In this document: in pieces, positions 1 through 64,000 of the stretch
Position numbering within the stretch: position 1 is the first letter of the stretch
Layout: each line of letters begins with the position of its first letter
Notes under the pieces: generated by a model
What the model saw: the letters and a program-made list of their open reading frames with translations, nothing else
What the model was told of the DNA's origin: nothing
Databases searched by the model: none
Position numbers and translations under genes: made by a program
DNA from: Candidatus Methanomethylophilaceae archaeon
Lineage (GTDB): Archaea > Thermoplasmatota > Thermoplasmata > Methanomassiliicoccales > Methanomethylophilaceae
Assembly: GCA_944320495.1 (NCBI GenBank)
Contig: CALUHR010000005.1
Span: 248,581-312,580 of the forward strand
Reading direction: 5' to 3'
Length of the DNA stretch: 64,000 nucleotides

Positions 1-19
1 ACCCGACGAGGGCATCGAC

Positions 20-541
20 ATGGGCATCCTTGACCTCATCACCACCTACTCGGACGGATTCGAGGAGGAGGAAGAGGAGGAATCTGAGGAGACTCCCGCC
101 GACGTCCCCGAGGGACCCGAGCCGGAGGAACCGCTCCGCATAGCCCCGGTCGCCAGCTCGATGGAGGATGTCCTTAACTCGATCCCGAAGGAGACGCCCA
201 AGGAGTACATCGCACCCGCAGCCAGCTCGATGGAGGACGTTCTGAAATCCATCCCGAGGACCGAGCCCGAGAGGGAGATGATCGGCCCGATCTCCGAGGC
301 CGACCGCACCCGCATCGACGCCCTCCGCGGACAGCGTGTCGAGCGTCTTCCCCCGGTCAGCAGCAGCATCGAGGACATCCTGGACGTCATGGATAGGATA
401 GACGCCCTGGACCGCTCCGACGCCGAGGACGACTACATCAAGTGGATGCTCAGGCAGAACCTCGAGAAGGGCCGCACCGAGCAGATCGACAGCGAGGAGG
501 ACGGCGGCGTCGTCATCATAAGGCAGGAGGGATCCGAATGA
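20..541 (+). CDS. Acidic hypothetical protein with three SS(M/I)ED(V/I)L repeats
   Basis: ORF with host-like codon bias; ATGA overlap with next gene at 538-541. Confidence 0.7.
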   Translation: MGILDLITTYSDGFEEEEEEESEETPADVPEGPEPEEPLRIAPVASSMEDVLNSIPKETPKEYIAPAASSMEDVLKSIPRTEPEREMIGPISEADRTRIDALRGQRVERLPPVSSSIEDILDVMDRIDALDRSDAEDDYIKWMLRQNLEKGRTEQIDSEEDGGVVIIRQEGSE

Positions 542-972
542 GCAACCTGTTCATCCAGGTCACCCCGGACGCCCTCAACGCCTACAACGACCTGAGGTAC
601 TACTACTCCGTCGGCGACTACAACGCCACCTACCTCCGCGTCTTCGAGACCTATCTCAGCCCCCTGTTCAAGGAGGACTTCCTCGTGAAGGACAAGCTCT
701 ACGAGGAGGTCTCCCGCCTCTATCCCCTGCCGGACGAGGACGACGACTGCCAGTACATCTCCGCCAGGGCCTACCTGCTCTACATGAGGGCGTACGAGAA
801 GATCATGCGCCAGAAGGGCATCATCGGCGGATGGGACGACGGCGAGGCCGTGGCCGAGCAGACCGACATGAGGGTCATCGACCCGATGGTGGAGTACAGG
901 AGGCGATGCCGATGGACTACCACACCAACATGGTCGGATACGTCGGCAGGCTCCGCATCGTCAGCCCCATAA
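538..972 (+). CDS. Hypothetical protein (MSNLFIQVTP...)
   Basis: In ORF 442..972; start re-placed at ATGA overlap 538. Confidence 0.65.
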   Translation: MSNLFIQVTPDALNAYNDLRYYYSVGDYNATYLRVFETYLSPLFKEDFLVKDKLYEEVSRLYPLPDEDDDCQYISARAYLLYMRAYEKIMRQKGIIGGWDDGEAVAEQTDMRVIDPMVEYRRRCRWTTTPTWSDTSAGSASSAP

Positions 973-1481
973 GGCTCGACATGTCCGTCGACGGCAACGG
1001 CCTCTGCCGTGTCCTCGAACCCGACATGCGCCTTGACGGCATCGGCACCTGCCCGGACGAGGCCCTCAACGAGTTCATGGGCGAGGTCCTCTTCGCCTGG
1101 GACGCCTTCGTTAAGGATGATATCGGCAAGTTGGATGACTCTGCCAAAGAACTCCGCTCGTGGCTTCTCTCCCACTTCGAGGAGATCGGGGGTGAGAGCC
1201 GATGGAGGACGTGGAGGCGTGGGAATGGCACGAGCAGCACCGTCTCGGAAGGAAGATCATCGGCGACATCTACGTCGAGGACGCCTTCGATCCCGATTCC
1301 GATGGGCCGGAGGACGACGACATCGACTTCGAGGATGACGTCCTCGGATTCGATCCCGAAACAGCCGAGCAGCAGCAGGACGAGGTACCTGTCCCCGAGT
1401 GGATCAACTCCGCCATCGACGTGGACAAGCTCATGTCGGACATCTTCCGCCCCGGCACCAACCACGTCACCGACGGGATGA
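906..1481 (+). CDS. Hypothetical protein, possibly HicB-like fold; reading frame runs ~280 nt into the ATPase gene
   Basis: AGGAGG before ATG 906; GIGTCPDEALNEF segment resembles HicB GxTxEEAL; sequence after ~1200 looks like read-through. Confidence 0.5.
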   Translation: MPMDYHTNMVGYVGRLRIVSPIRLDMSVDGNGLCRVLEPDMRLDGIGTCPDEALNEFMGEVLFAWDAFVKDDIGKLDDSAKELRSWLLSHFEEIGGESRWRTWRRGNGTSSTVSEGRSSATSTSRTPSIPIPMGRRTTTSTSRMTSSDSIPKQPSSSRTRYLSPSGSTPPSTWTSSCRTSSAPAPTTSPTG

Positions 1482-2926
1482 GGGGCGGAGGCAAGACCCA
1501 TCAGGCCGTCGCCTACACCGAATACATGGTGGAGGGCCGCTTCAAGGGGATGCCACGCGTCATCATGCTCACCAACATCATCTTCGTCAAGAGGGTGAGC
1601 TTCGAGGGCGACCTCGAGGATCAGTTCGTCATGGAGGACCCGCCCGGCGTCCACCACGTCACCAGCATGGAGCAGATGTTCCGCATACAGACGAAGATGA
1701 TGAGGCGCTACGGCAGGGAGGGCGTGATGTTCATGCTCGTGCTCGACGAGGCGCAGAACTTCCTGTTGGCGGACGAGTACCAGCAGGACACCTCCATCGC
1801 CTTCATCAAGTTCTACGGGACCACCAGGAAGTTCAACACCTGCATCTGGCTCCTGACCCCTTCGATCAACAACCTCCCTCCCAGGGCCAGGAACTTCCTC
1901 GATGCGGACCCCGCCGGCTACGTCTCCTGCCAGTGGAGGAAGAACAAGCAGCTCGCCGCCCAGTACATCGCGGCCAACCACATAGAGAACGCCGATGTCC
2001 GCGAGTTCACCACCATGAAGATGGGTGCCAACATGGCCCCCGTCTGGTTCAGGATAACCACGACACCGTGGACGCGCCCCCTTGAGGAGTTGGGAATAGG
2101 CGAGTACGGCTACGACCATCTCGCCAACGCCGACTTCAAGGTCAGCATCGACGACAACAACCCCTTCGACTTCAAGGCGTTCATGGAGGCGACCTCGGAC
2201 ATGCCCTCCTACCGCATGGCGACGGTCATGCAGGAGTTCTTCGACAGGATGGACGGCAAGTCCGCCGACCCGGACGCGCCCCCCGAGGACGACCCCAAGG
2301 CCGAGAGGACGGCAGAGATCCTCAGGATGAGGGAAATCGGCCTGACCTTCGATCAGATAGAGTTCGTCACGGGGGTGGCGGCATCGACCTGCCGCTATTG
2401 GATCAACAGATACGGCTCCGCAAATCCGGCCGCACAAGCGGCCGACAGTCCCAAGGGGGCGGGGGGCGGAGACCCCGCCCAACCCAAGCGCGGGAACCGC
2501 TCTAGGAATACTCCTAGAGTGGGTTCCCGCGCGGGTAAGAAGGGGCTGAAAACACCTCCGAAAAGGCTGAAGAGGGACTCTGCTCTAGAAAAGCTAGAGT
2601 TGCTGAAAAATGACACAGCCAGATCTTTGAGCAGCAGCAACGCAACCACCCCGTTTTCGCGCCCTTATATGTATAATCCTAGAGAGGGGGAGGAGGACGG
2701 GGGGTCTCGCGGAAAGTTGCCGATTGACCCCCAACCGGTTGGCGGACGGTTGGCAGCCGAGACACCCCTAGAGGGGGAGGATTCGGCTGACCTAAACCAT
2801 GATGAGGATGAATCGTTCGACGACGGGGTATGGGGCTACGGCGAAGATGGGGGATCCGATGACGGGGAACCCTACGACGTCGGGGAGGAATACGAAGAGG
2901 CGGAGCGATCTCCGCGGGAAGAGTGA
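1202..2926 (+). CDS. P-loop ATPase, FtsK/HerA/Zot-like, with C-terminal HTH and disordered basic then acidic tail
   Basis: Walker A GMRGGGKT (~1475-1498), Walker B LVLDEAQ, downstream RKFN...LPPRAR; HTH-like GLTFDQIEFVTGVAASTCRYW. Confidence 0.7.
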   Translation: MEDVEAWEWHEQHRLGRKIIGDIYVEDAFDPDSDGPEDDDIDFEDDVLGFDPETAEQQQDEVPVPEWINSAIDVDKLMSDIFRPGTNHVTDGMRGGGKTHQAVAYTEYMVEGRFKGMPRVIMLTNIIFVKRVSFEGDLEDQFVMEDPPGVHHVTSMEQMFRIQTKMMRRYGREGVMFMLVLDEAQNFLLADEYQQDTSIAFIKFYGTTRKFNTCIWLLTPSINNLPPRARNFLDADPAGYVSCQWRKNKQLAAQYIAANHIENADVREFTTMKMGANMAPVWFRITTTPWTRPLEELGIGEYGYDHLANADFKVSIDDNNPFDFKAFMEATSDMPSYRMATVMQEFFDRMDGKSADPDAPPEDDPKAERTAEILRMREIGLTFDQIEFVTGVAASTCRYWINRYGSANPAAQAADSPKGAGGGDPAQPKRGNRSRNTPRVGSRAGKKGLKTPPKRLKRDSALEKLELLKNDTARSLSSSNATTPFSRPYMYNPREGEEDGGSRGKLPIDPQPVGGRLAAETPLEGEDSADLNHDEDESFDDGVWGYGEDGGSDDGEPYDVGEEYEEAERSPREE

Positions 2927-2929
2927 AAC

Positions 2930-4078
2930 ATGAGGGATGGGAAGATGAGCAACAGCAAACGGAAGGATGACGACCCGCTCTCCTACGGGAGCGTGATGGC
3001 CGTGTGGATGGGGAAGTCCTACCGCATCCCCGTCGATGCGGACGGATACGTGCCCATGGAGGCCCTGGTCATGCGCTATCAGCAGATGGGGAACAACGGA
3101 AGGGACAAGGGAAGGGACTCGGACATAGTGTTCCCCTCCCATGTCAGGCCGAAGGAGATCGTCAGATGGTGGGCGGACCCGTCCTCGTGCGACATCGAGG
3201 GCATCGACACCCGCGACTCCAAGGTGTACGACGTCTCCGGCCTGAAGGGAAGGCGCATGAAGGCCGCCCAGAGGAAGATCGGGATAGTCACCCCTTCCGC
3301 CGACGAACAGAGACGCATACGCAGGATCCTCTCGGAGGCGTTCACCGCCGCCGAGCTGGACGCCATGACGAGGGAGGGGTCCTTCGTCATCCGCACCCGC
3401 CCGAACTGCGGGAGCGTGATGGGATACTACCTCAGGAAGGCCGACGGCCAGGAGATCCCCCTCATAACCTTGGAGGAGGGCGTGTCCCCGGACACCGTCG
3501 TCCACGAGACCGTCCACCACGCAAGGACGTGCAGGAGGTCGGGCAAGTACACCAGGACGGCGTTCCCCATGAAGGGCGGAAGGCTGGACGAGGCGTACTA
3601 CGGACTGAGCCAGCAGCAGCGCGACATGATCAACGACGCCGAGGAGACGGAGACGACAGCCGAGGCGACAGCGAGGACCAAGAGGGACCCCTGCCCCACC
3701 GGGTATTGGGACAATGTCGGCGGAAGGGAGGCGTACATCCGCGACAAGACCGCCCTCGCAAGGTCGTGCGGCGGAGGGGACTGCACCCTGAAGGGGGCCA
3801 AGGCCGTCAGGACCGTGGAGAAGCAGTACGACAAGCTGGACATCGCGATGGCGTCTATCATGGCTGACGTCCCCGCGAAGGAGTCCGCCGCGAGGATCGC
3901 CAAGGGTTCCGCGTCCGGTAGGCCGAAGACGAAGACGGCAGCAACAGCGAAATCCAAGAGCCAGACTCCGAAGAAGACCACGAAGGCAAAGAGCCAGACA
4001 TCCAAAACCAAGGGGAAAGGGACGAGGCGACCCCTCTCCCTTTCCAAGGTTCCGTTCCTTAAACCGCTTGGCCCCTGA
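2930..4078 (+). CDS. Multidomain protein: unknown N-domain + HExxH zincin-like metallopeptidase + Lys-rich tail
   Basis: VVHETVHH at ~3497-3520; tail KTKTAATAKSKSQTPKKTTKAKSQTSKTKGKGTRR. Confidence 0.7.
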   Translation: MRDGKMSNSKRKDDDPLSYGSVMAVWMGKSYRIPVDADGYVPMEALVMRYQQMGNNGRDKGRDSDIVFPSHVRPKEIVRWWADPSSCDIEGIDTRDSKVYDVSGLKGRRMKAAQRKIGIVTPSADEQRRIRRILSEAFTAAELDAMTREGSFVIRTRPNCGSVMGYYLRKADGQEIPLITLEEGVSPDTVVHETVHHARTCRRSGKYTRTAFPMKGGRLDEAYYGLSQQQRDMINDAEETETTAEATARTKRDPCPTGYWDNVGGREAYIRDKTALARSCGGGDCTLKGAKAVRTVEKQYDKLDIAMASIMADVPAKESAARIAKGSASGRPKTKTAATAKSKSQTPKKTTKAKSQTSKTKGKGTRRPLSLSKVPFLKPLGP

Positions 4079-4242
4079 AGCGACCTTATACTCCCGATCC
4101 GATGTTCTTCCGCCTACGACGTCGCTCACCTCGGACGTCTCCCCGCGGGCACCATCGGTCTGTCATTCCTCTTATGGTCTCCTTGCCCCGCGGGGCGGGC
4201 TTTCTGACGATTCTTCGGACATCCCACGCGGTTCCTCCCATT

Positions 4243-4259
4243 CGGTTCATAAACGGTTC
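4243..4259 (+). promoter_or_regulatory. 17-bp motif CGGTTCATAAACGGTTC, copy 1 (also 6268-6284 and 26591-26607)
   Basis: Three exact copies, all outside confidently called genes in the element; TATA-like core. Confidence 0.5.
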
Positions 4260-4379
4260 GCATCCCATCGTCCCGTTGCACCTCACCCCCGATAACATCC
4301 CCTTCCGATGTCAGCACATGTCTCACCTCGGACCGACTGCCAGGCTCACCGTTTCTTTGACCACCCCGGAGGCCGGCGC

Positions 4380-5060
4380 ATGAGATCCATGAGGGTGACA
4401 CTCCCCCAGGCGCTCCGCAGGCAGCGCCCCTGGGGTTTCTCCGATCCCTCCGTGGTCATGGTGGACCTCACCGGCCACGTGTCCCTCGAATCCCCCGTCG
4501 GCTCCCCCTACGGGGTCGGCGACGAGCTCTCCGACGGGAGGTTCGACTGCGGGATGTTCTCCAAGATGGGTTCCCTCCACGAGAGGGTCGCCTACCTCCA
4601 CGGCTGTGGGTACTCCGCCGTCCCCGCGGGCGACGGGTTCGCCGTCCGCTTCGAGGACGACGCCCCGTCCGTCGATTCCGAGGATGAAGTCCGCACCGTA
4701 GTCTACGAGTGGGAGACCCGCAGGCAGAGGCTGCCCACGGAGTCGATCTCCGGATGCCCGTTCAAACTCTGCCCAGATGCCAGGGTCGCCTACGCCATCG
4801 TGGAGTACGAGGGGGACCATCCGCACATGTCCCTGGCCGCAGAGTACGTCGCGTCGATGGACGCGGTGGACGGGAGGAACTCCTACTCCCCGTCCGAGAT
4901 GTCCGACGCGATAGATTCCGTCAGGGCGGTGTCCGATGCCGACTCCCATTTCATGGCCACCGCCGCGATGGACGTGGCCGACGCGTCCGAGAGGATCCTC
5001 GACGAGACCAAGGGCGACTACCTCGCGAAGCTCTCCGAGAAGATGCGCAGATTCGTGTGA
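4380..5060 (+). CDS. Hypothetical protein
   Basis: ORF 4308..5060 with typical codon bias from ATG 4380. Confidence 0.65.
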   Translation: MRSMRVTLPQALRRQRPWGFSDPSVVMVDLTGHVSLESPVGSPYGVGDELSDGRFDCGMFSKMGSLHERVAYLHGCGYSAVPAGDGFAVRFEDDAPSVDSEDEVRTVVYEWETRRQRLPTESISGCPFKLCPDARVAYAIVEYEGDHPHMSLAAEYVASMDAVDGRNSYSPSEMSDAIDSVRAVSDADSHFMATAAMDVADASERILDETKGDYLAKLSEKMRRFV

Positions 5061-5427
5061 GTCTGGCACATCGCCCTTCCCAAAACCTCTTGACCTTCTC
5101 CAAACGCTTGAACGGTTATCCCGCCCCCGTATCCCGAACTTCTCTAGAAGGCATGCCTCCTGCCCTTCGGCGATTGCGGATCAGTTGACCGAACACGTTA
5201 AAGACCCGTTCGGAGGCAGATGCGGCGATCTCCGGATCGGAACTCTCCGAACCTGAGATCGGAGTGATAGAATGCTCGGATGGAGAGGTAAGAGAAAGCC
5301 CACCCCGGAAAACGGAAGGACAGACGCCCAATCAAACAACATACGTCCACCCTTCCCCAAAGCATCCAGGGACGGCAGATTCTCGAAAGCCGCATGGGGA
5401 CTTAATGATTCCGTTCACAGGTTTATC

Positions 5428-5733
5428 ATGGGGTCTTCGCTTAGTGACGTAATCCAGAATGATGACGTCCTATGCAAGGAGCTGGAAAACATGATCTATG
5501 GGTGGAGAACTCTTGATGAACTGGTCATCCAGCTCATTTTCTTCCTCAGAGGGCTGGGACCCAGCAACATGTGTCGCGATGTCACATTGAACGCACTCCG
5601 CATCATGGCCGATCAGAGTTTTATCGAATTGGACGAGAGTGGATTGTATGAAACCCTCACCCAACTGGACCATCATCTCATAACCGAATCGGAGGCCTTG
5701 GATCTCATCCCGAGGTTCATCAGGATCCTCTGA
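5428..5733 (+). CDS. Hypothetical helical protein, lower GC
   Basis: Protein-like 3' part of ORF 5272..5733. Confidence 0.45.
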   Translation: MGSSLSDVIQNDDVLCKELENMIYGWRTLDELVIQLIFFLRGLGPSNMCRDVTLNALRIMADQSFIELDESGLYETLTQLDHHLITESEALDLIPRFIRIL

Positions 5734-5777
5734 AACACTTGACGACGGGACGACCCCACCCGTCCCGTCACCAGAGT

Positions 5778-6131
5778 TCAGAGTTCGTTCCCGTGAAGAA
5801 CCCAATCTACATGTCTGCGGATTTCGTCGATGCGTGCGAACACGCGATGTCTCTCGCGGAACCGTCTCTGGCGTTCCACCCTTCTGGAATACTCTATCCA
5901 GTCACACGGACTGAAAGGGCTGTAACTGCGTCTGCCCTCTTCGAAGTCGCGGATTTCGTACTGGTACACCGCCGCCTCCCTGGCCGAATCCCTGTACCAT
6001 TTCGGGACTTCCCAGACATAGGGGGTCCACATCATGTACCCACGTTTCTGGTAGAATCTCATCCTCGGACAGGAACAGCGATGGCTGCATAGCCTATGCA
6101 GTATCGCCCCGATGGAATTGCCATCCTCCAT
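5778..6131 (-). CDS. Hypothetical protein
   Basis: Protein-like 3' part of ORF 5778..6533 (W/Y/R/E-rich). Confidence 0.4.
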   Translation of the reverse strand: MEDGNSIGAILHRLCSHRCSCPRMRFYQKRGYMMWTPYVWEVPKWYRDSAREAAVYQYEIRDFEEGRRSYSPFSPCDWIEYSRRVERQRRFRERHRVFARIDEIRRHVDWVLHGNEL

Positions 6132-6580
6132 GATTGAATCAGCCGACGGCATCCTATATAACGGTCCGCCGCGGCCGGCGGACACCTCCGATCTTCGACG
6201 TCTGGCTATGTCTCCCGGAGCGGCCTTCGGGACCCCTATCGGACGGGTTCCGACGCCCTTTCGGGGACGGTTCATAAACGGTTCCCATGACATCATGTAC
6301 GCAGGCCCCGCCCCCGTCTTCAATGGGTCCGCCGCTCCGCCGCTTCCGGATCGGCGGTTCGGCGGGATCCCGCGGGAATCCAGCGCGTACGCCGTATAAG
6401 AAGGTCTTCGGAAGACGGCAGAAGCGGGACGGCGAGCAAATGTATCGAAATCTCTCCGCCCCGATGCGATGATAGGACGTCCGGTTATAAGGATTGGGAC
6501 ATCCCAAGTTCCAGAGTTGACGCATCTCGCCATGACCCAAGAGTTGTTTTAGGACGTTGTCAATCCAACTCGGGGATTGG

Positions 6581-7060
6581 ATGCGCAGAATATCGTTGAT
6601 TCGCAGAAGGAAGGCGGTGTCGGAATCCAGACGCTATGATGCCACCACGAGGAGCTGCGTGAACAGGATCATCAGGGACAACATGGTCATCAACGGGTTC
6701 CCAGAGGGTGACCCGGAGGTGGACGGCCCGAGATTCGTTCGCTACGAGGGTGCCATACAGGGGCTGTGCGATGCCCTGATGATGGACTCCGATCCGGTGG
6801 CCAGGGCGGCGGTATGCCTGGATTACATCCTGAACATGCATCCGTTCGTCGATGGGAACAAGCGCACCGGGCTGGCAGTCGCCTCCAGATTCATAACGTC
6901 GGCGCACCGCAGACTTCCGCTCGATGATGAGGACACCTATCTCTTCGTCAGGCGGATAGCGGCCGAAGGGCTGACGAGATACGAGATCGAGGCTTGGCTG
7001 CGCGAGAACACGGTCGGCAATCCTTCAGCTTCGAGAAGACGTACTGGAAATGGTCCATGA
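6581..7060 (+). CDS. Fic/Doc family protein (Doc-type)
   Basis: Motif HPFVDGNKRTG at ~6838-6870; start uncertain. Confidence 0.85.
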   Translation: MRRISLIRRRKAVSESRRYDATTRSCVNRIIRDNMVINGFPEGDPEVDGPRFVRYEGAIQGLCDALMMDSDPVARAAVCLDYILNMHPFVDGNKRTGLAVASRFITSAHRRLPLDDEDTYLFVRRIAAEGLTRYEIEAWLRENTVGNPSASRRRTGNGP

Positions 7061-7549
7061 TCTCATAGAGCCTTCCGTCTCCCCCTTCGAGGAGAGGGTC
7101 CAGTCTGGAAGCGTCCACCGACATGTCCCTTCTGCGGATGCTGCGACTCTCTCCGTTCATCGCATTTCGATAGACGGGATCCGTATTTCTCTTTGACGGG
7201 ACCGCACCGCTTGTGCGGTCCCAATCCAAAACACTAGAGCGAGCGGAATAAATACCATGACCTCCCAATTACCACCGAGGCCCTCGGCGGCACCGGGACC
7301 CGACTAAACGCCCCCCACCTACCGGATACGTGGAGAGGGGTGCGGGTCTGCCATCGGACCGGAGATCAAAACCGGAGCATCCGGATGAACAGCAACGACC
7401 AGCAGCCGTGTATGACGCTGGGATAGGAACAGTGCGGCAACAGGAGTTGAACCCAGGATGACAGCCGGGAGCTGCATCATGGGCAGCCCAGGCTTCAGCC
7501 GCGCTGTTCATGATTCTGACACCGCCGTCCCCTACGAGGGGGCGGTTGC

Positions 7550-7825
7550 ATGACGGAGCCCTATCAGGGCCAGCTCTTGGACCATGAGGTCTACCGCGTC
7601 GCGCTCTCCGACCGCTCCAAGGTGGCGGCCAGGGTGCGCGACTTCATCGCCGCCGATTCCGTCACGATAGAATCCGACGGCCATGAGTGGTGGTTCGAAC
7701 CGGTCCGCGGCGCGGGGCGCATCCGTCCCTCCAAGGAGGTGTACGCGTGGATCGCACGCTACCTCTCGCGGACGTACGGGCTGCGCCACAGGGGTCCGAA
7801 GCCCGAGATGGCTTCGGACGAGTGA
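7550..7825 (+). CDS. Small hypothetical protein
   Basis: 91-aa ORF with GAGGGG upstream and typical codon bias. Confidence 0.55.
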   Translation: MTEPYQGQLLDHEVYRVALSDRSKVAARVRDFIAADSVTIESDGHEWWFEPVRGAGRIRPSKEVYAWIARYLSRTYGLRHRGPKPEMASDE

Positions 7826-8041
7826 TTTCTTGGGCATCTTCTCCAGCGGCGGAACGATCGGTCCGGACTAACGGATACTCGACGGGACCGCCCGCCGCGG
7901 GGCCCTACCCGGGTGCGCTCGACCCTCCCTTCTCGGGGTCACGGGGCGCGAAAGGGCGAATCCGTACGAAGCAGACCCGCAGGCCGCGAATGACGCGGGG
8001 ACAGGAACAGTGCGGCCGGACGAATTGGGAGAGAAGGAAAG

Positions 8042-8905
8042 ATGCCCAAAAGCAACGATGCGATCCTGGCAGGGCAGTATAGGAAGCTCGACAGGACCAA
8101 GAACCGCGCCGTCCGCGACAAGCAGGCGTACGCGAGATACAACAGCAAGGCCGACAAGTACCGCTCCGGCACCGGGCACGGCATCGCCGTGTTCAGCCCC
8201 GTGTCGAAATCGGATACGTGGACCTACTCCGAGACCGGCGGCGAGACGAACGCCAACCGCAACCAGTACGGGGAGAAGGCCCCCGACAGGTCCTCCGGCA
8301 TGGGCTTCGACGAGCACACCAAGATGCTCGCGAAGCAGATCGAGGCGGCCGAGAAGGACGCCAAGGACGCGAAGAAGAAGAGGAAGACGGCCAGGAGCGA
8401 GATGCTCGAGGCCCGCAACCAGCACATCGCGTACAGGATGGCCCAGGGCAAGGCCCACGGCGTCGTCGTGTACAGCACCAGGGCCAAGCCCGTCGTGGGC
8501 GAGGTCGAGGTGCCCAGCAGGCACGGTTCCTACAACCGCTACCCCGTCGACGAGGACGGGAGGATCCCCGCGAGGGAGGTCAGGAGGATCGTGGACGAGC
8601 GCGTCGGATACTCCGGCGTGGACGACGGAAGGACCGCCAGGAGGGTTTACCCGTCCAGGCCGACCCCCCAGATGATGGACGACTACCTCGCGAGGCCGAA
8701 CAGGTCCGACATCGTCGGCATCGATGCGCCGAAGGGAACCAGGCCGACGGTGGACGCGAGGACGTACAAGAAACCGAAGACCGCGTCCGCCAGCGGATCC
8801 TGCAAGGCGAAGGCCAAGGCGCCCGCGAAGTCCGCTTCTAAGAAAGCACCCGTGAAGAAGACTCCGGCCAAGTCCACCAAGGCCAAGACCTCCGGGAGGC
8901 GCTGA
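8042..8905 (+). CDS. Array unit 1: basic protein with PVDEDGRIP...RSDIVGID domain + tail
   Basis: ORF; tail KAKAKAPAKSASKKAPVKKTPAKSTKAKTSGRR. Confidence 0.8.
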   Translation: MPKSNDAILAGQYRKLDRTKNRAVRDKQAYARYNSKADKYRSGTGHGIAVFSPVSKSDTWTYSETGGETNANRNQYGEKAPDRSSGMGFDEHTKMLAKQIEAAEKDAKDAKKKRKTARSEMLEARNQHIAYRMAQGKAHGVVVYSTRAKPVVGEVEVPSRHGSYNRYPVDEDGRIPAREVRRIVDERVGYSGVDDGRTARRVYPSRPTPQMMDDYLARPNRSDIVGIDAPKGTRPTVDARTYKKPKTASASGSCKAKAKAPAKSASKKAPVKKTPAKSTKAKTSGRR

Positions 8906-8907
8906 CC

Positions 8908-9348
8908 ATGGTCGACTACTCCGACATCGTCGGGAACAGCATCGTGGCCAGCGTCATCCAGTCTGACCCCGACACCTTCGAGGAAGTCGTGGCCAAGGCC
9001 GTGAGGACGACATCCAGCCGCAGCCAGGCCGCATCCAAGGTCGAGGACTACGTCAACGACGTCCTCTGGGACGTCATCAACGGTATGGAGGAGTACGAGC
9101 CCATCGCCTACTCCCTCGCATACTACGGGATGCAGTCGATGGAGTACGACGGCATCGGCGACGACATGACCCTGATCGTGGACACCTACATCAGGGAGAA
9201 CGGCCCCAAGGCCGCATCCGTCAGGCGTTCCCCGAACGGCAGGTCCGCACCCAAGCCCAAGTCCGCAGCCTGCAAGCCCAAGGCCAAGGCACCCGCGAAG
9301 AGGACGCCCGCCAAGTCCGCCAAGGCCAAGACTTCCGGGAGGCGCTGA
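8908..9348 (+). CDS. Array unit 2: acidic domain + basic tail
   Basis: ORF; tail ends KAKTSGRR. Confidence 0.8.
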   Translation: MVDYSDIVGNSIVASVIQSDPDTFEEVVAKAVRTTSSRSQAASKVEDYVNDVLWDVINGMEEYEPIAYSLAYYGMQSMEYDGIGDDMTLIVDTYIRENGPKAASVRRSPNGRSAPKPKSAACKPKAKAPAKRTPAKSAKAKTSGRR

Positions 9349-9350
9349 CA

Positions 9351-9788
9351 ATGTCCTACAACGGATACAGGAACAGCGCCACCTGGGGCGTCGCGCTGAT
9401 CTTCGGCAACGACTACGGCTACTACCAGCTGTCCAGGGAGTGGGTCGAGGCATGCGCCCGCAAGGGGATGACCAAGGCCCAGGCCAAGGGGAGGATCGCC
9501 GAGCTCATCGAGAACGAGGTCGACCACGAGTGGGACGGGGCCTACGACGCCGTCGCCCGCGTCGGGCCGATCGCGTCCCAGCTGCTCCCGTCCCTCGGGA
9601 GCATGGAGATCGACTACGGCGAGGTGGCCGACGGCATGCTCGAGGACTACTCCGACCTCAGGAAGGAGTGCGCGTCGTCCTCCGCCAGGCCGAAGGCCGG
9701 GAGCGCTGCGTGCAAGTCCAAGGCACCCGCGAGGAAGTCCCCGGCGAAGTCCTCCAAGCCGAAGTCCAAGACCGCAGGGAGGCGCTGA
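9351..9788 (+). CDS. Array unit 3: YNGYxNxxTW-family acidic domain + tail
   Basis: MSYNGYRNSATWGVALIFGND; tail ends KPKSKTAGRR. Confidence 0.8.
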   Translation: MSYNGYRNSATWGVALIFGNDYGYYQLSREWVEACARKGMTKAQAKGRIAELIENEVDHEWDGAYDAVARVGPIASQLLPSLGSMEIDYGEVADGMLEDYSDLRKECASSSARPKAGSAACKSKAPARKSPAKSSKPKSKTAGRR

Positions 9789-9789
9789 C

Positions 9790-10170
9790 ATGCTCCCTCA
9801 GACGTTCGAAGGGGAGGACGGCTTCGTCTCCGAGGTCGTCTACTACACCCTCTGCAAGAGGATCGACAGGCTCATGGACTCCCTGTACCGCAAGGGCGTG
9901 AAACCCCGCGACATGCGCAGTGACATCAGCGGGCTGATCGATTCGGAGATCGGAAAGGTGAACGCCGCCGGCATGAGGCCGGACGCCACCCTCACGGAAG
10001 CCCTGGCATACGCGATCGCCGACTGGTACTACGAGGAGAGGAACGATGTCGTCCAGTTCTGCATCGACAACTATGTCCCTCCCAGCGGTTCCAAGGCATC
10101 CAGGCCCAAGGCACCCGCCAAGAAGTCCCCGGCGAAGTCCTCCAGGCCGAAATCCAAGGGGAGGCGCTGA
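9790..10170 (+). CDS. Array unit 4: acidic domain + tail
   Basis: ORF; tail ends RPKSKGRR. Confidence 0.8.
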   Translation: MLPQTFEGEDGFVSEVVYYTLCKRIDRLMDSLYRKGVKPRDMRSDISGLIDSEIGKVNAAGMRPDATLTEALAYAIADWYYEERNDVVQFCIDNYVPPSGSKASRPKAPAKKSPAKSSRPKSKGRR

Positions 10171-10172
10171 CC

Positions 10173-10634
10173 GTGGCCCGGAGTCCCATCCGCATAGACT
10201 ACGGTCATGTGAGCGGGATGGCACTGGACATCGTCGTGGTGTACGAGCCGAAGTTCTCCGACACCCTCTGGGAGTGCGTCTCCGAGGGCATGGGCAAGGC
10301 CGACTGCATCGAGGAGCTCCGCTACTACCTCTACCACGGTGCCGAGCTCGCCGTCGGCAACACTAGGTTCGCCCCCGATCCCGACACCCCGCAGGACGAG
10401 CTCGACCTTTGCAGGAACATCGCCCTCAGGGGCGTCGACGACTACCAGGCGAGCGGGGAGGCCGACAGGGCCGCCAGTATCCTCGTGAACGACAACTACG
10501 AGAGGTTCAGGGCAGCCGTCAGGGACCACGGGAGCGGATCCCGCAGGACCGCTCCGAGGGGCGGTGCCAGCAGGCCGAAGGCCAAGGCACCCGCCAGATC
10601 TTCCAAGCCCAAATCCAAGGGGGTGAGGAGATGA
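10173..10634 (+). CDS. Array unit 5 (GTG start): acidic domain + tail
   Basis: ORF; tail ends KPKSKGVRR. Confidence 0.8.
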   Translation: MARSPIRIDYGHVSGMALDIVVVYEPKFSDTLWECVSEGMGKADCIEELRYYLYHGAELAVGNTRFAPDPDTPQDELDLCRNIALRGVDDYQASGEADRAASILVNDNYERFRAAVRDHGSGSRRTAPRGGASRPKAKAPARSSKPKSKGVRR

Positions 10635-11065
10635 CCTACAACGGTTGGGCCAACCGCCCCACCTGGGCGATAGCCCTCTGGTTCGACAACGACGAGGGCC
10701 TGAGTTCCATGAAGGACGAATGGATCCAGGATGCCGCCGATCAGGGGATGTCCTATGAGGAGGCCGAGGACTACGTCTGGGACCGTCTCGAGGAGTACGT
10801 TGAGGAGGAGTACGCCGAGGCATGCGACTCCGTCAACCCCATGATCGCCGACGCGCTGCTGATGTCCCCCGGAATGGCCAACATCGTCTTCTCCGAGATC
10901 GTCAGAGGGTTCCTCCGTGACGCGGACTACAGGCCCGCGGCGTCCGGTTCCAAGAAGCGGAAGGTCGGGGGCGTTCCCAAGAGCGGTTCCAAGGCTGTCA
11001 AGCCCAAGGCGAAGACGCCCGTGAAGAAGGCGTCCAAGCCGAAGTCGAAGAGGGTCCACAGATGA
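10631..11065 (+). CDS. Array unit 6: YNGWxNxxTW-family acidic domain + tail
   Basis: ATGA overlap start; MTYNGWANRPTWAIALWFDNDE. Confidence 0.8.
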   Translation: MTYNGWANRPTWAIALWFDNDEGLSSMKDEWIQDAADQGMSYEEAEDYVWDRLEEYVEEEYAEACDSVNPMIADALLMSPGMANIVFSEIVRGFLRDADYRPAASGSKKRKVGGVPKSGSKAVKPKAKTPVKKASKPKSKRVHR

Positions 11066-11418
11066 CCCGCTATCGCACGCCCGACGGCGACGTCATCGAC
11101 GAGGGCGACCTCGAGGACGCAATCTACGCCGCATTCACCGAGGACGACTTCAGACGCTGGCTGGACTCGAACTACTCTGGGTTCGACTATGACAGGTACC
11201 ACATCCCCGCGTCCGAGGTCCTGGACGTCATGGGAGAGTTCGACTACAAGTACCGCGAGACGGTGGACTCCATCGTCTCCGACTACGGGTCCGACTATCC
11301 GTCACTGGAGGACCTTGGATTCGAGGAGCTCGACGACGATGACGATGAGTCCCACTCCAAGAGGCCGAAGGCCCGTCCCAAGACCTCCAAGCCCAAGTCC
11401 AAGGGGGTGAGGAGATGA
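11062..11418 (+). CDS. Array unit 7: very acidic domain + tail
   Basis: ATGA overlap; D/E/Y-rich. Confidence 0.8.
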   Translation: MTRYRTPDGDVIDEGDLEDAIYAAFTEDDFRRWLDSNYSGFDYDRYHIPASEVLDVMGEFDYKYRETVDSIVSDYGSDYPSLEDLGFEELDDDDDESHSKRPKARPKTSKPKSKGVRR

Positions 11419-11960
11419 TGTGGACCTATGAGGATAGGGACGGCGTCATCCGCGTCGCCGACGAGCAGGAGATCCTCTACAAGGTGACGCCCGACGCGGC
11501 CTTCGCCAAGTACCTGGACAACGAGTTCTCCGAGATCGACATCCTAGACCGCACCTACGAGCCGTCGGAGGTGTTCATCGAATGGTCCGAGGATGACTTC
11601 GCCAGGGCTGCCTCCGAGTGGTTCAACGACGCCATCTTCCACCCGACCGAGAGGGACCTCTCCTACTTCGAGGAAATCGGAGTCTTCCCCGCGACCGAGG
11701 AGGACATCCGCAACGAGAAGGTGGACAGGGGCATCGACAGGGTCGGCAAGAGGTCCGCGGGACTACAGAACGCCCTCGGAAAGAGGGGTTCCGGCACCGC
11801 CAGGCCGAAAGCCGGCGGCAGGATGACCATCAGGCCGAGGGCGAAGCCGAAGACTCCCGTGAAGAAAGCGTCCAAGGCGAAGTCCGCGTCCAAGACCGCC
11901 AAACCGAAGACTCCCGTGAAGAAGACGTCCAAGCCCAGATCCAAGGGGGCCCGCAGATGA
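11415..11960 (+). CDS. Array unit 8: acidic domain + internally duplicated tail
   Basis: KPKTPVKK occurs twice in the tail. Confidence 0.8.
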   Translation: MMWTYEDRDGVIRVADEQEILYKVTPDAAFAKYLDNEFSEIDILDRTYEPSEVFIEWSEDDFARAASEWFNDAIFHPTERDLSYFEEIGVFPATEEDIRNEKVDRGIDRVGKRSAGLQNALGKRGSGTARPKAGGRMTIRPRAKPKTPVKKASKAKSASKTAKPKTPVKKTSKPRSKGARR

Positions 11961-12409
11961 CCGGCTCCGACTGGGCCAACTACGAGACGTGGCTCGTCCA
12001 CGTCCACATGTTCAACGAAGAGTCCGTGCGGAAGGAGTTCCGCTCCGCCCTCGAGAAGAGGGCCAAGGAGGGGCTGGACCGCCGCACGGTCCGTGACATC
12101 GTCACGCATGATGTCCAGGCTTTCGTGGAGGAGACCGCCGAGGAGGCGTCCCGGCGCGTCCGCAACCCCATGATAGCCGATTTCATCGGATCCTTCCCGG
12201 GACGCATAGACTGCTCCCAGATTGCCGACTCGTGGATGGAGGTCTACGACGGCATCGCCGCGGAGCAGGTGACATCCAGGTCCCCTTCCAAAGGGACCGC
12301 TCGCAACACACCGACGAGGAAGGGACAGAGGTCCCGCGCCCAGAGGTCGAGACGATCGAGGGGAGGTGTTTCTGAATGGTTTACAACGGAAGATCGAAAG
12401 GAAAGATGA
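11957..12409 (+). CDS. Array unit 9: WxNxxTW-family domain + Arg-rich tail
   Basis: MTGSDWANYETWLVHVHMFNEE; frame runs past the next ATG (12376). Confidence 0.75.
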   Translation: MTGSDWANYETWLVHVHMFNEESVRKEFRSALEKRAKEGLDRRTVRDIVTHDVQAFVEETAEEASRRVRNPMIADFIGSFPGRIDCSQIADSWMEVYDGIAAEQVTSRSPSKGTARNTPTRKGQRSRAQRSRRSRGGVSEWFTTEDRKER

Positions 12410-13545
12410 AATCGAGAGGAATGGGAACGAAAGCCGGGAGGAGGCCTCCCGCATCCCGGTCGCTGAAGGCGGTCGTCACGCCCGACGTGTCGCCGGAGAG
12501 CCCCTTCGACGGCATGTCGATGTTCGGTTCCCTTCTGATATGCGATCCGAGCGTCGGCAATACCCGCAACTACGTGTCCTTCGAGGATCTGGACGAGTTC
12601 TGCAACGCGAAGTTCGACATAGACAGGTTCTACGATGAGGTCTACACCAGGAGCGAGAGGGACGTCGCCACATACATCCGTATGTACGGCGCACTGGCCG
12701 TGGAGGTCCGCGGCGCACTCATCATCGCGGGCCACGAGCAGATCGTCCGCGAGTACGGCTACGACAACGCCGATTCGAGGGCGAAGGCCCTGGACCTCCT
12801 GAGAAACGAGGCCGAGATCTACATGCAGTGGGCCGACGGGGACGTCTGGCAGGCCATCGTCTATGACGACCACACCGACGACGAGTCCGTCCCGGACAGA
12901 GTCGTCATCAGGTACGATCCCTGGGACGACGACGAGGACGGCGATATCGTGGACTCCCTGGGCGAACTGTACGGACAGGAGTACGCCGAGCAGGAAGCTA
13001 AGCGCATGATCGTCGACGAGAGGGAATCCCGCGGGCAGACCCCGAACTTCGCCAAGGGTTCGGCGTCGAGGAAGGCTCCAAAGAGCCGTTCCGCGTACAG
13101 TGCGAAGGGACGCCCTTCCGTCGGCCAGTATGACAGGGCGAGATACGCCAGGGCCACGAGCGGCGGACACTCGATTCTCAGGGTCTACTACGATCCGGGC
13201 GAGTCCGAGATGATGGGACGCCCCGTCTACGACGTGGTTGCCCGCAAGGCCGGCATCCCCGGGCTTATCTGGGGCAAGGACTACGACCCCGCCTCCGGCC
13301 TCTGGAGCGGAGGGGACTACGACATCACGAGGGAGAAGCTCGAGAGACACGCGATGGGACATGACCTCATCCGCGAGTACGGGCAGATTCCCGCGGACGC
13401 GTTCGGGAGGTCCAAGGGCATGAGCCAGACGTCCAGACCGAAGTCTAAGCCGAAGGTTCCCGCATCCAAGGCTGCCAAGCCGAAGTCCAAGGCGCCAGCG
13501 AAGAAGCCCGTCGCCAAACCCAAGGCGGAGGGGGGACGCAGATGA
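12376..13545 (+). CDS. Array unit 10: two-domain protein with internal and terminal basic tracts
   Basis: Motif IYMQWADGDVW; internal GSASRKAPKSR; terminal KPKAEGGRR. Confidence 0.8.
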   Translation: MVYNGRSKGKMKSRGMGTKAGRRPPASRSLKAVVTPDVSPESPFDGMSMFGSLLICDPSVGNTRNYVSFEDLDEFCNAKFDIDRFYDEVYTRSERDVATYIRMYGALAVEVRGALIIAGHEQIVREYGYDNADSRAKALDLLRNEAEIYMQWADGDVWQAIVYDDHTDDESVPDRVVIRYDPWDDDEDGDIVDSLGELYGQEYAEQEAKRMIVDERESRGQTPNFAKGSASRKAPKSRSAYSAKGRPSVGQYDRARYARATSGGHSILRVYYDPGESEMMGRPVYDVVARKAGIPGLIWGKDYDPASGLWSGGDYDITREKLERHAMGHDLIREYGQIPADAFGRSKGMSQTSRPKSKPKVPASKAAKPKSKAPAKKPVAKPKAEGGRR

Positions 13546-13982
13546 CCCTCCGCGACGAAGCCCCGCTGACCTTCGAGTTCGGCAACAACACCTGGCTCAC
13601 CTGGGAGTACTACCGCGACAACGAAGCCCTCTCCGAGTCCTGGACGGAGGAATGCGCCCGGGAGGGACTGACCCGCACCCAGGCCGTCGAGAGGATCGTC
13701 GGGAACATCAGGGACGATCTCGCCGACGCCTTCAGGGACGGCGTGTTCAGTACGCAGAACCCGGCGACTTCCGCGGTCCTGCTCCAGGACCCCGATCTCA
13801 TGGACATCGACTACAGGCAGGTCGCCGTACGCATCGTCCATGCGTTCTGGCCCGAGGGGTCCGCATCCCCGAGAAGGGCGTCCAAGCCGAAGGCACCCGC
13901 GTCCAAGGCGAACAAGCCGAAGGCCAAGGCACCCTCCAAGAGGCCCACAACCAAACCCAAGTCCAAGGGGGGACGCAGATGA
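13542..13982 (+). CDS. Array unit 11: divergent NxxTW-family domain + tail
   Basis: FGNNTWLTWEYYRDNE; ATGA overlaps at both ends. Confidence 0.8.
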   Translation: MTLRDEAPLTFEFGNNTWLTWEYYRDNEALSESWTEECAREGLTRTQAVERIVGNIRDDLADAFRDGVFSTQNPATSAVLLQDPDLMDIDYRQVAVRIVHAFWPEGSASPRRASKPKAPASKANKPKAKAPSKRPTTKPKSKGGRR

Positions 13983-14788
13983 AGGGCAGGACCGCAACCA
14001 GGTCCCCGTCCAAGCGCTCCGTCATCTACCCGGTCAGGGACGCGCCCTGCCCGGTCAGGACGACAGCGGGTTCCGACATCACGGACGACGTGATCCTGTT
14101 CCGCCGCAAGGGCAGGCAGGGGGACCCCGCCGCGTATCTCACGGACGACGGACGCTCCCTCATCGACCTCGTGGCCGCCAAGGCCGGCCCCGATGCCGCG
14201 GGAGGGTTCGCATCCCACAGGTTCCGCTCCGACGACACCATGACGAGGGCGCTCAGGGAGCTCGGCATATCCAACGAGGTCGTGGACGAAGGCATCCTGG
14301 CATCGGCTAGGGGCATCTACGGCTACGAGTCCTACGACTACAGGATGTGGTCCAACGGCCACACCGGATACCGCGTCGCCCATGTGGAGGACCCCTCCGA
14401 CGACACGGGCAGGAACCTCATCGTGGACGACGAGTCGAAGATCCCTGGCAGGGTCATCTCGAAGGGGAACCGCATCTACTACAACGAGAGCAAGGCGGAG
14501 CTCCACGGTGCCGAGTTCGGCAGGGACAACGCCCCGAAGAGGGACTGGAGGTTCAGCCTGGCGTTCCGCGGGGATACCAGCGGGCTCACGGTCGAGGAAG
14601 TCTCCAGGCTCGGCTACGACGGGCGCGACATGGAGGTCGGCGACGAGATGTCCGTCGGCCCCCTCGTGATCAGGAGAGTCAAGGGCGACGCCATGGACTA
14701 CGTCTCGAGGTCTGGCTCGCCGAGATCGAAGGCCAAGGCGCCCGCCAAGAAGGCATCCAAACCCAAGTCCAAGGGGGTGAGGAGATGA
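13979..14788 (+). CDS. Array unit 12, paralog of unit 13
   Basis: ATGA start; RSPSKRSVIYP, DDPSDDTGR-like and NAPKRDWRF motifs shared with unit 13. Confidence 0.8.
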   Translation: MKGRTATRSPSKRSVIYPVRDAPCPVRTTAGSDITDDVILFRRKGRQGDPAAYLTDDGRSLIDLVAAKAGPDAAGGFASHRFRSDDTMTRALRELGISNEVVDEGILASARGIYGYESYDYRMWSNGHTGYRVAHVEDPSDDTGRNLIVDDESKIPGRVISKGNRIYYNESKAELHGAEFGRDNAPKRDWRFSLAFRGDTSGLTVEEVSRLGYDGRDMEVGDEMSVGPLVIRRVKGDAMDYVSRSGSPRSKAKAPAKKASKPKSKGVRR

Positions 14789-15642
14789 ACGGCAAGGCAC
14801 CGAGATCCCCATCCAAGCGTTCCGTCATATATCCGGCGAAGAACGCGACCTGCCCCGTAAGGACCAAGGCGGGAAAGGACCCCGCGGCCAACTCGACACT
14901 CTACCGCTTCAGGGGCGACGTCGTCGGGGACCCGAACGCATACGTCACCGACGACGGGAAGACTCTCGTGGATCTCGTCGGAGCTGTGGCGGGTCAGAAG
15001 GATGCCGAGGAGTTCTCCGGACACAGGTATCGCACCATCGACGCGCTTCTGGACCGTCTCGGGGGATTCGACATCTATGCGACTCGCTGCTCGGACCTCT
15101 CGATAGTCGCCGGGAGATACAGCATAGTGTACGACGAGGCCAAGGATTATGACCGCTGGCTCGACGGCGACGTGTTCCGTGTCGCCGAGGTCGACGACCC
15201 GTCCGACGATACCGGCAGAACCCTCTACGTCGATGATGTGTCTCAGATCCCCGGGCGTATAATCCGCAAGAGGCACGGTGTGTACTCTTACGAGGACGCA
15301 CAGCACACGGCGGCGGAATTCGGCATGGAGAATGCCCCGAAGAGGGACTGGAGATTCTATGTCGGTCAGAGGCCTGGTGACAACTCCATCGGCTACGATG
15401 ATGCGGTCAGACTCGGCTACGACGGTCGTGACATGAAGGTCGGCGATTATATGGAGGTCGGGCCTCTCATAATCCAGAGGGTCGATGGCCATCTGTCGGG
15501 CTATTTCGCCCCGGACTCCGACGGCTCCAAACCGATAACCAGGAGGACGGTCGGGCCGAAGGCTGGGACATCCGGCAAGGTACCAACCAAGACTCTCGCA
15601 TCCAAAGCCACCAAGCCCAAGTCCAAGGGGGTGAGGAGATGA
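14785..15642 (+). CDS. Array unit 13, paralog of unit 12
   Basis: ATGA start; YDRWLDGDVF motif. Confidence 0.8.
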   Translation: MNGKAPRSPSKRSVIYPAKNATCPVRTKAGKDPAANSTLYRFRGDVVGDPNAYVTDDGKTLVDLVGAVAGQKDAEEFSGHRYRTIDALLDRLGGFDIYATRCSDLSIVAGRYSIVYDEAKDYDRWLDGDVFRVAEVDDPSDDTGRTLYVDDVSQIPGRIIRKRHGVYSYEDAQHTAAEFGMENAPKRDWRFYVGQRPGDNSIGYDDAVRLGYDGRDMKVGDYMEVGPLIIQRVDGHLSGYFAPDSDGSKPITRRTVGPKAGTSGKVPTKTLASKATKPKSKGVRR

Positions 15643-16025
15643 GCGTCAGCGCGTTCGTCCACACGTACTTCATCAGATACCTGGAAGAGAAGGGCGTGGA
15701 CATCTACGACTACGCCATGGAGCTGGCGGAGAGCGGCAGGGACTACTGGGACTGCGAGGAGGTGTTCGCGGACTACATCGAGCGTCTCGCCATCGAGTTC
15801 CAGTACGATGCGGCGGACTACGCCGAGTCGGACATCACCACGATGCTCGTCGAGGACTGCCTCCTCAGGGAGGTCGTGGACTTCGACCTGTTCTTCGACA
15901 GGGACGGCAGCCCGCTGAAGGGCAGGTCCGGTTCCCGCAGGCCCGCGTCCAAGGCAACCGGGCCCAAGGCCAAGGCATCTGCCAAGAAACCCTCCAAGCC
16001 CAAGTCCAAGGGGGTGAGGAGATGA
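15639..16025 (+). CDS. Array unit 14: acidic domain, paralog of unit 16
   Basis: ADYIERLAIEFQ vs ADYIGRLAVEFQ. Confidence 0.8.
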   Translation: MSVSAFVHTYFIRYLEEKGVDIYDYAMELAESGRDYWDCEEVFADYIERLAIEFQYDAADYAESDITTMLVEDCLLREVVDFDLFFDRDGSPLKGRSGSRRPASKATGPKAKASAKKPSKPKSKGVRR

Positions 16026-16627
16026 CCGGGTACGGCTGGGAGTTCCCGGACGGAACCGTCATCCCCGTCGAGGACGGTTCCGCCGTCGAGGACAAACTCC
16101 TCTCGATGGACTCCTTCTGGGACAGGAACAGGAAGGACTGCCTCCGCCAGGGGCTGTTCTACCAGTGGTACTGCGACGAGATCGGGCGCGACATCGAGAA
16201 CATGTCCGAGAGGGAGCTCTACGACCACTTCGGCGTCAGATGCTCCGAGGACAGGGACGGGAAGGTCGTCTACGTCCTGCCCGAGGGTGACAGGACCGAT
16301 GCGAGGGGACTCTTCGAGTGGATCGAGGAAGAGGGCTACCGCTACGACGAGTGGCTGGAGTTCAACTCCGACTGCTACGACTTCAAGGAGCTGGTGAAGA
16401 ACGAGGCCGAGTATCTGACCTCCGACTACGGCAACGAGGAGTCCATGGGGTACTACGGCGTCAGGCTGGTACCGATGTCCTCCGGATCCAAGAGGCCGTC
16501 CAAGCCGAAGGCGAGGACTCAGGCGAGGAAACCCGTCTCGAAGTCCGCGTCCAAGGCATCCAAGCCCAAGGCCAAGGCTCCCGCGAGGAAAGCATCCAAG
16601 CCCAAGGCGAAGGGGGTGAGGAGATGA
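16022..16627 (+). CDS. Array unit 15: acidic domain + tail
   Basis: ATGA overlaps; D/E/Y/W-rich. Confidence 0.8.
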   Translation: MTGYGWEFPDGTVIPVEDGSAVEDKLLSMDSFWDRNRKDCLRQGLFYQWYCDEIGRDIENMSERELYDHFGVRCSEDRDGKVVYVLPEGDRTDARGLFEWIEEEGYRYDEWLEFNSDCYDFKELVKNEAEYLTSDYGNEESMGYYGVRLVPMSSGSKRPSKPKARTQARKPVSKSASKASKPKAKAPARKASKPKAKGVRR

Positions 16628-17016
16628 CCGCCGACGTGTTCGTCGCCCGCGCCTTCCTCAAGTACCTGGATGGGAGACGGGAGAGACACGATCTCTACGC
16701 CCTGAAGCTGGCCGACAGCGGCAGGACCGAACGGGAATGCGAGGACGCGTACGCCGACTATATCGGACGTCTCGCCGTCGAGTTCCAGCGGAGTGCGGTG
16801 AATGACGTCGATCCGGACGTCACGGAGCAGCTCGTCGAGGACTTCGACTTCCATGAGTTCGTGGACACGGGCTACTACTTCGAGTTCGACGGGACCCCGC
16901 GCGACAGGTTCGGCACCCGCAGGGCCGGGTCCGCGTCCAAGGCATCCAGGCCGAAGGCCAAGGCTCCCGCGAAGAAGCCCGCATCCAAGCCCAGGTCCAA
17001 GGGGGCGAGGAGATGA
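16624..17016 (+). CDS. Array unit 16, paralog of unit 14
   Basis: ATGA start at 16624. Confidence 0.8.
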   Translation: MTADVFVARAFLKYLDGRRERHDLYALKLADSGRTERECEDAYADYIGRLAVEFQRSAVNDVDPDVTEQLVEDFDFHEFVDTGYYFEFDGTPRDRFGTRRAGSASKASRPKAKAPAKKPASKPRSKGARR

Positions 17017-18443
17017 CCGCACCCAGGCGCAGAGCATCCTCGAGGTCCGCCCGCTACGCGGGGGACCTCCCCAAGAGGATCCGCGACCACCCGTACCTGT
17101 CCGTCCCGGGAGGCGTCCTCCGCCTCCCCGACGGGACAAGGGTGTACGCCGAGTCGGACATCGAGCTCCTCGATGGCCAGGACGAGGGTCTCGTCTACTT
17201 CTGGACGGACGCGGTCGACGAGGAGGGCGGATACTACGGCATCGCGTTCTCCTTCGAACTCGACGAGCTCATGAGGACCCCCTGGAACAAGGTGGACTGG
17301 CAGGGACACATCGACGACGTGACCTACGAGCCGCCCGAGAGCGGTTCCAAAAAGCCCAGATCCAAGACCAAAGTCTCAAAGAGGCCCGTCTCCAAGTCCT
17401 CCAAGCCCCGCGTCTTCACCGTGGCCGATTGGGACGCGGGGAGGATCGGGGAGATGAGGCCCGGCGACGGGCTCGACAGGGAGCTGTACGACGGACTCCG
17501 CTGGAACGGCTACCCCTACCCCGCCGACCCCCGCGTCCTGGCGGCCAACGGTTGCATCCGCGGGTACTGTCTGGGGAAGGTCAGCGATAGGGGCAACTAC
17601 ACCTACGGCGAGACCCCCGACGGGAGATACGTCTACCTCGGTCTCTCGATCCCGCTGGACGAGACGCCCTACACCATGGCCCTGTCCAACCCGAACAGCC
17701 TCGATTCCCGCTACGACGCCCGCGTCGCCGCGAAGGAGGTCGAGGCCGAGGAGAGACGCCAGAGGGAGTGGGCCAAGGATCCCCGCTCCAAGTACGTCGA
17801 TGTGGACGAGTGCAGGATCTACGGGGCCGTCGAGACGTTCGACGACCTCGTGGAATACTACACGCTCTTCAACCCGGAGTATGCGGAGCGTCTCCGCGAC
17901 CCCGAGGTCGTTGGGTATCTGAGGGACTACTACGCCCACATGGACTGGGTGAGCCACGGGAACGGACCCAGCTACGACGAGGACGTGGACGGGGAGACGA
18001 TGCTCAGCCATCTGTACGACCTCACCGAGGAGGCCGAGTCGTTCCAGACGGAGTTCATGGAGGACGAGTACGAGAACGGCGACACCGACATGCTGGACTT
18101 CCTCAGACGCCGTGCGGCGATCCAGAGGAGGTACGGAGTCGAACCAGACTGGAAGGATTCTTCCAGTGGTTCCAGGAAGGGCAAGACACCCTCCAAGGCG
18201 TCCAAGCCCAAGGCACCTGTCAGGAAGGCCGCCCCCAAGGCGGCCTCCAAGACCACCAAGCCGAAAGCGAAGACTCCCGCCAAGAGGCCCGCCGCCAAGC
18301 CCAAGACAAAGGGGGCGAGGCGATGGGCACGTCCAACTACGCCCACGACACCAGCTTCCTCGTATGGGCCTTCGAGTACGAGCCCGACGAGGACTGGTAC
18401 CGCGAGGAGTTCCCCGACGAGTCCGACGACTCGATCCACCTGA
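17013..18443 (+). CDS. Array unit 17: fused multi-domain unit with internal tail; reads ~40 aa past its tail
   Basis: Internal GSKKPRSKTKVSKRPVSKSSKPR (~17340-17410); KGARR followed by TGG instead of TGA. Confidence 0.8.
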   Translation: MTAPRRRASSRSARYAGDLPKRIRDHPYLSVPGGVLRLPDGTRVYAESDIELLDGQDEGLVYFWTDAVDEEGGYYGIAFSFELDELMRTPWNKVDWQGHIDDVTYEPPESGSKKPRSKTKVSKRPVSKSSKPRVFTVADWDAGRIGEMRPGDGLDRELYDGLRWNGYPYPADPRVLAANGCIRGYCLGKVSDRGNYTYGETPDGRYVYLGLSIPLDETPYTMALSNPNSLDSRYDARVAAKEVEAEERRQREWAKDPRSKYVDVDECRIYGAVETFDDLVEYYTLFNPEYAERLRDPEVVGYLRDYYAHMDWVSHGNGPSYDEDVDGETMLSHLYDLTEEAESFQTEFMEDEYENGDTDMLDFLRRRAAIQRRYGVEPDWKDSSSGSRKGKTPSKASKPKAPVRKAAPKAASKTTKPKAKTPAKRPAAKPKTKGARRWARPTTPTTPASSYGPSSTSPTRTGTARSSPTSPTTRST

Positions 18444-18988
18444 TGATGGCCGAGGACCGCGACATGGAGTACAGGCAGGTCGAGAAGGCCGTCCAGCCCA
18501 TGCTGGACCGCCTCAACTCCGATCTCCTGTTCCACAGACTGGGTATCCGCTCCGGGTACTACGACGGCATCCAGGTCTATGTCGACGAGCCGTCCCAGGA
18601 CAGGTGGCTGGTGCCGGAGCTCCGCGATGCCTGGGAGGAGATGTACGGCGAGGACTCCGTCCCCGACGACACCAGACTCCTCGGCGTCTACGCCGACGAG
18701 CGCACCCGCATCAGGAAGTGGCTGAGGGACAACCTGCCCCGGCTCGGGTTCCATGCCCTGAGGTACACCTCTCCGTGGACGATCGAGCGCGTGGAGAATC
18801 CCAGCAGGAGGGCGTCCAAGCCGAAGGCGAAGAACCCCGCAAAGAGGTCCAGGCCGAAGGAATCGTCCAAGACGGTCAAACCGAAGACTAAGCCCAAGAA
18901 CCAAGAGAAGAACTCTGGAACTAAGTCCAGAAAGAGGTTCCGACATGTCCAAACGCGAGCGTGGCGGTGTCGGAAAGAGACCTGGTAG
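18323..18988 (+). CDS. Array unit 18: acidic domain; tail disrupted at junction with the lower-GC gene
   Basis: ATG after GGGGCGAGGCG; tail degenerates to KPKNQEKNSGTKSRKRF. Confidence 0.75.
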   Translation: MGTSNYAHDTSFLVWAFEYEPDEDWYREEFPDESDDSIHLMMAEDRDMEYRQVEKAVQPMLDRLNSDLLFHRLGIRSGYYDGIQVYVDEPSQDRWLVPELRDAWEEMYGEDSVPDDTRLLGVYADERTRIRKWLRDNLPRLGFHALRYTSPWTIERVENPSRRASKPKAKNPAKRSRPKESSKTVKPKTKPKNQEKNSGTKSRKRFRHVQTRAWRCRKETW

Positions 18989-19886
18989 AAGGTCGTATCA
19001 TCAACCAGGACAGCCCAGATACCCCGTCAGGAGGTCCCCAGAAGAATTCAAAGAGATGGGTTCCAAAGTCTCCAAGATTGGCAGAATCGAAAAAAGAAGA
19101 TCGATCTGGGCCATAGACGATTCAGGAACTGCTGATTTTACCGAAGGTGCGAGTGAATACCTGACGTTGACGGCAGTGACGATGCTGAACGAATCGGATT
19201 TCAGGAAGATGTTCTCTAACATCACACTGTATGATGGGGAGATAAAATTCAATCTCCTGAGATTGGAACATCCCGACGAATGTCTCACTGCCATGAAGCG
19301 CATCGGCAGCAGTACGGCCTTCATCGCTTGCTACCCTCGCTTCAAGGATTTTTCCAATCCCCAGGATCGTCGTCTGTTCTTCTTGGAATCCCTACAGAAA
19401 CTCATCGATTCTATCATGCGGATCGATCGTTCGAGTCTTGTCCTGATAGGTGTGGATGAGAACAACTACCTGTTGTCCTCTGACTACTACGAACTATGCA
19501 GTCCCAGATGCCTGGTATTCCCTATCGACTCGAAGGATTCTCTCCTTTTGCAGACAGCGGACATGGCCACGAGTAGCTTGGGCCATGCCCTGCTTCCCGC
19601 GAATAGGGGGACATCCGCATATTTCGATGAAATCAGAGACAGAACGATGAATGTACACGGGAAGCCCGGCGTAAGCACACAGCAAACACCAAGGGGCTTC
19701 AACCGTGACGATATAGAATCGACCACAGAAGTTAAAAAGGTTGGTGGGTCCAAATCATCCAAATCCCGTTCTACGAAGGTTGTTCGTGGAAAGGATGGAA
19801 GATTCGTATCCTCTAACCCCTCCAAGCAGAAATCAACCCAGAAAAATGAGTCGAAGGCATCCAAGCCCAAGGGGGTCCGCAGATGA
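18945..19886 (+). CDS. Array unit 19: DUF3800-like protein fused to the basic tail
   Basis: IWAIDDSG and DSKDSLLLQTAD motifs; lower GC than neighbours; ends SKASKPKGVRR. Confidence 0.6.
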   Translation: MSKRERGGVGKRPGRRSYHQPGQPRYPVRRSPEEFKEMGSKVSKIGRIEKRRSIWAIDDSGTADFTEGASEYLTLTAVTMLNESDFRKMFSNITLYDGEIKFNLLRLEHPDECLTAMKRIGSSTAFIACYPRFKDFSNPQDRRLFFLESLQKLIDSIMRIDRSSLVLIGVDENNYLLSSDYYELCSPRCLVFPIDSKDSLLLQTADMATSSLGHALLPANRGTSAYFDEIRDRTMNVHGKPGVSTQQTPRGFNRDDIESTTEVKKVGGSKSSKSRSTKVVRGKDGRFVSSNPSKQKSTQKNESKASKPKGVRR

Positions 19887-20283
19887 CCCTTATATCCCCA
19901 GCCACTGATGTTGGCGATGCGGTCGCGGAAACACCTCGCAGTAGGGAACGTGGCGGCTCCCACGCGACTGCACCTCTTGTTTCAGATTGTGAAGATAGAA
20001 ACGGACGCCCGCTCCCGGTTGTGGGCACAGTTCTCCCACAGTGTCGGGTGCGTCGTCCCCAGTGGTCCCAAGGTGTCACCCCCAGGTTGCCGCCTGCAAG
20101 GATCGATGCGGCTGAAGGTATTTCAACCCATTCCCGCACCATCAACCGTACGTCCGTCCTCCGTGGACTGGCGCTGAACATTCTCTCGCACATCGCGGGG
20201 ACCTCTGGGTCCCCCACAAACCCCAACAAGGATGGGAATCCGATGAAAATGTACAGCGCAATCAGTGGAACGGGGGTCTCCGC

Positions 20284-20946
20284 ATGACCCTCTGGAACGT
20301 CTATCTGCCCCACGGCAACTTCGCCGAGAGGATGGCCGTCGAGGCCCCGAACGAGAGGGAGGCATTGGAGGCCGTCGCGGAGAAGCTCCGCGGGACCGTC
20401 TTCGTCATCGACTATGACGAGTGGGACGCCAGATTCCAGGACTACATCGCGGACGGGTACTCCGCCGACGAGGCGGAGAACATACTGGACGAGATGTACC
20501 TGCCGGTGGACGGCGGGTACTACCTGGACATCACGGGCGTCACCATCGAGGAGGCCCGCGACACCGGCTCCGACGGCAGGGTCGACGCCGTCAAGCTGGC
20601 CTACGATCTCGCCGACTTCGGCGAGGAGACGGACCACTACGAGTTCTGGGACAACTACAACACCATGGAGGACGCCGTCACCCAGCTCACCCAGTCCCTG
20701 GGAACCCTCGCGGGCTCCAGGGCGATCCGCGACGACATCGCGGAGAGGATGGCCGAAGGATTCGCCACCTATGGCGAGGACGAGAAGGCCAGGGGCCTCA
20801 TATCCAGGCTCGACAGGCACATCAGATCCTTCGGCAGCGGTTCCGGGAGGCCGAAGGCCGGGAGGCCCGTCTCCAAGGCGTCCAAACCGAAGGCCAAGGC
20901 ACCCGCCAGATCCTCCAAGCCGAAAGCCAAGGGAGGACGCAGATGA
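20284..20946 (+). CDS. Array unit 20: acidic two-part domain + tail
   Basis: ORF; KLAYDLADF...DHYEFWD segment; ends KPKAKGGRR. Confidence 0.8.
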   Translation: MTLWNVYLPHGNFAERMAVEAPNEREALEAVAEKLRGTVFVIDYDEWDARFQDYIADGYSADEAENILDEMYLPVDGGYYLDITGVTIEEARDTGSDGRVDAVKLAYDLADFGEETDHYEFWDNYNTMEDAVTQLTQSLGTLAGSRAIRDDIAERMAEGFATYGEDEKARGLISRLDRHIRSFGSGSGRPKAGRPVSKASKPKAKAPARSSKPKAKGGRR

Positions 20947-21374
20947 ACTCGTACATCGACGCGGGGCAGATCGCCGAACACCTGAGGTACGAGCGCGACA
21001 GGGGGAGGCTCGAAGCCTTCCTCGATAGATCCGTGGATCTCGACGGCATCCTCATCAAGACGAGGGAGACGTCGAGGGGTGGCAGGGTCGTGTCCGAGCG
21101 CGTCATCGAGATGACGCTGCCGATCCGCTGGGCCGATCTCGGGGCCACCTTCGTCCTCAGGCCCCTCGCGCCCAACCACGTCGCCATGTACCCCGAGTCG
21201 GACCCCGAAGACCCTGTGTATTCGACGGTGGCGAATGACGTCTGGAGATGGCTCCTGGACAGATACCGCGAATCCGCCGCCGGACACGGCGTGGACATCG
21301 ATGCCTACGGGACCGTCATCACGGCTTCCCTGAGGCCGGCATCCAAACCCAAGTTCAAGGGGGCGAGGAGATGA
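20943..21374 (+). CDS. Array unit 21: domain + short tail
   Basis: ATGA start; ends ASKPKFKGARR. Confidence 0.75.
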   Translation: MNSYIDAGQIAEHLRYERDRGRLEAFLDRSVDLDGILIKTRETSRGGRVVSERVIEMTLPIRWADLGATFVLRPLAPNHVAMYPESDPEDPVYSTVANDVWRWLLDRYRESAAGHGVDIDAYGTVITASLRPASKPKFKGARR

Positions 21375-21706
21375 GCGCGCGCATCAACGACCCGCTCGGG
21401 TTCGCCAACGGCGTGATGCCCAGGAACCCTCCCCAGGCTTACCGTGCGGTGATCATGCGTCCCGACGGCAGCGTCAGCATCACCCATGAGTTCCCCCGCG
21501 GATTCCTCGAGCAGGTAGTCATCCCGGACGCCCTTGCCCAGGTTCCGGGCGGAAGGCTCTTGGAGATAATCCGCGACGAGGATAAGGAGGCCTGGATAAG
21601 GGCGCACACCAAGCCCAGGTCCGCGTCCAAGGCGTCCAGGCCGAAGGCCAAACCTCCGGCGAAGAAACCCGCGTCCAAACCCCGTTCCAAGGGGGCGGTA
21701 CGCTGA
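21371..21706 (+). CDS. Array unit 22: domain + tail
   Basis: ATGA start; ends KPRSKGAVR. Confidence 0.75.
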   Translation: MSARINDPLGFANGVMPRNPPQAYRAVIMRPDGSVSITHEFPRGFLEQVVIPDALAQVPGGRLLEIIRDEDKEAWIRAHTKPRSASKASRPKAKPPAKKPASKPRSKGAVR

Positions 21707-21747
21707 ACACCAAGCCGGAGAGGAAGGTCTGGACATCCCCCGACGGG

Positions 21748-22284
21748 GTGTGGACCGTCACCGCGACGTCCGACGACCCGGCCGACCCCTCCGGCCCCCT
21801 CGGGGCCAGGGTGGTGGTGGAGAACCCCGCCTCCGCCTGGACCCGCTACCGGGAGGTGTCGGAGTTCAGGCCCCGCGGCGCGAGGGACGAGTGGGTCGGC
21901 GTCCCCGCCTACGTCAGCGAGAGGGCGGAGGAGATGCTCGAGGACGAGCGCGACGACCTGGAGAACAGGATTCGCTGGATCCTGAACAGGCACGACGGGC
22001 GCGGGAAGATCCTCTACGACAGGATCAAGGGTTCCGCCGTCGGCCCCTGCCCCAGGTGCGGCTCCCGCTCGGTGACCGTCGATTCCTGCGTGAAGAGGGG
22101 GAAGGGCAACTCGCTGGTGGACGGCCCCTATTCCATAGCGTGCTGCGACTGCTGGCTCCGCACCTCGTACCACGTCGACAGGTCGCTGATGCTGGCTGAG
22201 TGGAACGAGGGGCATCCGTGGCTCGAGTACAGGCCGGGCAGGCCGGTGCCGATCCGCGGGGACTATGAGAGGTGCGGGGCATGA
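21748..22284 (+). CDS. Zn-finger protein with Lar (restriction alleviation)-like C-terminal domain
   Basis: GPCPRCGS...IACCDCW...MLAEWNEG resembles Lar PCPFCG...CxxC...AIxxWNxR. Confidence 0.55.
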   Translation: MWTVTATSDDPADPSGPLGARVVVENPASAWTRYREVSEFRPRGARDEWVGVPAYVSERAEEMLEDERDDLENRIRWILNRHDGRGKILYDRIKGSAVGPCPRCGSRSVTVDSCVKRGKGNSLVDGPYSIACCDCWLRTSYHVDRSLMLAEWNEGHPWLEYRPGRPVPIRGDYERCGA

Positions 22285-22819
22285 AACCGATCCGCGTCCG
22301 CACGGGATCGGATGATAAGGATGGGCAGAGAGGTGACTTCACATCACATCACGACGTGGCCTCTTTGCCCGGTGTGCGGGTCGCTCATGCCCTACGGCAG
22401 GAGACGGGACGGCCGCAACACGGATACAACGTCCGCGCCGTAGTTGATACTTCCGCCGGAACGGACATCGTCGGAGAGAAAGGCGGGAATGGCGAGACTT
22501 GCACGCAGCAGAATCGCTACTTCATCCCCGTATCTCCGATTCATCCGCTGGCTAAGAATCTTTCTGGAAGAATGGAGGCGGATAACATAATATCCTCCAC
22601 AAGAGGTATGCCGTACTGCAATTCGGCGGAAAATATATCGCTACCAGGGGAAGCGGCGAGACCCCCCGCTGGATTGCGTTCTGTTGTGTTCTCCAAAATC
22701 CAAATTCAGGAGATCGAAGTACAGGGATGCGCCGAAATCGACCTCGCAGAAGTCGGGATACGCATCCCCGCACCCTCCATCCCCTCCCCGACCAAGAACC
22801 TTTGCACGGAGGTGTCCGC

Positions 22820-23788
22820 ATGACCGCCGATCCGCCGGCGACCATCGACATCCCCGGCCACAGGGTCCCCTTCGAGGGCGGAATCTATCTCACCCTCTGG
22901 CCGGCGGAGTTCGTCTCCGCCGAGAAGGGACACTACCACTACGTCGTGGGTGCCAAGGATCCCCGCGCCTCGGGGTATGCCACGCTGCACTTCGAGCTGA
23001 CGCCCCGCCAGCTCTCCGCGGCCGCCGAGGGACGGAACGTCTGGCCCCGCGCCTACTTCCAAGCGTTCCCCGAATCCGATCGCCCCAGGCCTCTCCGCGG
23101 AGACACCGTCCAGTACGAGCGGAGGAAATCCTCCAAACCCGCGAAGAAGCCGAGGAAGGGCGTCTCCGAGAGGCAGAGGAAACGCGAAAGCTTCCAGAGG
23201 ATCGCTCTCGCCCCCCGCAAGTCCGAGATAACCGTCGTGGAGGAGGGCAGGGCCAAGGGCATCCCGATGACGGAGAGCGGATTCGTCCCCGCATCCGCCC
23301 TCCAGGAGAGGAACTCCAAGCGCTCCGCCCGCTCCCGCGCCATGGACTCCAGACGCCGTTCCAAGAAGGTCATCCGCCTGCCGGCCACGCCCCTCCAGGT
23401 CGCCTCCTGGTGGCATCACCCCGAGAGGTCCGACATCGAGGGGATAGACACACCGGCGGGGAGCGACGCGGGCGACTACATCCGCGAGCCCGTGGACATG
23501 GCCGCCATCGACAGGAACCGCGTGTCCAACATCGACGCCGAGGGCAACCGCCGTCTGTTCATCGACTACCGCAACGACGAGTTCCCCTGGCTGACGGACC
23601 CCGAGAGGGCGTTCGCCATGGCAAGGGAGGCCAGGAAGAGTTCCGGGTGGGCGGAGCAGAAGTACCGCGAGGCCTGGGACCAGTTCTACAGGAGGAACGG
23701 GATGGAGATGGATCCCGACGACTACTCGGTGTCCGACAGCAGGAGGCCGAAGAGACATGCCAGGCGGAGGCTGGGCAGAAAACACTGA
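22820..23788 (+). CDS. Hypothetical protein with GxVP...WWxHPERSDIEGID domain
   Basis: GGAGGTG before ATG 22820; paralogous to 25097..25612. Confidence 0.75.
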   Translation: MTADPPATIDIPGHRVPFEGGIYLTLWPAEFVSAEKGHYHYVVGAKDPRASGYATLHFELTPRQLSAAAEGRNVWPRAYFQAFPESDRPRPLRGDTVQYERRKSSKPAKKPRKGVSERQRKRESFQRIALAPRKSEITVVEEGRAKGIPMTESGFVPASALQERNSKRSARSRAMDSRRRSKKVIRLPATPLQVASWWHHPERSDIEGIDTPAGSDAGDYIREPVDMAAIDRNRVSNIDAEGNRRLFIDYRNDEFPWLTDPERAFAMAREARKSSGWAEQKYREAWDQFYRRNGMEMDPDDYSVSDSRRPKRHARRRLGRKH

Positions 23789-23844
23789 ATGGGAGTGGAC
23801 GGCGAAGGAGACCGTCCGCCCCCCGTTTTTCAGAAGATGATTCT

Positions 23845-24774
23845 ATGTTTGGAAGGAAATGTAACTCCAGGTATTCAAGGTCGGCGTCCCGCAGGGTCGC
23901 CGGACGTCATGTCGTCAGCAGATCCCCGAGGAACCAGGTGCCGTCTCTGCCGAGGGGTTCGGCTCTCTACAGGGGCGAACAGGCGACGGACAAGGAACTC
24001 GCCAATCGTGATGAGGGACGTCCGCTCATCCTACTCGATGATGCGATGTCCAAGGCGACCGGCGAGAAGTTCCTCATCGCGGCATGGATTCCGACCGAGG
24101 GGAGAAAGGATTTCAGGATGATCTCCGAGAGACATCCCCGCACCACAAAGGATGGGCATGAGGCCAAATATCGTAACACGGGTGCAAAAGAGAGGGAGAA
24201 TCTCTTCGTCGATCTGAACAAGGCCGTATTCGAGATTTCCGATACGTACGACTATCGGAACCCCTCTGATTTTGAGAAGAAGATGCCCTTCGCACACAGG
24301 AAGAACCTCGACCGCCGTGCTTTGGGATACATCTACCAGACCGATTTGATCATCCGCGAGATTCTGTCCCGTCATCCAGGCAGAATCGACATCGCCATGG
24401 ACAATCCTCCGTACGACATCTGGGATGAACTGATGCAGCTATGCGGGGCACTGATCGCCGAGGGCTATCAGATCACATGGTACATCGTCACACCCAGCGG
24501 AATCATGCAGGAGCTTTGGATCCACGACTATATGGCGGGATTGGATCGCGACATTCTGGAAGATGAGATCGAGGACAATCCGCAGATGCACGCACAAGAC
24601 AAGAACGGCAACCAGAAGCCGATGACGGATGCCCTTCGCAATTCGATTGACGGGATAGCCAAGAGAAGGGTGACGAATCCCGATTATAAGGGGGTTGAAC
24701 GCAAACAGACACCGAAGACGGAAGATGACAAGCGTCCGAAGAACGCGAACAAAGGAAAGAAGGCGAAAAAATGA
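23845..24774 (+). CDS. Divergent DUF3800-like protein with basic N- and C-termini
   Basis: LILLDDAMS near N-terminus, ELWIHDYMAG near C-terminus; lower GC; start re-placed inside ORF 22684..24774. Confidence 0.45.
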   Translation: MFGRKCNSRYSRSASRRVAGRHVVSRSPRNQVPSLPRGSALYRGEQATDKELANRDEGRPLILLDDAMSKATGEKFLIAAWIPTEGRKDFRMISERHPRTTKDGHEAKYRNTGAKERENLFVDLNKAVFEISDTYDYRNPSDFEKKMPFAHRKNLDRRALGYIYQTDLIIREILSRHPGRIDIAMDNPPYDIWDELMQLCGALIAEGYQITWYIVTPSGIMQELWIHDYMAGLDRDILEDEIEDNPQMHAQDKNGNQKPMTDALRNSIDGIAKRRVTNPDYKGVERKQTPKTEDDKRPKNANKGKKAKK

Positions 24775-25096
24775 GGATTCCCGTGGTATGTAAGCTGCAC
24801 GGTCACCCGTACCACGGTATTTGTCAGAAAGTCCCCGCCTATTTTTGTATGCCTCCGCGTGCTCTAGGTCATCAGCATACCGGCCCTATCAGACCCTATG
24901 GTAGTCCTGACGTAATAGACAGCAGATCGGTGCAATATAAGGTCTCTGTTACGAAAATCGAAGCGGATGATATCATGGGAAGGAGATGCAAAACGAATGG
25001 GAACGCCCGGTTGCCGATCTCGGCAGTCAGATACCAAGCAGGGGCGTTCGGGCAAGGACACATGAGGGCCGAAGTCCTTGAAACCTTCGCCAGGAG

Positions 25097-25612
25097 GTGC
25101 GGATGTACCGCATCGTGAAGCGCAGGGACGGCACCACCGTCCGCATACCCGTCGGAGAGGACGGCTACGTCCCCTTCGACGCCTACGTCGAAAGGAACAA
25201 CAAGCGCTCCAGGCGTGCAAGGACGATGGACTCCAAGAGGGTGTCCAGAAGGCTCCTGAACCCTCTGATGACGCCCGAGGACGCCGCCGACTGGTGGGTA
25301 CACCCCGAGAGGTCCGACATCAAGGGCGTGGACGCACCGGCGAGAAAGAAGGAAGTCATCGCTCCGAAGAAGAGGAACCCTAAGGCATTCTTCGGGGAGA
25401 ACAGGCGCAGATCGAGCGTCGCCAACCTGCCCTGGCTGTCCGATCCGCAGGAGGCCCAGGCGAAGGCGAGGGAGATGGGCGTCAGCGAGGACATGATCCG
25501 CGCGTACCAGCAGGCGGCCTGGGACGATCTGGACGTCCAGCTCGGCGTCCCGCGCCACACCGAGATGTTCGACTCGAACTCGAAGCGTCCGAGGAACAGG
25601 AGACGCGGATGA
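25097..25612 (+). CDS. Hypothetical protein, paralog of 22820..23788
   Basis: IPVGEDGYVP, WWVHPERSDIKGVD, PWLSDP; AGGAGGTG RBS. Confidence 0.8.
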   Translation: MRMYRIVKRRDGTTVRIPVGEDGYVPFDAYVERNNKRSRRARTMDSKRVSRRLLNPLMTPEDAADWWVHPERSDIKGVDAPARKKEVIAPKKRNPKAFFGENRRRSSVANLPWLSDPQEAQAKAREMGVSEDMIRAYQQAAWDDLDVQLGVPRHTEMFDSNSKRPRNRRRG

Positions 25613-25721
25613 AAACACGGTGGGGCACCGCCCCGCCTTTTCCTTGATTCTGACACAGCCAGACATCCCATCGCGTAGGTGAGACCGACCGATAAATACG
25701 GAACCCGTCCAATTACCGACG

Positions 25722-26057
25722 ATGAAGGGCAGATTCAGTCTTCGGAGACGTCGTATCTACACGATCGGAGAGATTGCGGAGATAATCGCTCCCATCGCCA
25801 GGAGATACGGGGCAAGAGAGGTTTGGCTCTTCGGTTCCTACGCTCGCGGCGAAGCCGACGCGGACAGCGACGTGGACATCGCCGTGATGCCCGGGGAAGG
25901 TTGGGGCATACGCATCGGCACGTTCTGGCGCGAGATCAGCGATGCCCTGGACAAGGATGTGGACCTGACTACGTTTGACGACGAGGCGTTCATCGATTTC
26001 GTCAAGAAGGACATGGTGCGGATTTACGTCTCGGAATCCAAGCGGATGATGCCGTGA
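25722..26057 (+). CDS. Minimal nucleotidyltransferase (MNT)
   Basis: LFGSYARGEADADSDVDIAV (GS...DxD). Confidence 0.9.
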   Translation: MKGRFSLRRRRIYTIGEIAEIIAPIARRYGAREVWLFGSYARGEADADSDVDIAVMPGEGWGIRIGTFWREISDALDKDVDLTTFDDEAFIDFVKKDMVRIYVSESKRMMP

Positions 26058-26203
26058 AGGGAGCAATTATGAAGGAAACACCCGGGTGCAAATCTTAGCC
26101 AAGGACCAAGTAGATGCGTTCGGGCAAAGACACATGGGATGTGTCATCCTTGAAACCTTCGCCGTGATGCACCCAGACACAAAGCGACAAGGGGTTGCCC
26201 CCC

Positions 26204-26416
26204 GTCGGAAACCCCGCGACTGCGGGGAACACCGCATCATCTCCAAGAGTTGGATGAATGTCTTGGAATCACCCCCGCTTACGCGGGAAACACGGCCTGA
26301 TGCTGATGGTCGCGTTCGCCCAGTTCGGATCACCCCCGCTTACGCGGGGAACACTCAATCCCGGTACATCCCATAGAATGTACTCTACGGATCACCCCCG
26401 CCGGAGCGGGGAAGGC
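26204..26416 (-). CRISPR. Type I-E-like mini-array: four 29-nt repeats, three spacers (32, 32, 33 nt), no adjacent cas genes
   Basis: Repeats at 26204-26232, 26265-26293, 26326-26354, 26388-26416; minus-strand consensus GTGTTCCCCGCGTAAGCGGGGGTGATCCG. Confidence 0.9.
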
Positions 26417-26675
26417 ATCCCGGCCCGGGGAGTCGCGTTCCAATCCCCGGGCCGGGCCTCCGTCGCCACGTGCAGGGACGACGGCGGACCGCAATTGGAG
26501 GTTTAAGGTCCATCACGGTCAAGGACGAGCATATAGAAACGGTCTTCCCTGGAATCCGCCGCGACCTTGACCGTCCGACAACCGTCGGAACGGTTCATAA
26601 ACGGTTCCCATCCCATCGCCCCCGTGTCCGTGACCACCGAATCAACCCCCGAGACGGACCCCTCACGGGGATCCC

Positions 26676-27044
26676 ATGTACATTAGCGAGGAGGAGGAGG
26701 CCCGTCGCCTCGCGGAGATCAAGCGGTTCTGCGATGCGAACGGGATCCACGCGTCGAAGACGTTCGATTCGTACTACTTCACGATGCGCGGCCATCGGTA
26801 CCGCGTGTCCAACCACACGGTGGAGGCATCCAACCGCCACGCCTACGACAGGGCCGGGCGGAAGCGCAGGGAGCTGTACCATCCCGACGGGAGGGAGGAC
26901 GGCGTCACATACATCCACGCCAGCAGGTACCGCATCATCAGGATCTACCTGGACCTCAAGCTCGGCGCGAAGCTGGACGGACGCGGGCGCGTCGTGGGGT
27001 ACACCTACCGCGGGAACGGAGGGGGCAGACGATGGCCGTCATAG
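26676..27044 (+). CDS. Hypothetical protein (SYYF...RVSNH motif)
   Basis: 122-aa ORF with typical codon bias. Confidence 0.75.
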   Translation: MYISEEEEARRLAEIKRFCDANGIHASKTFDSYYFTMRGHRYRVSNHTVEASNRHAYDRAGRKRRELYHPDGREDGVTYIHASRYRIIRIYLDLKLGAKLDGRGRVVGYTYRGNGGGRRWPS

Positions 27045-27514
27045 TCCGCGCCCCCGCAGACTCCGCTCCCACGTCAGTGCGCTGCTGGAACTGCCGGAGG
27101 AGGGGGCTGTCCAAGCCCCGCTCCCGTACGCTGTCCCCCGGGAGGGAGGACGGCGTGTACGCCTGCTCCGAGTGCGGCGCGCTCACGTCCATCCGCTCCA
27201 CCCGCGGGGACCTGATCTGGGCGAGCGACGACGGGATGTGGGCCATCAGCACCGACGTGGACTGGAGTCGTCTCTTGGCCAGGAGGCCGGGGGCGAGGTT
27301 CGCCCTCGAGATCCAGTCCGCCGACGGACGGCGCATCCCCGCGTTCTCCGAGGGGCGCGGGATCCTCACGCTCTCCCCGATCCCTTCCGACGCACCGTCC
27401 GAGCTCCTCCAGGCCGTCACGTTCTACATGCGCTCCCAGCAGAGGTCCTCCCCGCCCGAGGGGAAGTCCGTACGCGGGATCCTCAGGAGGCACCGAGTTG
27501 ACAACGTCCGATGA
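27032..27514 (+). CDS. Zn-ribbon hypothetical protein
   Basis: CWNC...CSECG. Confidence 0.65.
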   Translation: MAVIVRAPADSAPTSVRCWNCRRRGLSKPRSRTLSPGREDGVYACSECGALTSIRSTRGDLIWASDDGMWAISTDVDWSRLLARRPGARFALEIQSADGRRIPAFSEGRGILTLSPIPSDAPSELLQAVTFYMRSQQRSSPPEGKSVRGILRRHRVDNVR

Positions 27515-27884
27515 CATCAGGGCCGAACTGGTCCGCCACCCGGCAGGGAAGAAAAAGAAGAAACTCACTCTGAACCAGAAGCGCGACATCCGCGACGGGA
27601 TTGCCTTGGCGATGTCGTCGATAGGTACGGCGATCTCCGTCGCCGCCTTCGCCATGACGCTCAGCCCCAAGAACGACTCCGAGGGCGTGGCCCTCGCGGA
27701 CGATCTGGCCGGCTACTTCGGGGAGTTCGCCCCGTCACTGGGTGCGGATCGCCGCACCATGCTCCGCGCGATCTCCACCGCCGACGGGTGCAGACACATG
27801 ATAACCGCGGTGAACGCGGTGGGTTCCGGGCGCGAGGCGTGGAGGCTCGTCCGCGAGCTGAACAAGAGGATGAGGGTCCTCTGA
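27498..27884 (+). CDS. Hypothetical protein with one hydrophobic segment
   Basis: GIALAMSSIGTAISVAAFAMTL after a Lys run. Confidence 0.6.
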   Translation: MTTSDDIRAELVRHPAGKKKKKLTLNQKRDIRDGIALAMSSIGTAISVAAFAMTLSPKNDSEGVALADDLAGYFGEFAPSLGADRRTMLRAISTADGCRHMITAVNAVGSGREAWRLVRELNKRMRVL

Positions 27885-28039
27885 ACCGCTTATAAACCCC
27901 TTCGGACCCATCGTCTGATGCGGTCTGGGACGGGAAAGACATTCTTACGCATCACCCAGAACCATGAATGATGTGCTGCGGCCCCAACCGTTAACTACGG
28001 AGGCATGGTTTCACCGCTCATGCTGGGCGTCGACGTGGA

Positions 28040-28408
28040 TCACGAGGAACTCATTGTCATCCCAGACGTTTCGGGATTCCGCGTAGAGGCGAATCCGAAG
28101 GATTCGGATCGCTGAATCCCCCTCCGGTACTCGTTCAGGTAGTAGTCCAGCGCGTAGTCGCAGATGTCCGATCTCGCCATCAGCCCCATCGCGACGATCC
28201 CGTCTACGACGGCCTCGTCCAGACGCACCTGTATGGACTTCCCCTCACCGCGCCTCACCAGCTCCACGGACGTCGGCCGCTCCCTCCTGAGGCGGTCGTA
28301 GTAGGCCCTCATGGCGAAGCGGAGCAACTCGGAGATGTTCTCGAACTCGCCCGTCTCGATCAGGTGTTGGCACTGCGTGTATCTCTCTAGCCGTACCGTC
28401 ACGGTCAT
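28040..28408 (-). CDS. Tandem ribbon-helix-helix (CopG/Arc-like) regulator
   Basis: VTVRL...GEFENISELLRFAMR and IQVRLD...ARSDICDYAL; divergent from integrase. Confidence 0.65.
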   Translation of the reverse strand: MTVTVRLERYTQCQHLIETGEFENISELLRFAMRAYYDRLRRERPTSVELVRRGEGKSIQVRLDEAVVDGIVAMGLMARSDICDYALDYYLNEYRRGIQRSESFGFASTRNPETSGMTMSSS

Positions 28409-28433
28409 CGGCACCTTGCATCCCATGATTACC

Positions 28434-28518
28434 TACATTTGTTATTATATTAAATACATTTGTAATTAGAATCTGCCGAAGTATAAGCACAAATGTCATT
28501 AAAATAATGACAAATGTA
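28434..28518. promoter_or_regulatory. AT-rich divergent promoter with four ACATTTGT/ACAAATGT boxes
   Basis: TACATTTGT at 28434 and 28455; ACAAATGT at 28489 and 28510. Confidence 0.6.
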
Positions 28519-28552
28519 ACTATTAAATATGGCACAGCCGAATCCGTAGGGC

Positions 28553-29596
28553 ATGGAAGCAAGAACATTCCTCAAGCAGTATGAATGTCAAATGAGCGTT
28601 GCGTGGAACGAGAAGCGCCGCAATTGGCCCGCCATCGGATCCGTCCCCCGTGGAGAGTATCTCTTTCCCGACACCGTCGAGGAGGACCTCCAGGCATGGT
28701 GGAGGCACCTGATTGATAGCAACATCAACTGGCATACGGTCAAGGCCAACTGGGCCGCCACCCGCAGATGCATCAAGCTCCTCATGGACGCAGGATTGAA
28801 CTACGAGGCTTACGCCGTCGATAGAGATGACATCATCTTTCTCAGAGAGGACGGTTTCGCTGGCCTCTCCCCCGACACCGTCAAGTGGTACATCATGCTC
28901 TTCGGGCGCTACCTGAAGTTCAACGGGAACTCGGTGATTGACGGCATGGATCTCCATTGGCAGAACTCGGACGTCCATCCCGGCAAGGACTGGCTGGAGA
29001 GGGAACAGGCCGCCGTTCTCATGGCCTGCGACGGCTATACCGTCCACGAACGCACGGCACTCGTTCTGATGTTGACTATGGGACTCCGTAGGATCGAGGT
29101 CCTCAGGCTGAGGGTGGATGGCATCACCGACGACGGTGTCATAGTGTGCGGTAAGGGGCACGGCGGCGGGAAGTACCGCTTCGTGCCGTACTCCAAGGGC
29201 GCAAGGCTCCAGATCCAGGAGATGCTCCGCTGGAGGGAGATGCAGATCTCCGACGAGAGGGATCTCGACCCCGACTACGAACCTGATCCGGAGTTGTTCC
29301 TCACCCAGACGAGGCACCCGCATCACTACAATGAGGCGGGTACGGGGTTTGACAAGAGTATCCTGAGAGGCATACGCGATAAGTCGGGGGTGGAGTTCTC
29401 CAACCACACGTTGAGGAGGACGTTTGCCAGGCTGACCTACTTCGAGAACCCCACAGAGAGGACGCTGGAGATACTGGCCAGCATCCTGGGCCACGAGGAC
29501 ACGAAGGTCACGCTCCGCTACATTGGGGTGTCCGAGGACGAGAAGTCCGACGTCATGCTCAGCCAGAGCTGGTTCCGATCCCCTCAACGGAGTTGA
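28553..29596 (+). CDS. int: Tyrosine recombinase/integrase
   Basis: GLRRIEV (R), HTLRRTF (HxxR), LGHED, TLRYIG (Y). Confidence 0.95.
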   Translation: MEARTFLKQYECQMSVAWNEKRRNWPAIGSVPRGEYLFPDTVEEDLQAWWRHLIDSNINWHTVKANWAATRRCIKLLMDAGLNYEAYAVDRDDIIFLREDGFAGLSPDTVKWYIMLFGRYLKFNGNSVIDGMDLHWQNSDVHPGKDWLEREQAAVLMACDGYTVHERTALVLMLTMGLRRIEVLRLRVDGITDDGVIVCGKGHGGGKYRFVPYSKGARLQIQEMLRWREMQISDERDLDPDYEPDPELFLTQTRHPHHYNEAGTGFDKSILRGIRDKSGVEFSNHTLRRTFARLTYFENPTERTLEILASILGHEDTKVTLRYIGVSEDEKSDVMLSQSWFRSPQRS

Positions 29597-29898
29597 GGGA
29601 AACCTCTTCCAAACATCGGATCGGGCGAGACCGTTATATCGCACCCGATCCATCCCTTCATCACAACCGGGTGCGTCTCCGTGACCGTACGCCATGGCGA
29701 GCGAGAGTGTGAGTGCCGCACCCATACCATGTTCTCATTTTTCGGTAGAGGAAACACCTCCGTTTCCACTGCAGACCATAAATACTGACCATCCCCATGT
29801 GGTGAGTGCGTGTTGGGATGCACGCAAGAGGAATCAAAATGGGAACGCAAGAGATTGCGTTCTCAGAGACTTTCGGAACCGAGACTGTGTCTGCGATG

Positions 29899-29926
29899 GC
29901 GAGTTCAAATCTCGTCCCTTGCACCA
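29899..29926 (+). other. tRNA 3'-end fragment (T-arm + acceptor 3' strand + ACCA), probable attR; Leu-like
   Basis: GCGAG-TTCAAAT-CTCGT-CCCTTGC-A-CCA ~300 bp after the integrase, with no canonical D or anticodon arm upstream. Confidence 0.75.
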
Positions 29927-30077
29927 CTCTTCTTCAACATTTCTCCGTTCAGAGGATGGTCCATCTCGTTCGTTTCGTAGAAAAAGGGGGCCGATCATGG
30001 GCCCTGACGACGCATGAGATTGGAAGAAGGGAAGGATGGGGCGGACCCGTCCAATCGTCCGCCCCGGATTGTTCGTC

Positions 30078-30623
30078 TCAGGACCTCTTGGCGAGGGACG
30101 TGCACGGACATATCGTCTCCCCGGTCCTGACGTAGGAGTAGGTGGGCCCGTCGAACAGGACCGCACCCACCTTGGAGGAATCGATCTTGCCGTCCGTCAG
30201 CAGATCGTCCTGGACCCAGGTCGCCTTGATATCCAGGATGAAGTTGTCGAATCCTTCCGTTTCCACATTCTGGTATACCTCGCACTCCATCACGACCGGC
30301 GCCTTGTCGGGAATGGGCACACCACTGGTGCCGGGATGCCACAGCATGATTACCGACTTGTCGTCCTTGTTGCCGGTGAGGACCCCTGCGATGTCCGCCT
30401 CCCTCAGCATCCCCTCGTCCACAAGGCAGACGGAGACCTTGCCGGTCTCCCTGATCCCCTTGTTGGTGTGATGGGCCTTCACCATGCTGACCATGATCCG
30501 GTCCATCCCGACGATGCCCGAATGGGCGACCTCGGTCCAGTTCGGCTTTCCGTCCACCATGGCGCCGACCACTACGATCGGCATCGGATTCAGCGCCATG
30601 ACCGCACCTATGTTGCTCTGCAT
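30078..30623 (-). CDS. Flavin reductase-like (flavoredoxin) protein
   Basis: ALNPMPIVVVGAMVDGKPNW; ETGKVSV; PVVMECEV. Confidence 0.85.
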   Translation of the reverse strand: MQSNIGAVMALNPMPIVVVGAMVDGKPNWTEVAHSGIVGMDRIMVSMVKAHHTNKGIRETGKVSVCLVDEGMLREADIAGVLTGNKDDKSVIMLWHPGTSGVPIPDKAPVVMECEVYQNVETEGFDNFILDIKATWVQDDLLTDGKIDSSKVGAVLFDGPTYSYVRTGETICPCTSLAKRS

Positions 30624-30696
30624 CCTTACATACCTCCTGTATCGAAGAGCTTCCTTCTTCGATAGGATGCATAATGTATTGTAATTCTAATTTAAA

Positions 30697-32589
30697 TTAC
30701 AATTCGTTACTACGGTGTAACTTCTCGGAGCGTCTGACGGCAGGAGGATCCGATCGGACCCTTCCCGCCACGGCGAGATCCGCGAGCCTGTCACGGCTGG
30801 CGCGATAGGAGTCCACCACCCCTGCCACGCCGTCCAGGAAGTCGGAGTCCGCAGAGGACAGCCCCAACCCATCCTGTGGGTCGGCCCCGTCCAGGAGCCT
30901 GACGGCGGCCTCCCTGGCCTCCGGGCCCGCGTCACGAGCGGAGCGGTACGCGGCGGCGCATCTGGCCGCCAGGTCGTCCAACGAGTCCGCGAGGGCCTCC
31001 AGCTCGGGGGACGGCTCCCTCTCGGCGTTCATGGCGATCTTCCTGGACACCGCCGCGGACTTCACGACGCAGTTGGCCTCCGCCTCGTCGTCGGGATTCC
31101 CGCGGAGCGAGGACATCAGGCAGGAGACGTGCTCCCTCGCGAGCGCCAGATGCCTGGCCGCCAGGTCCAGCGTCTCCTGCCCGAGACGGTACGGCAGGAC
31201 GACGAAGTTGGCCAGCGTTGCGACGGCCACGCCCGCGAGTATGTACAGGACCCTCTCGGTCACGACGGTGTCCGTCGGGACGGCCATGCTCGCCGCTATC
31301 AGCGCGGAGACGGTGACGAAAGCCATCTGGACATCGTACCTCTTGGGATCGAGGACGGTGTAGACGTAGTTGATCAGCATCAGCGCGGCCGACATCAGGG
31401 CCACGTCCGAACCGGTGAGCGCGGCCAGCGCCATGAACGCCACGGCCCCGACCAGGGTCCCCGCGACCCTGCGAACGGACTTCTGCATCGATCCGTCCAC
31501 GTAGGGCTGCACTATGGCCACGGTGGTGAACAGCAGCCACTTCGCGTTCTCCAGGTCCCAGTGCCGCCAGACGAACGCCCACATCGCGAAGAGCAGGGTC
31601 ATGCGGACGGCGAAGGTGAACCTGACGGAGTCGACCCTCAGGTCCTCCCTGAGGCGGACGCCCATGGCGCGCACGGGCGGCCTCCCTCCGGGGAAGGACG
31701 CACTCGCCCCGGAGAGCCTCGACAGGGCGTCGTCCACGGCCGCGACGGCGGACATCATCAACGGGTCCGCCCCGCGGTTGGAGGACCGGACATCCGCGTA
31801 TGTGGCGCGGAAGTCCTCCAGGGACGCTTTCCCGGCCTCATGGTCGGCCAGGATGTCCATCAGCGACGCCACGCCCTCCAGGAGCCTCGGATCCGCTTCC
31901 GGTGAGCACACCCTGCGGCCGAGTCCCCTGACAGCGACCATCAGATCCAGCAGGGAGCGGTCCGCCGGCGTCGTGAAGAAGTTGGACTTCAGGCGGTCGC
32001 CAAGAGCGGCGCCCAGGCCCTTGCAGGATGCGTCGAAGGCGGAGGCGTCGGGATGCCCTCCGGAGGCCGCGTCCCTCGCCGCGGATGCGACGGCGCGGCA
32101 CAGGGCCTCCATGCCCCTGTGGGACGTCATCTCGAAGCGCCTACGGTTCACGACCCAGTTCATCCCCACCACGAGCACGGATCCGACGGCCAGCGCCAGC
32201 AACCTCACGGGCAGCTGCTCCGCCGTGACCGGCACGGCGAGCATGAATGCGTAGCCGAGCATGAACGGGAAGTGCATGGGGGACGCCAGGTCCTGCAGGG
32301 TGAGGAACACAACTGCGAACACCAGGACCAGGTTCAGCACCAGACCGAGGTACTCGTCCGTGAGGGATGCGTATGCGCACAGCCCCATCGCGAGGTTCAG
32401 CCCGAGTATCCCTCCGAGGTTGACCAGCGGACGGGCCGAGAGGTCCCTCTGGAGCAGCATCAGGGCCATCACAACGATGACCACCCCCACCAGCGAGTTC
32501 TCCTGACCGAAAACGGACGAGAACCCCGCTATGAAGATGACCATCACCGCGAAGAACACGGTCTTGCCTGCTATCGTCTTGGCGTCCAT
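30697..32589 (-). CDS. FUSC-family membrane protein
   Basis: Two multi-TM blocks; second has FAVRM...WLLFT...RRVAGTLVG. Confidence 0.8.
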   Translation of the reverse strand: MDAKTIAGKTVFFAVMVIFIAGFSSVFGQENSLVGVVIVVMALMLLQRDLSARPLVNLGGILGLNLAMGLCAYASLTDEYLGLVLNLVLVFAVVFLTLQDLASPMHFPFMLGYAFMLAVPVTAEQLPVRLLALAVGSVLVVGMNWVVNRRRFEMTSHRGMEALCRAVASAARDAASGGHPDASAFDASCKGLGAALGDRLKSNFFTTPADRSLLDLMVAVRGLGRRVCSPEADPRLLEGVASLMDILADHEAGKASLEDFRATYADVRSSNRGADPLMMSAVAAVDDALSRLSGASASFPGGRPPVRAMGVRLREDLRVDSVRFTFAVRMTLLFAMWAFVWRHWDLENAKWLLFTTVAIVQPYVDGSMQKSVRRVAGTLVGAVAFMALAALTGSDVALMSAALMLINYVYTVLDPKRYDVQMAFVTVSALIAASMAVPTDTVVTERVLYILAGVAVATLANFVVLPYRLGQETLDLAARHLALAREHVSCLMSSLRGNPDDEAEANCVVKSAAVSRKIAMNAEREPSPELEALADSLDDLAARCAAAYRSARDAGPEAREAAVRLLDGADPQDGLGLSSADSDFLDGVAGVVDSYRASRDRLADLAVAGRVRSDPPAVRRSEKLHRSNEL

Positions 32590-32658
32590 AGTGATTTTGA
32601 GCGCAATCAAATCCTGTATTTAACAGGAGACGATGACAGGAACGACGGAATCGGCGGA

Positions 32659-33663
32659 TCAGACGAACCTGTACGACAGCTCGCAGGCGCCGTCCCTCAC
32701 ATCGAACTCCGCCATGGCGCCGTTGACGAACGTCATCCTCGGCGCCTTGTGGCCGACGTCCGCATCAAACACCGCCGGCACGCCCAAGTCCCCTATCTCG
32801 GCCATGACCGCATCGTTGTAAGGGGATCCCCCGTGGTAGAACAGCGGCCTGCCGAACACGAACCCGGTGCAGTCCCGCAGCCAGCCCTTGTCGCACATCA
32901 GCCTCAGGAGCGTCCTGATGCGGTCCTCGGCCATGTCGTACGTCTCCAGGTACCAGACGACGCCGTCAGGCCCGTACCTGTCGACGAACCCCGACGCGTC
33001 GGCAGTATCGTACCTGACGAACCAGTCGATCACGTCCATGCACCCGCCGATGAGCCTCCCCTCGAACCTGACGTCACCGGACGGCGAGACCCAGACTGTG
33101 TCGGCGTCCTCCCTGAAGGGCTCCAGACCGGTGACCCTGTCGGCGAAGCCCTCGGCGTGCCTGGCGAAGGACCTCTGCGACGTCCTGCGGCCCTCCAGGA
33201 ACTCCAGGGACTGCTCCACGCTGGGGTGCCAGGGCTCCATGCCGAAGTCACCGTAGTTGCCCCCGTAGACGGTGGCCACGTCGTGCTCGGCCGTGATCTT
33301 GAACAGGAGGGTCGTGTTGTCCGAGTATCCCTGGAACCACTTCGGGTTAGATTCTATCAGATCCCAGTCCATCAGGGGGAGCATCTCGAACTCGTAGTCC
33401 CCTCCGGAGGCGGCGTAGACGGCCGCGACCGACGGGTCCTCCATGAGGGAGTTGAACTCCTCGACGCGCTGCTCCGCCGGGGCGCTCCGCCCCTGCTCGT
33501 CGCACATGAAGGTGTCCGGGGTCTCGACGACCCTGTACCCCCTCTCCTCCAGCCTGCGCCTGGCGTTGGCGAACCTTGCGCGGTCGGTGGCCTCCGTGAC
33601 CCCGGCCGAGGGGCCGGTGACTCCGATGACGTCGCCTTTCGAGAGGAATCCGGGATACTTCAT
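32659..33663 (-). CDS. LD-carboxypeptidase, S66/MccF family
   Basis: GDVIGVTGPSAG, GYSDNT, FLETY-like, DVGHKAP. Confidence 0.9.
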   Translation of the reverse strand: MKYPGFLSKGDVIGVTGPSAGVTEATDRARFANARRRLEERGYRVVETPDTFMCDEQGRSAPAEQRVEEFNSLMEDPSVAAVYAASGGDYEFEMLPLMDWDLIESNPKWFQGYSDNTTLLFKITAEHDVATVYGGNYGDFGMEPWHPSVEQSLEFLEGRRTSQRSFARHAEGFADRVTGLEPFREDADTVWVSPSGDVRFEGRLIGGCMDVIDWFVRYDTADASGFVDRYGPDGVVWYLETYDMAEDRIRTLLRLMCDKGWLRDCTGFVFGRPLFYHGGSPYNDAVMAEIGDLGVPAVFDADVGHKAPRMTFVNGAMAEFDVRDGACELSYRFV

Positions 33664-33715
33664 GCACCGTCAACGAATCGACCCTGTTATAAGCGATGCG
33701 CCCATCTGGACCCTC

Positions 33716-34207
33716 ATGGGAATCCTATCTGACAGGGACATCATGGAGAGTCTGATGACCGGGTACCTGGGCATCTCCGACTTCTCCGAGAGGGGCCTCA
33801 CCCCCAACGGCTACGACCTCAGGATCGCCGAGATATCGGTGCGCGGGGACCCGGAGGTCAAGAGGGAGGGCACCGTCGCGATCCCACCCAGAACCATGTT
33901 CTACGTCTCCACCATCGAGCGCGTCAGGATGCCGAAGGACGTCTGCGCCCAGCTCTGGATGAGGACCACCTGGATCAGGAAGGGGTGCATCGGCGCGTTC
34001 GGGAAGATCGACGCCGGGTTCGAGGGGACGCTCACCCTCGGCGCCTACAACGCCACCGACGACGTCGTCGAAATCCCCGTCGGCGAGAGGTTCTGCCAGA
34101 TGGTGTTCGAGACCCTGAACTCCGAGACCGTGAAGGACTACGCGGCCAGGAGCGGGCACTACCAGGGCCAGACCGGCATCACCCTCGATCCCCTGAAGAG
34201 GGATTGA
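33716..34207 (+). CDS. dcd: dCTP deaminase
   Basis: ILSDRDI, PNGYDLRI, GKIDAGFEGTLTL, RFCQMVF, YQGQ. Confidence 0.9.
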   Translation: MGILSDRDIMESLMTGYLGISDFSERGLTPNGYDLRIAEISVRGDPEVKREGTVAIPPRTMFYVSTIERVRMPKDVCAQLWMRTTWIRKGCIGAFGKIDAGFEGTLTLGAYNATDDVVEIPVGERFCQMVFETLNSETVKDYAARSGHYQGQTGITLDPLKRD

Positions 34208-34491
34208 TTTTTCAGAGGGCCTCGGCCCTCCGTCCTGTACCTTCTCAGGGGGAGGTAGCACGCCGGGATCCTCGGCAGCGCCTTCGGCACGAAGCTGCCG
34301 TCGAGGATGTCCTCGATCATCGCCTCCTCCCTGACCTCATACCTCTTCGGTATGAACCGGCGGGTCTCGTTGTCGACCCTGCCCACGTATATCCTGTCCG
34401 ACACCGGGCTCCTCTTCTCCGGGACCCTGCAGGAGCGGCACTCGTAGATGTACGTGTAGCGGCCCTTCACGATGCGGACGATGTAGACCAT
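34159..34491 (-). pseudogene. Short ORF resembling the N-terminus of IS1634/IS4-type transposases
   Basis: KGRYTYIYECRSCR...RIYVGRVDNETRRFIPK; no DDE domain follows. Confidence 0.35.
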
Positions 34492-34664
34492 GGCATGGTG
34501 TCATCGATGGCTGTATATCAGCCTTGTCCGCGGGATTGTAGTTACCACCAGGATGCATCCAGCCTCATTATCCGTCCATATGGGCCCGCGGATGCGCACC
34601 TCTTCAAATACCGTGCACGATTGGAGCAGTTCCGCGGCCATCAGAGGCCGAGGAGTGAACAGAG

Positions 34665-35630
34665 ATGGTGTTCATCAGATACCAGCACGTGGAGCGCCTC
34701 GACGCCGACGAGGCGGAGGGGCTCCTCGAGGGGAGATGCCACGTCTTCCCGAAGATGGACGGCTCGAACATGTGCGCCTACCTGGAGGACGGGGAGGTCC
34801 GCACCATGAGCAGGAACAAGGTGATCGGCCCTCCGGAGCCGTTCGCAGTGTTCGTTGCATCCCACGAGAACATAGCCAGGTTCCTGAGGGACTTCCCGGG
34901 GCTGCGCCTCTACGGGGAGTGGATGGTCCCGCACACCGTGAAGTCCTACGTCCCGGAGATATGGAACCGCTGGCTCATCTTCGACGTGACCACCGAGGAC
35001 CCCTCGAGGACGTATCCTCTGAAGAACGGCGGAGCCCTCGACTGCGCCGGCAGGACGTACATCCCATACGAGGAGTACGCTCCGATACTCGGGATGTACG
35101 GCATCGAGTGCATCCCGCCCCTGGCGGTGATCGAGAACCCGGACCCGAAGGAGCTCGGGCGCATAGCCGACGAGGACAACACGTGGATGGTGGCCGAGGG
35201 CGCCGGATGCGGCGAGGGCGTTGTCGTGAAGAGGTACGACTTCACCAACAGGTACGGCAGGGCCGTGTGGGCCAAGGTGCTGAACTCCAGGTTCTGCGTG
35301 TTCAAGATCGCCGGCAGGGCGAGCAGGAACGAGGAGAAGCGCGACGGCACCAGCGTGGAGCACGAGATCGCCCTCAGGTACGTGACCCAGGACCTGGTGG
35401 ACAAGGAGTACTCCAGGATCCTCGCGGAATCGGAGTCCAGGAACGTTCAGGGGCAGCTGCTCGGGACCGTCTGGCACTGCCTGGTCACGGAGTGCCTCTG
35501 GGACGCGGTCAAACGCTTCGGCTCGCCGACCGTGGACTTCAAGCTGCTGCGCAGGGAGTGCGATGTCCGCACCAAGATGATCCGTCCGGAGGCCTTCGGC
35601 CTCAGGGTCATGGAGGTAGCGGACGAGTGA
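34665..35630 (+). CDS. ATP-dependent RNA ligase, Rnl2-like
   Basis: Motif I KMDGSN, LYGEW, IFDV, EGVVVK, WAKV. Confidence 0.8.
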   Translation: MVFIRYQHVERLDADEAEGLLEGRCHVFPKMDGSNMCAYLEDGEVRTMSRNKVIGPPEPFAVFVASHENIARFLRDFPGLRLYGEWMVPHTVKSYVPEIWNRWLIFDVTTEDPSRTYPLKNGGALDCAGRTYIPYEEYAPILGMYGIECIPPLAVIENPDPKELGRIADEDNTWMVAEGAGCGEGVVVKRYDFTNRYGRAVWAKVLNSRFCVFKIAGRASRNEEKRDGTSVEHEIALRYVTQDLVDKEYSRILAESESRNVQGQLLGTVWHCLVTECLWDAVKRFGSPTVDFKLLRRECDVRTKMIRPEAFGLRVMEVADE

Positions 35631-35722
35631 ATCACCAGCGGGGGCGGGGAGGGGTGTAAGGAACGCCGCCCCTCCCCGGATTACCCATGATTTGACAAAA
35701 ACGAGAAACCCATTCACTGTCG

Positions 35723-36739
35723 TCAGAGGAGCGGATGCTCCGATCGGAGCTTGTGGACGTCGATCGAGTACACGCTCATCGTCGGGGAGTAGGTCTTCAG
35801 CTCCGAGGTCTCGAGGGAGATGGAATGCCCGTCCTCGGCGGCCATGGCCGCCATCTCCTCGCACAGCTTCGGGAAGTCGTCCCTCTCGATGATCTTGTAC
35901 ATGTGGACGGTGCCTCCCCTTTTGAGATGTGACAGAGCCAGCGGGAGGAACCTGTCCGCGATCTGCGGGAGGTTCATGATGATGCGGTCGGCCATCGGCA
36001 GGGTCGGGACGACGAGCGTGGCGTCGCCAGTGATCGGCTCCAGCACGTCGCAGCGGTTGTCCTTCCTGTTCATCAGCGCGAAGCGCTCCGTATCGGGATT
36101 CAGGTCGATCGAGTACACGGCGGAAGGCTTCGCGGCCCTGCAGATCTGGACCCCGAAGGGCGCCACACCGGCGAACATGTCGATAACAATCTCCCCTTCC
36201 TTGACCTGGGAGGCTATCCTGTGCCTCTCGCCGGCCAGCCTCGGGTTGAAGTAGACAACCGCTGGGTCGGTGTGCATCCTGGCTCCGAACTCCCTGTGGA
36301 CCGTCTCAGACGGACCCTCGCCGGCGATGAGCTCCAGGTCCCTGACCCTCAGCTCGCCCTTGACGCCGGAATCCAGGAAGACGCAGCGGAGGCTGTGGTT
36401 GGCGCGCATCATGGCGGCGCCGATGTCGGATCTGAAGGGCATCAGCTCGTCCGGGAGCTTGATCATGCCCACGTCGCCCACGACATCGAAGGACGACGGC
36501 AGCATGTCGGACAGCCCCTCGGGCAGCGTCAGGAGCTCCCTGTAGTCGCCGACGGGACGCTCCTGCGGGCGTAGCTCCGCCTCGCACATCTCCATGCCCT
36601 CCACATCGGAGGTCACCGGGATCAGCAGGAAGCCGTCCTCGGAGCCGATCCTGTGTGCCGTGTCCAGCAGACCGGCCTCGAGGATCCTGGCCCTCGCCGA
36701 CTCGCCCTCGGCCTTCGGTACCCTGACGCATCTGACCAT
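35723..36739 (-). CDS. trm5: tRNA (guanine37-N1)-methyltransferase Trm5 family
   Basis: SFDVVGDV, VYFNPRLAGER, IDMFAGVAPF, DRIIMNLP. Confidence 0.85.
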   Translation of the reverse strand: MVRCVRVPKAEGESARARILEAGLLDTAHRIGSEDGFLLIPVTSDVEGMEMCEAELRPQERPVGDYRELLTLPEGLSDMLPSSFDVVGDVGMIKLPDELMPFRSDIGAAMMRANHSLRCVFLDSGVKGELRVRDLELIAGEGPSETVHREFGARMHTDPAVVYFNPRLAGERHRIASQVKEGEIVIDMFAGVAPFGVQICRAAKPSAVYSIDLNPDTERFALMNRKDNRCDVLEPITGDATLVVPTLPMADRIIMNLPQIADRFLPLALSHLKRGGTVHMYKIIERDDFPKLCEEMAAMAAEDGHSISLETSELKTYSPTMSVYSIDVHKLRSEHPLL

Positions 36740-36762
36740 GCGACGCCCCATGCGCTCCACGT

Positions 36763-37569
36763 TTAAAGCGTGCCGTGGTCGCTGTGGTACCTCTTGGGCA
36801 GGACGAACAGCTCGCCCTCGTCGTCGAACCCGACCGAGGCGTCCACCTCGTACACCTTGCGTATCAGCTCGGGGGTGATGACCTTCTTCGGGTCGCCGAT
36901 GTCGACGATCTCGCCCTTGCGCATGATGATGCACCTGTCGCAGTACCTCGCCATGAGCGAGATGTCATGCTCCGCGACGAGCACGGTCATGTCCTTCTTC
37001 ACCATGGCGTTGAGGTACTCCATCACATCCAGCTTGTACTTCATGTCCAGATGCGACGTCGGCTCGTCCACCAGCATCAGGCGGGGGTTCTGGACGTAGG
37101 CCTTGGCGATGAGCACGCGCTGGCGCTCTCCGGACGATAGCGCGCCCACGGCGCGGTCCTTCAGATGGTCGACGCCGAACTTGCGCAGGGCGTCCATCAC
37201 CATCTCCTCGTCCTCCTCCGGCTCCCACCAGACGTTCTTGAGATACGGGTACCTCCCGAGCATCACGGTCTCGAACACCGTCAGCCCGAAGCTCCCGCGG
37301 AGCTCCGCCGGGACGGTGGCGACCTTCTTGGCCACCTCGCCCGGCTTCTTGTCCAGGACCGACTCCCCGTCGATCAGGATCTCGCCGGCCGTGGGGTCGT
37401 GGAGCCTGTTGATGCACTTCATCATGGTGGACTTCCCGCAGCCATTCGGTCCGATCAGACCGACCAGCATACCAGGCTCCAGCGTGAAGGACACGCCGCG
37501 CACGGCGCGGTAGCCGTCCTCATAGGTCTTCTCGAGATTGCGGATCTCGAGGAGCGGAACATCATCCAT
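36763..37569 (-). CDS. ABC transporter ATP-binding subunit, BtuD/FecE-like
   Basis: GPNGCGKST, LSSGERQR, VDEPTSHLD. Confidence 0.9.
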   Translation of the reverse strand: MDDVPLLEIRNLEKTYEDGYRAVRGVSFTLEPGMLVGLIGPNGCGKSTMMKCINRLHDPTAGEILIDGESVLDKKPGEVAKKVATVPAELRGSFGLTVFETVMLGRYPYLKNVWWEPEEDEEMVMDALRKFGVDHLKDRAVGALSSGERQRVLIAKAYVQNPRLMLVDEPTSHLDMKYKLDVMEYLNAMVKKDMTVLVAEHDISLMARYCDRCIIMRKGEIVDIGDPKKVITPELIRKVYEVDASVGFDDEGELFVLPKRYHSDHGTL

Positions 37570-40492
37570 CGTAGATCCTCCCCTTCTTGATGAGCAGATA
37601 CGCGAACACCGGGATGCCGATGATCGTGGTGATGGCGCCGACCGGCAGCTCCAGACCGTAGTACCCGGTCCTGGACAGCAGGTCGGCCAGCATGAGCATG
37701 ACCGCGCCGAAGCACAGCGATGCGGGCAGCACCATCCTGTGGTCGCTGCCCAGGAGCATCCTGCACAGGTGAGGGATGACCAGTCCGACGAAACCGATGA
37801 CCCCGCAGAACGCGACACACACCGAGGTGAGCACGGACGCGAGCACCAGCATGCACCTGTTGAACTGCTTGACGTTGAGACCCATCTCGCGGGCCTGGTC
37901 CTCGCCCAGCAGCACCAGGTTGAACTCCTTCGCCCAGAGCATCGGCACCAGCGACAGGAACAGGGACAGGAACAGGACGACGCCCACCTGCGCCCAGGTG
38001 ACCTCCGCGAAGGAGCCGTAGAGCCAGGAGAGGGCGTTGCTGAGCTTCTGCCCGGCCATCGTGAGCATGAGGGTCTGCACGGCGGAGAACGCCAGTCCGA
38101 CGACCACTCCCGCCAGGACGTAGTTGATGGAGCTGCCGCCGGCCTTCTCCGCGATGAGCATGGTGCATCCGAATGCCACGAGACCACCGACGATGGCTGA
38201 GATCGCGGTGAGGAATATCGAGTGGTCGGAGAACAGGCCGAAGAACGTGAAGTCGAACGCTATCACGGCGATGGCGGCCACGCCCGCTCCGGAGGACACG
38301 CCCATGATGTACGGGTCCACCAGGGGGTTCCTGATGATCGCCTGGTAGATCGAGCCGGCCACTGCCAGGCCCATGCCCACCGCCAGCGCGGCGATGGTCC
38401 TCGGGAGGCGGAAGACGAAGACCGTCGTCTCGGTCGCATCCAGCCCCACCCCGCCCTTGGCTATGGCGGAGAACAGCATGGAGTACGCCTCCACTGGATT
38501 GAGGATCTGCGTGGATCCTATGCAGAGGCACAGGGTGAACGACACGAACAGCAGGACCGCGGCCACGATCAGCACGAACTTGAGCCTGTGCCTGTTCCTG
38601 GTGTTGTGCGAGAGGTTGTCCCCGTACAGATAGTGGAGGAACCTCTCCTTGAGGTATCTGAAGGGCCTCTCCTCCCCCTTCCCGAACCTGATCGCCGCCC
38701 ATATCGCGGCGAGGACGAGTATTATGACGGCGGCGATGACCGCGAGGTAGACGATGACGGGCGCACCCTGGACATCCTCGGCGACGACGTACTCCGCGAA
38801 GACCCCGTCCAGGACGAACAGCCCCGAGTCGGTGCATCCGATGAACAGATCCCCAAGGATCAGCGGGGACGACATGTTGAAGTTCCTGACCTCGGGCGCG
38901 CAGTAGGCCACGCCGTCGATCGAGCCGTCCGCGAGCGATATGCGGTAGATGGGGTCGGCCGACGAGTAGCTCGTCAGATACAGCCACTCCCCGTTGACGA
39001 CGACACCAGCGGAATGGATCTCCTTCAGACCCTCAGTGACCCTCTCGACCACCCCGTCCGTGCTTATCCTGAGCAGGACGGAGTCCAGCCCCTCGGACAC
39101 TGTGACGTAGGCCCCGGTGAAGCCGGCGTTGGACACCGGCGACACATAGCGACCGAAGGTGCCCATGTCCGTGTTCATGTACCTCTGGACGACGATGTCG
39201 GAGGACGGATCGTACTCGTAGACCGCCAGTCCGGAGTTGGACTGGCTCATCCCGAGGCCGTCCGTGACCGTGAAGATGAGCGTGTACGTTGAACCAGTGT
39301 CGAAGACGGCGATCTGCCCCAGCCCGCCGTACATCCTGTCCCTGATCTGGACCTGGTAGACCTCCTCGTCCACCTTGGCGGATCCGTCCGCCGCGTCGAG
39401 GATGTAGAGATGTCCGTTGAACGCGCTTGTGAACACGAGGCCGTCGACGACCGTGGGCGCGATGAAGTACGCGCCGGCGTCCATCTGGTACGACCAGACG
39501 AGGTTCAGGTCGAGATCGAAGCAGTACACCATCCCGTTGGAGTGGGTGGCGTAGATCGCCCCCGCACTGTACACGAGGGACGAGAACCCGGCGTCGTAGG
39601 TCGTGCCGGTGTCGAACTCCCTAATGAAGGACGGGGCAGGCTCGGCATCTGCGAAGGATGCGCCGGAGATGGACGTGACGTTGGCGTTGTCCTCGCCGGG
39701 GCCCTCCCACAGAGGGATCTTGTACAGGTATCCGGTCATCGTCCCGACGTAGACGTAGTCACCGACGATGAGCGGCGTGGAGGACTCGTAGTTCATGCCC
39801 GACAGGAACCTGAAGTCCCAGGCGTGCTCCCCGGTGGACAGGTCGATGCAGGACACGACAGCATACCCCTTGTTCTCCCCGGTCGTGTACGTGCTGAACT
39901 TCTGGATGATGTGCCCGTCCACGTACAGCGGGTTCGAGAACGGAGCACCGCGCTCGTACCAGTCCACCTCGTATCCGGCGGAGGATGAGAACGCCGCCTC
40001 CTGGTTGCCGCTGTTCAGGGCGTCCCCCCTGAACATGGTCCTGACGTTCGGGTCGTCCGGCGTCGCGGAGGGCATGACGCCATCGGGATACAGCCCAAGG
40101 GCGAGCGCCCCGTAATCGGATGCTGGGGCATCCGGATCGGCCTCGGCCCATGAGTCCCCGGTCCATCCGTAGAGCTTCCAGGAGGCCTCTGCTGTAATAC
40201 CCGTCGAACCGGTCTGGCTCAATGTCCCCCCGGTGTCCTCGGAGCCCGTGGTGACCGTCGAGACGCCGTCGACCGTGAGCGCCCCGTCGTATTCCGCATC
40301 CATCCCCTCGGACGATGCAGCGTCGGCCACCGCGTCCATCACCGTCGAACCGGATCCCGATGCCCACGAGGTCCTCCCGTCGCCCATGTCTATGAGGGCA
40401 TCCGTCCCCGATGCGGCGTCGGCCTGGATGACCGGTGCGAACGATATCGCGACGAGTATCGCCGCCAGGATTATCGCTGTCCTTCCGCGCAA
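37562..40492 (-). CDS. Secreted beta-propeller (PQQ-like) domain fused to BtuC/FecCD permease
   Basis: Signal peptide; W-x-F/Y propeller repeats; C-terminal FRLPR...RNPLVDPY...GFVGLVIPH. Confidence 0.8.
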   Translation of the reverse strand: MRGRTAIILAAILVAISFAPVIQADAASGTDALIDMGDGRTSWASGSGSTVMDAVADAASSEGMDAEYDGALTVDGVSTVTTGSEDTGGTLSQTGSTGITAEASWKLYGWTGDSWAEADPDAPASDYGALALGLYPDGVMPSATPDDPNVRTMFRGDALNSGNQEAAFSSSAGYEVDWYERGAPFSNPLYVDGHIIQKFSTYTTGENKGYAVVSCIDLSTGEHAWDFRFLSGMNYESSTPLIVGDYVYVGTMTGYLYKIPLWEGPGEDNANVTSISGASFADAEPAPSFIREFDTGTTYDAGFSSLVYSAGAIYATHSNGMVYCFDLDLNLVWSYQMDAGAYFIAPTVVDGLVFTSAFNGHLYILDAADGSAKVDEEVYQVQIRDRMYGGLGQIAVFDTGSTYTLIFTVTDGLGMSQSNSGLAVYEYDPSSDIVVQRYMNTDMGTFGRYVSPVSNAGFTGAYVTVSEGLDSVLLRISTDGVVERVTEGLKEIHSAGVVVNGEWLYLTSYSSADPIYRISLADGSIDGVAYCAPEVRNFNMSSPLILGDLFIGCTDSGLFVLDGVFAEYVVAEDVQGAPVIVYLAVIAAVIILVLAAIWAAIRFGKGEERPFRYLKERFLHYLYGDNLSHNTRNRHRLKFVLIVAAVLLFVSFTLCLCIGSTQILNPVEAYSMLFSAIAKGGVGLDATETTVFVFRLPRTIAALAVGMGLAVAGSIYQAIIRNPLVDPYIMGVSSGAGVAAIAVIAFDFTFFGLFSDHSIFLTAISAIVGGLVAFGCTMLIAEKAGGSSINYVLAGVVVGLAFSAVQTLMLTMAGQKLSNALSWLYGSFAEVTWAQVGVVLFLSLFLSLVPMLWAKEFNLVLLGEDQAREMGLNVKQFNRCMLVLASVLTSVCVAFCGVIGFVGLVIPHLCRMLLGSDHRMVLPASLCFGAVMLMLADLLSRTGYYGLELPVGAITTIIGIPVFAYLLIKKGRIYDG

Positions 40493-40502
40493 ATTCTCAA
40501 CC

Positions 40503-41837
40503 TCAGTCGTTGTAGGACATATCAGCGCTGAACGTCAGATAGTCCATGTACTCGCTCCCGATGATCTTCGGGACCTCGATGTCGGAGCTTCCCGGGTACA
40601 GTATCGTCGAGATGAGCTCCGCGGTCTGCGCGATCCTCGGACCCGCGCGCTGCACCATGGCGGCCGCGTCCTCGCATATCACGTAGACCTCGCCGTTCCT
40701 CCAGGCATCTGTGAGCTGCCACTGGGGGGACAGGCTGTTGTATAGATGGTCGTACTCCTCCTGCGTCGCGGAGTACTCCGTTGTGACTATGATGATCTTC
40801 TGGGGGTTCGCGTACGGGATCCTGTCCGAAGTTATGTGGACCCAGCCGAACCATTCCGAGAAGACGTTGTTGCCGCCCATGGACGTGACGACGCTGTCGA
40901 GATAGGTCCCCGTGCCGGAGATCCATGGACTTATGTCCGGCTCGAGCGAGATCATCGTATCGATCGGCTCGGAATGATCGGCCCCGGTGGCCGCCCTGAT
41001 CTCGTCCATGACGTAGCCGGTGTCCTCTATCACGCCCTTGGCGGCGAGCTGGTATCCGATCGACGTGCCGACGATGTAGATGTTGTCCATGATGCTCTCC
41101 AGACTCTCCCCGGGGTAGGTGACGACCGCATCGATCCCCACGTCCCTGAGCCTGTCGGCCATCTTCACCTGGGATGTCTGGGACCCGTCGCATATGACGA
41201 TGTCCGGGTTGGTGTCCGTGATGAGCTCGAAGCTCGGGCTGGTGTACGACCCGACGACGGCGATGGATCCGTCCGCCTTGCCCTGGACGATGCTCTCCGG
41301 GTAGTCGGAGTAGTAATCCACTCCGACGATGACGTTGGACGCCTTCACGGAGGCGAGGATCTCCGTCACCGCAGGTGAGAGTGAGACGACCCTGTACTTC
41401 TGGGAGTACCCGTTGACGGGGGTGCCGCTGTAGTCGACGGCGACCGTGGGCTCGTCCGAGAGGGACCAGGCCATGACGGTGAACTCCGATGGCTTCTGAT
41501 CGTACGGCTCGGGCAGGGCGACCCATTCGGTCTCTCCTGGATAGACGGCGAATAGCCTCCACTCGCCCTCGTTCCCGTCGATGGATCCGACGGATGCGCC
41601 GTCGGATACGAGCTCGAATCCGTTCTCCTCGCAGGCGAATTCCAGGAGCTCCAGCGGATCGTCGAACCCGGACACGTCCGCCTCGGTCCACACGGTCTCG
41701 TAGTCTCCGAAGTCGATCACGACCCCGTTAGCCTGAACTGGGTCCTCGGCATATGCCAGCACCCCGGCCGTCACACCCAGGATCACACCTGCGACGACCA
41801 GAACGACGCTGACTGCGAGACGGGACCTGTCATCCAT
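40503..41837 (-). CDS. ABC substrate-binding protein, BtuF-like, with extra N-terminal domain
   Basis: RVVSLSPAVTEIL, VGVDYYSDYP, NPDIVI, GPRI. Confidence 0.85.
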   Translation of the reverse strand: MDDRSRLAVSVVLVVAGVILGVTAGVLAYAEDPVQANGVVIDFGDYETVWTEADVSGFDDPLELLEFACEENGFELVSDGASVGSIDGNEGEWRLFAVYPGETEWVALPEPYDQKPSEFTVMAWSLSDEPTVAVDYSGTPVNGYSQKYRVVSLSPAVTEILASVKASNVIVGVDYYSDYPESIVQGKADGSIAVVGSYTSPSFELITDTNPDIVICDGSQTSQVKMADRLRDVGIDAVVTYPGESLESIMDNIYIVGTSIGYQLAAKGVIEDTGYVMDEIRAATGADHSEPIDTMISLEPDISPWISGTGTYLDSVVTSMGGNNVFSEWFGWVHITSDRIPYANPQKIIIVTTEYSATQEEYDHLYNSLSPQWQLTDAWRNGEVYVICEDAAAMVQRAGPRIAQTAELISTILYPGSSDIEVPKIIGSEYMDYLTFSADMSYND

Positions 41838-41883
41838 CGGAACACCATGAGAAGGGTGGAGGGGTCAACCCCTCCTTGAGGTT

Positions 41884-42825
41884 TCAGGCCGCGAAGGGGC
41901 CAGTGGTCATCCAGTCGGTCGTGTATGCGGGACCGCTGAGATAGTTGGTCGCCCAGGTCTCGGGATCCATAGTGTACTCGCTATAGGTGATGTACATGAT
42001 GCATCCCTCGACGGTGTTGAGAGTGGGGCCCGTGCCGAAATAGCTGGCATTCGGCTGGGAGACGTCAGTCGAGGTATAGACGTATGTACCGACGCCGGAG
42101 CCAGAGTTCGTGGCTGCATCGAATGTCCCCTCGTATCCCTCGAAGGAAATCCATCCGCCGTCGACGGTGAATGTCAGTCCGGAATCGGCCAGAGCGACCT
42201 TGATGGCCTCCTCTGCAGTGGCACCGCTTGCGGTGTACCATCCATCGGCGTCGCCGAACCCATTGAGGTAGAAGGAGTAGTCCTGATAATCGATGGGCTG
42301 GTAGTCAGAATCGACCGCAAAGGGACCAGTGGTGCTCCAGTCGCTATTGCTGGCAGGGCCGTTCTCGTAGTAGTCGGTCGCCCATGTGACGGGATCCATC
42401 GTGTACGCACTGTAGGTGATGTAGAGGATGTTCCCGGTGACGGTGTTGAGGGTGGGGCCAGCTGCGAAGTATGCTGCGCTGGGCTGAGCCACATCGGTCG
42501 AGGTGTAGACATAGATGCCAGTTCCGACGCCAGAGTTCGTGGCTGCATCATAGGATCCGTTGTATCCCTCGAAGGCGATCCATCCGCCGTCAATGGTGAA
42601 GGTCAGACCGGAATCGGCCAGAGCATCCATGGCTGCATCCGCCCCGTTCTCTCCCGGAGCCTCGTACCAGCCATCGGCTTCGCCGAATCCTTTGAGATAG
42701 AAGTAGTAGCTGTCCTCGGTCTGGGTATCGTCCCCACCATCCTGGATCATATAGTATGCTCCGACAGCTGCGATGACGACTATGACCGCGACGACAACCG
42801 CAATGATCGCGTTCTTGTTTTCCAT
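41884..42825 (-). CDS. Membrane-anchored secreted protein with two tandem ~130-aa repeats
   Basis: N-terminal TM; F-Y-L-x-GFG-x-ADGWY...TTGPFA occurs twice. Confidence 0.8.
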   Translation of the reverse strand: MENKNAIIAVVVAVIVVIAAVGAYYMIQDGGDDTQTEDSYYFYLKGFGEADGWYEAPGENGADAAMDALADSGLTFTIDGGWIAFEGYNGSYDAATNSGVGTGIYVYTSTDVAQPSAAYFAAGPTLNTVTGNILYITYSAYTMDPVTWATDYYENGPASNSDWSTTGPFAVDSDYQPIDYQDYSFYLNGFGDADGWYTASGATAEEAIKVALADSGLTFTVDGGWISFEGYEGTFDAATNSGSGVGTYVYTSTDVSQPNASYFGTGPTLNTVEGCIMYITYSEYTMDPETWATNYLSGPAYTTDWMTTGPFAA

Positions 42826-42964
42826 GTTACCACTCAGGTAGGACCTGTTGGATGGATACGTCATCCTGGCAATAAAAAAGTGCTGGATGTATATGACCAA
42901 TGCACGTCGCGACATCCGGCCATATCCCGATGGATGCCCGATGGAGGGGCAGACCCCTCCCGGA

Positions 42965-43762
42965 TCACTCGTCCTCGATGATCTCCTCGGGGGCGCCTGC
43001 GAACTTCACCAGCGCAAAGGCCTCCATGAAGTGCAGCTTGCCGGGGAGCACGAGGGAGTGGAGTGGCTCGCCCAGGTCCATCTTCAGGAGGTCCTGCGGG
43101 TACCCGGCGAACACCTTCTCGTCGGGGCATCCCACATGGGTGGCCACGCAGAGGATGGTCTTGTCGTCGATGAGCCCCTCGCCCCACTCGGACTCGGCCG
43201 TCATCAGCCACTCGATGGCCTGGTGGGCGGTCATGTACCTTAGCTCGTCGGCGCGGATGTCCAGGAGGATGAGCGTGTGCAGGCCGCGCTTCTTGTTCTC
43301 CATGATGTGGTCGTAGGGGGACTTGGGGTGGTAGTTCTCCTCCATGAACGGCAGCGTGACCGTCCTTCCGAACTTGTAGTGCTGGAGGCCCAGGGACGTG
43401 GGGCACGCGGAGAAGATGGAGATGCCGTGGAAGACCCTGACCGGGATGCCCTCCTCGGCCGCCTGTATCCTCAGATCCACATGGGTGGTGGCGGACATGG
43501 TGTCCCCGGCGGTTATGAAGCCGACCCTCATGGTCTTCGCATCGGAGATGATGTCGTTGCACTCCTCCACCTGCGCGCGGTAGAGGATGTGGATCTTCTT
43601 GCCGATGGCCGCCTCCAGATCCTCCGGCTTCGTGCCGATGAGGACGGAGGTGTAGAACTCCGCGTAGATCTTGTCGCACTCCTTCAGTGCGTTGAACGCC
43701 TTGACGGTCATTCCGTCGGTGCCGCTGAGGCCGAGTCCCACGAAGACGAGTTCGGATGTCAT
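42965..43762 (-). CDS. dph5: Diphthine synthase
   Basis: LVFVGLGL, YAEFYTS, ATTHVDL, GLQHYKFGRTVT, GLHTLILLDI. Confidence 0.95.
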   Translation of the reverse strand: MTSELVFVGLGLSGTDGMTVKAFNALKECDKIYAEFYTSVLIGTKPEDLEAAIGKKIHILYRAQVEECNDIISDAKTMRVGFITAGDTMSATTHVDLRIQAAEEGIPVRVFHGISIFSACPTSLGLQHYKFGRTVTLPFMEENYHPKSPYDHIMENKKRGLHTLILLDIRADELRYMTAHQAIEWLMTAESEWGEGLIDDKTILCVATHVGCPDEKVFAGYPQDLLKMDLGEPLHSLVLPGKLHFMEAFALVKFAGAPEEIIEDE

Positions 43763-43832
43763 CGGGCGCTGAATGGATGGGGGATATAAAAGGGGGAAGG
43801 GGGCCCGGTTTCGTCTTCATCTTTATCGCGCC

Positions 43833-43862
43833 AAGGATAAGGATAAGGATAAGGATAAGGAT
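43833..43862. repeat. (AAGGAT)x5 microsatellite
   Basis: Five perfect hexamers upstream of dph5. Confidence 0.9.
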
Positions 43863-44024
43863 CCTTTTTGTCCATTATCTAGACTTTTGTGCTTAGGATG
43901 CTCACATCCAGATGTGCGAATCACCCGGATCGGTGCGCATTGTCCCGGATCTGCGACGAATCAGAAAAGTAGGAAGCTGTTTCTTAGAATGGGAGGGGTC
44001 TCCCCCTCCCTGAAGCGTTTGCGA

Positions 44025-46148
44025 TCACTCCTTGACCAGGGTGACCAGGGCGTCGACTGCCCAGCAGCCCTTGCCCTTGAGCCCGACGATGACCGGGTTG
44101 ATCTCCAGCTCGCGGATCTCGGGGTTCTCCTCGGCGATGAGGACGATCCTCTTGATGGCGTCCTTGAGGGCGTCGATGTCCGCCTCGGGCAGTCCCCTGG
44201 CTCCGGACATGAGCTTGTAGGCCTTGGTGGACTTGATCATCTTGTCGAGCTGCTCCTCGGACATGGGCACGTGGGCCTGGGAGATCTCCCCCAGGATCTC
44301 GACGTAGATTCCTCCGAGACCGAAGGACACAACCGGTCCGAACTGCTCGTCGCGGATCATGGACAGGATGACCTCCTGTCCGGAGACCATCTGCTGGATG
44401 GACACTCCGACGATGTTCGCTCCGGGGACGGCCTTGGTGCAGGAGTCCATGATCTTAGTGTAGGCGTCCTTGGCCTCCGCGGCGCTCTTGACGCCGACGA
44501 CGACCCCTCCGACATCGGTCTTGTGCTTGATGTCGGGGGAGACGATCTTCATGACCACGGGGTAGCCGATCTTGTCGCACGCGGAGGCGGCCTCGTCGAC
44601 GCTCTTGACCAGGGCCTCTCCGGGGGTGGGGACGCCGTAGGCGGCGAAGATCTCCTTGCCCTCGCTCTCGGACAGAGAATCCCTTCCCTCGGCCTTGGCC
44701 CTGTCGAGGACGGCCTTGGCGGCCTCCCTGCCGGCGACCTTCGGGGTCTGCAGAGGGGTCTCCTTCTGCTCGGCGTTGATGGTGTAGCGCCTGAGGATGG
44801 ACAGCGCGCGGACCGCCCTGTCGGGGGTGGGGAAGCACGGGACCCTGCCCTCCTTGAGGATGGCGTTGGCCTTGTCGCACTTGTATCCGCCGGCGAAGCA
44901 GACGGTGGTGGGCACGGGGATGTCGTCCCTCATCTCGACGATGATCCTGGCGACGGCCTCGAGGTCGGCGGTGTCCAGCGGGGATCCCATGATGACGAGT
45001 CCGCCCACGTTGGGGTCCTTGGTGACCACGTTGATGGCGTTCTTGAAGTACTCGGCCTTGGCGTCTCCGCGGACGTCGATGGGGTTGGTGAGTCCCGCGA
45101 CGGTGGGGACGCCCTCCCTGATCTGGTCGAGGATCTCGTCGGAGAACTTGACGGCGTAGACGTTGGGCGCGTCGTAGGTCGCGTCGGCGGACATGACCCC
45201 GAGGCCTCCGGCGTTGGTGATGATGGCGATGCCGTCCTTCTTCATGGGGCTGCAGGTGCTGAACACGCTGAGCGCGTCGAACATCTCGTCCAGGTTCAGG
45301 GCCCTGAAGATGTTGAGCTTGTCGAAGATGACGTTGTTCACCGCGTCGGATCCGGCGAGGGACCCTGTGTGGGAGGACGCGGCGGCGGATCCTGCCTGGG
45401 TCCTTCCGGACTTGAAGACCACGATGGGCTTCTTCACGGGCATGTTCTCGACGGCCTCGACGAACTTCTCGCCGTTGTTGATGCCCTCGAGGTACATTCC
45501 CAGGACCTTGGTGTTGGGGTCCTCGGAGATGGACTTGATCAGGTCGGCCTCGTCGATGTCGGCCTTGTTGCCGAAGGTGACGAAGTTGGCCAGGCCCATG
45601 CCGTTGTGGTAGGCCCAGTCGATGATGGAGGAGCCGACGGCCCCGGACTGGGAGAAGATGGATATGTTCCCGCTCTTGGGCAGAAGGTGGGCGAAGGTGG
45701 CGTTGACGCCGGCCCCGGGGTTCATGAGCCCGAAGCAGTTCGGTCCGAGGAACCTGACGCCGCACTCCTTGGCGACGGCCACGAGCTCCTTCTCCATCTC
45801 GGCCCCGGCGGGGGAGTCCTCCTTGAATCCGGCGGTGAGGATGGTGGCGTACTTGATGCCGGCCTCCTTCATCTTGCGGATCTCTCCGGCGACGAGGTTG
45901 TTCTTGACCGCGACGACGGCCAGGTCGATGGGCTCGCCCACATCGGTGACGGAGGCGTAGGCCTTGAGGCCCATGATCTCCCCGCCCTTGGGGTTGATCG
46001 GGTAGAGTTTGCCCTTGAACCCGGCGTTGATCATGTTCTTGAGGAGCATGCCGCCCAGCTTGGCCTCATCGTTCGACGCTCCGATGATGGCAACGGAGTT
46101 GGGACTGAGGATTTCCTTCATGAGGTCGCGTATCTGGTCCGCTCTCAT
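44025..46148 (-). CDS. acd: Acetate--CoA ligase (ADP-forming), fused alpha+beta
   Basis: SVAIIGAS, LGPNCFG, SQSGA, ASSHTG, GYPVVMKIVSPDIKHKTDVGGV, ELEINP. Confidence 0.9.
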   Translation of the reverse strand: MRADQIRDLMKEILSPNSVAIIGASNDEAKLGGMLLKNMINAGFKGKLYPINPKGGEIMGLKAYASVTDVGEPIDLAVVAVKNNLVAGEIRKMKEAGIKYATILTAGFKEDSPAGAEMEKELVAVAKECGVRFLGPNCFGLMNPGAGVNATFAHLLPKSGNISIFSQSGAVGSSIIDWAYHNGMGLANFVTFGNKADIDEADLIKSISEDPNTKVLGMYLEGINNGEKFVEAVENMPVKKPIVVFKSGRTQAGSAAASSHTGSLAGSDAVNNVIFDKLNIFRALNLDEMFDALSVFSTCSPMKKDGIAIITNAGGLGVMSADATYDAPNVYAVKFSDEILDQIREGVPTVAGLTNPIDVRGDAKAEYFKNAINVVTKDPNVGGLVIMGSPLDTADLEAVARIIVEMRDDIPVPTTVCFAGGYKCDKANAILKEGRVPCFPTPDRAVRALSILRRYTINAEQKETPLQTPKVAGREAAKAVLDRAKAEGRDSLSESEGKEIFAAYGVPTPGEALVKSVDEAASACDKIGYPVVMKIVSPDIKHKTDVGGVVVGVKSAAEAKDAYTKIMDSCTKAVPGANIVGVSIQQMVSGQEVILSMIRDEQFGPVVSFGLGGIYVEILGEISQAHVPMSEEQLDKMIKSTKAYKLMSGARGLPEADIDALKDAIKRIVLIAEENPEIRELEINPVIVGLKGKGCWAVDALVTLVKE

Positions 46149-46247
46149 AAAAAGGTTTCTTCTGATTTCGTAGAATCGTGGTAAATTTCGTAGGTGTTTT
46201 CACGAATTTCGAAAAATTGCGTTTCGAATTTCACGGAATCAGTAGAA

Positions 46248-48137
46248 TTACGTCAAATGTACGATTATTTTTCGTACACATGGACCCGAGGGGCATCTCC
46301 TACGGCGAATGACGTAGTGCCGCGATCGCGATCGCTCCGCGGACTCGTCCATGAAGGACTTGTCGACCTTCTTGCGCTGGCGTCCGCCGGTCTTCTTGAG
46401 CTTGCCCTGGTTGATCGCCCACTCGTAGCTCTTCTGCTCCGGGGGCGTGATCAGCACCCTCTCGCCCTTGCCGTACTTCCTGCCGGTCACCCAGTTGGTG
46501 AACGGGGCTACCACGCGGTACTCGTCCGCGTCGAGCACGATCTCGCGCACGGTGGGCCTGCCCTTCATCTGCGAGTACGTGCCCGCGAACTCGGTGGCGT
46601 GGCCGTCCTTGACCTCGATGACCTTGGTGCACACGGTGTCCAGGAAGTACCTGTCGTGGGTGACCGTGATCACGGTGCCGTCGTACTCGTTCAGCGCCTC
46701 CTCGACGGCGTGCTTCGCGGGGATGTCGAGGTAGTTCGTGGGCTCGTCCAGGACCAGGAGGTTCGTGGCATCGAGGAGCAGCGTGCACAGCGCCACCCTC
46801 GCCCTCTGACCTCCGGACAGGGTGGAGATGGGCCTCTCGACGTCGTTCCCGAACATGAGGAAGCGTGCGAGCATGTGCCTGGCCTCCGCCCTGCGCTCCT
46901 TGCCCACGATGAGCAGGAGCTGCTCCTCGGCGGTGAGCTTGGGATCGAGCATCTCATGGTGCTGCGAGTAGTACCCGATCCTCGCGCCGGGGGCGACCCA
47001 CAGGTCCCCCTTGGAGGGTATCTCGCCGAGCAGCGCCTTCACCAGGGTGGACTTGCCCTCGCCGTTGGCGCCGAATATGCCGACCTTCTCCCCCTTCTGG
47101 ATGTCGAGGTCGACGTCGGAGAGGATCCTCCTCCCGCCGAGGTCCACGCAGAGGCCCTTGGCGATCATGACGTTCTTGCCGGACTTGGGGGCGGACTGGA
47201 TGCGGACGGTGATCTCCTGCATCTTCTCCGGCTTCTCCTTGACCTCCATCTTCTCTATCATCTTCTGGCGGGTCTTGTGGGTGGTCATGTACCACTGGTC
47301 CTGATGGAGCTCGGCGGCGATCTGCTCCTGGCGCTTCTTCTGGGAGGCGTACTTGCGATACTCCTTCTCCATGCGGTCCAGCTCCAGCATCTTCTTCATG
47401 ATGAAGTCGGAGTAGTTCCCCTTGTACTCGCGTGACTTCCCGCGGTCGATCTCCAGCATGCGGGTGGCGATCTTGTCCAGGAAGTACCTGTCGTGGCTCA
47501 CGACGAGCACGGCGCAGTGCGATTTGATGAGGTAGTCCTCCAGCCACTCGACTGTGGTGATGTCCAGGTGCGAGGTGGGCTCGTCCATGACGAGCAGGTC
47601 GCAGTCGTCCGCCTGGATGACGATCCTGGAGAGCATGACCTTGGTGCGCTCCCCTCCCGAGAGGGTGGACATGAGACGCTCCATGATGTCGGGGTCGAGG
47701 CCGACCTTCCTCAGCGCCTCGACCTTCTGGGCCTCGTCGTCCTCGTCCACCTTGGCGAGCCTCGCCTCCAGGGCGGAGTTCTCCTCCGCCAGGGCGTTCC
47801 AGTCGATGTCCCCTCCGGACATCATCTCCGCCTCGATCTCGGCCAGCCTCCTCCTGATGGCCTCGATGTGGCCGTACGGGCGTCCGAGGACCTCGCGCAC
47901 GGTGACGTCGCCGGACTCTGCGAACTGCTCCAGATATCCTATCCTCTCCGTCTGCTGTATGAGCTCGCCGGTGTCCGGTTTGATCTCGCCCATGAGGATG
48001 CTCAGGAAGGTGGTCTTCCCGGCGCCGTTGACCCCTATGAGTCCGATGCTGTCGCCCTCGTTGATCTGGAGGCTGACGTCCTTGAGGACCTTGACGGGGC
48101 CGAAGGCCTTGGCTATCGACTGGGCTTTGAGGAGCAT
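46248..48137 (-). CDS. ABC-F family ATPase
   Basis: Two ABC cassettes (GVNGAGKT/LSGGE; GANGEGKS/LSGGQ) with EKEYR linker, no TM. Confidence 0.9.
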   Translation of the reverse strand: MLLKAQSIAKAFGPVKVLKDVSLQINEGDSIGLIGVNGAGKTTFLSILMGEIKPDTGELIQQTERIGYLEQFAESGDVTVREVLGRPYGHIEAIRRRLAEIEAEMMSGGDIDWNALAEENSALEARLAKVDEDDEAQKVEALRKVGLDPDIMERLMSTLSGGERTKVMLSRIVIQADDCDLLVMDEPTSHLDITTVEWLEDYLIKSHCAVLVVSHDRYFLDKIATRMLEIDRGKSREYKGNYSDFIMKKMLELDRMEKEYRKYASQKKRQEQIAAELHQDQWYMTTHKTRQKMIEKMEVKEKPEKMQEITVRIQSAPKSGKNVMIAKGLCVDLGGRRILSDVDLDIQKGEKVGIFGANGEGKSTLVKALLGEIPSKGDLWVAPGARIGYYSQHHEMLDPKLTAEEQLLLIVGKERRAEARHMLARFLMFGNDVERPISTLSGGQRARVALCTLLLDATNLLVLDEPTNYLDIPAKHAVEEALNEYDGTVITVTHDRYFLDTVCTKVIEVKDGHATEFAGTYSQMKGRPTVREIVLDADEYRVVAPFTNWVTGRKYGKGERVLITPPEQKSYEWAINQGKLKKTGGRQRKKVDKSFMDESAERSRSRHYVIRRRRCPSGPCVRKIIVHLT

Positions 48138-48268
48138 GATGGACCCCAATCTCTCAAGATACAAATGTTCGCGGTCGCCAGCGGGGGACGGAGTATCGTT
48201 CCGACCGCTGTCGTCAGATGCTGATTACATGGGTCGGGACCAGACTTTCGGAATCGGATCGCGGGACC

Positions 48269-49750
48269 TCATGGGGACGTCGAACCAGCTCCGTCGGACC
48301 TCTCGCCCGCACCGGGATCGCCACCGTAGATGCGCTTCAGCCGGTCCAGGCTGTCGAAGTCGAACTCTGGCATCTCCCGGTGGTCGATGGAGTCCATGAA
48401 CGATGCGGCAAAGAGCGGATAGTGCCTCACACCCTTGTCGTCCACGAAGCAGTTCCTGGTCTCGAACATGATCCCCCCGAGATGCATGTCACGTATCGCC
48501 TTGTTGAGGGACGAGCAGTCCCTCTTGCCTCCGGACTTGACCTCCACCGCACAGACCTTCCCATCGACCACCAGGACGAAATCGAGCTCCATCCGCATCT
48601 TCTGATTCCTGAAGTAGTACAGCGGGCGTCCCTGTACGGACAGCGCCTCTGCGATGGCGTTCTCGGCGATCGCCCCGGAGTTCACGTCCAGGTTGCCCGC
48701 GACCACCTCGGCTATGAGCTCGGGCTCGTACAGATGCATGAGCAATCCGGTGTCCAGCATGTACAACTTGAACATGCTCTCTTTGGTCCGTTCCTCCAGC
48801 GGCATGTGCATCTCGGAGACCCTGTGGCAGGAAAGCGTCATACCGGCCATCGCCAGCCAGTCCAGCGCGCGGGCGTACCTGGAGTACCCGTCGTTGTATG
48901 CCCGGTCGTCATCCGCGTCCGGAACATCCCCGCAGTCCTCGCCGGATGGACTCACCCCGTTGAACATGAACCTCTTGTTCTCCGTCGCCAGCATTCTCGG
49001 TATGGCATCGAAGCACGCCTCCACCTTGGACCTCAGAGCGACCGTGTCCCCTGTGTGCTTCTCCATGTCCTCCCTGTATCCGCCGAGGATCTTCCCATGG
49101 ACCCTTCTCACGGGTGCGAACTGCCGGGATCCTACGAACTCCCGGACCGCCTCCGGCATGCCGCCCACCACGAGATACCAGCTGTAGTACTTGCTCAGGG
49201 ATTCGAATACCGTCCCGTCGATGGCCTCGCACCGAGTCAGCGATGAGCGCACGCTGTCCATGACGGCTTCTGGCACCCCGAGCGCCCACAGGAACTCCTC
49301 GAAGTCCATCGGCCCGAGTCCGACCTCCTCCACATACCCTGTAGGAGGCAGCGGAACATCTCTCATGTGCAGCCCCAGCAGCGAGCCAGATGCCACCACC
49401 CTGTATCTCCTGCCATTGTCCTCCGCGAAGGATTTCAGAGCGGTGCGGGCCCTTGGACACTCCTGGATCTCATCCAGGAAGATCAGCGTCCTCCCTGGTA
49501 TGAAATCGAAATCAGGATACTCGGCAGAAAGACGCAGGACAATCTCATCGACCGTCAGGTTCCCGTCGAACGCCCTGCGCGATTCCTCGTCCTTGGCGAG
49601 GTCCACCCTTATGGAATGTATTCCGTTGATCTCACAGAACCGCTCCACGGCATACGTCTTCCCGCATTGGCGCGCCCCGCGGATCATCAGTGCGGACCGC
49701 CTGTCCGACCCGTACCACTCACCTATGGCATCCAAGACCTTCCGACGCAT
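48269..49750 (-). CDS. AAA_14 + DUF4143 ATP-binding protein
   Basis: GARQCGKT, LIFLDEIQECP, YLVVGGMPE, KLYMLDTGLL, AVEVKSG. Confidence 0.9.
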   Translation of the reverse strand: MRRKVLDAIGEWYGSDRRSALMIRGARQCGKTYAVERFCEINGIHSIRVDLAKDEESRRAFDGNLTVDEIVLRLSAEYPDFDFIPGRTLIFLDEIQECPRARTALKSFAEDNGRRYRVVASGSLLGLHMRDVPLPPTGYVEEVGLGPMDFEEFLWALGVPEAVMDSVRSSLTRCEAIDGTVFESLSKYYSWYLVVGGMPEAVREFVGSRQFAPVRRVHGKILGGYREDMEKHTGDTVALRSKVEACFDAIPRMLATENKRFMFNGVSPSGEDCGDVPDADDDRAYNDGYSRYARALDWLAMAGMTLSCHRVSEMHMPLEERTKESMFKLYMLDTGLLMHLYEPELIAEVVAGNLDVNSGAIAENAIAEALSVQGRPLYYFRNQKMRMELDFVLVVDGKVCAVEVKSGGKRDCSSLNKAIRDMHLGGIMFETRNCFVDDKGVRHYPLFAASFMDSIDHREMPEFDFDSLDRLKRIYGGDPGAGERSDGAGSTSP

Positions 49751-49775
49751 GCAATACGATGGGCATCAAGGTAAA

Positions 49776-49895
49776 TCAACTTTTTTACAATAAAATTAGA
49801 TTGTATTTTCAATTTTTATACAAAATTATTGAGAATCATTTTCAACTTTTATACAGTATTCTGAGAATCAAGATTCTACTTTTTCACAGTACTAT
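49776..49895. repeat. AT-rich degenerate tandem repeat, four copies at 33-bp period
   Basis: TC(A/T)A(C/T)TTTT...ACA cores begin at 49776, 49809, 49842, 49875; TGAGAATCA in copies 2 and 3. Confidence 0.7.
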
Positions 49896-49910
49896 CGACT
49901 TCCTCAACAG

Positions 49911-50579
49911 TCAGGAAAGGCTCTGAAACACGGAGAACCGACGGACGTCGCATCGGACGTACTCGTCCGGCAGCTCCGTGGGGACGACCCTGCGTTCCGT
50001 CAGGTCGGAGAGCCTCCTCAGGAACTCGTCCCTCCTGGCTATTGGTATACTCGCCCTCACGTCGACGCGCTCGGAGTACTCGCACTGGGGGCGTACGGCC
50101 ATGAGGTCGGCCATCTTCGACTCGAAGGCGCTGTAGTCCGCGTAGCCCATGTGGAACGAATAGACACAGCACGCCCTGCGGGTCACCCTGGTTACATCGG
50201 CGACCGCAATCTTGGCCCCCTCGGTGTACGCATGCACGAGGCCGCCCGTCCCGAGCAGGGTCCCGCCGAAGTACCTGACCACGACGACCATCGCATCCGT
50301 CAGGCCGGTCCCCTTCAGGACCGCCAGGATCGGCTTCCCCGCCGTTCCGGAGGGCTCCCCGTTGTCGCTGGACCTCTCCTTCCTCGAGGATCCGCCGTAC
50401 ACCGCCGCCCAGCAGTAGTGGGTGGCGTCCCTCCATCTGGAGGAGACGGACTCCAGGTTGGACTGGATGGAGCCCTCGTCGGGACACGGCATGCATATCC
50501 CGATGAAGCGGGATCCCTTGAGCGTCAGCTCGCCGGTGGTCTCGCCGGTGATCGTCTCGAAGTCGGATATGCTGCCCAT
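49911..50579 (-). CDS. yigZ: YigZ/IMPACT family protein
   Basis: KGSRFIG, ATHYCWA, SDNGEPSGTAGKP, VRYFGGTLLGTGGL. Confidence 0.9.
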   Translation of the reverse strand: MGSISDFETITGETTGELTLKGSRFIGICMPCPDEGSIQSNLESVSSRWRDATHYCWAAVYGGSSRKERSSDNGEPSGTAGKPILAVLKGTGLTDAMVVVVRYFGGTLLGTGGLVHAYTEGAKIAVADVTRVTRRACCVYSFHMGYADYSAFESKMADLMAVRPQCEYSERVDVRASIPIARRDEFLRRLSDLTERRVVPTELPDEYVRCDVRRFSVFQSLS

Positions 50580-50891
50580 GTGCGGGTAATTGAGGGGGCC
50601 GTTGTTGAAGGTTTTGAGAGGCACTGTTTTCTCAGAATTTCAATGCCGGTTGATGGCGAGTGGAAACGGATGATGAGAGAGTTTCCATACCGTGGTGTGA
50701 CGGCAATCACACGCCCCATCATGCCCGATGCTACAGATGACTCCGATCCCGCGGTCCGCGGGGACCATCGGGCACCTCGTGGATTCGATGCACGGACGGA
50801 TTGATGGGCAGGGACGATGGGGTCCTGAAGGAACCGTTAGAAGGAAAGGGTGGCCCCCTCCCCGGTAGGGGAGGGGACCTTGGGATCGTTC

Positions 50892-52421
50892 TCAGGCCTC
50901 CTCGGGATCCACGTAGTTCTGGGCGGCCTCGAACTCGTCCAGGACCTCCTGGGAGGGGGCGGGCGTGAGCTTGGCCACGACGACCCCGACGATGAACGCC
51001 AGGATGAATCCGGGGAACAGCGAGTACATTCCGGTGAAGTCCATGAAGGTCTCCCAGAACACGACCACGGCGAATCCGGTGATCATGGCCGCCATGGCTC
51101 CCTGCCAGTTCATGCGCTTCCAGAACAGCGCCAGGATCATGACCGGCGAGAACGCGGATCCGAATCCGGACCAGGCGTAGGACACCAGGCCCATGATGTT
51201 GTCGCTGCCGAACAGGGCGAGGCACATGCCGATGATCGAGATGATCACGACGATGATCCTCGCGAGCCACATGAGGTTCCTCTCGGAGATGTGGACCCTG
51301 CTGCTCTTGGCCAGGACGTCGTTGGTGATGGACGACGCGGAGACCAGGAGCTGGGAGCTCGCGGTGGACATGATGGCCGCGAGGATGGCCGCGAACACCA
51401 CTCCGAGAAGGAACGGGGCGGTCTCCTGGAAGAGCTCCTGGGCGGTGTACATGAACACGAACTCCGCCTCGCTGGAGGACATGGACAGGATGTCGATGCC
51501 GTTCATCGGCAGGTAGACGCCAGCGATGATTCCGATCAGGCACACGAAGGACAGGGCGAGGATACCCCAGATCAGGGAGACCCTGCGGGCGACCTTGATC
51601 TCGGAGACCTTCCTGATGGACATGTACCTGACGACGATGTGGGGCATTCCGTAGTATCCGAGACCCCAGACGAGTCCAGAGATCACGACGGTGAGCGTGA
51701 TGGGGACACCGGCGTTGTAGAAGAAGTCGGTGTAGCCGGGCATCTCGGTGGCCATGATCTCGTCCCATCCAGCCGAGATGGTGTCCCATCCCAGGTCCCC
51801 GATGATGACCAGCGGGACCATGACGATGACGATGACCATCAGGATGGCCTGGAAGAAGTCGGTCCAGCAGAGTGCCTTGTACCCTCCGAGGAACGTGTAG
51901 AGGATGATGACGAGACCTCCGACGAGGATCCCCAGCTGCATTCCGCTGTCCTCCAGGAGCATCTCCATGACGATGCCGCAGCTCTTGAAGCCGGAACCGA
52001 CGTAGATGGTGAAGAAGAACAGGATGACCACGGCGCAGATGATCCTCAGATATCCCTTGTGGTCGGCGAAGCGGTTGGAGAAGAACTCCGGCATGGTAAG
52101 GGAGTTCTTGGAGACGACGGAGTGTTTCCTGAGCCTCTTGGCCACGAAGAGCCAGGAGGTGTACGATCCTATGAGGAGGCCGATTCCGATCCAGGCCTGT
52201 CCCAGTCCCATCAGGACGATGGATCCGGGAAGCCCCATCAGGAGCCAGCCGCTCATGTCCGATGCCTGTGCGGACATGGCGCTTACGTATGGGCCGAACG
52301 ACCTACCCCCGAGGATGTAATCCTCCATGCTGTCGCGGTCCTTGACCTTCCAGAAGTGGACACCGATCAGGATCAGCGCGATGAAGTAGATGACGAACGC
52401 CACCGCTGTCATTGCGTCCAT
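50892..52421 (-). CDS. putP: Sodium/proline symporter (SSS family)
   Basis: DYILGGR, ASDMSGWLLMGLPG, GLGYYGMPH, AAIMSTASSQLL. Confidence 0.9.
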   Translation of the reverse strand: MDAMTAVAFVIYFIALILIGVHFWKVKDRDSMEDYILGGRSFGPYVSAMSAQASDMSGWLLMGLPGSIVLMGLGQAWIGIGLLIGSYTSWLFVAKRLRKHSVVSKNSLTMPEFFSNRFADHKGYLRIICAVVILFFFTIYVGSGFKSCGIVMEMLLEDSGMQLGILVGGLVIILYTFLGGYKALCWTDFFQAILMVIVIVMVPLVIIGDLGWDTISAGWDEIMATEMPGYTDFFYNAGVPITLTVVISGLVWGLGYYGMPHIVVRYMSIRKVSEIKVARRVSLIWGILALSFVCLIGIIAGVYLPMNGIDILSMSSSEAEFVFMYTAQELFQETAPFLLGVVFAAILAAIMSTASSQLLVSASSITNDVLAKSSRVHISERNLMWLARIIVVIISIIGMCLALFGSDNIMGLVSYAWSGFGSAFSPVMILALFWKRMNWQGAMAAMITGFAVVVFWETFMDFTGMYSLFPGFILAFIVGVVVAKLTPAPSQEVLDEFEAAQNYVDPEEA

Positions 52422-52613
52422 TTTGTTACCTTGGAGGGGTTTTAAGAGATGTATAACATAAAAAGAAAACCCCTGCCGAACATTCGGATACGGACGAAAC
52501 ACCCTGCCGTCCGTCTGCCGTCGGGACAGGGGAGGACGTCGTCGACCGTCCGCATATCGTGCCCCGACACCCTGGGGCCAAAGATAAACTAGATAACATT
52601 ACATCACCGCATC

Positions 52614-53687
52614 ATGCCCAGTTTCGATCCAGAGGCTCCCTTCGATGAACTCCCTCCTCTCCCACCGAGAGAGGAGATCGAGACGGAATCCGTCCTGAGA
52701 GCCTGCATCGGAGCATCCAGAGCATTGGGAGAACTCAGAGGACTCGTGGAGACCGTCCCTGAGCAGAGGATCCTCCTCGAACTCCTGCCACTGCAGGAAT
52801 CCAGGTCCAGCTCCGAGATCGAGAACATCCTGTCCTCACGGAACAGACTCTTCGTGGCGGCCACGGGCGGTGATGAATCCGACAGATTCACCAGAGAGGT
52901 CCTGAGATACAATCAGGCCCTCATGAGGTACAACCATACGGTCCCCGATCACACAGCATTGTGCGGGATCTGCTCCATCATATGCGATCAACCCATGAAC
53001 TATCGCAGAACGGACGATGACGAGGTCTTCCTCGTGTCATATGCCGGCAGAGGAACGTCATACACCCCTCCGTCCGGAAGCAATGTAGGGCGTCTGATGA
53101 ACAATCTGATGGAGTACATATTCACAGACGACGAGACGGACCCGCTCATCAAGATGGCCGTCATGCACTACCAATTCGAAGCCATACATCCGTTCTTTGA
53201 CGGGAACTGTCGCACAGGCAGGATCCTCAACATTCTGTACCTGCAGTACAACAGACTCCTGAATGAACCGATACTCTTCCTGAGCCAGTACATCATCGAT
53301 CGCAAGAGCGAGTACTACCGTCTCCTGAGAAACGTAACATCGGGATCCGCATGGGAACCGTGGATCGTATTCATGCTGGAGGGCGTTCGTGAGACGTCTC
53401 TCTCCACGATACGCACGATCAGAGGCATAAGAAGACTGATGAATGAGACCGCTCCCAGATGCGAGGCGCTCAACATACCCATGTCGGCGATGGAATCGAT
53501 CTTCTCCAATCCTTTCTGCACGATATCCCGGATGCAAGCGGAAGTCGGATGCAGCAGGGCAACTGCCGCCAAATATCTGAGGGCGATGGAAGCGGGAGGG
53601 ATCCTATCGTCGGAGAGGAAGGGGAGGACCGTCGTGTATCGCAACGACGGCCTCCTGAGTTTGTTCCGGGAGCGACGACGTGACTAA
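52614..53687 (+). CDS. Fic family protein with N-terminal Fic/DOC_N and C-terminal HTH
   Basis: ESRSSSEIENI; HYQFEAIHPFFDGNCRTGR. Confidence 0.9.
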   Translation: MPSFDPEAPFDELPPLPPREEIETESVLRACIGASRALGELRGLVETVPEQRILLELLPLQESRSSSEIENILSSRNRLFVAATGGDESDRFTREVLRYNQALMRYNHTVPDHTALCGICSIICDQPMNYRRTDDDEVFLVSYAGRGTSYTPPSGSNVGRLMNNLMEYIFTDDETDPLIKMAVMHYQFEAIHPFFDGNCRTGRILNILYLQYNRLLNEPILFLSQYIIDRKSEYYRLLRNVTSGSAWEPWIVFMLEGVRETSLSTIRTIRGIRRLMNETAPRCEALNIPMSAMESIFSNPFCTISRMQAEVGCSRATAAKYLRAMEAGGILSSERKGRTVVYRNDGLLSLFRERRRD

Positions 53688-53750
53688 TTTCTTCGGTTTT
53701 TTAGTCACGACAGCGACGACGTGACTAATTTCTTCGGTTTTTTAGTCACG
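53671..53750. terminator. Tandem 39-bp duplicate, each copy a hairpin, between convergent genes
   Basis: AGCGACGACGTGACTAATTTCTTCGGTTTTTTAGTCACG at 53671-53709 and 53712-53750; arms CGTGACTAA/TTAGTCACG. Confidence 0.55.
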
Positions 53751-53759
53751 TCGCCGGAC

Positions 53760-55595
53760 TCACTCCTCCGGGTCGAACTGGCTGTTGTACAGCTCGGCGT
53801 AGAAGCCTCCCTGGGCCAGCAGCCCGTCGTGGGTGCCCTGCTCGATGATGTTGCCGTCCCGCATCACCAGAATCAGGTCGGAGTTCCTGATGGTGGACAG
53901 CCTGTGGGCTATCACGAAGGACGTGCGGTTCTCCGTCAGGCGGTCCATTGCCTCCTGGATGACTCTCTCCGTGCGGGTGTCAACCGAGCTCGTCGCCTCG
54001 TCGAGGATCAGCAGCGGCGCGTCCTCGATCATGGCCCTGGCTATGGTGACCTGCTGCCTCTGGCCGGCGGACATCTCCGACGCGTCGTTGATGCGCGTGT
54101 CGTAGCCGTCCGGCAGTGTCTGGACGTAATGGTACAGGCCCACGGCCCTGCAGACCTCGTCCAGCCTCTCGTCCGTGACGCCCTCCTTGGAGTACACCAG
54201 GTTCTCCCTGAGGGTGCCCTCGAAGAGCCAGGTGTCCTGGAGGACCATGCAGAACAGGTCGTGGACGTCCTCCCTCCGCATGTCGCGGGTGGACACGCCG
54301 TCGATGAGGATGTCCCCGGAGCTCACCTCGTAGAACCTCATGAGCAGGTTGACCATGGTGGTCTTGCCCGCACCTGTCGGTCCGACGATGGCGACCTTCT
54401 GTCCGGGCAGGACCTCGGCCGAGAAGCCGTGGATGATCTCCCTGTCCGGGGTGTACCCGAAACGGACGTCCCTGAACTCCACGTGGCCCTCCACATGGTC
54501 GAGCCTGGCGGACTTGCCGGACTCGTCCTCCATCTCGGGCTCGTCGAGGAACCCGAAGACCCTCTCCGCGGCGGCGGCTACGGCCTGCATGGAGACGACG
54601 GCCTGGGAGATCTGGGTCAGCGGTTGGGTGAACAGGCGGACGTAGATCATGAACGCCATGATGACGCCGAAGGAGATGCTGCCGTCGATGCACAGCAGGG
54701 CACCGACGATGCAGACCATCACGTATCCCAGGTTCCCGATGAAGTTCATGAAGGGCATCATCAGGCCGCCCAGGAACTGGGACATGAACCCGGACCTGTA
54801 CAGGCTCCTGTTGATGCCGTCGAACTCCGCCTTGGCGGCGGCCTCGCCGCCGTAGGTCTTCATGACCAGGTGCCCGGAGTACATCTCCTCCACGTGCCCG
54901 TTCATGGCCCCGAGGTCCGTTTGCTGGCGGTCGAAGTACTTCTGCGAGCGGCCCATGACCACGGCCATGAAGGCGAACCCCGCCAGGGAGGAGAGGATCG
55001 CCGTGGCGGCCATCGTCATGTTCGTGTAGAGCATCATGATGACAGAGCCCGCCAGGAGCGTTATGGAGGTGGCCATCGTGCTGATGCTCTGGTTCATCGA
55101 CTGGCCCAGCGTGTCCACGTCGTTGGTGACGCGGCTCATCACGTCCCCGGTGGTGCTGGAGTCGAAGTAGCGCAGGGGCAGCCTGTTGATCTTCCTCGAG
55201 ATGTCGCGGCGGAAGTTGGACGCCGTCCTCTGCGATATCGTGGTCATGATGTACTGCTGCACGAAGGTAAGCACCGCGCTCACGGCGTACAGCGCCACCA
55301 GGAGCAGGCAGAGCGAGACTATCCTGTCGAGGTCCATCTGACCGACGATCCACTCGCCGTTCTCAATGTCGAATACCGAGACGCCCGCCTGGATCAGGTC
55401 GGTCACGTCGCTGATGATGTTCGGTCCGGCGAGCGTGAGGACCGTCCCCACGCAGGCGATGACCATCGCTACGAGGAACGGTATCCTGTAGCTCCCCATG
55501 TACTCGAAGAGGCGCCTCCAGGCCAGCCTGAAATCGTCCGCCTTGGCGCCCCCCATCGGGGGCCCCCTCCTTCCGTGTCCGGGTGCGGGGCTCAT
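53760..55595 (-). CDS. Heterodimeric ABC exporter, TM+ATPase subunit 2
   Basis: GPTGAGKT, MSAGQRQ, ILDEATSSVD. Confidence 0.9.
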   Translation of the reverse strand: MSPAPGHGRRGPPMGGAKADDFRLAWRRLFEYMGSYRIPFLVAMVIACVGTVLTLAGPNIISDVTDLIQAGVSVFDIENGEWIVGQMDLDRIVSLCLLLVALYAVSAVLTFVQQYIMTTISQRTASNFRRDISRKINRLPLRYFDSSTTGDVMSRVTNDVDTLGQSMNQSISTMATSITLLAGSVIMMLYTNMTMAATAILSSLAGFAFMAVVMGRSQKYFDRQQTDLGAMNGHVEEMYSGHLVMKTYGGEAAAKAEFDGINRSLYRSGFMSQFLGGLMMPFMNFIGNLGYVMVCIVGALLCIDGSISFGVIMAFMIYVRLFTQPLTQISQAVVSMQAVAAAAERVFGFLDEPEMEDESGKSARLDHVEGHVEFRDVRFGYTPDREIIHGFSAEVLPGQKVAIVGPTGAGKTTMVNLLMRFYEVSSGDILIDGVSTRDMRREDVHDLFCMVLQDTWLFEGTLRENLVYSKEGVTDERLDEVCRAVGLYHYVQTLPDGYDTRINDASEMSAGQRQQVTIARAMIEDAPLLILDEATSSVDTRTERVIQEAMDRLTENRTSFVIAHRLSTIRNSDLILVMRDGNIIEQGTHDGLLAQGGFYAELYNSQFDPEE

Positions 55596-57337
55596 AGTCC
55601 CAGCTCCTCGTCGGACAGCTGCGACCTTGCGATGTCCAGGTAAACCGGGCATGTGCGGAGCAGCTCCTCGTGCCTTCCCATGCCGACCACCTCGCCGTCG
55701 TCGAGGACGACGATCCTGTCGGCGTCGATTATGGTGCCTATCCTCTGGGCCACGATCAGCATCGTCGCCCCGGAGACCTCCCTCCTCAGGGCCTCCCTCA
55801 GGACCCTGTCGGTCCTGTAGTCCAGCGCGGAGAACGAGTCGTCGAAGATGTAGATCTCCGGATCACGGCAGACCGCCCTGGCTATGGAGAGCCTCTGCCT
55901 CTGGCCTCCGGACAGGTTCGTCCCGCCCTGGGCGACCTCCGATCCGTACCCGCCCTCCTTGGACTCCACGAACTCGGCCGCCTGGGCGATGCCGACGGCC
56001 CTCCGGACCTGCTCCTCCGTGGAGGCTTCCGACCCGTGGCCGTACCTCACGTTGGACTCTATCGTGCCCTTGAACATGAACGCCTTCTGCGGGACGTACC
56101 CGATCCTGTCCCTCAGGTCCTGGAGGCGGTACTCCCTCACGTCGACGCCGTCGACGAGCACCTGGCCCTCCGTGGCGTCGTACAGCCTGGGGATCAGGTC
56201 CACCGCGGTGGTCTTCCCGCTCCCGGTGGCGCCGATGATGGCGACGGTCTCGCCCTTGGAGGCGGTGAAGCTGACGCCGTGCAGCACGTCGCCCGATGTG
56301 CCGGGATATCTGAACGACACGTTCCTGAACTCCACGGTGCCCTCCCTCGGGGCCTCCGCGCCGGGGCCGTCCCTGATCGATGGCACGGTGTTGATGACCT
56401 CCTGCACGCGCTTGGAGGCGACCATCGCACGCGGGAGTATCATGAAGATCATCACCAGCATGATGAACGACATCACGACCTGCATCGCGTACGAAGAGAA
56501 CACGACCATGTCGGAGAACAGGACCAGCTGGTCCTGCATGGCGGCGGCATCGATCAGCGTCGCGCCGATCCAGTATATCGCCAGCGACAGGCCGTTCATG
56601 ACAAGCATCATCGCGGGGAACATCGTGGCCATGGCGCGGTTGGCCGAGAGGTTGGTGTCCGTGAGCTCCCTGTTGGCCTCCTCGGACTTGGCCTCCTGAT
56701 AGGACTCGGCGTTGTACGCGCGGACCACGCGGATGCCCGAGAGGTTCTCCCTGGTGACCCTGTTGACGTTGTCGGTGAGCCCCTGGATCCTCTTGAACCT
56801 GGGGATGGCGTACAGCATCACGATCGAGATTATCGTGACGATGGCCACGACGCCCACGGCGGTGGCGACGGTCCACTCCCAGTTCTTGTCCAGGATCTTC
56901 GTGATCGCCCAGACGGCCATGATCGGCGCCCGGATCATGATCATCAGGCCCATGGCCGTAGTCATCTGGATCTGGGTGATGTCATTGGTGGAGCGGGTTA
57001 TGAGGCTCGACGTGGAGAACCTGTTCATCTCCTCCAAAGAGAACGACTGCACCGCGGAGTACTCCAGGTCCCTCAGGCGCATGGAGAAGGACGTGGCGAT
57101 CCACGCCGCGAGGCACCCCACCACGACCGAGACCACGAGGCTGCCGAACGCGCACGCCAGCATCATGCCGCCGTCGCTCAGGACGACGTCCATGTCCGTG
57201 TCCATCCCGGTCAGCTGGGCCGTGATCGAGGTCATGTACCCCGGGATCTCCAGCTCCAGGTAGACCATGATCGCGACGAGCACGACGCAGACCGCGATGG
57301 CCGCCCAGTGCTTCGCGTTCATGTACTTCAGTATCAT
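55592..57337 (-). CDS. Heterodimeric ABC exporter, TM+ATPase subunit 1
   Basis: GATGSGKT, LSGGQRQR, IFDDSFSALD. Confidence 0.9.
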   Translation of the reverse strand: MILKYMNAKHWAAIAVCVVLVAIMVYLELEIPGYMTSITAQLTGMDTDMDVVLSDGGMMLACAFGSLVVSVVVGCLAAWIATSFSMRLRDLEYSAVQSFSLEEMNRFSTSSLITRSTNDITQIQMTTAMGLMIMIRAPIMAVWAITKILDKNWEWTVATAVGVVAIVTIISIVMLYAIPRFKRIQGLTDNVNRVTRENLSGIRVVRAYNAESYQEAKSEEANRELTDTNLSANRAMATMFPAMMLVMNGLSLAIYWIGATLIDAAAMQDQLVLFSDMVVFSSYAMQVVMSFIMLVMIFMILPRAMVASKRVQEVINTVPSIRDGPGAEAPREGTVEFRNVSFRYPGTSGDVLHGVSFTASKGETVAIIGATGSGKTTAVDLIPRLYDATEGQVLVDGVDVREYRLQDLRDRIGYVPQKAFMFKGTIESNVRYGHGSEASTEEQVRRAVGIAQAAEFVESKEGGYGSEVAQGGTNLSGGQRQRLSIARAVCRDPEIYIFDDSFSALDYRTDRVLREALRREVSGATMLIVAQRIGTIIDADRIVVLDDGEVVGMGRHEELLRTCPVYLDIARSQLSDEELGL

Positions 57338-57933
57338 TCCCCGGCCCCCTCCGGTCCGATCGGTATCGTCCCGATGCGGTTCTCGGCCACACTCTCCCTC
57401 CTCTGCGGAGGGGTGAGCACGAAGGCCAGGGTGTGCAGCCTCTGGTCCTCCGACGTGCGCGCCAGGTACGGCTCCATCAGGGACACCATGTCCCACGACA
57501 GCTTCCTGGCCTGCTCCTCCGTGAGATACACCCCGGTGGACGCGAAACCCGTGCTGTCCCTGTTGAGGTCCGCATCCGGGTCCTCCGAGTACTCCTCGAA
57601 GTCCCTCATGAGCCCGAGCATGAACGTCCCGAACATGCTGCAGTAGCCCTTCAGGTCGTTCTCCCTCACCATGTCGACGTCGAAGTGCTCGAAGTCGAAC
57701 GAGATGTCATAGGTCCGTTCGATGACGGCGCGGACCTTCGTCTCCGACACCACCCGTATGATGCCGGCCTCCTGCATCCCGCCGAGCGCCCTGTAGACGG
57801 TGGTCTGGGATGCGCCGGTCTCCTGTAGGATGGTCTTGGCCGTCATCGGCCCGTTCCTCGCCAGGAGCATCAGTATCCTGAGCTTCAGCGGATTCCCGAT
57901 GCACTCGTGGACGTCCGCAATGTCCATTCCCAT
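57334..57933 (-). CDS. ArsR-like HTH transcriptional regulator
   Basis: NPLKLRIL...ASQTTVYRAL; heads the ABC exporter operon. Confidence 0.8.
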   Translation of the reverse strand: MGMDIADVHECIGNPLKLRILMLLARNGPMTAKTILQETGASQTTVYRALGGMQEAGIIRVVSETKVRAVIERTYDISFDFEHFDVDMVRENDLKGYCSMFGTFMLGLMRDFEEYSEDPDADLNRDSTGFASTGVYLTEEQARKLSWDMVSLMEPYLARTSEDQRLHTLAFVLTPPQRRESVAENRIGTIPIGPEGAGE

Positions 57934-58124
57934 GGACGAGGGCTCTCGTTTTCGATATAAGAACATTACCGTTTTGGAAACATAACCAACGAAGGAATGT
58001 TGTCACGAAGAGAATGATCGATGATGGACGGGATGGGAAGAACGGCGCCCGCCCCGTGGAAGGGCGGACGCCTAGAGGCAGCAAATGTACTCGGGACAGC
58101 GGATCGTCCCGGCATAGGGGGAAC

Positions 58125-58349
58125 TCAGGCCAGGTCCCTGGCGAGCAGGGCCTGCTTGACGGTGGGCGACGCGATGATCCTCCCGTGGATCCTGGTGCTG
58201 GACACCGTCTGCTCGATGAGCTCTGGCGTGACGTCCTCGTCCGCGACGACGAGGCCGACGAGCTCGATGTCGGTCTTCTTGCCCGAATCCCTGAGACCCT
58301 CCAGATATCTGCGGCTGAGTCTCAGCGTACGGAACATGGTTTTCGGCAT
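58125..58349 (-). CDS. Small hypothetical protein
   Basis: 74-aa ORF, GAGGAGG upstream, typical codon bias. Confidence 0.55.
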   Translation of the reverse strand: MPKTMFRTLRLSRRYLEGLRDSGKKTDIELVGLVVADEDVTPELIEQTVSSTRIHGRIIASPTVKQALLARDLA

Positions 58350-58492
58350 TGATATTCCTCCTCGGTCTGAACCGTTGCATCTGCATTATCACACAGATAT
58401 AAATGTTTAATGTTTAACGATAAACCCGTAATGTTTCGGTTAACTTGGATAGAAACAGATTAATATTGACTTGACCTGGAAGAGCCGATAGC

Positions 58493-58993
58493 ATGGATGA
58501 GGAGAGTCTGGTCAGGCTCAGGAGGATATGCGGGATAGGGTCCTGGATCGCCGTCATCGTCAGCATCTTCATGGCCCTGCTGCTGGTCTCCAGCGCCGTC
58601 AACCTGTCGCGGTGCTCCCTCGACCCGGAGTTCTGCCTCCCCATGATGAACCACGTCCAGTCGTGCCTCTCGTCCATGGAGGACCTCCTGATGGGCGCGT
58701 TCGGCATCATCCTCTGCGTGATCGCCTATCGCCTCCTCAGGAACAACGGCGATGGGTACACCCCGTTCACCCGCGAAAACGTGACCGGCATGAAGACCAT
58801 CGCCACCGTCGCCATCATCGGCTTCGCCATCATACTCTGTGCCCAGATCTTCATGATCGTCGTGATGGATCCCGATGAGTGGTGGATCGACTTCCCCATG
58901 AGCCTCGTGATCCTAGCGGTCATCACCTATGTCTTCGCCCTACTGATGGAATACGGCACCGTCCTCCAGACGGAATCTGACCACTTCCTGTGA
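58493..58993 (+). CDS. DUF2975-like membrane protein
   Basis: Four TM segments, PFTRENV motif, C-terminal YG..LQ.ESD; precedes a Cro/C1 HTH gene. Confidence 0.75.
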   Translation: MDEESLVRLRRICGIGSWIAVIVSIFMALLLVSSAVNLSRCSLDPEFCLPMMNHVQSCLSSMEDLLMGAFGIILCVIAYRLLRNNGDGYTPFTRENVTGMKTIATVAIIGFAIILCAQIFMIVVMDPDEWWIDFPMSLVILAVITYVFALLMEYGTVLQTESDHFL

Positions 58994-58997
58994 TACC

Positions 58998-59576
58998 ATG
59001 CCGATAATCCTCAGACTCGACCGGATCATGGTGGACAGGAAGATGTCCCTGAAGGAGCTGGCAGAGAACGTCGGCATCTCCTACGTCAACCTGTCCAAGA
59101 TCAAGACCGGGAAGGTTCAGGGGATTAGGTTCTCCACCCTGGAGTCCATTTGCGAGACGTTGGGATGCCAGCCAGGCGACATACTCGAGTTCGTTCCCGG
59201 GGAGCACCTCTGTGACGCCTGCGACGACGGGTTCTCCGGCGAGGCCGCGGAACACGACAGGCATACCCGCCATCGTGGTTCCGGCGAGCATGCGCGACGT
59301 CTGCTTCGCTCCATTCGGAGCCCATGGCCGAGTGGGACCTGGGCGGCACGTCCGACAAGAACGTCCGGACCCTGCCCCCATCCGTTCTCGGTCCCGTGCC
59401 GCTGCATCAGCCACGGACGGCCCATCTGGACGCCCTGTAGCTTCTCCCGATGTCCCTGGGGGGTGAGTCCGGAGCGGCGGGGTGCTCTGAGACCGCGACC
59501 TCCGACGGGCTCTCCGACATTCTTGCTCCGCGAACGCGGCGTCCATAACGAAGGGCACACAGGGATATGGGGATGA
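58998..59576 (+). CDS. Cro/C1-type HTH regulator (YozG-like) with non-conserved-looking extension
   Basis: IILRLDRIM...IRFSTLESICETLGCQPGDILEF in the first ~70 aa. Confidence 0.85.
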   Translation: MPIILRLDRIMVDRKMSLKELAENVGISYVNLSKIKTGKVQGIRFSTLESICETLGCQPGDILEFVPGEHLCDACDDGFSGEAAEHDRHTRHRGSGEHARRLLRSIRSPWPSGTWAARPTRTSGPCPHPFSVPCRCISHGRPIWTPCSFSRCPWGVSPERRGALRPRPPTGSPTFLLRERGVHNEGHTGIWG

Positions 59577-59635
59577 GAACGGCCCGAGGGCCGGCAAACG
59601 GTTTAAGATGAGGGGGTTCGACGCCCCCTCGTTTC

Positions 59636-62404
59636 TCACTCCTCGGACTTCTCCTCGGACCTGGGGGCGGGGTTCCCTCCGAGGAACTTCGGCCCCTTCC
59701 AGTTCCAGTCGCCGAGCAGGTGCATGACGGCCGGGACGATGTACGTGCGCACGATGAGCGCGTCGCAGAGGATGGCGAAGCACAGGGCGAAGCCGAACTG
59801 CTGGAGCATGCCCATGGAGGACAGCATCAGCGTTCCAAAGGCCCCTCCCATGATCAGTCCGCAGATGGTGATGACCGATCCGGAGTGGACGACCGCATGG
59901 TGGATGGCCTCGTCGTTGCTCATGCCGTTGGCCCTGACGTTCTCCTTGATCCTCGTGGTGAGGAGGATGTCATAGTCCATTCCGAGACCGAGGCAGATGA
60001 CCAGCAGGATGAGCGGGATCAGCCAGGTGACCTCGTCCCCGAAGAGGAGGTGCGTGGCGGCCAGGGTCCAGCATATGCTCATCAGGATGGTCGCGACGGA
60101 CCTCAGCGGGATGGTGTACGAACGCATCACGAAGAACAGCAGGATGATGATCAGGACGACCACCAGCAGCTCGATCATCGTGAACTCGCCGGAGATGATC
60201 TCCGAGATGTCGTACATGATGACCGCGGTTCCCGTGACCCAGGAGGCGGTGATGCCCTCGGTGGAGGACACGTAGTCATCGATGACGCCCTGCATGTAGG
60301 CGATGGAGTCCATGGAGATGGGCGCCATGGCGGCCGCGTGGGTGGACGCGGAGATCTTCACGAAGGTGACGTCCAGTTCCGTCTGCCCATCGACCTCGGC
60401 GACGGAGGCGTCGAACTGCGCGTACTCGCCGCCGACGTATCCGAGATTGACGTTGACCAGATAGTCGAGGGTTCCGGCGCCGGAGAGCGCGATGAGCGCG
60501 TCGACGACGTTGGCGTTGCCGAAGACCATCTCGAGCATGCCGCTGTTGTAGAGGTCGGACAGGTTCGCAGGGGTTCCGAGGATCCCCTCCAGAATGGGCG
60601 CGAACTGCTCGTCGAAGGCCCCGGCGGAGATGTACGCGTCGTACTGCGCCTGGATCTGGGGCAGGGCCTGCTGGAGGACGAGCGCGCTGGAGCTGTTGTC
60701 ACTGATGGCGGCGAGCTCTGCGGCGTCGAGGATCCTGCTTCCGTTCTGGATGAGCGACATCATGTCGGTCATGGAGACGCCGAGCTCCCCCATGGCCTCA
60801 GCGACGTATGTGTCCCACATGAAGACGCCGGTCACGGACGCTATGTTGTCGTCGGGGTCATCGTCGATCCTCTCCAGGGTGGACGCGAGAGACGAGCTCA
60901 GGCCGCCCTTCCAGGAGTCGGACCATGCGAGAGACCAGTTCGGCTCACCGGTGACGGGGTTGACGTATTCGCCGGTCAGCGGGTCGGGGACGGCGGTGAC
61001 GGTGGCGATCGGCTCGTCGTACTGGAGGATGGCGTAGTCGGGGTAGATGATTCCCTGGTCGGCGTACTCGCCGAGATAGTCCATCCCGGTCTCGGAGTCG
61101 CCGGTCATCAGGGAGCTGGTCATGTCGTAGGAAGTCTCGGAGGTGACCGTCACGTACGCGGCGGGGAGGGTCACCAGGATGGCCACCAGAGTGATGGCCT
61201 TGGCATGCTTCAGGGTGAACCTGGAGTTCTTGTCGAAGTACGCGTGGCCGACCCTGGAGCACCAGGCGAACCAGCCGCGGGTGGCCTTGCCGCCCTCCTG
61301 GTACTCCTTCATCTTGGTGGGCCAGAAGATCCTGTCCCCGACCACGTTGATGAGCGCGGGGATGAAGGTGAGCGCCGCGAGCAGCGCGACGATGATTCCC
61401 AGGGCGAGGCAGATGCCCATGGTGTGGATCATGCTGAAGGAGCAGATCGACATGGCTCCGAAACCTATGATGACGGAGGCGCCGGAGATCGTGATGGACT
61501 CGCCGGCCCACTTGATGGCGCTGTGCAGGGCCTCCTCGTGGGTCCTGCCGTCGCGCCTCTCCTCCCTGTAGCGGGCGAGGATGAAGATGCAGTAGTCGCA
61601 CCCGGCCCCCATCATGGAGACCAGGAGCATGACCTCGGTCACGAAGAAGATGTCCATGACGAACATCAGGCAGTAGATCAGGCCCATGGTGACGGCGAAC
61701 GCGACGCCCATGGTCACCGGCGGCATGGCCGAGGTGATGAAGGACCTGAAGAACAGTCCGACGAGGATGAGGATCATCAGCACGGTGAAGACGTCGATGT
61801 GACTGATGTCCTCCATGGCGCCGTCCTCCATGTCGTAGGAGACGGCGGGCATGCCGGTGAGGTACACTCCGACCTCGCCCTCGACGCCCGCATCCGCCAG
61901 GACGTGGTGGATCTGGTCCCTCAGGACGGGCGTGTCGTCGATGGCGTTGCCGTCGAAGTCCTCCGAGTAGGTGAGCATCAGCATGATGATGCCGGACCCG
62001 TCCTCCCTCGCATTGGAGTCGGACGTGTCCATGCCCGTGGCGCTCGTGATCTTTATCGCTTCCTCGCCGTCCGCGTTGACGTACGTGAACAGCCCTTCGT
62101 CGACGGCACCGCTGATGATGCCGTCCACCTCCTGCGCCAGAACGTGCTCGTCATCGTTTCCGTATGCGATGACCAGTATCGGCGACGAAGAGGTGTCAGC
62201 CGAGGAGGACGGGAAGTAAGTCGCTATGATCCCGTAGCCCTCCATGGACTCCGATTCCTCGATGCCCATCTCGTTCATGTCGTAGCTCATGTTACTGAAC
62301 GCCTTGACGGCGGGGACAGCGGCGACCAGGAGGATGACGATCCAGATCACCATGATGAGCTTCGAATGCTTGATGATGGCATCCGCCAGCTTGTCATAGG
62401 CCAT
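59636..62404 (-). CDS. MMPL/RND family transporter
   Basis: Two TM blocks, GAGCDYCIFILARYREE and GLGMDYDILL motifs. Confidence 0.9.
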   Translation of the reverse strand: MAYDKLADAIIKHSKLIMVIWIVILLVAAVPAVKAFSNMSYDMNEMGIEESESMEGYGIIATYFPSSSADTSSSPILVIAYGNDDEHVLAQEVDGIISGAVDEGLFTYVNADGEEAIKITSATGMDTSDSNAREDGSGIIMLMLTYSEDFDGNAIDDTPVLRDQIHHVLADAGVEGEVGVYLTGMPAVSYDMEDGAMEDISHIDVFTVLMILILVGLFFRSFITSAMPPVTMGVAFAVTMGLIYCLMFVMDIFFVTEVMLLVSMMGAGCDYCIFILARYREERRDGRTHEEALHSAIKWAGESITISGASVIIGFGAMSICSFSMIHTMGICLALGIIVALLAALTFIPALINVVGDRIFWPTKMKEYQEGGKATRGWFAWCSRVGHAYFDKNSRFTLKHAKAITLVAILVTLPAAYVTVTSETSYDMTSSLMTGDSETGMDYLGEYADQGIIYPDYAILQYDEPIATVTAVPDPLTGEYVNPVTGEPNWSLAWSDSWKGGLSSSLASTLERIDDDPDDNIASVTGVFMWDTYVAEAMGELGVSMTDMMSLIQNGSRILDAAELAAISDNSSSALVLQQALPQIQAQYDAYISAGAFDEQFAPILEGILGTPANLSDLYNSGMLEMVFGNANVVDALIALSGAGTLDYLVNVNLGYVGGEYAQFDASVAEVDGQTELDVTFVKISASTHAAAMAPISMDSIAYMQGVIDDYVSSTEGITASWVTGTAVIMYDISEIISGEFTMIELLVVVLIIILLFFVMRSYTIPLRSVATILMSICWTLAATHLLFGDEVTWLIPLILLVICLGLGMDYDILLTTRIKENVRANGMSNDEAIHHAVVHSGSVITICGLIMGGAFGTLMLSSMGMLQQFGFALCFAILCDALIVRTYIVPAVMHLLGDWNWKGPKFLGGNPAPRSEEKSEE

Positions 62405-62512
62405 GCGGCTCGGAGATGGCCCCCGTATTTATCGCTTCTTAGAACACGCGCGTGCGCGTCCGTAATAACAGGCTCCCGTCACCGTTAACTCTGACGTCCC
62501 GATGACCCGTAC

Positions 62513-63376
62513 ATGCCCGAGCTTCCGGAGATAGAGACCACCAGGAGGGCGGTGGGGCCGCTCGTCACGGGGAGGACGATAGAGTCCGTCGACGTGAGGC
62601 ATCCCGGCGTCATCGCTCATCCGGACGCGGCGGCGTTCGCCGAACGCCTGACCGACAGGAGGATACTCGGCATGGACAGGCGCGGTAAGTACCTCGTCGC
62701 CCGCCTGGACGACGGCTCGCACGTCACCATGCACATGCGCATGACCGGGTGCCTGGTGGCCGCGCCGACCGGATACCCTGAGGACAGGCACACCCACGTC
62801 GTCCTGCACATGGACGACGGGACCGAGATGCGCTTCTCCGACATGCGCCGCTTCGGGAGGTTCTGGCTCTTCGGCCCGGAAGAGGAGGACGACAGCGGGA
62901 TCGGGAGGCTGGGGCCGGAGCCCGACGACCCGTCACTAGATGCGGCTTACCTAGAGGACAGGATCGGCGGGTCGCACCGCGCAATCAAGGAGTGCCTCCT
63001 GGACCAGACCGTCGTCGCCGGGATCGGGAACATCTACTCCGACGAGATCCTCTTCGAGGTCGGGATCGACCCGGCGAGGCCCGCGGACAGCCTGACCCGT
63101 GACGAGTTCGGGAGGCTGGCACATGCCATCCCCGAGCTCCTTGGATACTTCACCGAGACCAACCTCGTCACCCCTGAGGAGCACCTCGCCGGCAAGGGCA
63201 GGGACTACCGCAACACCCCGTTCCTGAGGGTCTACGGCCATGCGGGCGAGCCCTGCCCGAGATGCGGGGAGACGATGGTCCGCAGCGTGGTCGGCGGGAG
63301 GGGGAGTGTCCGCTGCCCCCGGTGCCAGAGGCGAGGGTCGGGCCAGGGCCGCCTCCCGGGACCGTCGAAGACCTGA
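62513..63376 (+). CDS. mutM: Formamidopyrimidine-DNA glycosylase
   Basis: N-terminal PELPEIE, RRGKYL, HMRMTG, GIGNIYSDE, CPRCG...CPRCQ Zn finger. Confidence 0.95.
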   Translation: MPELPEIETTRRAVGPLVTGRTIESVDVRHPGVIAHPDAAAFAERLTDRRILGMDRRGKYLVARLDDGSHVTMHMRMTGCLVAAPTGYPEDRHTHVVLHMDDGTEMRFSDMRRFGRFWLFGPEEEDDSGIGRLGPEPDDPSLDAAYLEDRIGGSHRAIKECLLDQTVVAGIGNIYSDEILFEVGIDPARPADSLTRDEFGRLAHAIPELLGYFTETNLVTPEEHLAGKGRDYRNTPFLRVYGHAGEPCPRCGETMVRSVVGGRGSVRCPRCQRRGSGQGRLPGPSKT

Positions 63377-63565
63377 GGGCCCGGAGCCCTGAAGGCTTCC
63401 AACGCCAGACGGGACGGCATGGGGATCCCGGCGAGCCCCCGCCGCTGGCACATGCCCGGCCGCACCCTCCGGGATCCGCCATGCGGGGATCGCACCGCCC
63501 TCGACCGGACGGTCGCGCGCGCGAAACCTCTAATTATAAAGGCCGACTACGCCGGGACGTTAGCC

Positions 63566-64000
63566 ATGGCTCAGTACGAATCCGCCTCCATAGAGAAGCG
63601 CTGGGAGGAGATGTGGAAGACCGAGGAGGTCTACCGCTTCGACCCGGCATCCGACAAACCGGTCTTCAGCATCGACAACCCGCCCCGCTACACCTCCGGT
63701 CCGCTGCACCTGGGGCACGCCACCGGGTACTCCCTGATCGACTTCGTCGCCCGCTACAGGAGGATGAGGGGATACAACGTGTTCTTCCCCCTCTGCTTCG
63801 ACGTCAACGGGACCCCCATCGAGGTCAAGGTCGAGAAGAAGCACCACATCACCAAGCTGGACACCCCGAGGAAGGAGTACAGGAGGCTCTGCGAGGAGTA
63901 CGCCAACGGGTTCATCGAGGAGATGACCCACCACTTCGAGATCCTGGGGGAGAGCATGGACCCCAGCATCTACTACCAGACCGACGCCCCCTACTACAGG
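63566..64000 (+). CDS. valS: Valyl-tRNA synthetase, 5' part (truncated by window)
   Basis: FSIDNPPRYTSGPLHLGH (HIGH), RMRGYNVFFP. Confidence 0.85.
   Translation, partial: MAQYESASIEKRWEEMWKTEEVYRFDPASDKPVFSIDNPPRYTSGPLHLGHATGYSLIDFVARYRRMRGYNVFFPLCFDVNGTPIEVKVEKKHHITKLDTPRKEYRRLCEEYANGFIEEMTHHFEILGESMDPSIYYQTDAPYYR

Follow-up and report, generated by a model that had tools for sequence, protein, structure and literature searches.

A translationally coupled array of exchangeable cassettes with a shared basic C-terminal tail in an integrated element of a chicken-gut methanogen

Lysine-, alanine-, and proline-rich tails that bind DNA are familiar from the C-terminal domain of histone H1, Chlamydia Hc1, Pseudomonas AlgP, and the 'PAKKA' repeats of mycobacterial HupB. 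Precedents for effectors that are co-delivered include polyvalent proteins and phage internal proteins (PMC5512222), and the virion anti-BREX protein of archaeal viruses is another (bioRxiv 10.64898/2026.04.28.721311). Pleolipovirus-like proviruses have been reported in Methanomassiliicoccales, according to work cited in PMC10919331. In the literature searched, no description was found of an archaeal system of the kind proposed here.

The locus belongs to an element whose host is a chicken-gut methanogen (a Methanomethylophilaceae archaeon). Between positions 8042 and 21706 of the window (the whole 64,000-nt stretch of DNA that was analysed), the + strand carries 22 back-to-back small ORFs that are translationally coupled and have a high GC3 (0.79–0.96, with a coding-type position pattern). 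An earlier note on this DNA had called them 22 consecutive same-strand ORFs; their number, strand, and positions were recovered as described, but the run is not unbroken, with a ~400-nt stretch (19883-20287) lying between units 19 and 20. The units and this gap are as follows:

8042..8905, + strand: unit 1, 287 aa; basic head with a ~70-aa 'GYVP...RSDIxGIDxP' domain that also occurs in 2930-4030, 22727-23788, and 25097-25612; 45-aa tail ending KTSGRR
8908..9348, + strand: unit 2, 146 aa; acidic head (64% identity to the head of its G035 orthologue); 49-aa tail
9351..9788, + strand: unit 3, 145 aa; DUF7249 head; 39-aa tail
9790..10170, + strand: unit 4, 126 aa; acidic head; 31-aa tail ending KSKGRR
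10173..10634, + strand: unit 5, 153 aa; GTG start; acidic head; 34-aa tail; a different cassette takes its place in L082 and L086
10631..11065, + strand: unit 6, 144 aa; DUF7249 head; 44-aa tail
11062..11418, + strand: unit 7, 118 aa; head charge -24; 20-aa tail
11415..11960, + strand: unit 8, 181 aa; acidic head; 42-aa tail (counterpart in L082 with another tail length, 197 aa in all)
11957..12355, + strand: unit 9, 132 aa if the CGA at 12353 is a stop; weakly DUF7249-like head; Arg/Ser-rich tail; followed by a 20-nt spacer with GGAGGTG before unit 10
12376..13545, + strand: unit 10, 389 aa; acidic head; 40-aa tail
13542..13982, + strand: unit 11, 146 aa; distant paralogue of units 3 and 6; 41-aa tail
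13979..14788, + strand: unit 12, 269 aa; 28-aa tail; 49% identity to its paralogue, unit 13
14785..15642, + strand: unit 13, 285 aa; 34-aa tail; missing, together with unit 12, in L082 and L086
15639..16025, + strand: unit 14, 128 aa; 35-aa tail; 43% identity to its paralogue, unit 16
16022..16627, + strand: unit 15, 201 aa; head charge -21; 49-aa tail
16624..17016, + strand: unit 16, 130 aa; 34-aa tail
17013..18323, + strand: unit 17, 436 aa; CGA stop at 18321, which forms CGATG with the overlapping ATG of unit 18
18323..18943, + strand: unit 18, 206 aa; CGA stop at 18941
18945..19886, + strand: unit 19, 313 aa; DUF3800 head; lower-GC stretch
19883..20287, + strand: gap; ORF without a tail, doubtful as a coding sequence, 134 aa long (52 aa in L086); ATGA overlap at each end
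20284..20946, + strand: unit 20, 220 aa; head charge -25; 37-aa tail
20943..21374, + strand: unit 21, 143 aa; 13-aa tail, the shortest
21371..21706, + strand: unit 22, 111 aa; head charge -1; 32-aa tail ending GAVR, not xRR; last cassette, without a coupled gene downstream

As the earlier note had stated, the heads are varied and mostly acidic, with an acidic net charge in 20 of the 22 (units 1 and 19 are basic). Its count of 22 different proteins must be lowered: the tails are common to all units, but the heads are not all distinct, and because units 3/6/9/11, 12/13, and 14/16 are paralogues, ~17–18 distinct head families are present here. More than 30 occur across the element variants, and they are natural candidates for anti-defence screens. 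Units 3 and 6 score 32.8 and 41.2 bits, respectively, against DUF7249 (PF23907) of Pfam, above its gathering cut-off of 27 bits, whereas unit 9 reaches 20.4 bits and falls under it; the tie of unit 11 to this group is through BLASTP to unit 3 only. The DUF7249 model of unit 6 (five helices, pLDDT 95), which was the only well-modelled fold, gave no informative structural match.

From the surface-protein gene to the integrase, the element covers ~36 kb. Upstream of the array lie a large surface-anchored protein (signal peptide, C-terminal TM segment), whose features suggest a beta-helix/Ig-type adhesin, several small TM proteins, and a P-loop ATPase. The context features discussed below are:

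1202..2908, + strand: Zot-like P-loop ATPase without a TM segment; marker of the element family
2930..4030, + strand: HExxH protein, 366 aa; invariant HExxHH; K/T/S-rich tail
21748..22284, + strand: zinc-ribbon protein adjoining the array end; untailed; weak Lar-like match below cut-off
28553..29596, + strand: tyrosine recombinase (Phage_integrase), near the right side of the element

The Zot-like ATPase is found in 45 of 173 other family genomes and has an HTH-like and basic stretch of its own, which looks DNA-directed. It was the only find when the context ORFs, which are part of the element's set, were scanned for a type IV secretion system (T4SS) with Pfam and PHROGs; VirB4, VirD4, and other T4SS families were absent from the ORFs scanned. 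Searches of IMG/VR gave no match for the ATPase or for the junction sequence. The product of 2930..4030 is a candidate zincin peptidase, whose HExxHH and downstream DAEE block do not vary among five orthologues; it has no Pfam match, and its AlphaFold model (mean pLDDT 51.7) was too low for a fold search. Its tail, which ends KGKGTR before a CGA stop, is similar to those of the array. Beyond the array, tails are carried by this protein and by a DUF3800 protein, and are lacking on the ATPase, the membrane proteins, the integrase, and the Lar-like protein. The latter is conserved in L082, L084, and L086 and is the most plausible anti-restriction candidate, yet it is untailed.

The tails of the 22 units have a mean length of 36.5 aa (range 13–54) and a mean net charge of +13.2, compared to -10.5 for the heads. 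They consist largely of K (24%), S (16%), A (16%), P (13%), and R (12%), while the heads contain 3.5% K and 8.8% R in this 62% GC genome; Arg is thus preferred in heads and Lys in tails. Since the tails align to one consensus (...SKAxKPKAKxPAKxxSKPKSKGxRR), they represent one homologous module, which goes beyond shared composition and bears out the proposal of a common tail grafted onto unrelated heads, including the HExxH protein outside the array. A six-frame scan of the whole 1.77 Mb genome with a strict tail filter returned 14 ORFs, all 14 of them in the array. The description of the tails as histone-H1-like is apt for composition but not for sequence relationship: no unit's tail had a Pfam match, and the tail profile found none among PDB chains at E <= 10. 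The GS dipeptide said often to mark the switch from head to tail lies near the boundary in 13 of the 22 units; over all tailed proteins, counting each non-identical sequence once, the figure is 31 of 71 (raw counts).

The ending KG(V/A/G)RR is present as noted earlier, but it need not be a protein motif, because most of it comes from in-frame reading of the ribosome-binding site that serves the following gene: G-x-R-R corresponds to the Shine-Dalgarno sequence and the ATGA stop/start overlap of that gene, and at most junctions the overlap is encoded by the tail's last codons. The terminal Arg is preserved across AGG/CGC/AGA codon changes. Three units end where CGA is read as a stop, namely unit 9 (...RAQRSR, 12353-12355), unit 17 (...KTKGAR, 18321-18323), and unit 18 (...KSRKRF, 18941-18943), providing independent local support for a CGA-stop reading of the genome.

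Among the outcomes that the earlier note had set against its own interpretation were tails that escape purifying selection and N-domain homologues that are tailed only here; neither was observed. Pooled dN/dS was 0.38 for the tails (415 codons), indicative of purifying selection, and 0.33 for the heads (1999 codons), and all homologues in related elements were tailed. Synonymous divergence was greater in tails than in heads (dS of 0.35 and 0.19, respectively), and the tails of G000 were more alike to each other than to the tails of their orthologues. Because dS is raised in this way, the G000 tails are alike, and the end motif is a ribosome-binding site, part of the apparent tail conservation is, to judge from the sequences, nucleotide-level. 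In diverged arrays (G035, G158, L089, and L090), the tails are still basic and have another sequence. Among 149 DUF7249 cluster representatives, 19 are tailed and are among the closest to the query, and the other 130 are untailed proteins of ~110 aa. At the level of sequence comparison, the tail is shown to be a lineage-specific addition that is kept as protein.

The array is shown to form an operon with coupled translation, built of exchangeable cassettes and located in an integrated virus- or plasmid-like element. A collinear backbone is kept in three metagenome variants and one MAG (isolate E27__bin288), and single cassettes are swapped, reordered, fused, or split at tail junctions, with all new cassettes being tailed; the order A-B-C-D-E-F... 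of the window, for example, reads A-X-C-D-Y-F... in L086 and D-Y-F...BB... in L082. Unit 17 has a tail-like stretch inside (~residues 109–135) and is therefore a fusion or hybrid of two cassettes, and two separate genes of L082 match its two halves. The tail of unit 18 is shortened by the insertion of unit 19; in L082 and L084, the unit-18 homologue has a C-terminus that corresponds to the C-terminal ~80 aa and tail of unit 19. The unit 15 head has four non-self homologues in metagenomes; each of them has a tail, and two (P0003 and P0004) are fused to a second cassette. When 5.8 billion proteins were searched with the tail profile, 38 small proteins were obtained; every sequence inspected had the tail, and several had new heads. 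The tail-coding DNA is thus shown to mark the points of cassette replacement, duplication, fusion, and splitting between variants, and the same sequence may serve as protein tag, ribosome-binding site, and recombination homology at once (overlapping codes).

We tentatively propose, at somewhat less than an even chance, that the tail serves as a polycationic tag, one that binds polyanions and keeps exchangeable accessory proteins tethered to the DNA of the element. The tag would be unstructured, and its likeliest ligand would be the element's own DNA, on which it would hold a varying complement of accessory proteins that probably function in host takeover or anti-defence. Once tethered, these proteins could act on this DNA and condense it, and they could be carried along with it, first in a particle or vesicle and then into the next cell, where the tailed HExxH protein could strip the tags after entry. 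The more specific proposal, in which the tail is a universal, portable label that loads counter-defence and takeover proteins, drawn from an exchangeable library, onto the genome of an archaeal virus or plasmid of the vesicle type and is trimmed off by the HExxH peptidase post-entry, is somewhat unlikely.

A rival explanation is a tail that is mainly a nucleic-acid junction module, supplying homology for exchange as well as the ribosome-binding site and stop/start overlap (the last 12–15 nt of tail DNA), with a peptide that is merely harmless and disordered. The terminal endings (GxRR, RRC, or RRY) vary with where GGAGG(TGA) lies with respect to the following start codon rather than to the protein end, the commonest upstream words genome-wide are SD-type 5-mers, cassette exchange falls at the junctions, the tails are homogenised within G000 with raised dS, and RR is relaxed to VR or GR in the last cassette, after which no coupled gene follows. 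We nevertheless consider this explanation unlikely, given that a tail dN/dS of 0.38 indicates protein constraint, Lys is enriched against the compositional bias of the genome, tails of up to 54 aa go far beyond the needs of a ribosome-binding site, distant arrays are basic with unrelated DNA sequence, and the HExxH protein is tailed although no coupled cassette follows it.

It is less likely still that the tail acts as an export or membrane-targeting signal, binding anionic archaeal lipids or the ATPase/membrane module of the element for DNA-independent entry into a vesicle or channel. Positively charged C-termini are known T4SS signals, and a surface-anchored protein, small TM proteins, and a P-loop ATPase are encoded upstream of the array, but the ORFs scanned hold no T4SS family, the ATPase is without a TM segment and looks DNA-directed, and the tails have no hydrophobic or amphipathic element. 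Finally, the tail might act on its own head or on sister proteins, either by neutralising or auto-inhibiting the acidic head or by driving head-to-tail condensates (e.g., a replication or assembly compartment). The charges of head and tail come close to cancelling out (whole-protein pI 4.4–11), and unit 17 and the fused unit-15 homologues accommodate a tail internally; however, tails also occur without acidic heads on units 1 and 19 and the HExxH protein, and their length is unlinked to head charge (unit 7, -24 and 20 aa; unit 22, -1 and 32 aa), making this explanation improbable. If the tail does tether proteins to DNA, it would offer a mobile element a simple route to co-deliver any protein and a modular alternative to polyvalent proteins and capsid-targeting sequences, and a short tag able to load cargo onto DNA would be a possible experimental tool.

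Among described systems, integron arrays share the co-oriented run of small, tightly packed, overlapping, diverse cassettes without room for separate promoters, contents that vary between collinear element copies, and a tyrosine recombinase in the element. In contrast to integrons, the junction repeat is coding and translated, and no attC-like hairpin was shared across eight junctions folded as ssDNA (z-scores of -2.86, -0.24, 0.88, -1.73, 0.66, 0.55, 1.43, and 0.79, positive in five of the eight). The recombinase, with a generic Phage_integrase match, lies 7 kb downstream of the array. Encapsulin cargo-loading peptides, the T9SS CTD, and PGF-CTERM/LPXTG likewise place one C-terminal module on many unrelated proteins after a flexible Ser/Gly-rich linker, whereas the array tag is long, polycationic, and of low complexity, and the tagged genes all sit together in a single array; for this tag, no shell, sortase, or secretion partner was identified.

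The pleolipovirus-like proviruses of Methanomassiliicoccales share the host order and integration with an integrase, and the gene order of the element (membrane-anchored protein, small TM proteins, ATPase) resembles VP4, ORF5-7, and VP8 of HRPV-1. The element is several times larger, however, and its surface protein looks adhesin-like; the ATPase had no BLASTP match to HRPV-1 VP8 or HRPV-6 ORF8 (sequence comparison only), and in a tblastn search of 50,697 phage and archaeal-virus records, the surface protein matched one gut phage only and no pleolipovirus record. Polyvalent proteins and virion effectors of phages and conjugative elements (Iyer et al., 2017, PMC5512222; T4 internal proteins, P1 Dar) similarly bring disparate activities together at one mobile-element locus, and they share with the array an associated zincin-type HExxH protein (here a candidate MPTase) and the idea of delivery with DNA. 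The array products differ in being separate, small, and individually tagged, not domains of a single very large protein, with their own starts and stops and occasional two-cassette fusions, and the array is without MuF, portal, or T4SS context. Finally, the tails of H1, Hc1, AlgP, and HupB resemble those of the array in their K, A, P, and S/T content, near absence of acidic and hydrophobic residues, C-terminal position, and variable length, whereas the array tail is joined not to one DNA-binding fold but to more than 20 unrelated, mostly acidic heads, and has a fixed consensus with an embedded ribosome-binding site.

The array lies at 8042-21706 on the plus strand, and the earlier note's description of 22 same-strand ORFs with basic tails is borne out by the coordinates, the GC3 pattern and a common tail consensus. 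Neighbouring ORFs overlap stop to start or are separated by 1–20 nt, and their GC3 of 0.79–0.96 and GC2 of about 0.4–0.5 are what genuine genes show at this genome's 62% GC. With each product cut at the point where acidic, aromatic, and aliphatic residues end, the C-terminal modules (tails) are 13–54 aa long (mean 36.5), carry a net charge of +6 to +19 (mean +13.2), and contain 24.3% Lys, 15.7% Ser, 15.5% Ala, 12.9% Pro, and 12.4% Arg. The preceding parts (heads) contain 3.5% Lys and 8.8% Arg; they are varied and mostly acidic, as the note had also stated (20 of 22, mean net charge −10.5). All tails align to a single consensus (SKAxKPKAKxPAKxxSKPKSKGxRR) and thus form one homologous module, in many cases with a looser start, SxS(R/K)(R/K)P. 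When all 14 contigs (1.77 Mb) were scanned in six frames, 14 ORFs passed a strict tail filter and every one lay inside the array; the tailed array is real and well beyond chance expectation. One stretch interrupts it:

19883-20287: non-tailed ORF of 134 aa, against 52 aa in L086 (a metagenome variant of the array); fails the GC3 filter

Conservation is seen at its 3' end and at the junction ahead of unit 20; the stretch may have a regulatory role or be the remnant of a cassette (a head-plus-tail gene) that has decayed.

Three units that look aberrant under the standard code (9, 17, and 18) are tidied by reading CGA as a stop. The 22 standard-code ORFs contain six in-frame CGA among 430 Arg-family codons, all of which lie at the ends expected for these three units or past them and none inside array genes, and the first in-frame CGA fixes the unit ends (at 12353 in unit 9, 18321 in unit 17, and 18941 in unit 18). 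The unit 17 stop then overlaps the unit 18 start as CGATG, an overlap made by two CGA cases among the element's genes. Other element genes have their sole CGA at the 3' end, adjoining the following start (2906, 4028, 27030, 27494, 29576); only the ORF at 22727 departs from this, its two CGA standing at codons 3 and 5, ahead of an internal Met. Such a distribution agrees with CGA serving as a stop both in this genome and in its mobile element.

The DNA at the junctions between cassettes is almost invariant. The majority form is AAG-GGG-GTG-AGG-AGA-TGA, in which the next ATG overlaps the stop as ATGA, and the junctions of units 1–4 read GGG-AGG-CGC-TGA-C(C/A)-ATG. Across six arrays, 39 of 61 junctions hold an exact match of at least 5 nt to GGAGGTGA, 4–10 nt ahead of the next start, and the remainder hold G-rich versions of it with one mismatch. 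The C-terminal peptide varies with this architecture: it is G(V/A/G)RR at ATGA overlaps, TGAC(C)ATG spacer junctions give tails ending in GRR, RRC, RRY, RRH, or RRN, and in the diverged array L090, where AGGAGG lies three codons upstream, the tail ends in ARRSSR. Ahead of well-defined starts across the genome, GGAGG, AGGAG, GAGGT, AGGTG, and GGTGA are the most frequent 5-mers, and G peaks between −12 and −8; the 16S 3' end is absent from the assembly, so the anti-Shine-Dalgarno sequence has no direct reading. These Shine-Dalgarno-type words and the junction-dependent peptide ends together argue that the GxRR ending is the Shine-Dalgarno site of the following cistron, read in frame. The KG(V/A/G)RR part of the ending that the note had listed as typical may accordingly be no protein motif, as its sequence is largely explained by the neighbouring gene. 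No coupled gene follows the last cassette, whose tail ends in GAVR or GAGR, and this relaxation of RR, a single observation, lends weak support to the ribosome-binding site (RBS) reading.

The tails are translated and constrained as protein, judging by their dN/dS of 0.38, the retention of the terminal Arg across AGG, CGC, and AGA codons, the preference for Lys in tails though the heads and the GC content favour Arg, and the basic K/S/A/P/N/G tails of distant arrays, which differ in DNA and peptide sequence. Purifying selection on the tails, whose absence would have counted against the note's proposal, is thus evident.

Nei-Gojobori counts for window units against 67–95% identical orthologues in two metagenome contigs
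Region; codons; dS; dN; dN/dS
Tails; 415; 0.349; 0.133; 0.38
Heads; 1999; 0.193; 0.064; 0.33

The raised dS of the tails is one sign of tail exchange within an element. A second is the likeness of tails within the genome under study: all seven of its tails with orthologues in G035, a related MAG, score higher against its other tails than against the orthologue's tail (mean 61 within the genome, 41 between the two elements).

Tailed arrays are not confined to this stretch, a possibility that the note had raised against itself; they occur in G035, in the family genome G158, and in metagenome contigs. A junction 30-mer (up to three mismatches) was found in one of 60 relatives searched, namely G035, where a syntenic element holds about 13–15 tailed ORFs in the same gene order as the window. 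The element family is widespread, since homologues of its ATPase are present in 45 of 173 other family genomes. In the 20 downstream regions examined, multi-cassette tailed runs occur only beside the closest ATPases: at least five tailed ORFs follow the ATPase in G158, one or two in G032, and two basic-tailed ORFs in each of G030 and G031, with the region in G155 ending at the contig end and the remaining regions having zero or one. Among 5.8 billion proteins, the unit 15 head has four non-self homologues, all four tailed, and a tail-profile search of the same collection yielded 38 small proteins from ENA and Logan assemblies, with a tail on every sequence read and several head types not present in the window. 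The Logan contigs are short and broken within the array, and joints with sides of fewer than 40 letters were left out. Across 174 family genomes, a tail HMM matched only the genome under study and, weakly, G158; this search is insensitive, because it missed the G035 array. A junction 20-mer had no match in IMG/VR and, in genome contigs, matched the G035 MAG and, once each, three unrelated bacteria, which we take as chance; a close-relative search with the ATPase in IMG/VR viral contigs and genome contigs returned no relatives by that method. The sequencing runs that contain the stretch are chicken-gut metagenomes (DNA), with no RNA runs listed among them.

The tail is a lineage-specific add-on to the heads. 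At E <= 0.001, unit 6's DUF7249 head matches 371 cluster representatives; among the best 149 of these, 19 are basic-tailed (median 158 aa) and lie among the closest to the query, and 130 are without a tail (median 109.5 aa). The structural model of the DUF7249 head had no match in a Foldseek search of the PDB at E <= 0.001, and the best Z of 5.3 in a VIA wide search is at the noise level for a helical bundle. Unit 19 shows tail grafting in progress: a lower-GC DUF3800 gene (18880-19886), inserted into the C-terminal part of unit 18, occupies the expected place of that unit's tail and has inherited it, and the C-terminal part and tail of unit 19 match the C-terminus of the unit 18 homologue in the variants L082 and L084. 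L082 and L086 instead carry a DUF3800 gene, tailed in its own right, after the Lar-like gene, whose window counterpart lies at 21748-22284.

Labelling heads by family allowed cassette order to be compared in four arrays.

Head order in the window array and three metagenome variants
Window: A B C D E F G H I J K L M N O P Q R R' S T U V W
L086: A X C D Y F G H I J K N P O O' Q R S T U Z W AA
L082: D Y F G H I J BB N P O Q' Q R. T DD EE W AA
L084: P(fragment) O O' Q R T GG U W

A collinear backbone is common to these arrays, with differing cassettes in single slots (B/X, E/Y, K-L-M/K/BB, V/Z) and one two-cassette order inverted between arrays (O P versus P O), and every variant cassette in the three metagenome arrays carries a tail. 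Unit 17 (17013-18323) contains an internal tail-like stretch (...SGSKKPRSKTKVSKRPVSKSSKPRV...) and is a natural two-cassette fusion, because its halves match two separate L082 genes; two unit 15 homologues are likewise two-cassette fusions with an internal tail remnant. Folding of junction DNA gave no shared hairpin (z-scores −2.9 to +1.4, positive in five of eight junctions), and for this reason exchange via homology between the tail-coding repeats seems more likely than attC-type site-specific recombination.

Within the element, the tail is not limited to the array, but it is limited to accessory-looking proteins.

L013 (region upstream of the window): surface protein, 1087 aa; N-terminal segment of signal type, C-terminal TM
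L013: three small TM proteins
L013: 317-aa protein with two N-terminal TM segments; further soluble ORFs alongside
1202-2908: Zot-like ATPase, no TM; C-terminal HTH-like segment followed by a basic stretch and a strongly acidic terminus
2930-4030: HExxH protein, 366 aa, K/T/S-rich tail; HExxHH and DAEE blocks invariant in five orthologues
6557-7060: Fic/DOC-family ORF (Pfam E 3e-9) a short way before the array, motif HPFxDGNKR, no tail
Downstream of the array: zinc-ribbon protein, non-tailed, Lar match below threshold
Inside the window, downstream of the array: tyrosine recombinase
26212-26416: CRISPR-like mini-array, four direct repeats of ~21–31 nt, spacing 61–62 nt, CCCCGC-N4-GCGGGG hairpin core

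The HExxH protein, with an N-terminal 'GYVP...WWADPSSCDIxGIDT' domain, bears the tag and is a zincin peptidase candidate; it had no Pfam match, and its AlphaFold model has a low mean pLDDT of 51.7. A domain of about 70 aa (...WW.HP.RSDI.GID.P), of no known family, is common to the products of 2930-4030, 8042-8905, 22727-23788, and 25097-25612 and their G035 counterparts, and the latter two window proteins have Arg-rich C-terminal ends. No cas genes to go with the mini-array were seen among the scanned ORFs, and an Rfam scan of the element gave no family match. A tRNA-Asp gene (L013 11723-11796) lies ~8.3 kb upstream of the window and ~1.3 kb left of the surface-protein gene; between this left flank and the integrase side, no exact direct repeat of at least 13 nt was found. 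Pleolipovirus-type fusogens are among the features reported in proviruses of Methanomassiliicoccales (PMC10919331). None of the comparisons made here placed the element in a virus family. The ATPase showed no similarity to those of HRPV-1 and HRPV-6 and no tblastn match in phage records. The surface protein had one partial tblastn match in phage records, to a gut phage, and none among PDB sequences; its ESM Atlas look-alikes were only sub-0.9 leads (Ig-like or surface proteins), a Beta_helix Pfam domain occurs in one of its homologues, and the consensus of the surface protein resembles an Ig-type adhesin.

At the sequence level, these comparisons demonstrate a tail module that is under selection, added in a lineage-specific manner, portable with its cassettes, and host to an embedded RBS. 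Being long and unstructured, with a net charge of about +13 and no hydrophobic residues, the tail would bind polyanions, and in a cell with a replicating mobile element the likely ligand would be DNA. Such tethering would concentrate the tailed proteins on the element's DNA, and a vesicle-type particle exit, if the element uses one, would carry them along, which is in essence what the note had proposed. We hold tentatively to tethering of the cassette proteins to the element's DNA; the full delivery version, in which they travel with that DNA, strikes us as rather unlikely.

The main rival holds that the junction module is chiefly a recombination and RBS device whose peptide need only be harmless. 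The in-frame Shine-Dalgarno site and the exchange between tails bear on it from one side, and the constraint on the tail peptide from the other; we judge it unlikely. The basic tail could also be a membrane or export targeting signal, for which the prospects seem poor, and acidic heads joined to basic tails might regulate one another electrostatically or form condensates, which we consider improbable.

Polyvalent proteins and the effectors that phages package (PMC5512222) offer purely conceptual precedents for such co-delivery, as does an anti-BREX protein carried in the virions of archaeal viruses (bioRxiv 10.64898/2026.04.28.721311). The note knew of no described archaeal system with this layout, and the literature searched agrees, offering no description of such a tail-tag array and nothing relevant on DUF7249. 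By analogy, the array would belong with address tags that several accessory proteins of a mobile element have in common. Cassette arrays, H1-like tails, and C-terminal tags shared between proteins are known individually; what appears new is their union here, in which one polycationic tail is borne by more than 20 unrelated proteins and its coding sequence serves at the same time as RBS and exchange point.

Follow-up and report, generated by a model that had tools for sequence, protein, structure and literature searches.

An array of co-directional, tailed genes on an integrated mobile element

The window, a stretch of 64,000 nucleotides, contains a mobile element integrated in the genome of a methanogenic archaeon from the human gut, on which we found an array of 23 co-directional ORFs (U1-U23) that abut or overlap (Table 1). 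Every unit is a complete ORF with its own Shine-Dalgarno (SD) sequence and start, and about 22 different genes of the array carry the same short DNA stretch at their 3' end. Pfam matches among U1-U23 were restricted to DUF7249 (U3, U6 and U9) and DUF3800 (U19); the DUF3800 gene is foreign and low in GC, with the tail grafted on, and no toxin or immunity families were found among the array units. When the backbone proteins were searched against Pfam, PHROGs, NCBIfam, PDB and Atlas, only weak matches were returned (a Zot-like ATPase, Fic, Lar-like, a nucleotidyltransferase and an integrase), and no att-type direct repeats of at least 19 nt were found around the element. The same searches did not establish a pleolipovirus-like reading of the envelope-like genes upstream.

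Table 1. Features of the unit array and its element (positions in the window).
Feature	Position	Strand	Remark
Unit array U1-U23	8042..21706	+	Mostly unrelated N-terminal domains, common Lys/Pro/Ser/Ala-rich C-terminal tail
Four type-A junctions, U1 to U5	8891..10175	+	GGGAGGCGCTGAC(N)ATG/GTG; tail end G-R-R
U2, missing in L060	8908..9348	+	U1 joined to U3 there by type-A junction
U4-U5, missing in L060	9790..10634	+	Crossover in 33-nt repeat region (TCCAAGCCSAARTCCAAG, just 5' of GGGG)
33-nt repeat, U5 to U6	10602..10634	+	1 mismatch
33-nt repeat, U7 to U8	11386..11418	+	Exact; identity with 15991-16025 reaches 35 nt
Tandem duplication, 57 nt, in U8 tail	11841..11942	+	Missing in L060, whose tail is 19 aa shorter
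U10 start ATGG	12376..12409	+	U9 reads TGG (Trp) at 12377, 10 extra codons to 12409
U11-U12, missing in L060	13542..14788	+	Crossover is the AGATGA stop/start overlap
33-nt repeat, U12 to U13	14756..14788	+	1 mismatch
33-nt repeat, U13 to U14	15610..15642	+	1 mismatch; right boundary of U13b site in L019
33-nt repeat, U14 to U15	15993..16025	+	Exact
33-nt repeat, U15 to U16	16595..16627	+	2 mismatches
33-nt repeat, U16 to U17	16984..17016	+	2 mismatches
U17b site in U17 tail	18286..18300	+	L019 has extra unit of ~1 kb
U18 start ATGG	18323..18443	+	U17 reads TGG at 18324, 40 extra codons in another frame of U18
U21 tail	20845..20933	+	Twice in L019 and L060, flanking extra unit U21b; clean crossover, ~28 shared nt, proximal tail
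33-nt repeat, U22 to U23	21342..21374	+	3 mismatches; left crossover region of U23 presence/absence polymorphism
U23	21371..21706	+	In window, missing in L019 and L060; crossover in ~19 shared tail nt
Tyrosine recombinase of element	28553..29596	+	Generic, not integron-type; 7 kb downstream of array, at element's end

The junction repeat joins translation signals to a protein tail

A 33-nt junction repeat occurs in eight copies in the window at up to 3 mismatches, all on the + strand and confined to the unit array (0 in 100 shuffles), and its 18-nt core had no further occurrence in the 1.77-Mb genome. The copies that the first-pass annotation had reported as identical (11386 and 15993) or near-identical (10602 and 14756) proved to be exact and to carry one mismatch each, respectively, and a further copy placed at 15611 begins at 15610, also with one mismatch. 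Each copy comprises the last 10 codons and the stop of one unit, and its ATGA starts the next. Across the array, ATGA or ATGG is found at 17 junctions, units U1-U4 have type-A junctions with an autonomous TGA followed by a start 1-2 nt later, and the module of tail and SD/start is present at nearly every junction.

The repeat is a composite of its 3' 15 nt (GGGGTGAGGAGATGA), which provide the SD and overlapping start of the next gene and read in frame as G-V-R-R-stop, and the 18 nt before them, which encode S-K-P-K-S-K. The ribosome-binding site and ATGA overlap noted earlier are indeed contained in it, and GGTGA, at 4 nt from the ATG, has the SD geometry of this genome, where a spacing of 4-6 nt is preferred. 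In the last four codons, which include the minor codons GGG, GTG and AGA, codon identity was 73% compared to 35-38% expected, and the terminal 18 nt were identical in G115 and in two metagenome contigs, L013 and L015, although the backbone proteins are only ~55% identical. Because of these minor codons and of this identity in such divergent elements, we consider the terminal 15 nt to be held by translational (SD/start) constraint. In G115 the tail ends in G-R-C where the SD is GGAGGTGC, and therefore the SD sequence overrides the tail sequence there. In the six codons upstream (18 nt) the same codon was used in 78% of cases compared to 62-67% expected, and codon bias accounts for most of the identity. 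Thus the repeat is, as had been observed, identical even at synonymous positions, but its first 18 nt are only slightly above the codon-bias prediction; with these mostly set by codon bias and the other 15 nt fixed by SD/start, identity at synonymous sites gives poor support for gene conversion.

As first proposed, the stop of a unit consists of TG plus the first base after the next ATG, and where the next unit starts with ATGG the upstream ORF reads Trp and continues. We confirmed such run-ons at 12376 and 18323 and for the gene at 26676, which extends to 27044. In the relative L019, an extra unit (U17b) precedes U18 and shows the ATGG run-on that U17 has in the window, and this demonstrates directly that the stop of an upstream unit depends on the downstream unit. 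The terminal 15 nt correspond to a textbook SD with 4-nt overlap, the upstream stop being built from the downstream start and one base; as in a translationally coupled operon, the SD lies inside the upstream gene at the usual spacing and the stop overlaps the start. Two features differ from ordinary ATGA coupling: the SD is itself translated in frame, giving conserved residues (G-x-R-R) of the upstream protein, and the arrangement is repeated at more than 15 junctions in succession, so that termination of each upstream protein at its junction is set by codon two of the next gene.

Natural variants differ by whole units with breakpoints in tails

We compared the window with two relatives from independent assemblies, L019 (a 134-kb contig, MEGAHIT k141) and L060 (a separate NCBI MAG), both of which carry the same element (93-100% identical), L019 being a mosaic with identities of 88-100%. 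Crossovers were placed by reading three-way alignments, because background divergence made automated mapping too noisy. Between the window and these two relatives we found seven whole-unit indels (U2, U4-U5, U11-U12, U13b, U17b, U21b and U23), and in all seven both breakpoints lay in tail or junction DNA and the ORFs were left intact. Tails make up ~15% of the array and bound seven of its eight large indel regions, the sole exception being the decayed U20. Exact homology at the crossovers was short (6-35 nt), breakpoints were scattered across 60-100 nt of tail DNA, and the U13b and U17b events were not simple two-parent crossovers. The earlier suggestion that units are swapped by recombination is therefore supported for unit content, which differs among these three near-identical elements, but not for unit order, as no reordering was seen among close relatives. 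Similarly, a breakpoint at or near the ATG describes the U11-U12 crossover at AGATGA, whereas the others are spread over tail and junction DNA.

Could these differences be repeats collapsed or skipped in metagenome assemblies? Short low-coverage contigs do end at or near repeats, and one of them, L018, has U7 linked to U15 through the 35-nt repeat but extends just 19 nt past it; L018 is the only direct candidate recombinant at an exact repeat and, as a low-coverage assembly, could be chimeric. As a general explanation, however, we find an assembly artefact scarcely credible, given that exact repeats do not exceed 35 nt compared to k = 141 in the L019 assembly, that the extra units in the relatives have hundreds of unique bases and intact ORFs, that the independent L019 and L060 agree on the presence of U21b and the absence of U23, and that window-type contigs of five samples are collinear. 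The U7-U15 join is also the only hint of circular excision products. The element is present in ENA samples ERZ28614434, ERZ28614173, ERZ24773495 and ERZ27271791 and in Logan ERR4096575.

The tails themselves were 2.4 times as divergent in DNA as gene bodies among close relatives, and in a permutation test the proximal tails of neighbouring units resembled one another more closely than did those of units that are not neighbours (p = 0.003). An element-specific version of the tail (85/93 nt) is common to three successive units of G115 whose N-domains are unrelated. A GENECONV-style search for donors of the divergent tails gave no clear donor; the U14 tail matched its orthologue at 48/60 compared to 51-52/60 for paralogous tails. 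The window, L019 and L060 show three-way mosaic ancestry, indicating that variants exchange frequently; boundaries of the mosaic blocks, with wide intervals, are compatible with junctions. Across the element family, array size ranges from 2-3 to ~23 units on a conserved backbone.

A purely constraint-based explanation holds that the repeat is kept for coding the tail and SD/start and is not itself recombinogenic, illegitimate events with other causes being retained by selection where they fall in tails. It would agree with the presence of the same junction in distant elements, with SD/start explaining the terminal 15 nt and codon bias largely explaining the 18 nt upstream, and with the short exact homologies and the two complex events. 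We nevertheless regard it as unlikely, since the large indel regions are tail-bounded far beyond the share of tails in the array and clean crossovers fall in shared stretches of 19-28 nt, and since homogenisation of tails by element, similarity between neighbours, excess divergence and length polymorphism are usual signatures of repeat-mediated exchange. Part of the concentration of breakpoints in tails may reflect survivorship and not mechanistic preference, because only in-frame events that keep tail and coupling would survive selection.

The array resembles an integron but lacks its hallmarks

The first-pass annotation had described an integron-like array without attC sites. The likeness is real in that co-directional single-gene units, apparently in one operon, vary in number and content and include foreign genes. 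A true integron-like system, in which the junction core is the target of a site-specific recombinase (for example the tyrosine integrase of the element) that moves units as cassettes, would also fit the regularity of the array, the conserved junction, the recombinase within the same element and the low-GC DUF3800 gene with its grafted tail. Against this, the place of crossover varies by event (proximal tail, 33-nt repeat, AGATGA or type-A junction), no fixed crossover point being found. The search for attC-like structures returned 18 inverted repeats, none inside the 33-nt repeats and none hairpin-forming, although a single short palindrome straddles the type-A junction between U1 and U2, and folding 120-nt junction segments as single strands, for either strand, gave z-scores of -1.4 to +1.05 relative to shuffles. 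No IntI-type recombinase with attI and Pc was found next to the array; the only recombinase is the distant one in Table 1, which scored 25.1 bits with TIGR02249 (cut-off 265). Furthermore, translation signals account for the only invariant DNA. We thus consider a dedicated integron-type mechanism highly improbable; unlike in integrons, the units bring their own translation signals and a common protein tail. The scatter of breakpoints points to general or microhomology recombination and away from a site-specific reaction, and the array is one that evolves in a cassette-like manner without a dedicated recombinase.

In polymorphic toxin loci (rhs, cdiA), orphan module arrays contain a conserved coding segment through whose homology cassettes can be exchanged with no dedicated recombinase. 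The array likewise has a conserved coding segment common to otherwise unrelated modules, but with the polarity reversed: here the C-terminal end is conserved and the N-terminal domains vary. Its units, moreover, are predicted to be complete translated genes rather than silent orphans, and have no immunity partners or toxin domains; silent 5'-truncated modules with immunity genes behind a full-length toxin gene were not found in the array.

The closest known concept is the modular shuffling mediated by promoter-early stem-loop (PeSL) cassettes, intergenic promoter-terminator units for which mini-circles have been shown, in hyperplastic regions of T4-type phages (Arbiol et al. 2010, PMC2839356; PMC4122927). 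In both systems non-essential accessory ORFs are bordered by short, repeated signals for expression that double as joints for general rather than site-specific recombination, and close genomes differ by repeat-bounded insertions, deletions or replacements (here the seven whole-unit indels). The present system differs in that the host is an archaeon and in that the joint itself codes for protein, its C-terminal tail segment being fused to SD and overlapping start; recombinants therefore must be, and are, in frame, and each captured unit is protein-tagged.

A model for in-frame exchange between tails

Based on the anatomy, constraints and tail-bounded unit indels that we observed, we propose that tail and junction DNA probably serve as substrate for homologous or microhomology recombination by which the array gains and loses whole units. 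The repeat is a gene junction with two roles: its 3' 15 nt specify the SD and start of the next gene as well as the final residues (G-x-R-R) and stop of the one before, and its 5' part, with 50-90 nt upstream, encodes a basic, histone-H1-like tail common to nearly all units. Since tail and junction are the sole sequence common to neighbouring, otherwise unrelated genes, they would allow ordinary recombination, homologous or microhomology-mediated, to take place within a single element as well as between variants that reside together. A tail-to-tail crossover would remove, duplicate or insert whole units, and every product would automatically keep its reading frame, a tail and translational coupling. 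The SD/start junction would move with the downstream unit, so that the last residues and stop of the upstream unit would vary with its neighbour. The recombination pathway, and whether each event was a deletion or an insertion, we infer, and the arrangement may have been selected for evolvability or may be a by-product.

A bolder and tentative extension of this model is that the module is a selected, integrase-free adaptor for gene capture, the array being a rapidly reshuffled arsenal, probably anti-defence, whose units are swapped by co-infecting elements. If so, an ORF recombined between two tails would gain a DNA-binding tail, perhaps for delivery with the element DNA, would join a coupled operon and would receive flanking homology for further exchange, and foreign genes such as the DUF3800 gene could be drafted into the array. 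Were the tail a tag for cargo or for DNA binding, new cargo proteins would be recruited through this same joint.

Literature searches found no published description of the unit array. A degenerate 30-nt junction matched only 3 short human-gut contigs among JGI/ENA metagenome contigs, one of which was collinear with the window at 98.9%; the 18-nt core gave 12 single chance matches and no arrays in IMG/VR, and a search of genome contigs with the element's ATPase found no related loci. In this human-gut archaeal mobile element, accessory-gene gain and loss is seen in natural variants and not in anatomy alone. A tail-coding segment fused to a translation-coupling signal would act as a universal in-frame recombination joint. 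This would carry the principle of the shuffling joint, described for regulatory repeats of T4-type phages, over to archaea and to coding DNA, and recombination at such joints would explain the range of array sizes in related elements. For annotation, a practical rule follows: the end of a protein is set by its downstream neighbour, and ATGG starts produce run-on tails.

Related elements differ by whole units

The array's 23 ORFs (U1–U23) all carry a Lys/Pro/Ser/Ala-rich tail, and their N-terminal domains are mostly unrelated and unrecognised, with Pfam matches only to DUF7249 and DUF3800. The array sits in an integrated element with a conserved backbone, in an uncultured Methanomassiliicoccales archaeon (Methanomethylophilaceae) of gut origin. 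Across the element family the backbone is syntenic, and the array holds 2–3 units in genomes G117 and G128, ~14 in the congeneric genome G115 and 23 in the window. Some homologous units are ordered differently relative to one another, with a U3-like unit ahead of a U2-like one and a U15-like unit ahead of the U10 N-domain, and the U10 C-terminal domain is fused to a U1-like gene in G115. Unit content and order, which the first-pass annotation proposed to compare, vary across this family.

The decisive data on this variation come from two versions of essentially the same element that were assembled independently: L019, a 134-kb MEGAHIT k141 contig (ENA ERZ27271791) with mosaic identity to the window of 88–100%, and L060, from NCBI MAG GCA_964306345.1, which is 87–99% identical. 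Besides the extra units in the table, we found that U23 is absent from both and that L060 lacks U2, U4–U5 and U11–U12. Each of the seven events is an indel of whole units, bounded on both sides by tail or junction DNA, and every product has intact, tailed, coupled ORFs. Assembly error is an unlikely source of these differences, because exact repeats are at most 35 nt long and the extra units are unique sequence. One short metagenome contig, L018 (ENA ERZ28614434 scaffold_298381, 680 nt), combines window 10758–11418 with 15991–16044, so that U7 is joined across a 35-nt identity to U15, of which the contig includes the first 19 nt; it may represent either a genuine deletion variant (4.6 kb) or a chimera of assembly or reads. 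Other contigs from its sample cover only U15–U17 and U21–U23.

Beyond these events the array has just one large indel region, in the interior of U20 (19883–20287), which is tail-less and of weak coding character; at its position L019 and L060 have ~600 additional bases and a longer intact gene, which includes a DIAGIDTP-type motif. U20 probably decayed from such a longer gene via several internal deletions.

Features of the array, its junctions, variable units and backbone (window coordinates unless stated)
Feature	Position	Description	Crossover
Array	8042–21706	23 abutting, co-directional ORFs
Type-A junction	U1–U4	GGGAGGCGCTGAC(N)ATG; own stop
Type-B junction		...AAGGGGGNNNGNAGATGA; stop is TG of next start plus one base
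U13b	L019, between U13 and U14	174 aa; extra relative to window	In tails; not a simple two-parent crossover
U17b	L019, between U17 and U18	~1 kb, intact + strand ORF missed by gene caller; extra relative to window	In tails; not a simple two-parent crossover
U21b	L019, between U21 and U22; also L060	186 aa; extra relative to window	Within ~28 shared nt of proximal tail
U23			Within ~19 shared nt at start of repeat
U4–U5			Inside 33-nt repeat, directly before GGGG
U11–U12			At AGATGA itself
U2			Type-A junction
Zot-like P-loop ATPase (weak)	1202–2926	Backbone
HExxH protein	2930–4078	Backbone
Lar-like zinc ribbon	21748–22284	Backbone
Nucleotidyltransferase		Backbone
Tyrosine integrase	28553–29596	Backbone
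Surface-like protein	Upstream of window, within contig C5 241693–248406 (L040)	1087 aa, C-terminally membrane-anchored, Ig-like features

The stop of each unit is set by its neighbour

The 33-nt junction repeat has eight copies, all on the + strand: two exact (11386, 15993), three with a single mismatch (10602, 14756, 15610), two with two mismatches (16595, 16984) and one with three (21342). None arose in 100 dinucleotide-preserving shuffles, and the 18-nt core has no further occurrence in the 1.77-Mb genome. Each copy encodes the final ten codons and stop of one gene, and its ATGA contains the start of the next. The exact and one-mismatch sites (15610 given as 15611), the embedded ribosome-binding site and the type-B stop rule agree with the first-pass annotation, as do the ATGG starts at 12376, 18323 and 27032, where the upstream frame reads Trp and runs on for 10, 40 and 3 codons, respectively.

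That the stop of the upstream unit depends on the next unit, also claimed there, is shown directly by the relatives. The KGARR-Trp run-on of ~40 residues before U18 belongs to U17 in the window and L060, and to U17b, which directly precedes U18, in L019. Similarly, the U3 junction is type A before U4 (window) and type B before U6 (L060), and the U21 junction is type B before U22 (window) and type A before U21b (L019 and L060). Because junction type switches with the downstream unit, the Shine-Dalgarno (SD)/start junction belongs, in recombination terms, to that unit. Separately, at L019 12255–12285 a TGA-to-CGA difference in a type-A junction removes the U17 stop (AGGAGGCGCCGACATGG), giving a 30-codon run-on.

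Translation signals and codon bias account for most of the repeat identity

Genome-wide, GGAGG, GAGGT, AGGTG and GGTGA are enriched upstream of starts, with GGTGA 4–6 nt from the ATG; in the 33-mer it lies at 4 nt. Although the four final codons of the repeat (GGG GTG AGG AGA) are minor ones in this genome, the same codon recurs in 73% of same-residue comparisons against 35–38% expected (p < 0.001); for AGA the overlapping ATG leaves no alternative. The terminal 18 nt are also present in unrelated gut contigs and in the array of G115, whose backbone proteins are only ~55% identical. Type-A junctions in G115 have GGAGGTGC as their SD, and the tails there accordingly end G-R-C. For the most part, then, the terminal G-x-R-R is an in-frame reading of the SD, and its identity reflects translational constraint, not recent homogenisation.

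The six preceding codons (S-K-P-K-S-K) are the commonest ones, and their identity of 78% exceeds the 62% expected from the units' own usage (p = 0.005) and the 67% from tail-specific usage (p = 0.02). SKPKSK occurs in six units, with U7/U14 as the sole fully identical pair, about the chance level. Codon bias alone, which the first-pass annotation had set against recombination as a source of tail identity, leaves part of the repeat unexplained; together with the SD/start constraint it explains almost all. The 33-mer is a composite repeat.

Crossovers vary and tails are unstable

Breakpoints had been expected at or near the ATG, which holds for U11–U12; those of U21b, U13b and U17b fall in tails, and others elsewhere in the repeat or junction. 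Between the window and L019, divergence is 4.7% in tails against 1.9% in gene bodies, a 2.4-fold difference, and a 57-nt duplication within the U8 tail is polymorphic. Proximal tails are more alike between neighbouring than distant units (permutation p = 0.003), and in G115 three adjacent units with unrelated N-domains have in common an element-specific tail version (85/93 nt). At informative sites L060 alternates window-like and L019-like blocks, showing frequent exchange between variants.

An integron-like array lacking attC sites had also been proposed. Such a site-specific reaction is unlikely, because crossover points differ between events, neither inverted repeats nor stable single-strand folds were found at junctions, the integrase (a generic tyrosine recombinase, located at the far end of the element) scores far below the integron-integrase cut-off, and translation signals account for the only invariant DNA. 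The data are best read as general homologous or microhomology-mediated recombination between tail-coding repeats, which would occur within one element and between co-resident variants, with selection then retaining in-frame products.

In polymorphic-toxin orphan arrays, a conserved coding segment is the recombination handle and the modules are silent. That handle principle is common to both systems, but the polarity is opposite, and silent modules are a feature of the toxin arrays. The closest described concept is the PeSL-mediated modular shuffling of T4-type phages, in which accessory ORFs lie between repeated promoter-terminator cassettes that also delimit the indels distinguishing close relatives (PMC2839356). 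The joint described here differs: it consists of coding DNA joined to a coupling signal, lies in an archaeal element and provides every unit with a protein tag.

Possible gene recruitment and other features of the element

A low-GC DUF3800 gene in the array bears a short grafted tail. Its capture fits recruitment of genes into the array without proving it: the G115 counterpart lies elsewhere and lacks the canonical tail, and L019 and L060 have a second tailed copy. At the position of window 22272–22720, between the Lar-like and 22727 genes, both relatives have a DUF3800-like gene (388 aa, KGARR tail) that is absent from the window, so variable tailed units are not confined to the main array. 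In U19, U17b, one G115 unit and the second DUF3800-like gene, an abbreviated tail follows a short K/R-G-R-F-V motif (window 19800–19886; L019 ~13290–13362 and 19050–19151; G115 locus L001), which may be the mark of a separate tail subtype.

Up to 7 kb upstream of the window (contig C5 241693–248406), three small membrane proteins and a 497-aa protein come after the 1087-aa protein and before the ATPase. Family searches with these genes gave no match; the set resembles an envelope or virion module. The element may plausibly be a pleolipovirus-like provirus, a type reported from this archaeal order (PMC10919331).

A ~50-nt direct repeat starting CGGTTCATAAACGGTTC (4243–4292, 6268–6317, 26591–26640) lies immediately upstream of a gene or operon start in each case and, with its TATA-like TTCATAAA, may be a shared promoter or operator. 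U1, the genes at 22727 and 25097 (8702–8738, 23426–23462, 25310–25346), the HExxH protein and relatives share an RSDI-x-GID-x-P protein module, which suggests that paralogy or shuffling at the level of domains extends beyond the tails. Finally, the Fic/DOC gene (6581–7060) has a dense substitution cluster between the window and L019 (6700–7120) with nearly identical flanks, which looks like a locally exchanged or fast-evolving segment.

Follow-up and report, generated by a model that had tools for sequence, protein, structure and literature searches.

A cas-less array of CRISPR-like repeats in an integrated element of a methanogenic archaeon (the mini-array) is probably a Cracr array, that is, a source of crRNA-like anti-CRISPR RNA by which a mobile element tightens the autorepression of the cas genes. 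Judging from its sequence, the element most likely makes the CRISPR machinery of its host switch itself off. We favor this reading because the type I-E system of the host is compatible with the mini-array, the seed of spacer 1 is identical to that of the CreR guide, guide and target site co-vary among related cas loci, and the module is conserved. Autorepression by CreR has been demonstrated in type I-B, I-E and V-A systems (bioRxiv 10.1101/2023.03.10.532045), and the Cracr mechanism has been demonstrated for the CracrIE array of a Salmonella prophage (bioRxiv 10.1101/2024.10.29.618823). Descriptions of such anti-CRISPR RNAs date from 2023-2026 and are so far limited to phages and plasmids of bacteria; in the preprint of Liu et al. 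(bioRxiv 10.1101/2024.10.29.618823) the host phyla are all bacterial and archaea are never mentioned. With the mini-array, the Cracr strategy would extend to a host-associated (gut-type) Methanomassiliicoccales-like methanogen and the element integrated in it, where a single genome would hold all the partners: the host regulator RNA, the target site embedded in cas3 and the mimic carried by the element. Its natural variants, which combine guide-target co-variation with a minimal one-guide form, could make this a testable archaeal system for studying the autoregulation of cas genes and its subversion.

The mini-array and the element that carries it

The window, that is, the whole stretch of 64,000 nucleotides analysed here, corresponds to C5:248581-312580 of a host genome of 1.77 Mb in 14 contigs. 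Between positions 26204 and 26416 of the window, read in the minus-strand sense, we found four 29-nt repeats of type I-E that enclose spacers of 33, 32 and 32 nt (Table 1), with repeat starts 61, 61 and 62 nt apart when the phasing is followed along the window. An earlier sequence-only reading of the same DNA had located the four repeats at the same positions, and the three plus-strand spacer sequences that it gave proved correct. Each repeat follows a common plan, with a flank of 5 nt, a CCCCGC/GCGGGG stem that closes on a loop of 4 nt, and a handle of 8 nt. Folding predicted a hairpin of 6-7 bp for all four, so that the hairpin is kept while the loops change from TCCG to GTAA, GTAA and AGTC, just as the earlier reading had described. 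The motif CCCCGC-N4-GCGGGG occurs 13 times genome-wide, with three copies in the mini-array, nine in the host array and one in the host CreR-like unit; R_c is the mini-array repeat that falls outside this exact count, the base of its stem being a U-G pair. Since the hairpin motif is confined to the mini-array and the host CRISPR locus, the 61/61/62 phasing is not a product of chance.

Table 1. Coordinates of the mini-array, of its surroundings and of the host CreR-like unit (positions in the window unless a contig or locus is named)
Feature	Position	Strand	Description
R_a (first repeat)	26388..26416	-	GCCTT-CCCCGC-TCCG-GCGGGG-GTGATCCG; first repeat of the transcript; 8-nt 5′ handle for the spacer-1 RNA
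Spacer 1 (psi-spacer, 33 nt)	26355..26387	-	PAM-proximal bases 1-15 are TAGAGtACATTcTAT
R_b	26326..26354	-	GTGTTCCCCGCGTAAGCGGGGGTGATCCG; flank GTGTT, loop GTAA, handle GTGATCCG
Spacer 2 (32 nt)	26294..26325	-	No target found
R_c	26265..26293	-	R_b-like, loop GTAA; U-G at the stem base; handle with one change, GTGATTCC
Spacer 3 (32 nt)	26233..26264	-	No target found
R_d (last repeat)	26204..26232	-	Flank GTGTT and hairpin kept, loop AGTC; terminator stem replaces the handle
Terminator-like 10-bp hairpin with T-rich tail	26175..26207	-	Directly after R_d
GC-rich 13-bp hairpin	26419..26456	-	In the leader of about 90 nt just upstream of R_a; kept in all copies
Candidate archaeal TATA box TTTCTATAT	26531..26539	-	Putative; AT-rich octamer site, conserved in L094
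Tyrosine integrase	28553..29596	+	Pfam PF00589 and PHROG integrase families
att repeat	29901..29926	+	exact 26-nt copy of the 3′ end of tRNA-Leu(GAG) at C5:134070-134095
Host CreR-like unit	C6:67022-67103 (L009:13023-13104)		Repeat-guide-repeat, degenerate; 32-nt guide at C6:67051

The mini-array repeats vary in their loops and flanks, and an AT-rich leader of the host type is absent. The variation is not spread evenly, R_a deviating solely in its 5′ flank and loop and R_d solely in its loop and 3′ handle. Our repeat comparison thus bore out the degeneracy pattern (5′ end of the first repeat, mainly the 3′ handle of the last) from which the sequence-only reading had suspected a function, and the conservation pattern described below argues the same way. 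The stem and handle of R_a are identical to those of the host repeat, and its 5′ flank GCCTT is the flank of the array repeat at L074, a variant locus with a 95% identical Cse1. As for R_b, an exact 28-mer of it is the array repeat in several unrelated type I-E systems. We rejected R_a and R_d as ordinary terminators, given that in the host genome their motif occurs at CRISPR loci only and that the R_a handle is perfect.

The terminator-like hairpin that follows R_d has no long oligo-T run. The intergenic region upstream of the mini-array contains two AT-rich octamer sites only, one of them being the candidate TATA box of Table 1. A scan for bacterial sigma-70 promoters, which is not applicable to an archaeal host, returned nothing, and an Rfam search gave sub-threshold noise only.

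The sequence-only reading had also placed this cas-less I-E-type array in a mobile element, and the genes nearby agree with it: the tyrosine integrase gene and the tRNA-Leu att repeat lie 2-3.5 kb from the mini-array, and the cas operon is found on another contig (C6). The immediate neighbors are a nucleotidyltransferase gene (25722-26057) and small genes without known function. The integrase-proximal genes are syntenic in four other species of the genus, where the cargo at the slot of the mini-array differs. In a diverged copy of the element (L094:1264-2005), a 145-aa gene, possibly a HEPN partner, overlaps the end of the nucleotidyltransferase gene. Its counterpart in the window (26058-26100) has just a 9-codon ORF left, and this partner gene seems to have been lost beside the mini-array in the window copy. 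On a larger scale, tRNA-Leu att repeats enclose 144 kb (C5:134009-278506), of which window positions 1-29926 form the right part. This region carries an intein-containing C5 methylase, many surface proteins with PKD or Listeria-Bacteroides repeats, a Zot-like ATPase and a Fic gene, as well as a long run of small ORFs and two further tRNA genes, and may represent either a single giant element or a composite of several.

The host type I-E system and the targets of the spacers

The host genome encodes McrA and two mtmB genes with one in-frame TAG each, which together identify the host as a pyrrolysine-decoding methanogen. Its nearest named relatives by Cse1 and Cas3 indicate an affiliation with Methanomassiliicoccales. 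Pfam annotation of contig C6 revealed a complete type I-E operon (cas3, cse1, cse2, cas7, cas5, cas6e, cas1 and cas2), followed on its 3′ side by an AT-rich leader and then by nine perfect repeats GTGCTCCCCGCGAATGCGGGGGTGATCC(C/G), in a nine-spacer array. [quoted passage not shown] The sequence-only reading had asked for a host I-E locus with the same repeat and had named the lack of a compatible Cas6e or Cascade among the grounds for regarding the mini-array as a decayed relic; the locus is present, with the same stem and handle, and its operon is complete.

The host array ends in a degenerate repeat, and about 170 nt further downstream comes the guide of the CreR-like unit (Table 1). The first repeat of the unit reads CCACGC-CTT-GCGTGG-GTGTTCCT, in which compensatory C-to-A and G-to-T changes keep the stem, and the second reads GTGCT-CCCCGC-ATTC-GCGGGG. 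The flank of the unit is conserved in two related loci, L079 and L084. By its sequence, C6:67022-67103 is a unit with the architecture of a host CreR/crlRNA.

When we looked for seed-type PAM-proximal matches across the host cas locus, and then across the genome, spacer 1 gave just three 13/13 seed matches genome-wide, namely itself, C6:59720 and the CreR-like guide at C6:67051. Positions 6 and 12 of a guide, as every sixth position, are flipped and left unpaired by Cascade. Within bases 1-15, spacer 1 differs from the CreR-like guide only at these two flipped positions, so that the two have 13 of 13 pairing positions in common, and it is identical to C6:59720-59734 (flank AAC) save for flipped position 12. 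In 200,000 shuffles of spacer 1, a seed of this quality turned up 44 times within the 13.3 kb of the cas locus. The resemblance to the CreR unit covers 70 nt of the spacer-1 unit, with 71% identity.

The C6:59720 site falls within the 3′-terminal part of cas3, with the start of cse1 about 155 nt further on. It holds ATTATATAG, which includes ATTATAT, TTATATA and TATATAG, all three among the 7-mers most enriched upstream of the genes of this genome, words that resemble the archaeal TATA box. In five variants, no 36-nt window of the 2.75-kb cas3 has a lower GC content than one at the site or within about 30 nt upstream of it. By composition alone, the cas3-3′ site is a putative promoter, and it could equally serve as a roadblock. 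The six sites compared have the flanks AAC, AAT, AAT, GAC, GAA and GAC, in which the A at -2 is the only constant.

The host cas3 has an in-frame TAG at C6:59734-59736 (L009:5735-5737), within the TATA-like target site. After this codon the next 46 codons are open and conserved, and they overlap the cse1 start. The TAG is common to the 95% variant (L074/L075) and is absent from L076, L079, L084 and L085. Full-length Cas3 may need pyrrolysine, since the genome decodes TAG in mtmB; if the cas3 TAG is not read as pyrrolysine, host interference may already be impaired.

None of the three spacers had a protospacer or full-length match elsewhere in the host genome, and none had a protospacer among the INPHARED phages and PLSDB plasmids, nor in IMG/VR, which we searched with full and 23-nt patterns in which every sixth base was set to N. 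BLAST searches of 174 genomes of the family gave noise-like best matches of 24-26 out of 32 and no protospacer. In the reverse direction, the spacers of the host array had no match in the window. For the seeds of spacers 2 and 3 (AACTG-GCGAA-GCG and AAGAC-TTCAT-CAA), no meaningfully placed match of at least 9/10 was found in six close I-E variants and five same-genus I-E loci; a 9/10 match of spacer 3 on the opposite strand of the L079/L084 promoter window was set aside on account of a seed mismatch at position 2 and a GGT flank. The seed of spacer 2 matches 14 of 15 bases at C9:82599-82613, with the mismatch at flipped position 6, in the end of a 650-aa archaeosine-tRNA-transglycosylase-like gene that encodes the PUA domain. 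As a target this match is weak, its flank (ACG) lacking the A at -2. Chance alone would give about 0.01 such matches per spacer.

The sequence-only reading had envisaged that the mini-array borrows the host Cascade to attack competing elements, and had proposed a spacer search of the host genome, related elements and viromes, which yielded no full-length protospacers; the proposal is thus unsupported for every spacer. In a conventional mini-CRISPR of this sort, the three RNAs would guide host Cascade-Cas3 against competing viruses or plasmids and bring about superinfection exclusion. Such a role would agree with the canonical spacer length (32-33 nt), the period of 61-62 nt, the canonical repeats R_b and R_c and the compatible host Cascade, and spacers 2 and 3, which have no other explanation, could act in this manner alongside spacer 1. 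However, no protospacers were found in the genome itself, the phage and plasmid sets, IMG/VR or the 174 family genomes (where matches reached at most 26/32), even if these databases may lack the targets, the seed match to CreR and to the cas site accounts for spacer 1, and the minimal module of L094 consists of spacer 1 alone. We therefore regard a conventional mini-CRISPR as unlikely. A mixed explanation, in which spacer 1 would lower Cascade synthesis while spacers 2 and 3 would redirect the remaining Cascade to rivals or silence host genes through their seeds, seems to us improbable as well; one candidate for such silencing is the seed match of spacer 2 in the archaeosine-tRNA-transglycosylase-like gene at C9:82599-82613. 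If true, it would mean that the element reprograms its archaeal host by means of the host's own CRISPR effector, with a regulatory site tied to the amber (pyrrolysine) codon of cas3.

Guide-site co-variation and conservation of the module

The Cracr reading draws further on a comparison of related cas loci, which were fetched on the basis of Cse1 proteins 95%, 86% and 85% identical to that of the host, plus two obtained via Cas3. Each of them carries an AT-rich site at the corresponding position of cas3; this site starts with TAGAG and has A at -2. At positions 7-11 the cas3 site reads ACATT in the host as against ACCTT in L079, and the CreR-like guides of L079 and L084 read ACCTT. Guide and site of L079 are thus both ACCTT where the host has ACATT, indicating that guide and site co-vary. 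The cas3 site of L084 has ATCTA at positions 7-11 and makes its pairs further along the sequence. The group with ACATT, comprising the host, L074/L075 and L085, is the one that spacer 1 fits. At C7:6748-6780, on a 7-kb contig of the present genome, 31 of 33 positions agree with the first spacer of the array at L079, a locus of a related archaeon, and this contig might itself be a mobile element, or contain one, that is under attack by the CRISPR systems of relatives. This match was tried for PAM inference, and with its atypical flank and seed mismatches it gave no PAM.

Other copies of the mini-array were found only through exact look-up of neighboring proteins, and pattern scans of the JGI metagenomes and IMG/VR for R_a plus handle, or for handle plus seed, revealed no further copies. 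The module is present in ten independent assemblies, one of which has the spacer-1 unit alone. The three-spacer form recurs in eight independent assemblies, which together show one SNP (position 4 of spacer 2, in L086); samples that contain it include GCA_964306345.1, ERZ27271791 and ERZ24773489. In the diverged element L094, R_a and spacer 1 are followed directly by R_d and the terminator hairpin. The sample that gave L094 also yielded L074, the 95% host variant, whose cas3 site matches spacer 1 too. Spacer 1 of L094 carries two substitutions, both outside the seed, which is unchanged, and the stem of its R_a is kept by a G-U pair. The terminator stem is made up entirely of Watson-Crick pairs in L094, as opposed to two G-U pairs in the window copy. 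Since G-U pairs are possible only in the minus-sense RNA, this conservation points to the minus strand. Upstream, 260 nt are about 97% identical between the window and L094, including the 13-bp GC hairpin and the TATA-like TTTCTATAT, and the sequence past the terminator is unrelated. The comparison of the two copies thus delimits a conserved unit composed of the leader, R_a, spacer 1, R_d and the terminator. Spacers 2 and 3 and the accompanying GTAA-loop repeats appear to have entered as one block, through recombination inside R_d.

These data also bear on a Racr-like decoy, in which the repeat hairpins would sequester Cas6e or Cas7 in aberrant complexes and the identity of the spacers would be irrelevant. 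Repeat-mimic RNA anti-CRISPRs are established (PMC10651486) and the hairpins are exactly conserved though their loops vary, which agrees with a decoy, while competition for Cas proteins also belongs to the Cracr model. Racrs, however, are solitary repeat units, whereas the mini-array has phased full-length spacers, and a pure decoy does not predict that the spacer-1 seed equals the host CreR seed at all pairing positions and is kept in the diverged copy, so we find this explanation very unlikely. The sequence-only reading had pointed out that repeat-like RNAs can act as anti-CRISPRs, and in this it came close, counter-defence being what the data indicate, but the mechanism they suggest is a copy of the CreR seed rather than a repeat decoy. 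That the mini-array is a non-functional fragment of a host CRISPR/CreR locus, gained by recombination and now decaying, is highly improbable: the 71% identity over 70 nt does imply that the spacer-1 unit derives from such a locus, and the repeats are heterogeneous and a canonical promoter was not found, but the inter-repeat differences are all at positions dispensable for the three mature RNAs, the stems are preserved by wobble or compensatory pairs, spacer 1 has an intact seed although its other bases have diverged, two diverged elements with unrelated downstream flanks agree at about 97% across the module, leader hairpin and terminator included, and eight assemblies carry the module nearly unchanged.

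Predicted mode of action and comparison with known systems

As a Cracr array, the mini-array would be transcribed on the minus strand, and the host Cas6e would cut the transcript at the repeat hairpins, by analogy with the work on the Salmonella CracrIE array and on CreR. By the same analogy, the spacer-1 RNA would load into the type I-E Cascade of the host, and its 15 PAM-proximal bases, of which about 14 would pair, would bind the cas3-3′ site, which is also the site of the host CreR-like unit. Such partial pairing would let Cascade bind without the full R-loop needed for Cas3 recruitment, and Cascade placed over the TATA box, or acting as a roadblock, would lower the expression of cse1-cas6e, again by analogy with that work. 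The extra RNAs from the mini-array could likewise compete with host crRNAs. Spacers 2 and 3 may be Cracr units directed against other I-E variants, ordinary guides, or passengers.

The mini-array resembles the prophage CracrIE array of Salmonella enterica Se29 (Liu et al., bioRxiv 10.1101/2024.10.29.618823) in having no cas genes, in consisting of several units of I-E repeat-like sequence on an integrated element, and in its psi-spacer, which copies the PAM-proximal part of the CreR guide and has a partial match to the putative promoter region ahead of the Cascade genes. As in some arrays of Liu et al., the other units have no assigned targets. The differences from Se29 are that the element resides in an archaeon, that its spacers have the full length of 32-33 nt as against psi-spacers of 21-24 nt, and that its target lies inside the cas3 coding sequence on a TATA-like box, whereas that of the Se29 array is an intergenic bacterial promoter with -35 and -10 elements. 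The carrier, unlike those of the described Cracr examples, is not a recognized tailed phage. Cracrs are expected to be encoded on an element outside any cas locus, as is the case here, and to have repeats of the host subtype that can be processed and loaded, which the sequence predicts. They are further expected to share at least nine PAM-proximal bases with a host CreR or CreA guide, where spacer 1 shares 13 of 13, and to match a cas promoter partially next to a functional PAM. In the host, the seed falls on the AT-rich, TATA-like C6:59720-59734 with flank AAC, and A at -2 is found in six variants, both PAM and promoter being putative. At the sequence level the mini-array thus has the features of a Cracr, and Cracr function, with maturation by Cas proteins, repression of cas transcription and loss of immunity, is predicted for it.

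The plan of repeat, guide and repeat is also that of the host CreR/crlRNA (bioRxiv 10.1101/2023.03.10.532045; Shmakov et al., bioRxiv 10.1101/2023.03.03.530964), as are the seed-only complementarity upstream of cas8e/cse1 and the tolerance of mismatches at every sixth position. A CreR, however, is part of, or next to, the cas locus under its control, whereas the mini-array has three units and is carried by a mobile element on contig C5; the genuine host unit is the one at C6:67022-67103. With the mini-CRISPRs of Sulfolobales viruses (Medvedeva et al. 2019, PMC6858448) the mini-array shares a short cas-less array with host-type repeats on an archaeal element. The spacers of those viruses fully match related viruses and mediate interviral exclusion (PMC6858448), whereas we found no mini-array spacer that matches a competing element, and spacer 1 points to the host cas locus. 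Racrs, or solitary repeat units (Camara-Wilpert et al. 2023, PMC10651486), are similar in being repeat-mimic non-coding RNAs on mobile elements that exploit Cas proteins. They consist of a solitary repeat and have no functional guide, whereas the mini-array has four phased repeats and the conserved part of it is a guide seed. Nor does the mini-array resemble a canonical adaptive array, having unequal repeats, no AT-rich leader and the same spacer set in eight assemblies. Our analysis suggests that cas-less mini-arrays should be checked for seed-only matches to the cas locus before they are labelled as orphan or competitor-targeting arrays.

Of 61 genomes from the genus, 10 have solitary hairpins of the form CCCCGC-TCCG-GCGGGG directly behind stop codons (L046-L055; genomes G156, G157, G029, G158, G034, G024 and G161), and several of these hairpins share the CCTT 5′ flank of R_a. 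Their contexts are conserved, some resembling mobile elements, and these hairpins may be plain UNCG-loop terminators or Cas6e-binding mimics. A related element (L038:5725-5752, on contig C50 of G158) contains a solitary homologue of R_d that includes its non-CRISPR 3′ flank (26/29), and no guide-like match to the cse1 region of G158 was found for it. Finally, an AT-rich human-faecal scaffold recorded as a phage (MT835524.1, about 26670-26810; L010:1440-1580) carries a solitary I-E repeat TGTTCCCCGCGTAAGCGGGGGTGA with a near-perfect TTGACT-17-TATAAT promoter ahead of it, an enclosing stem and a T-run after it, an arrangement reminiscent of a solitary repeat unit of the Racr type matched to a Lachnospiraceae-type I-E system.
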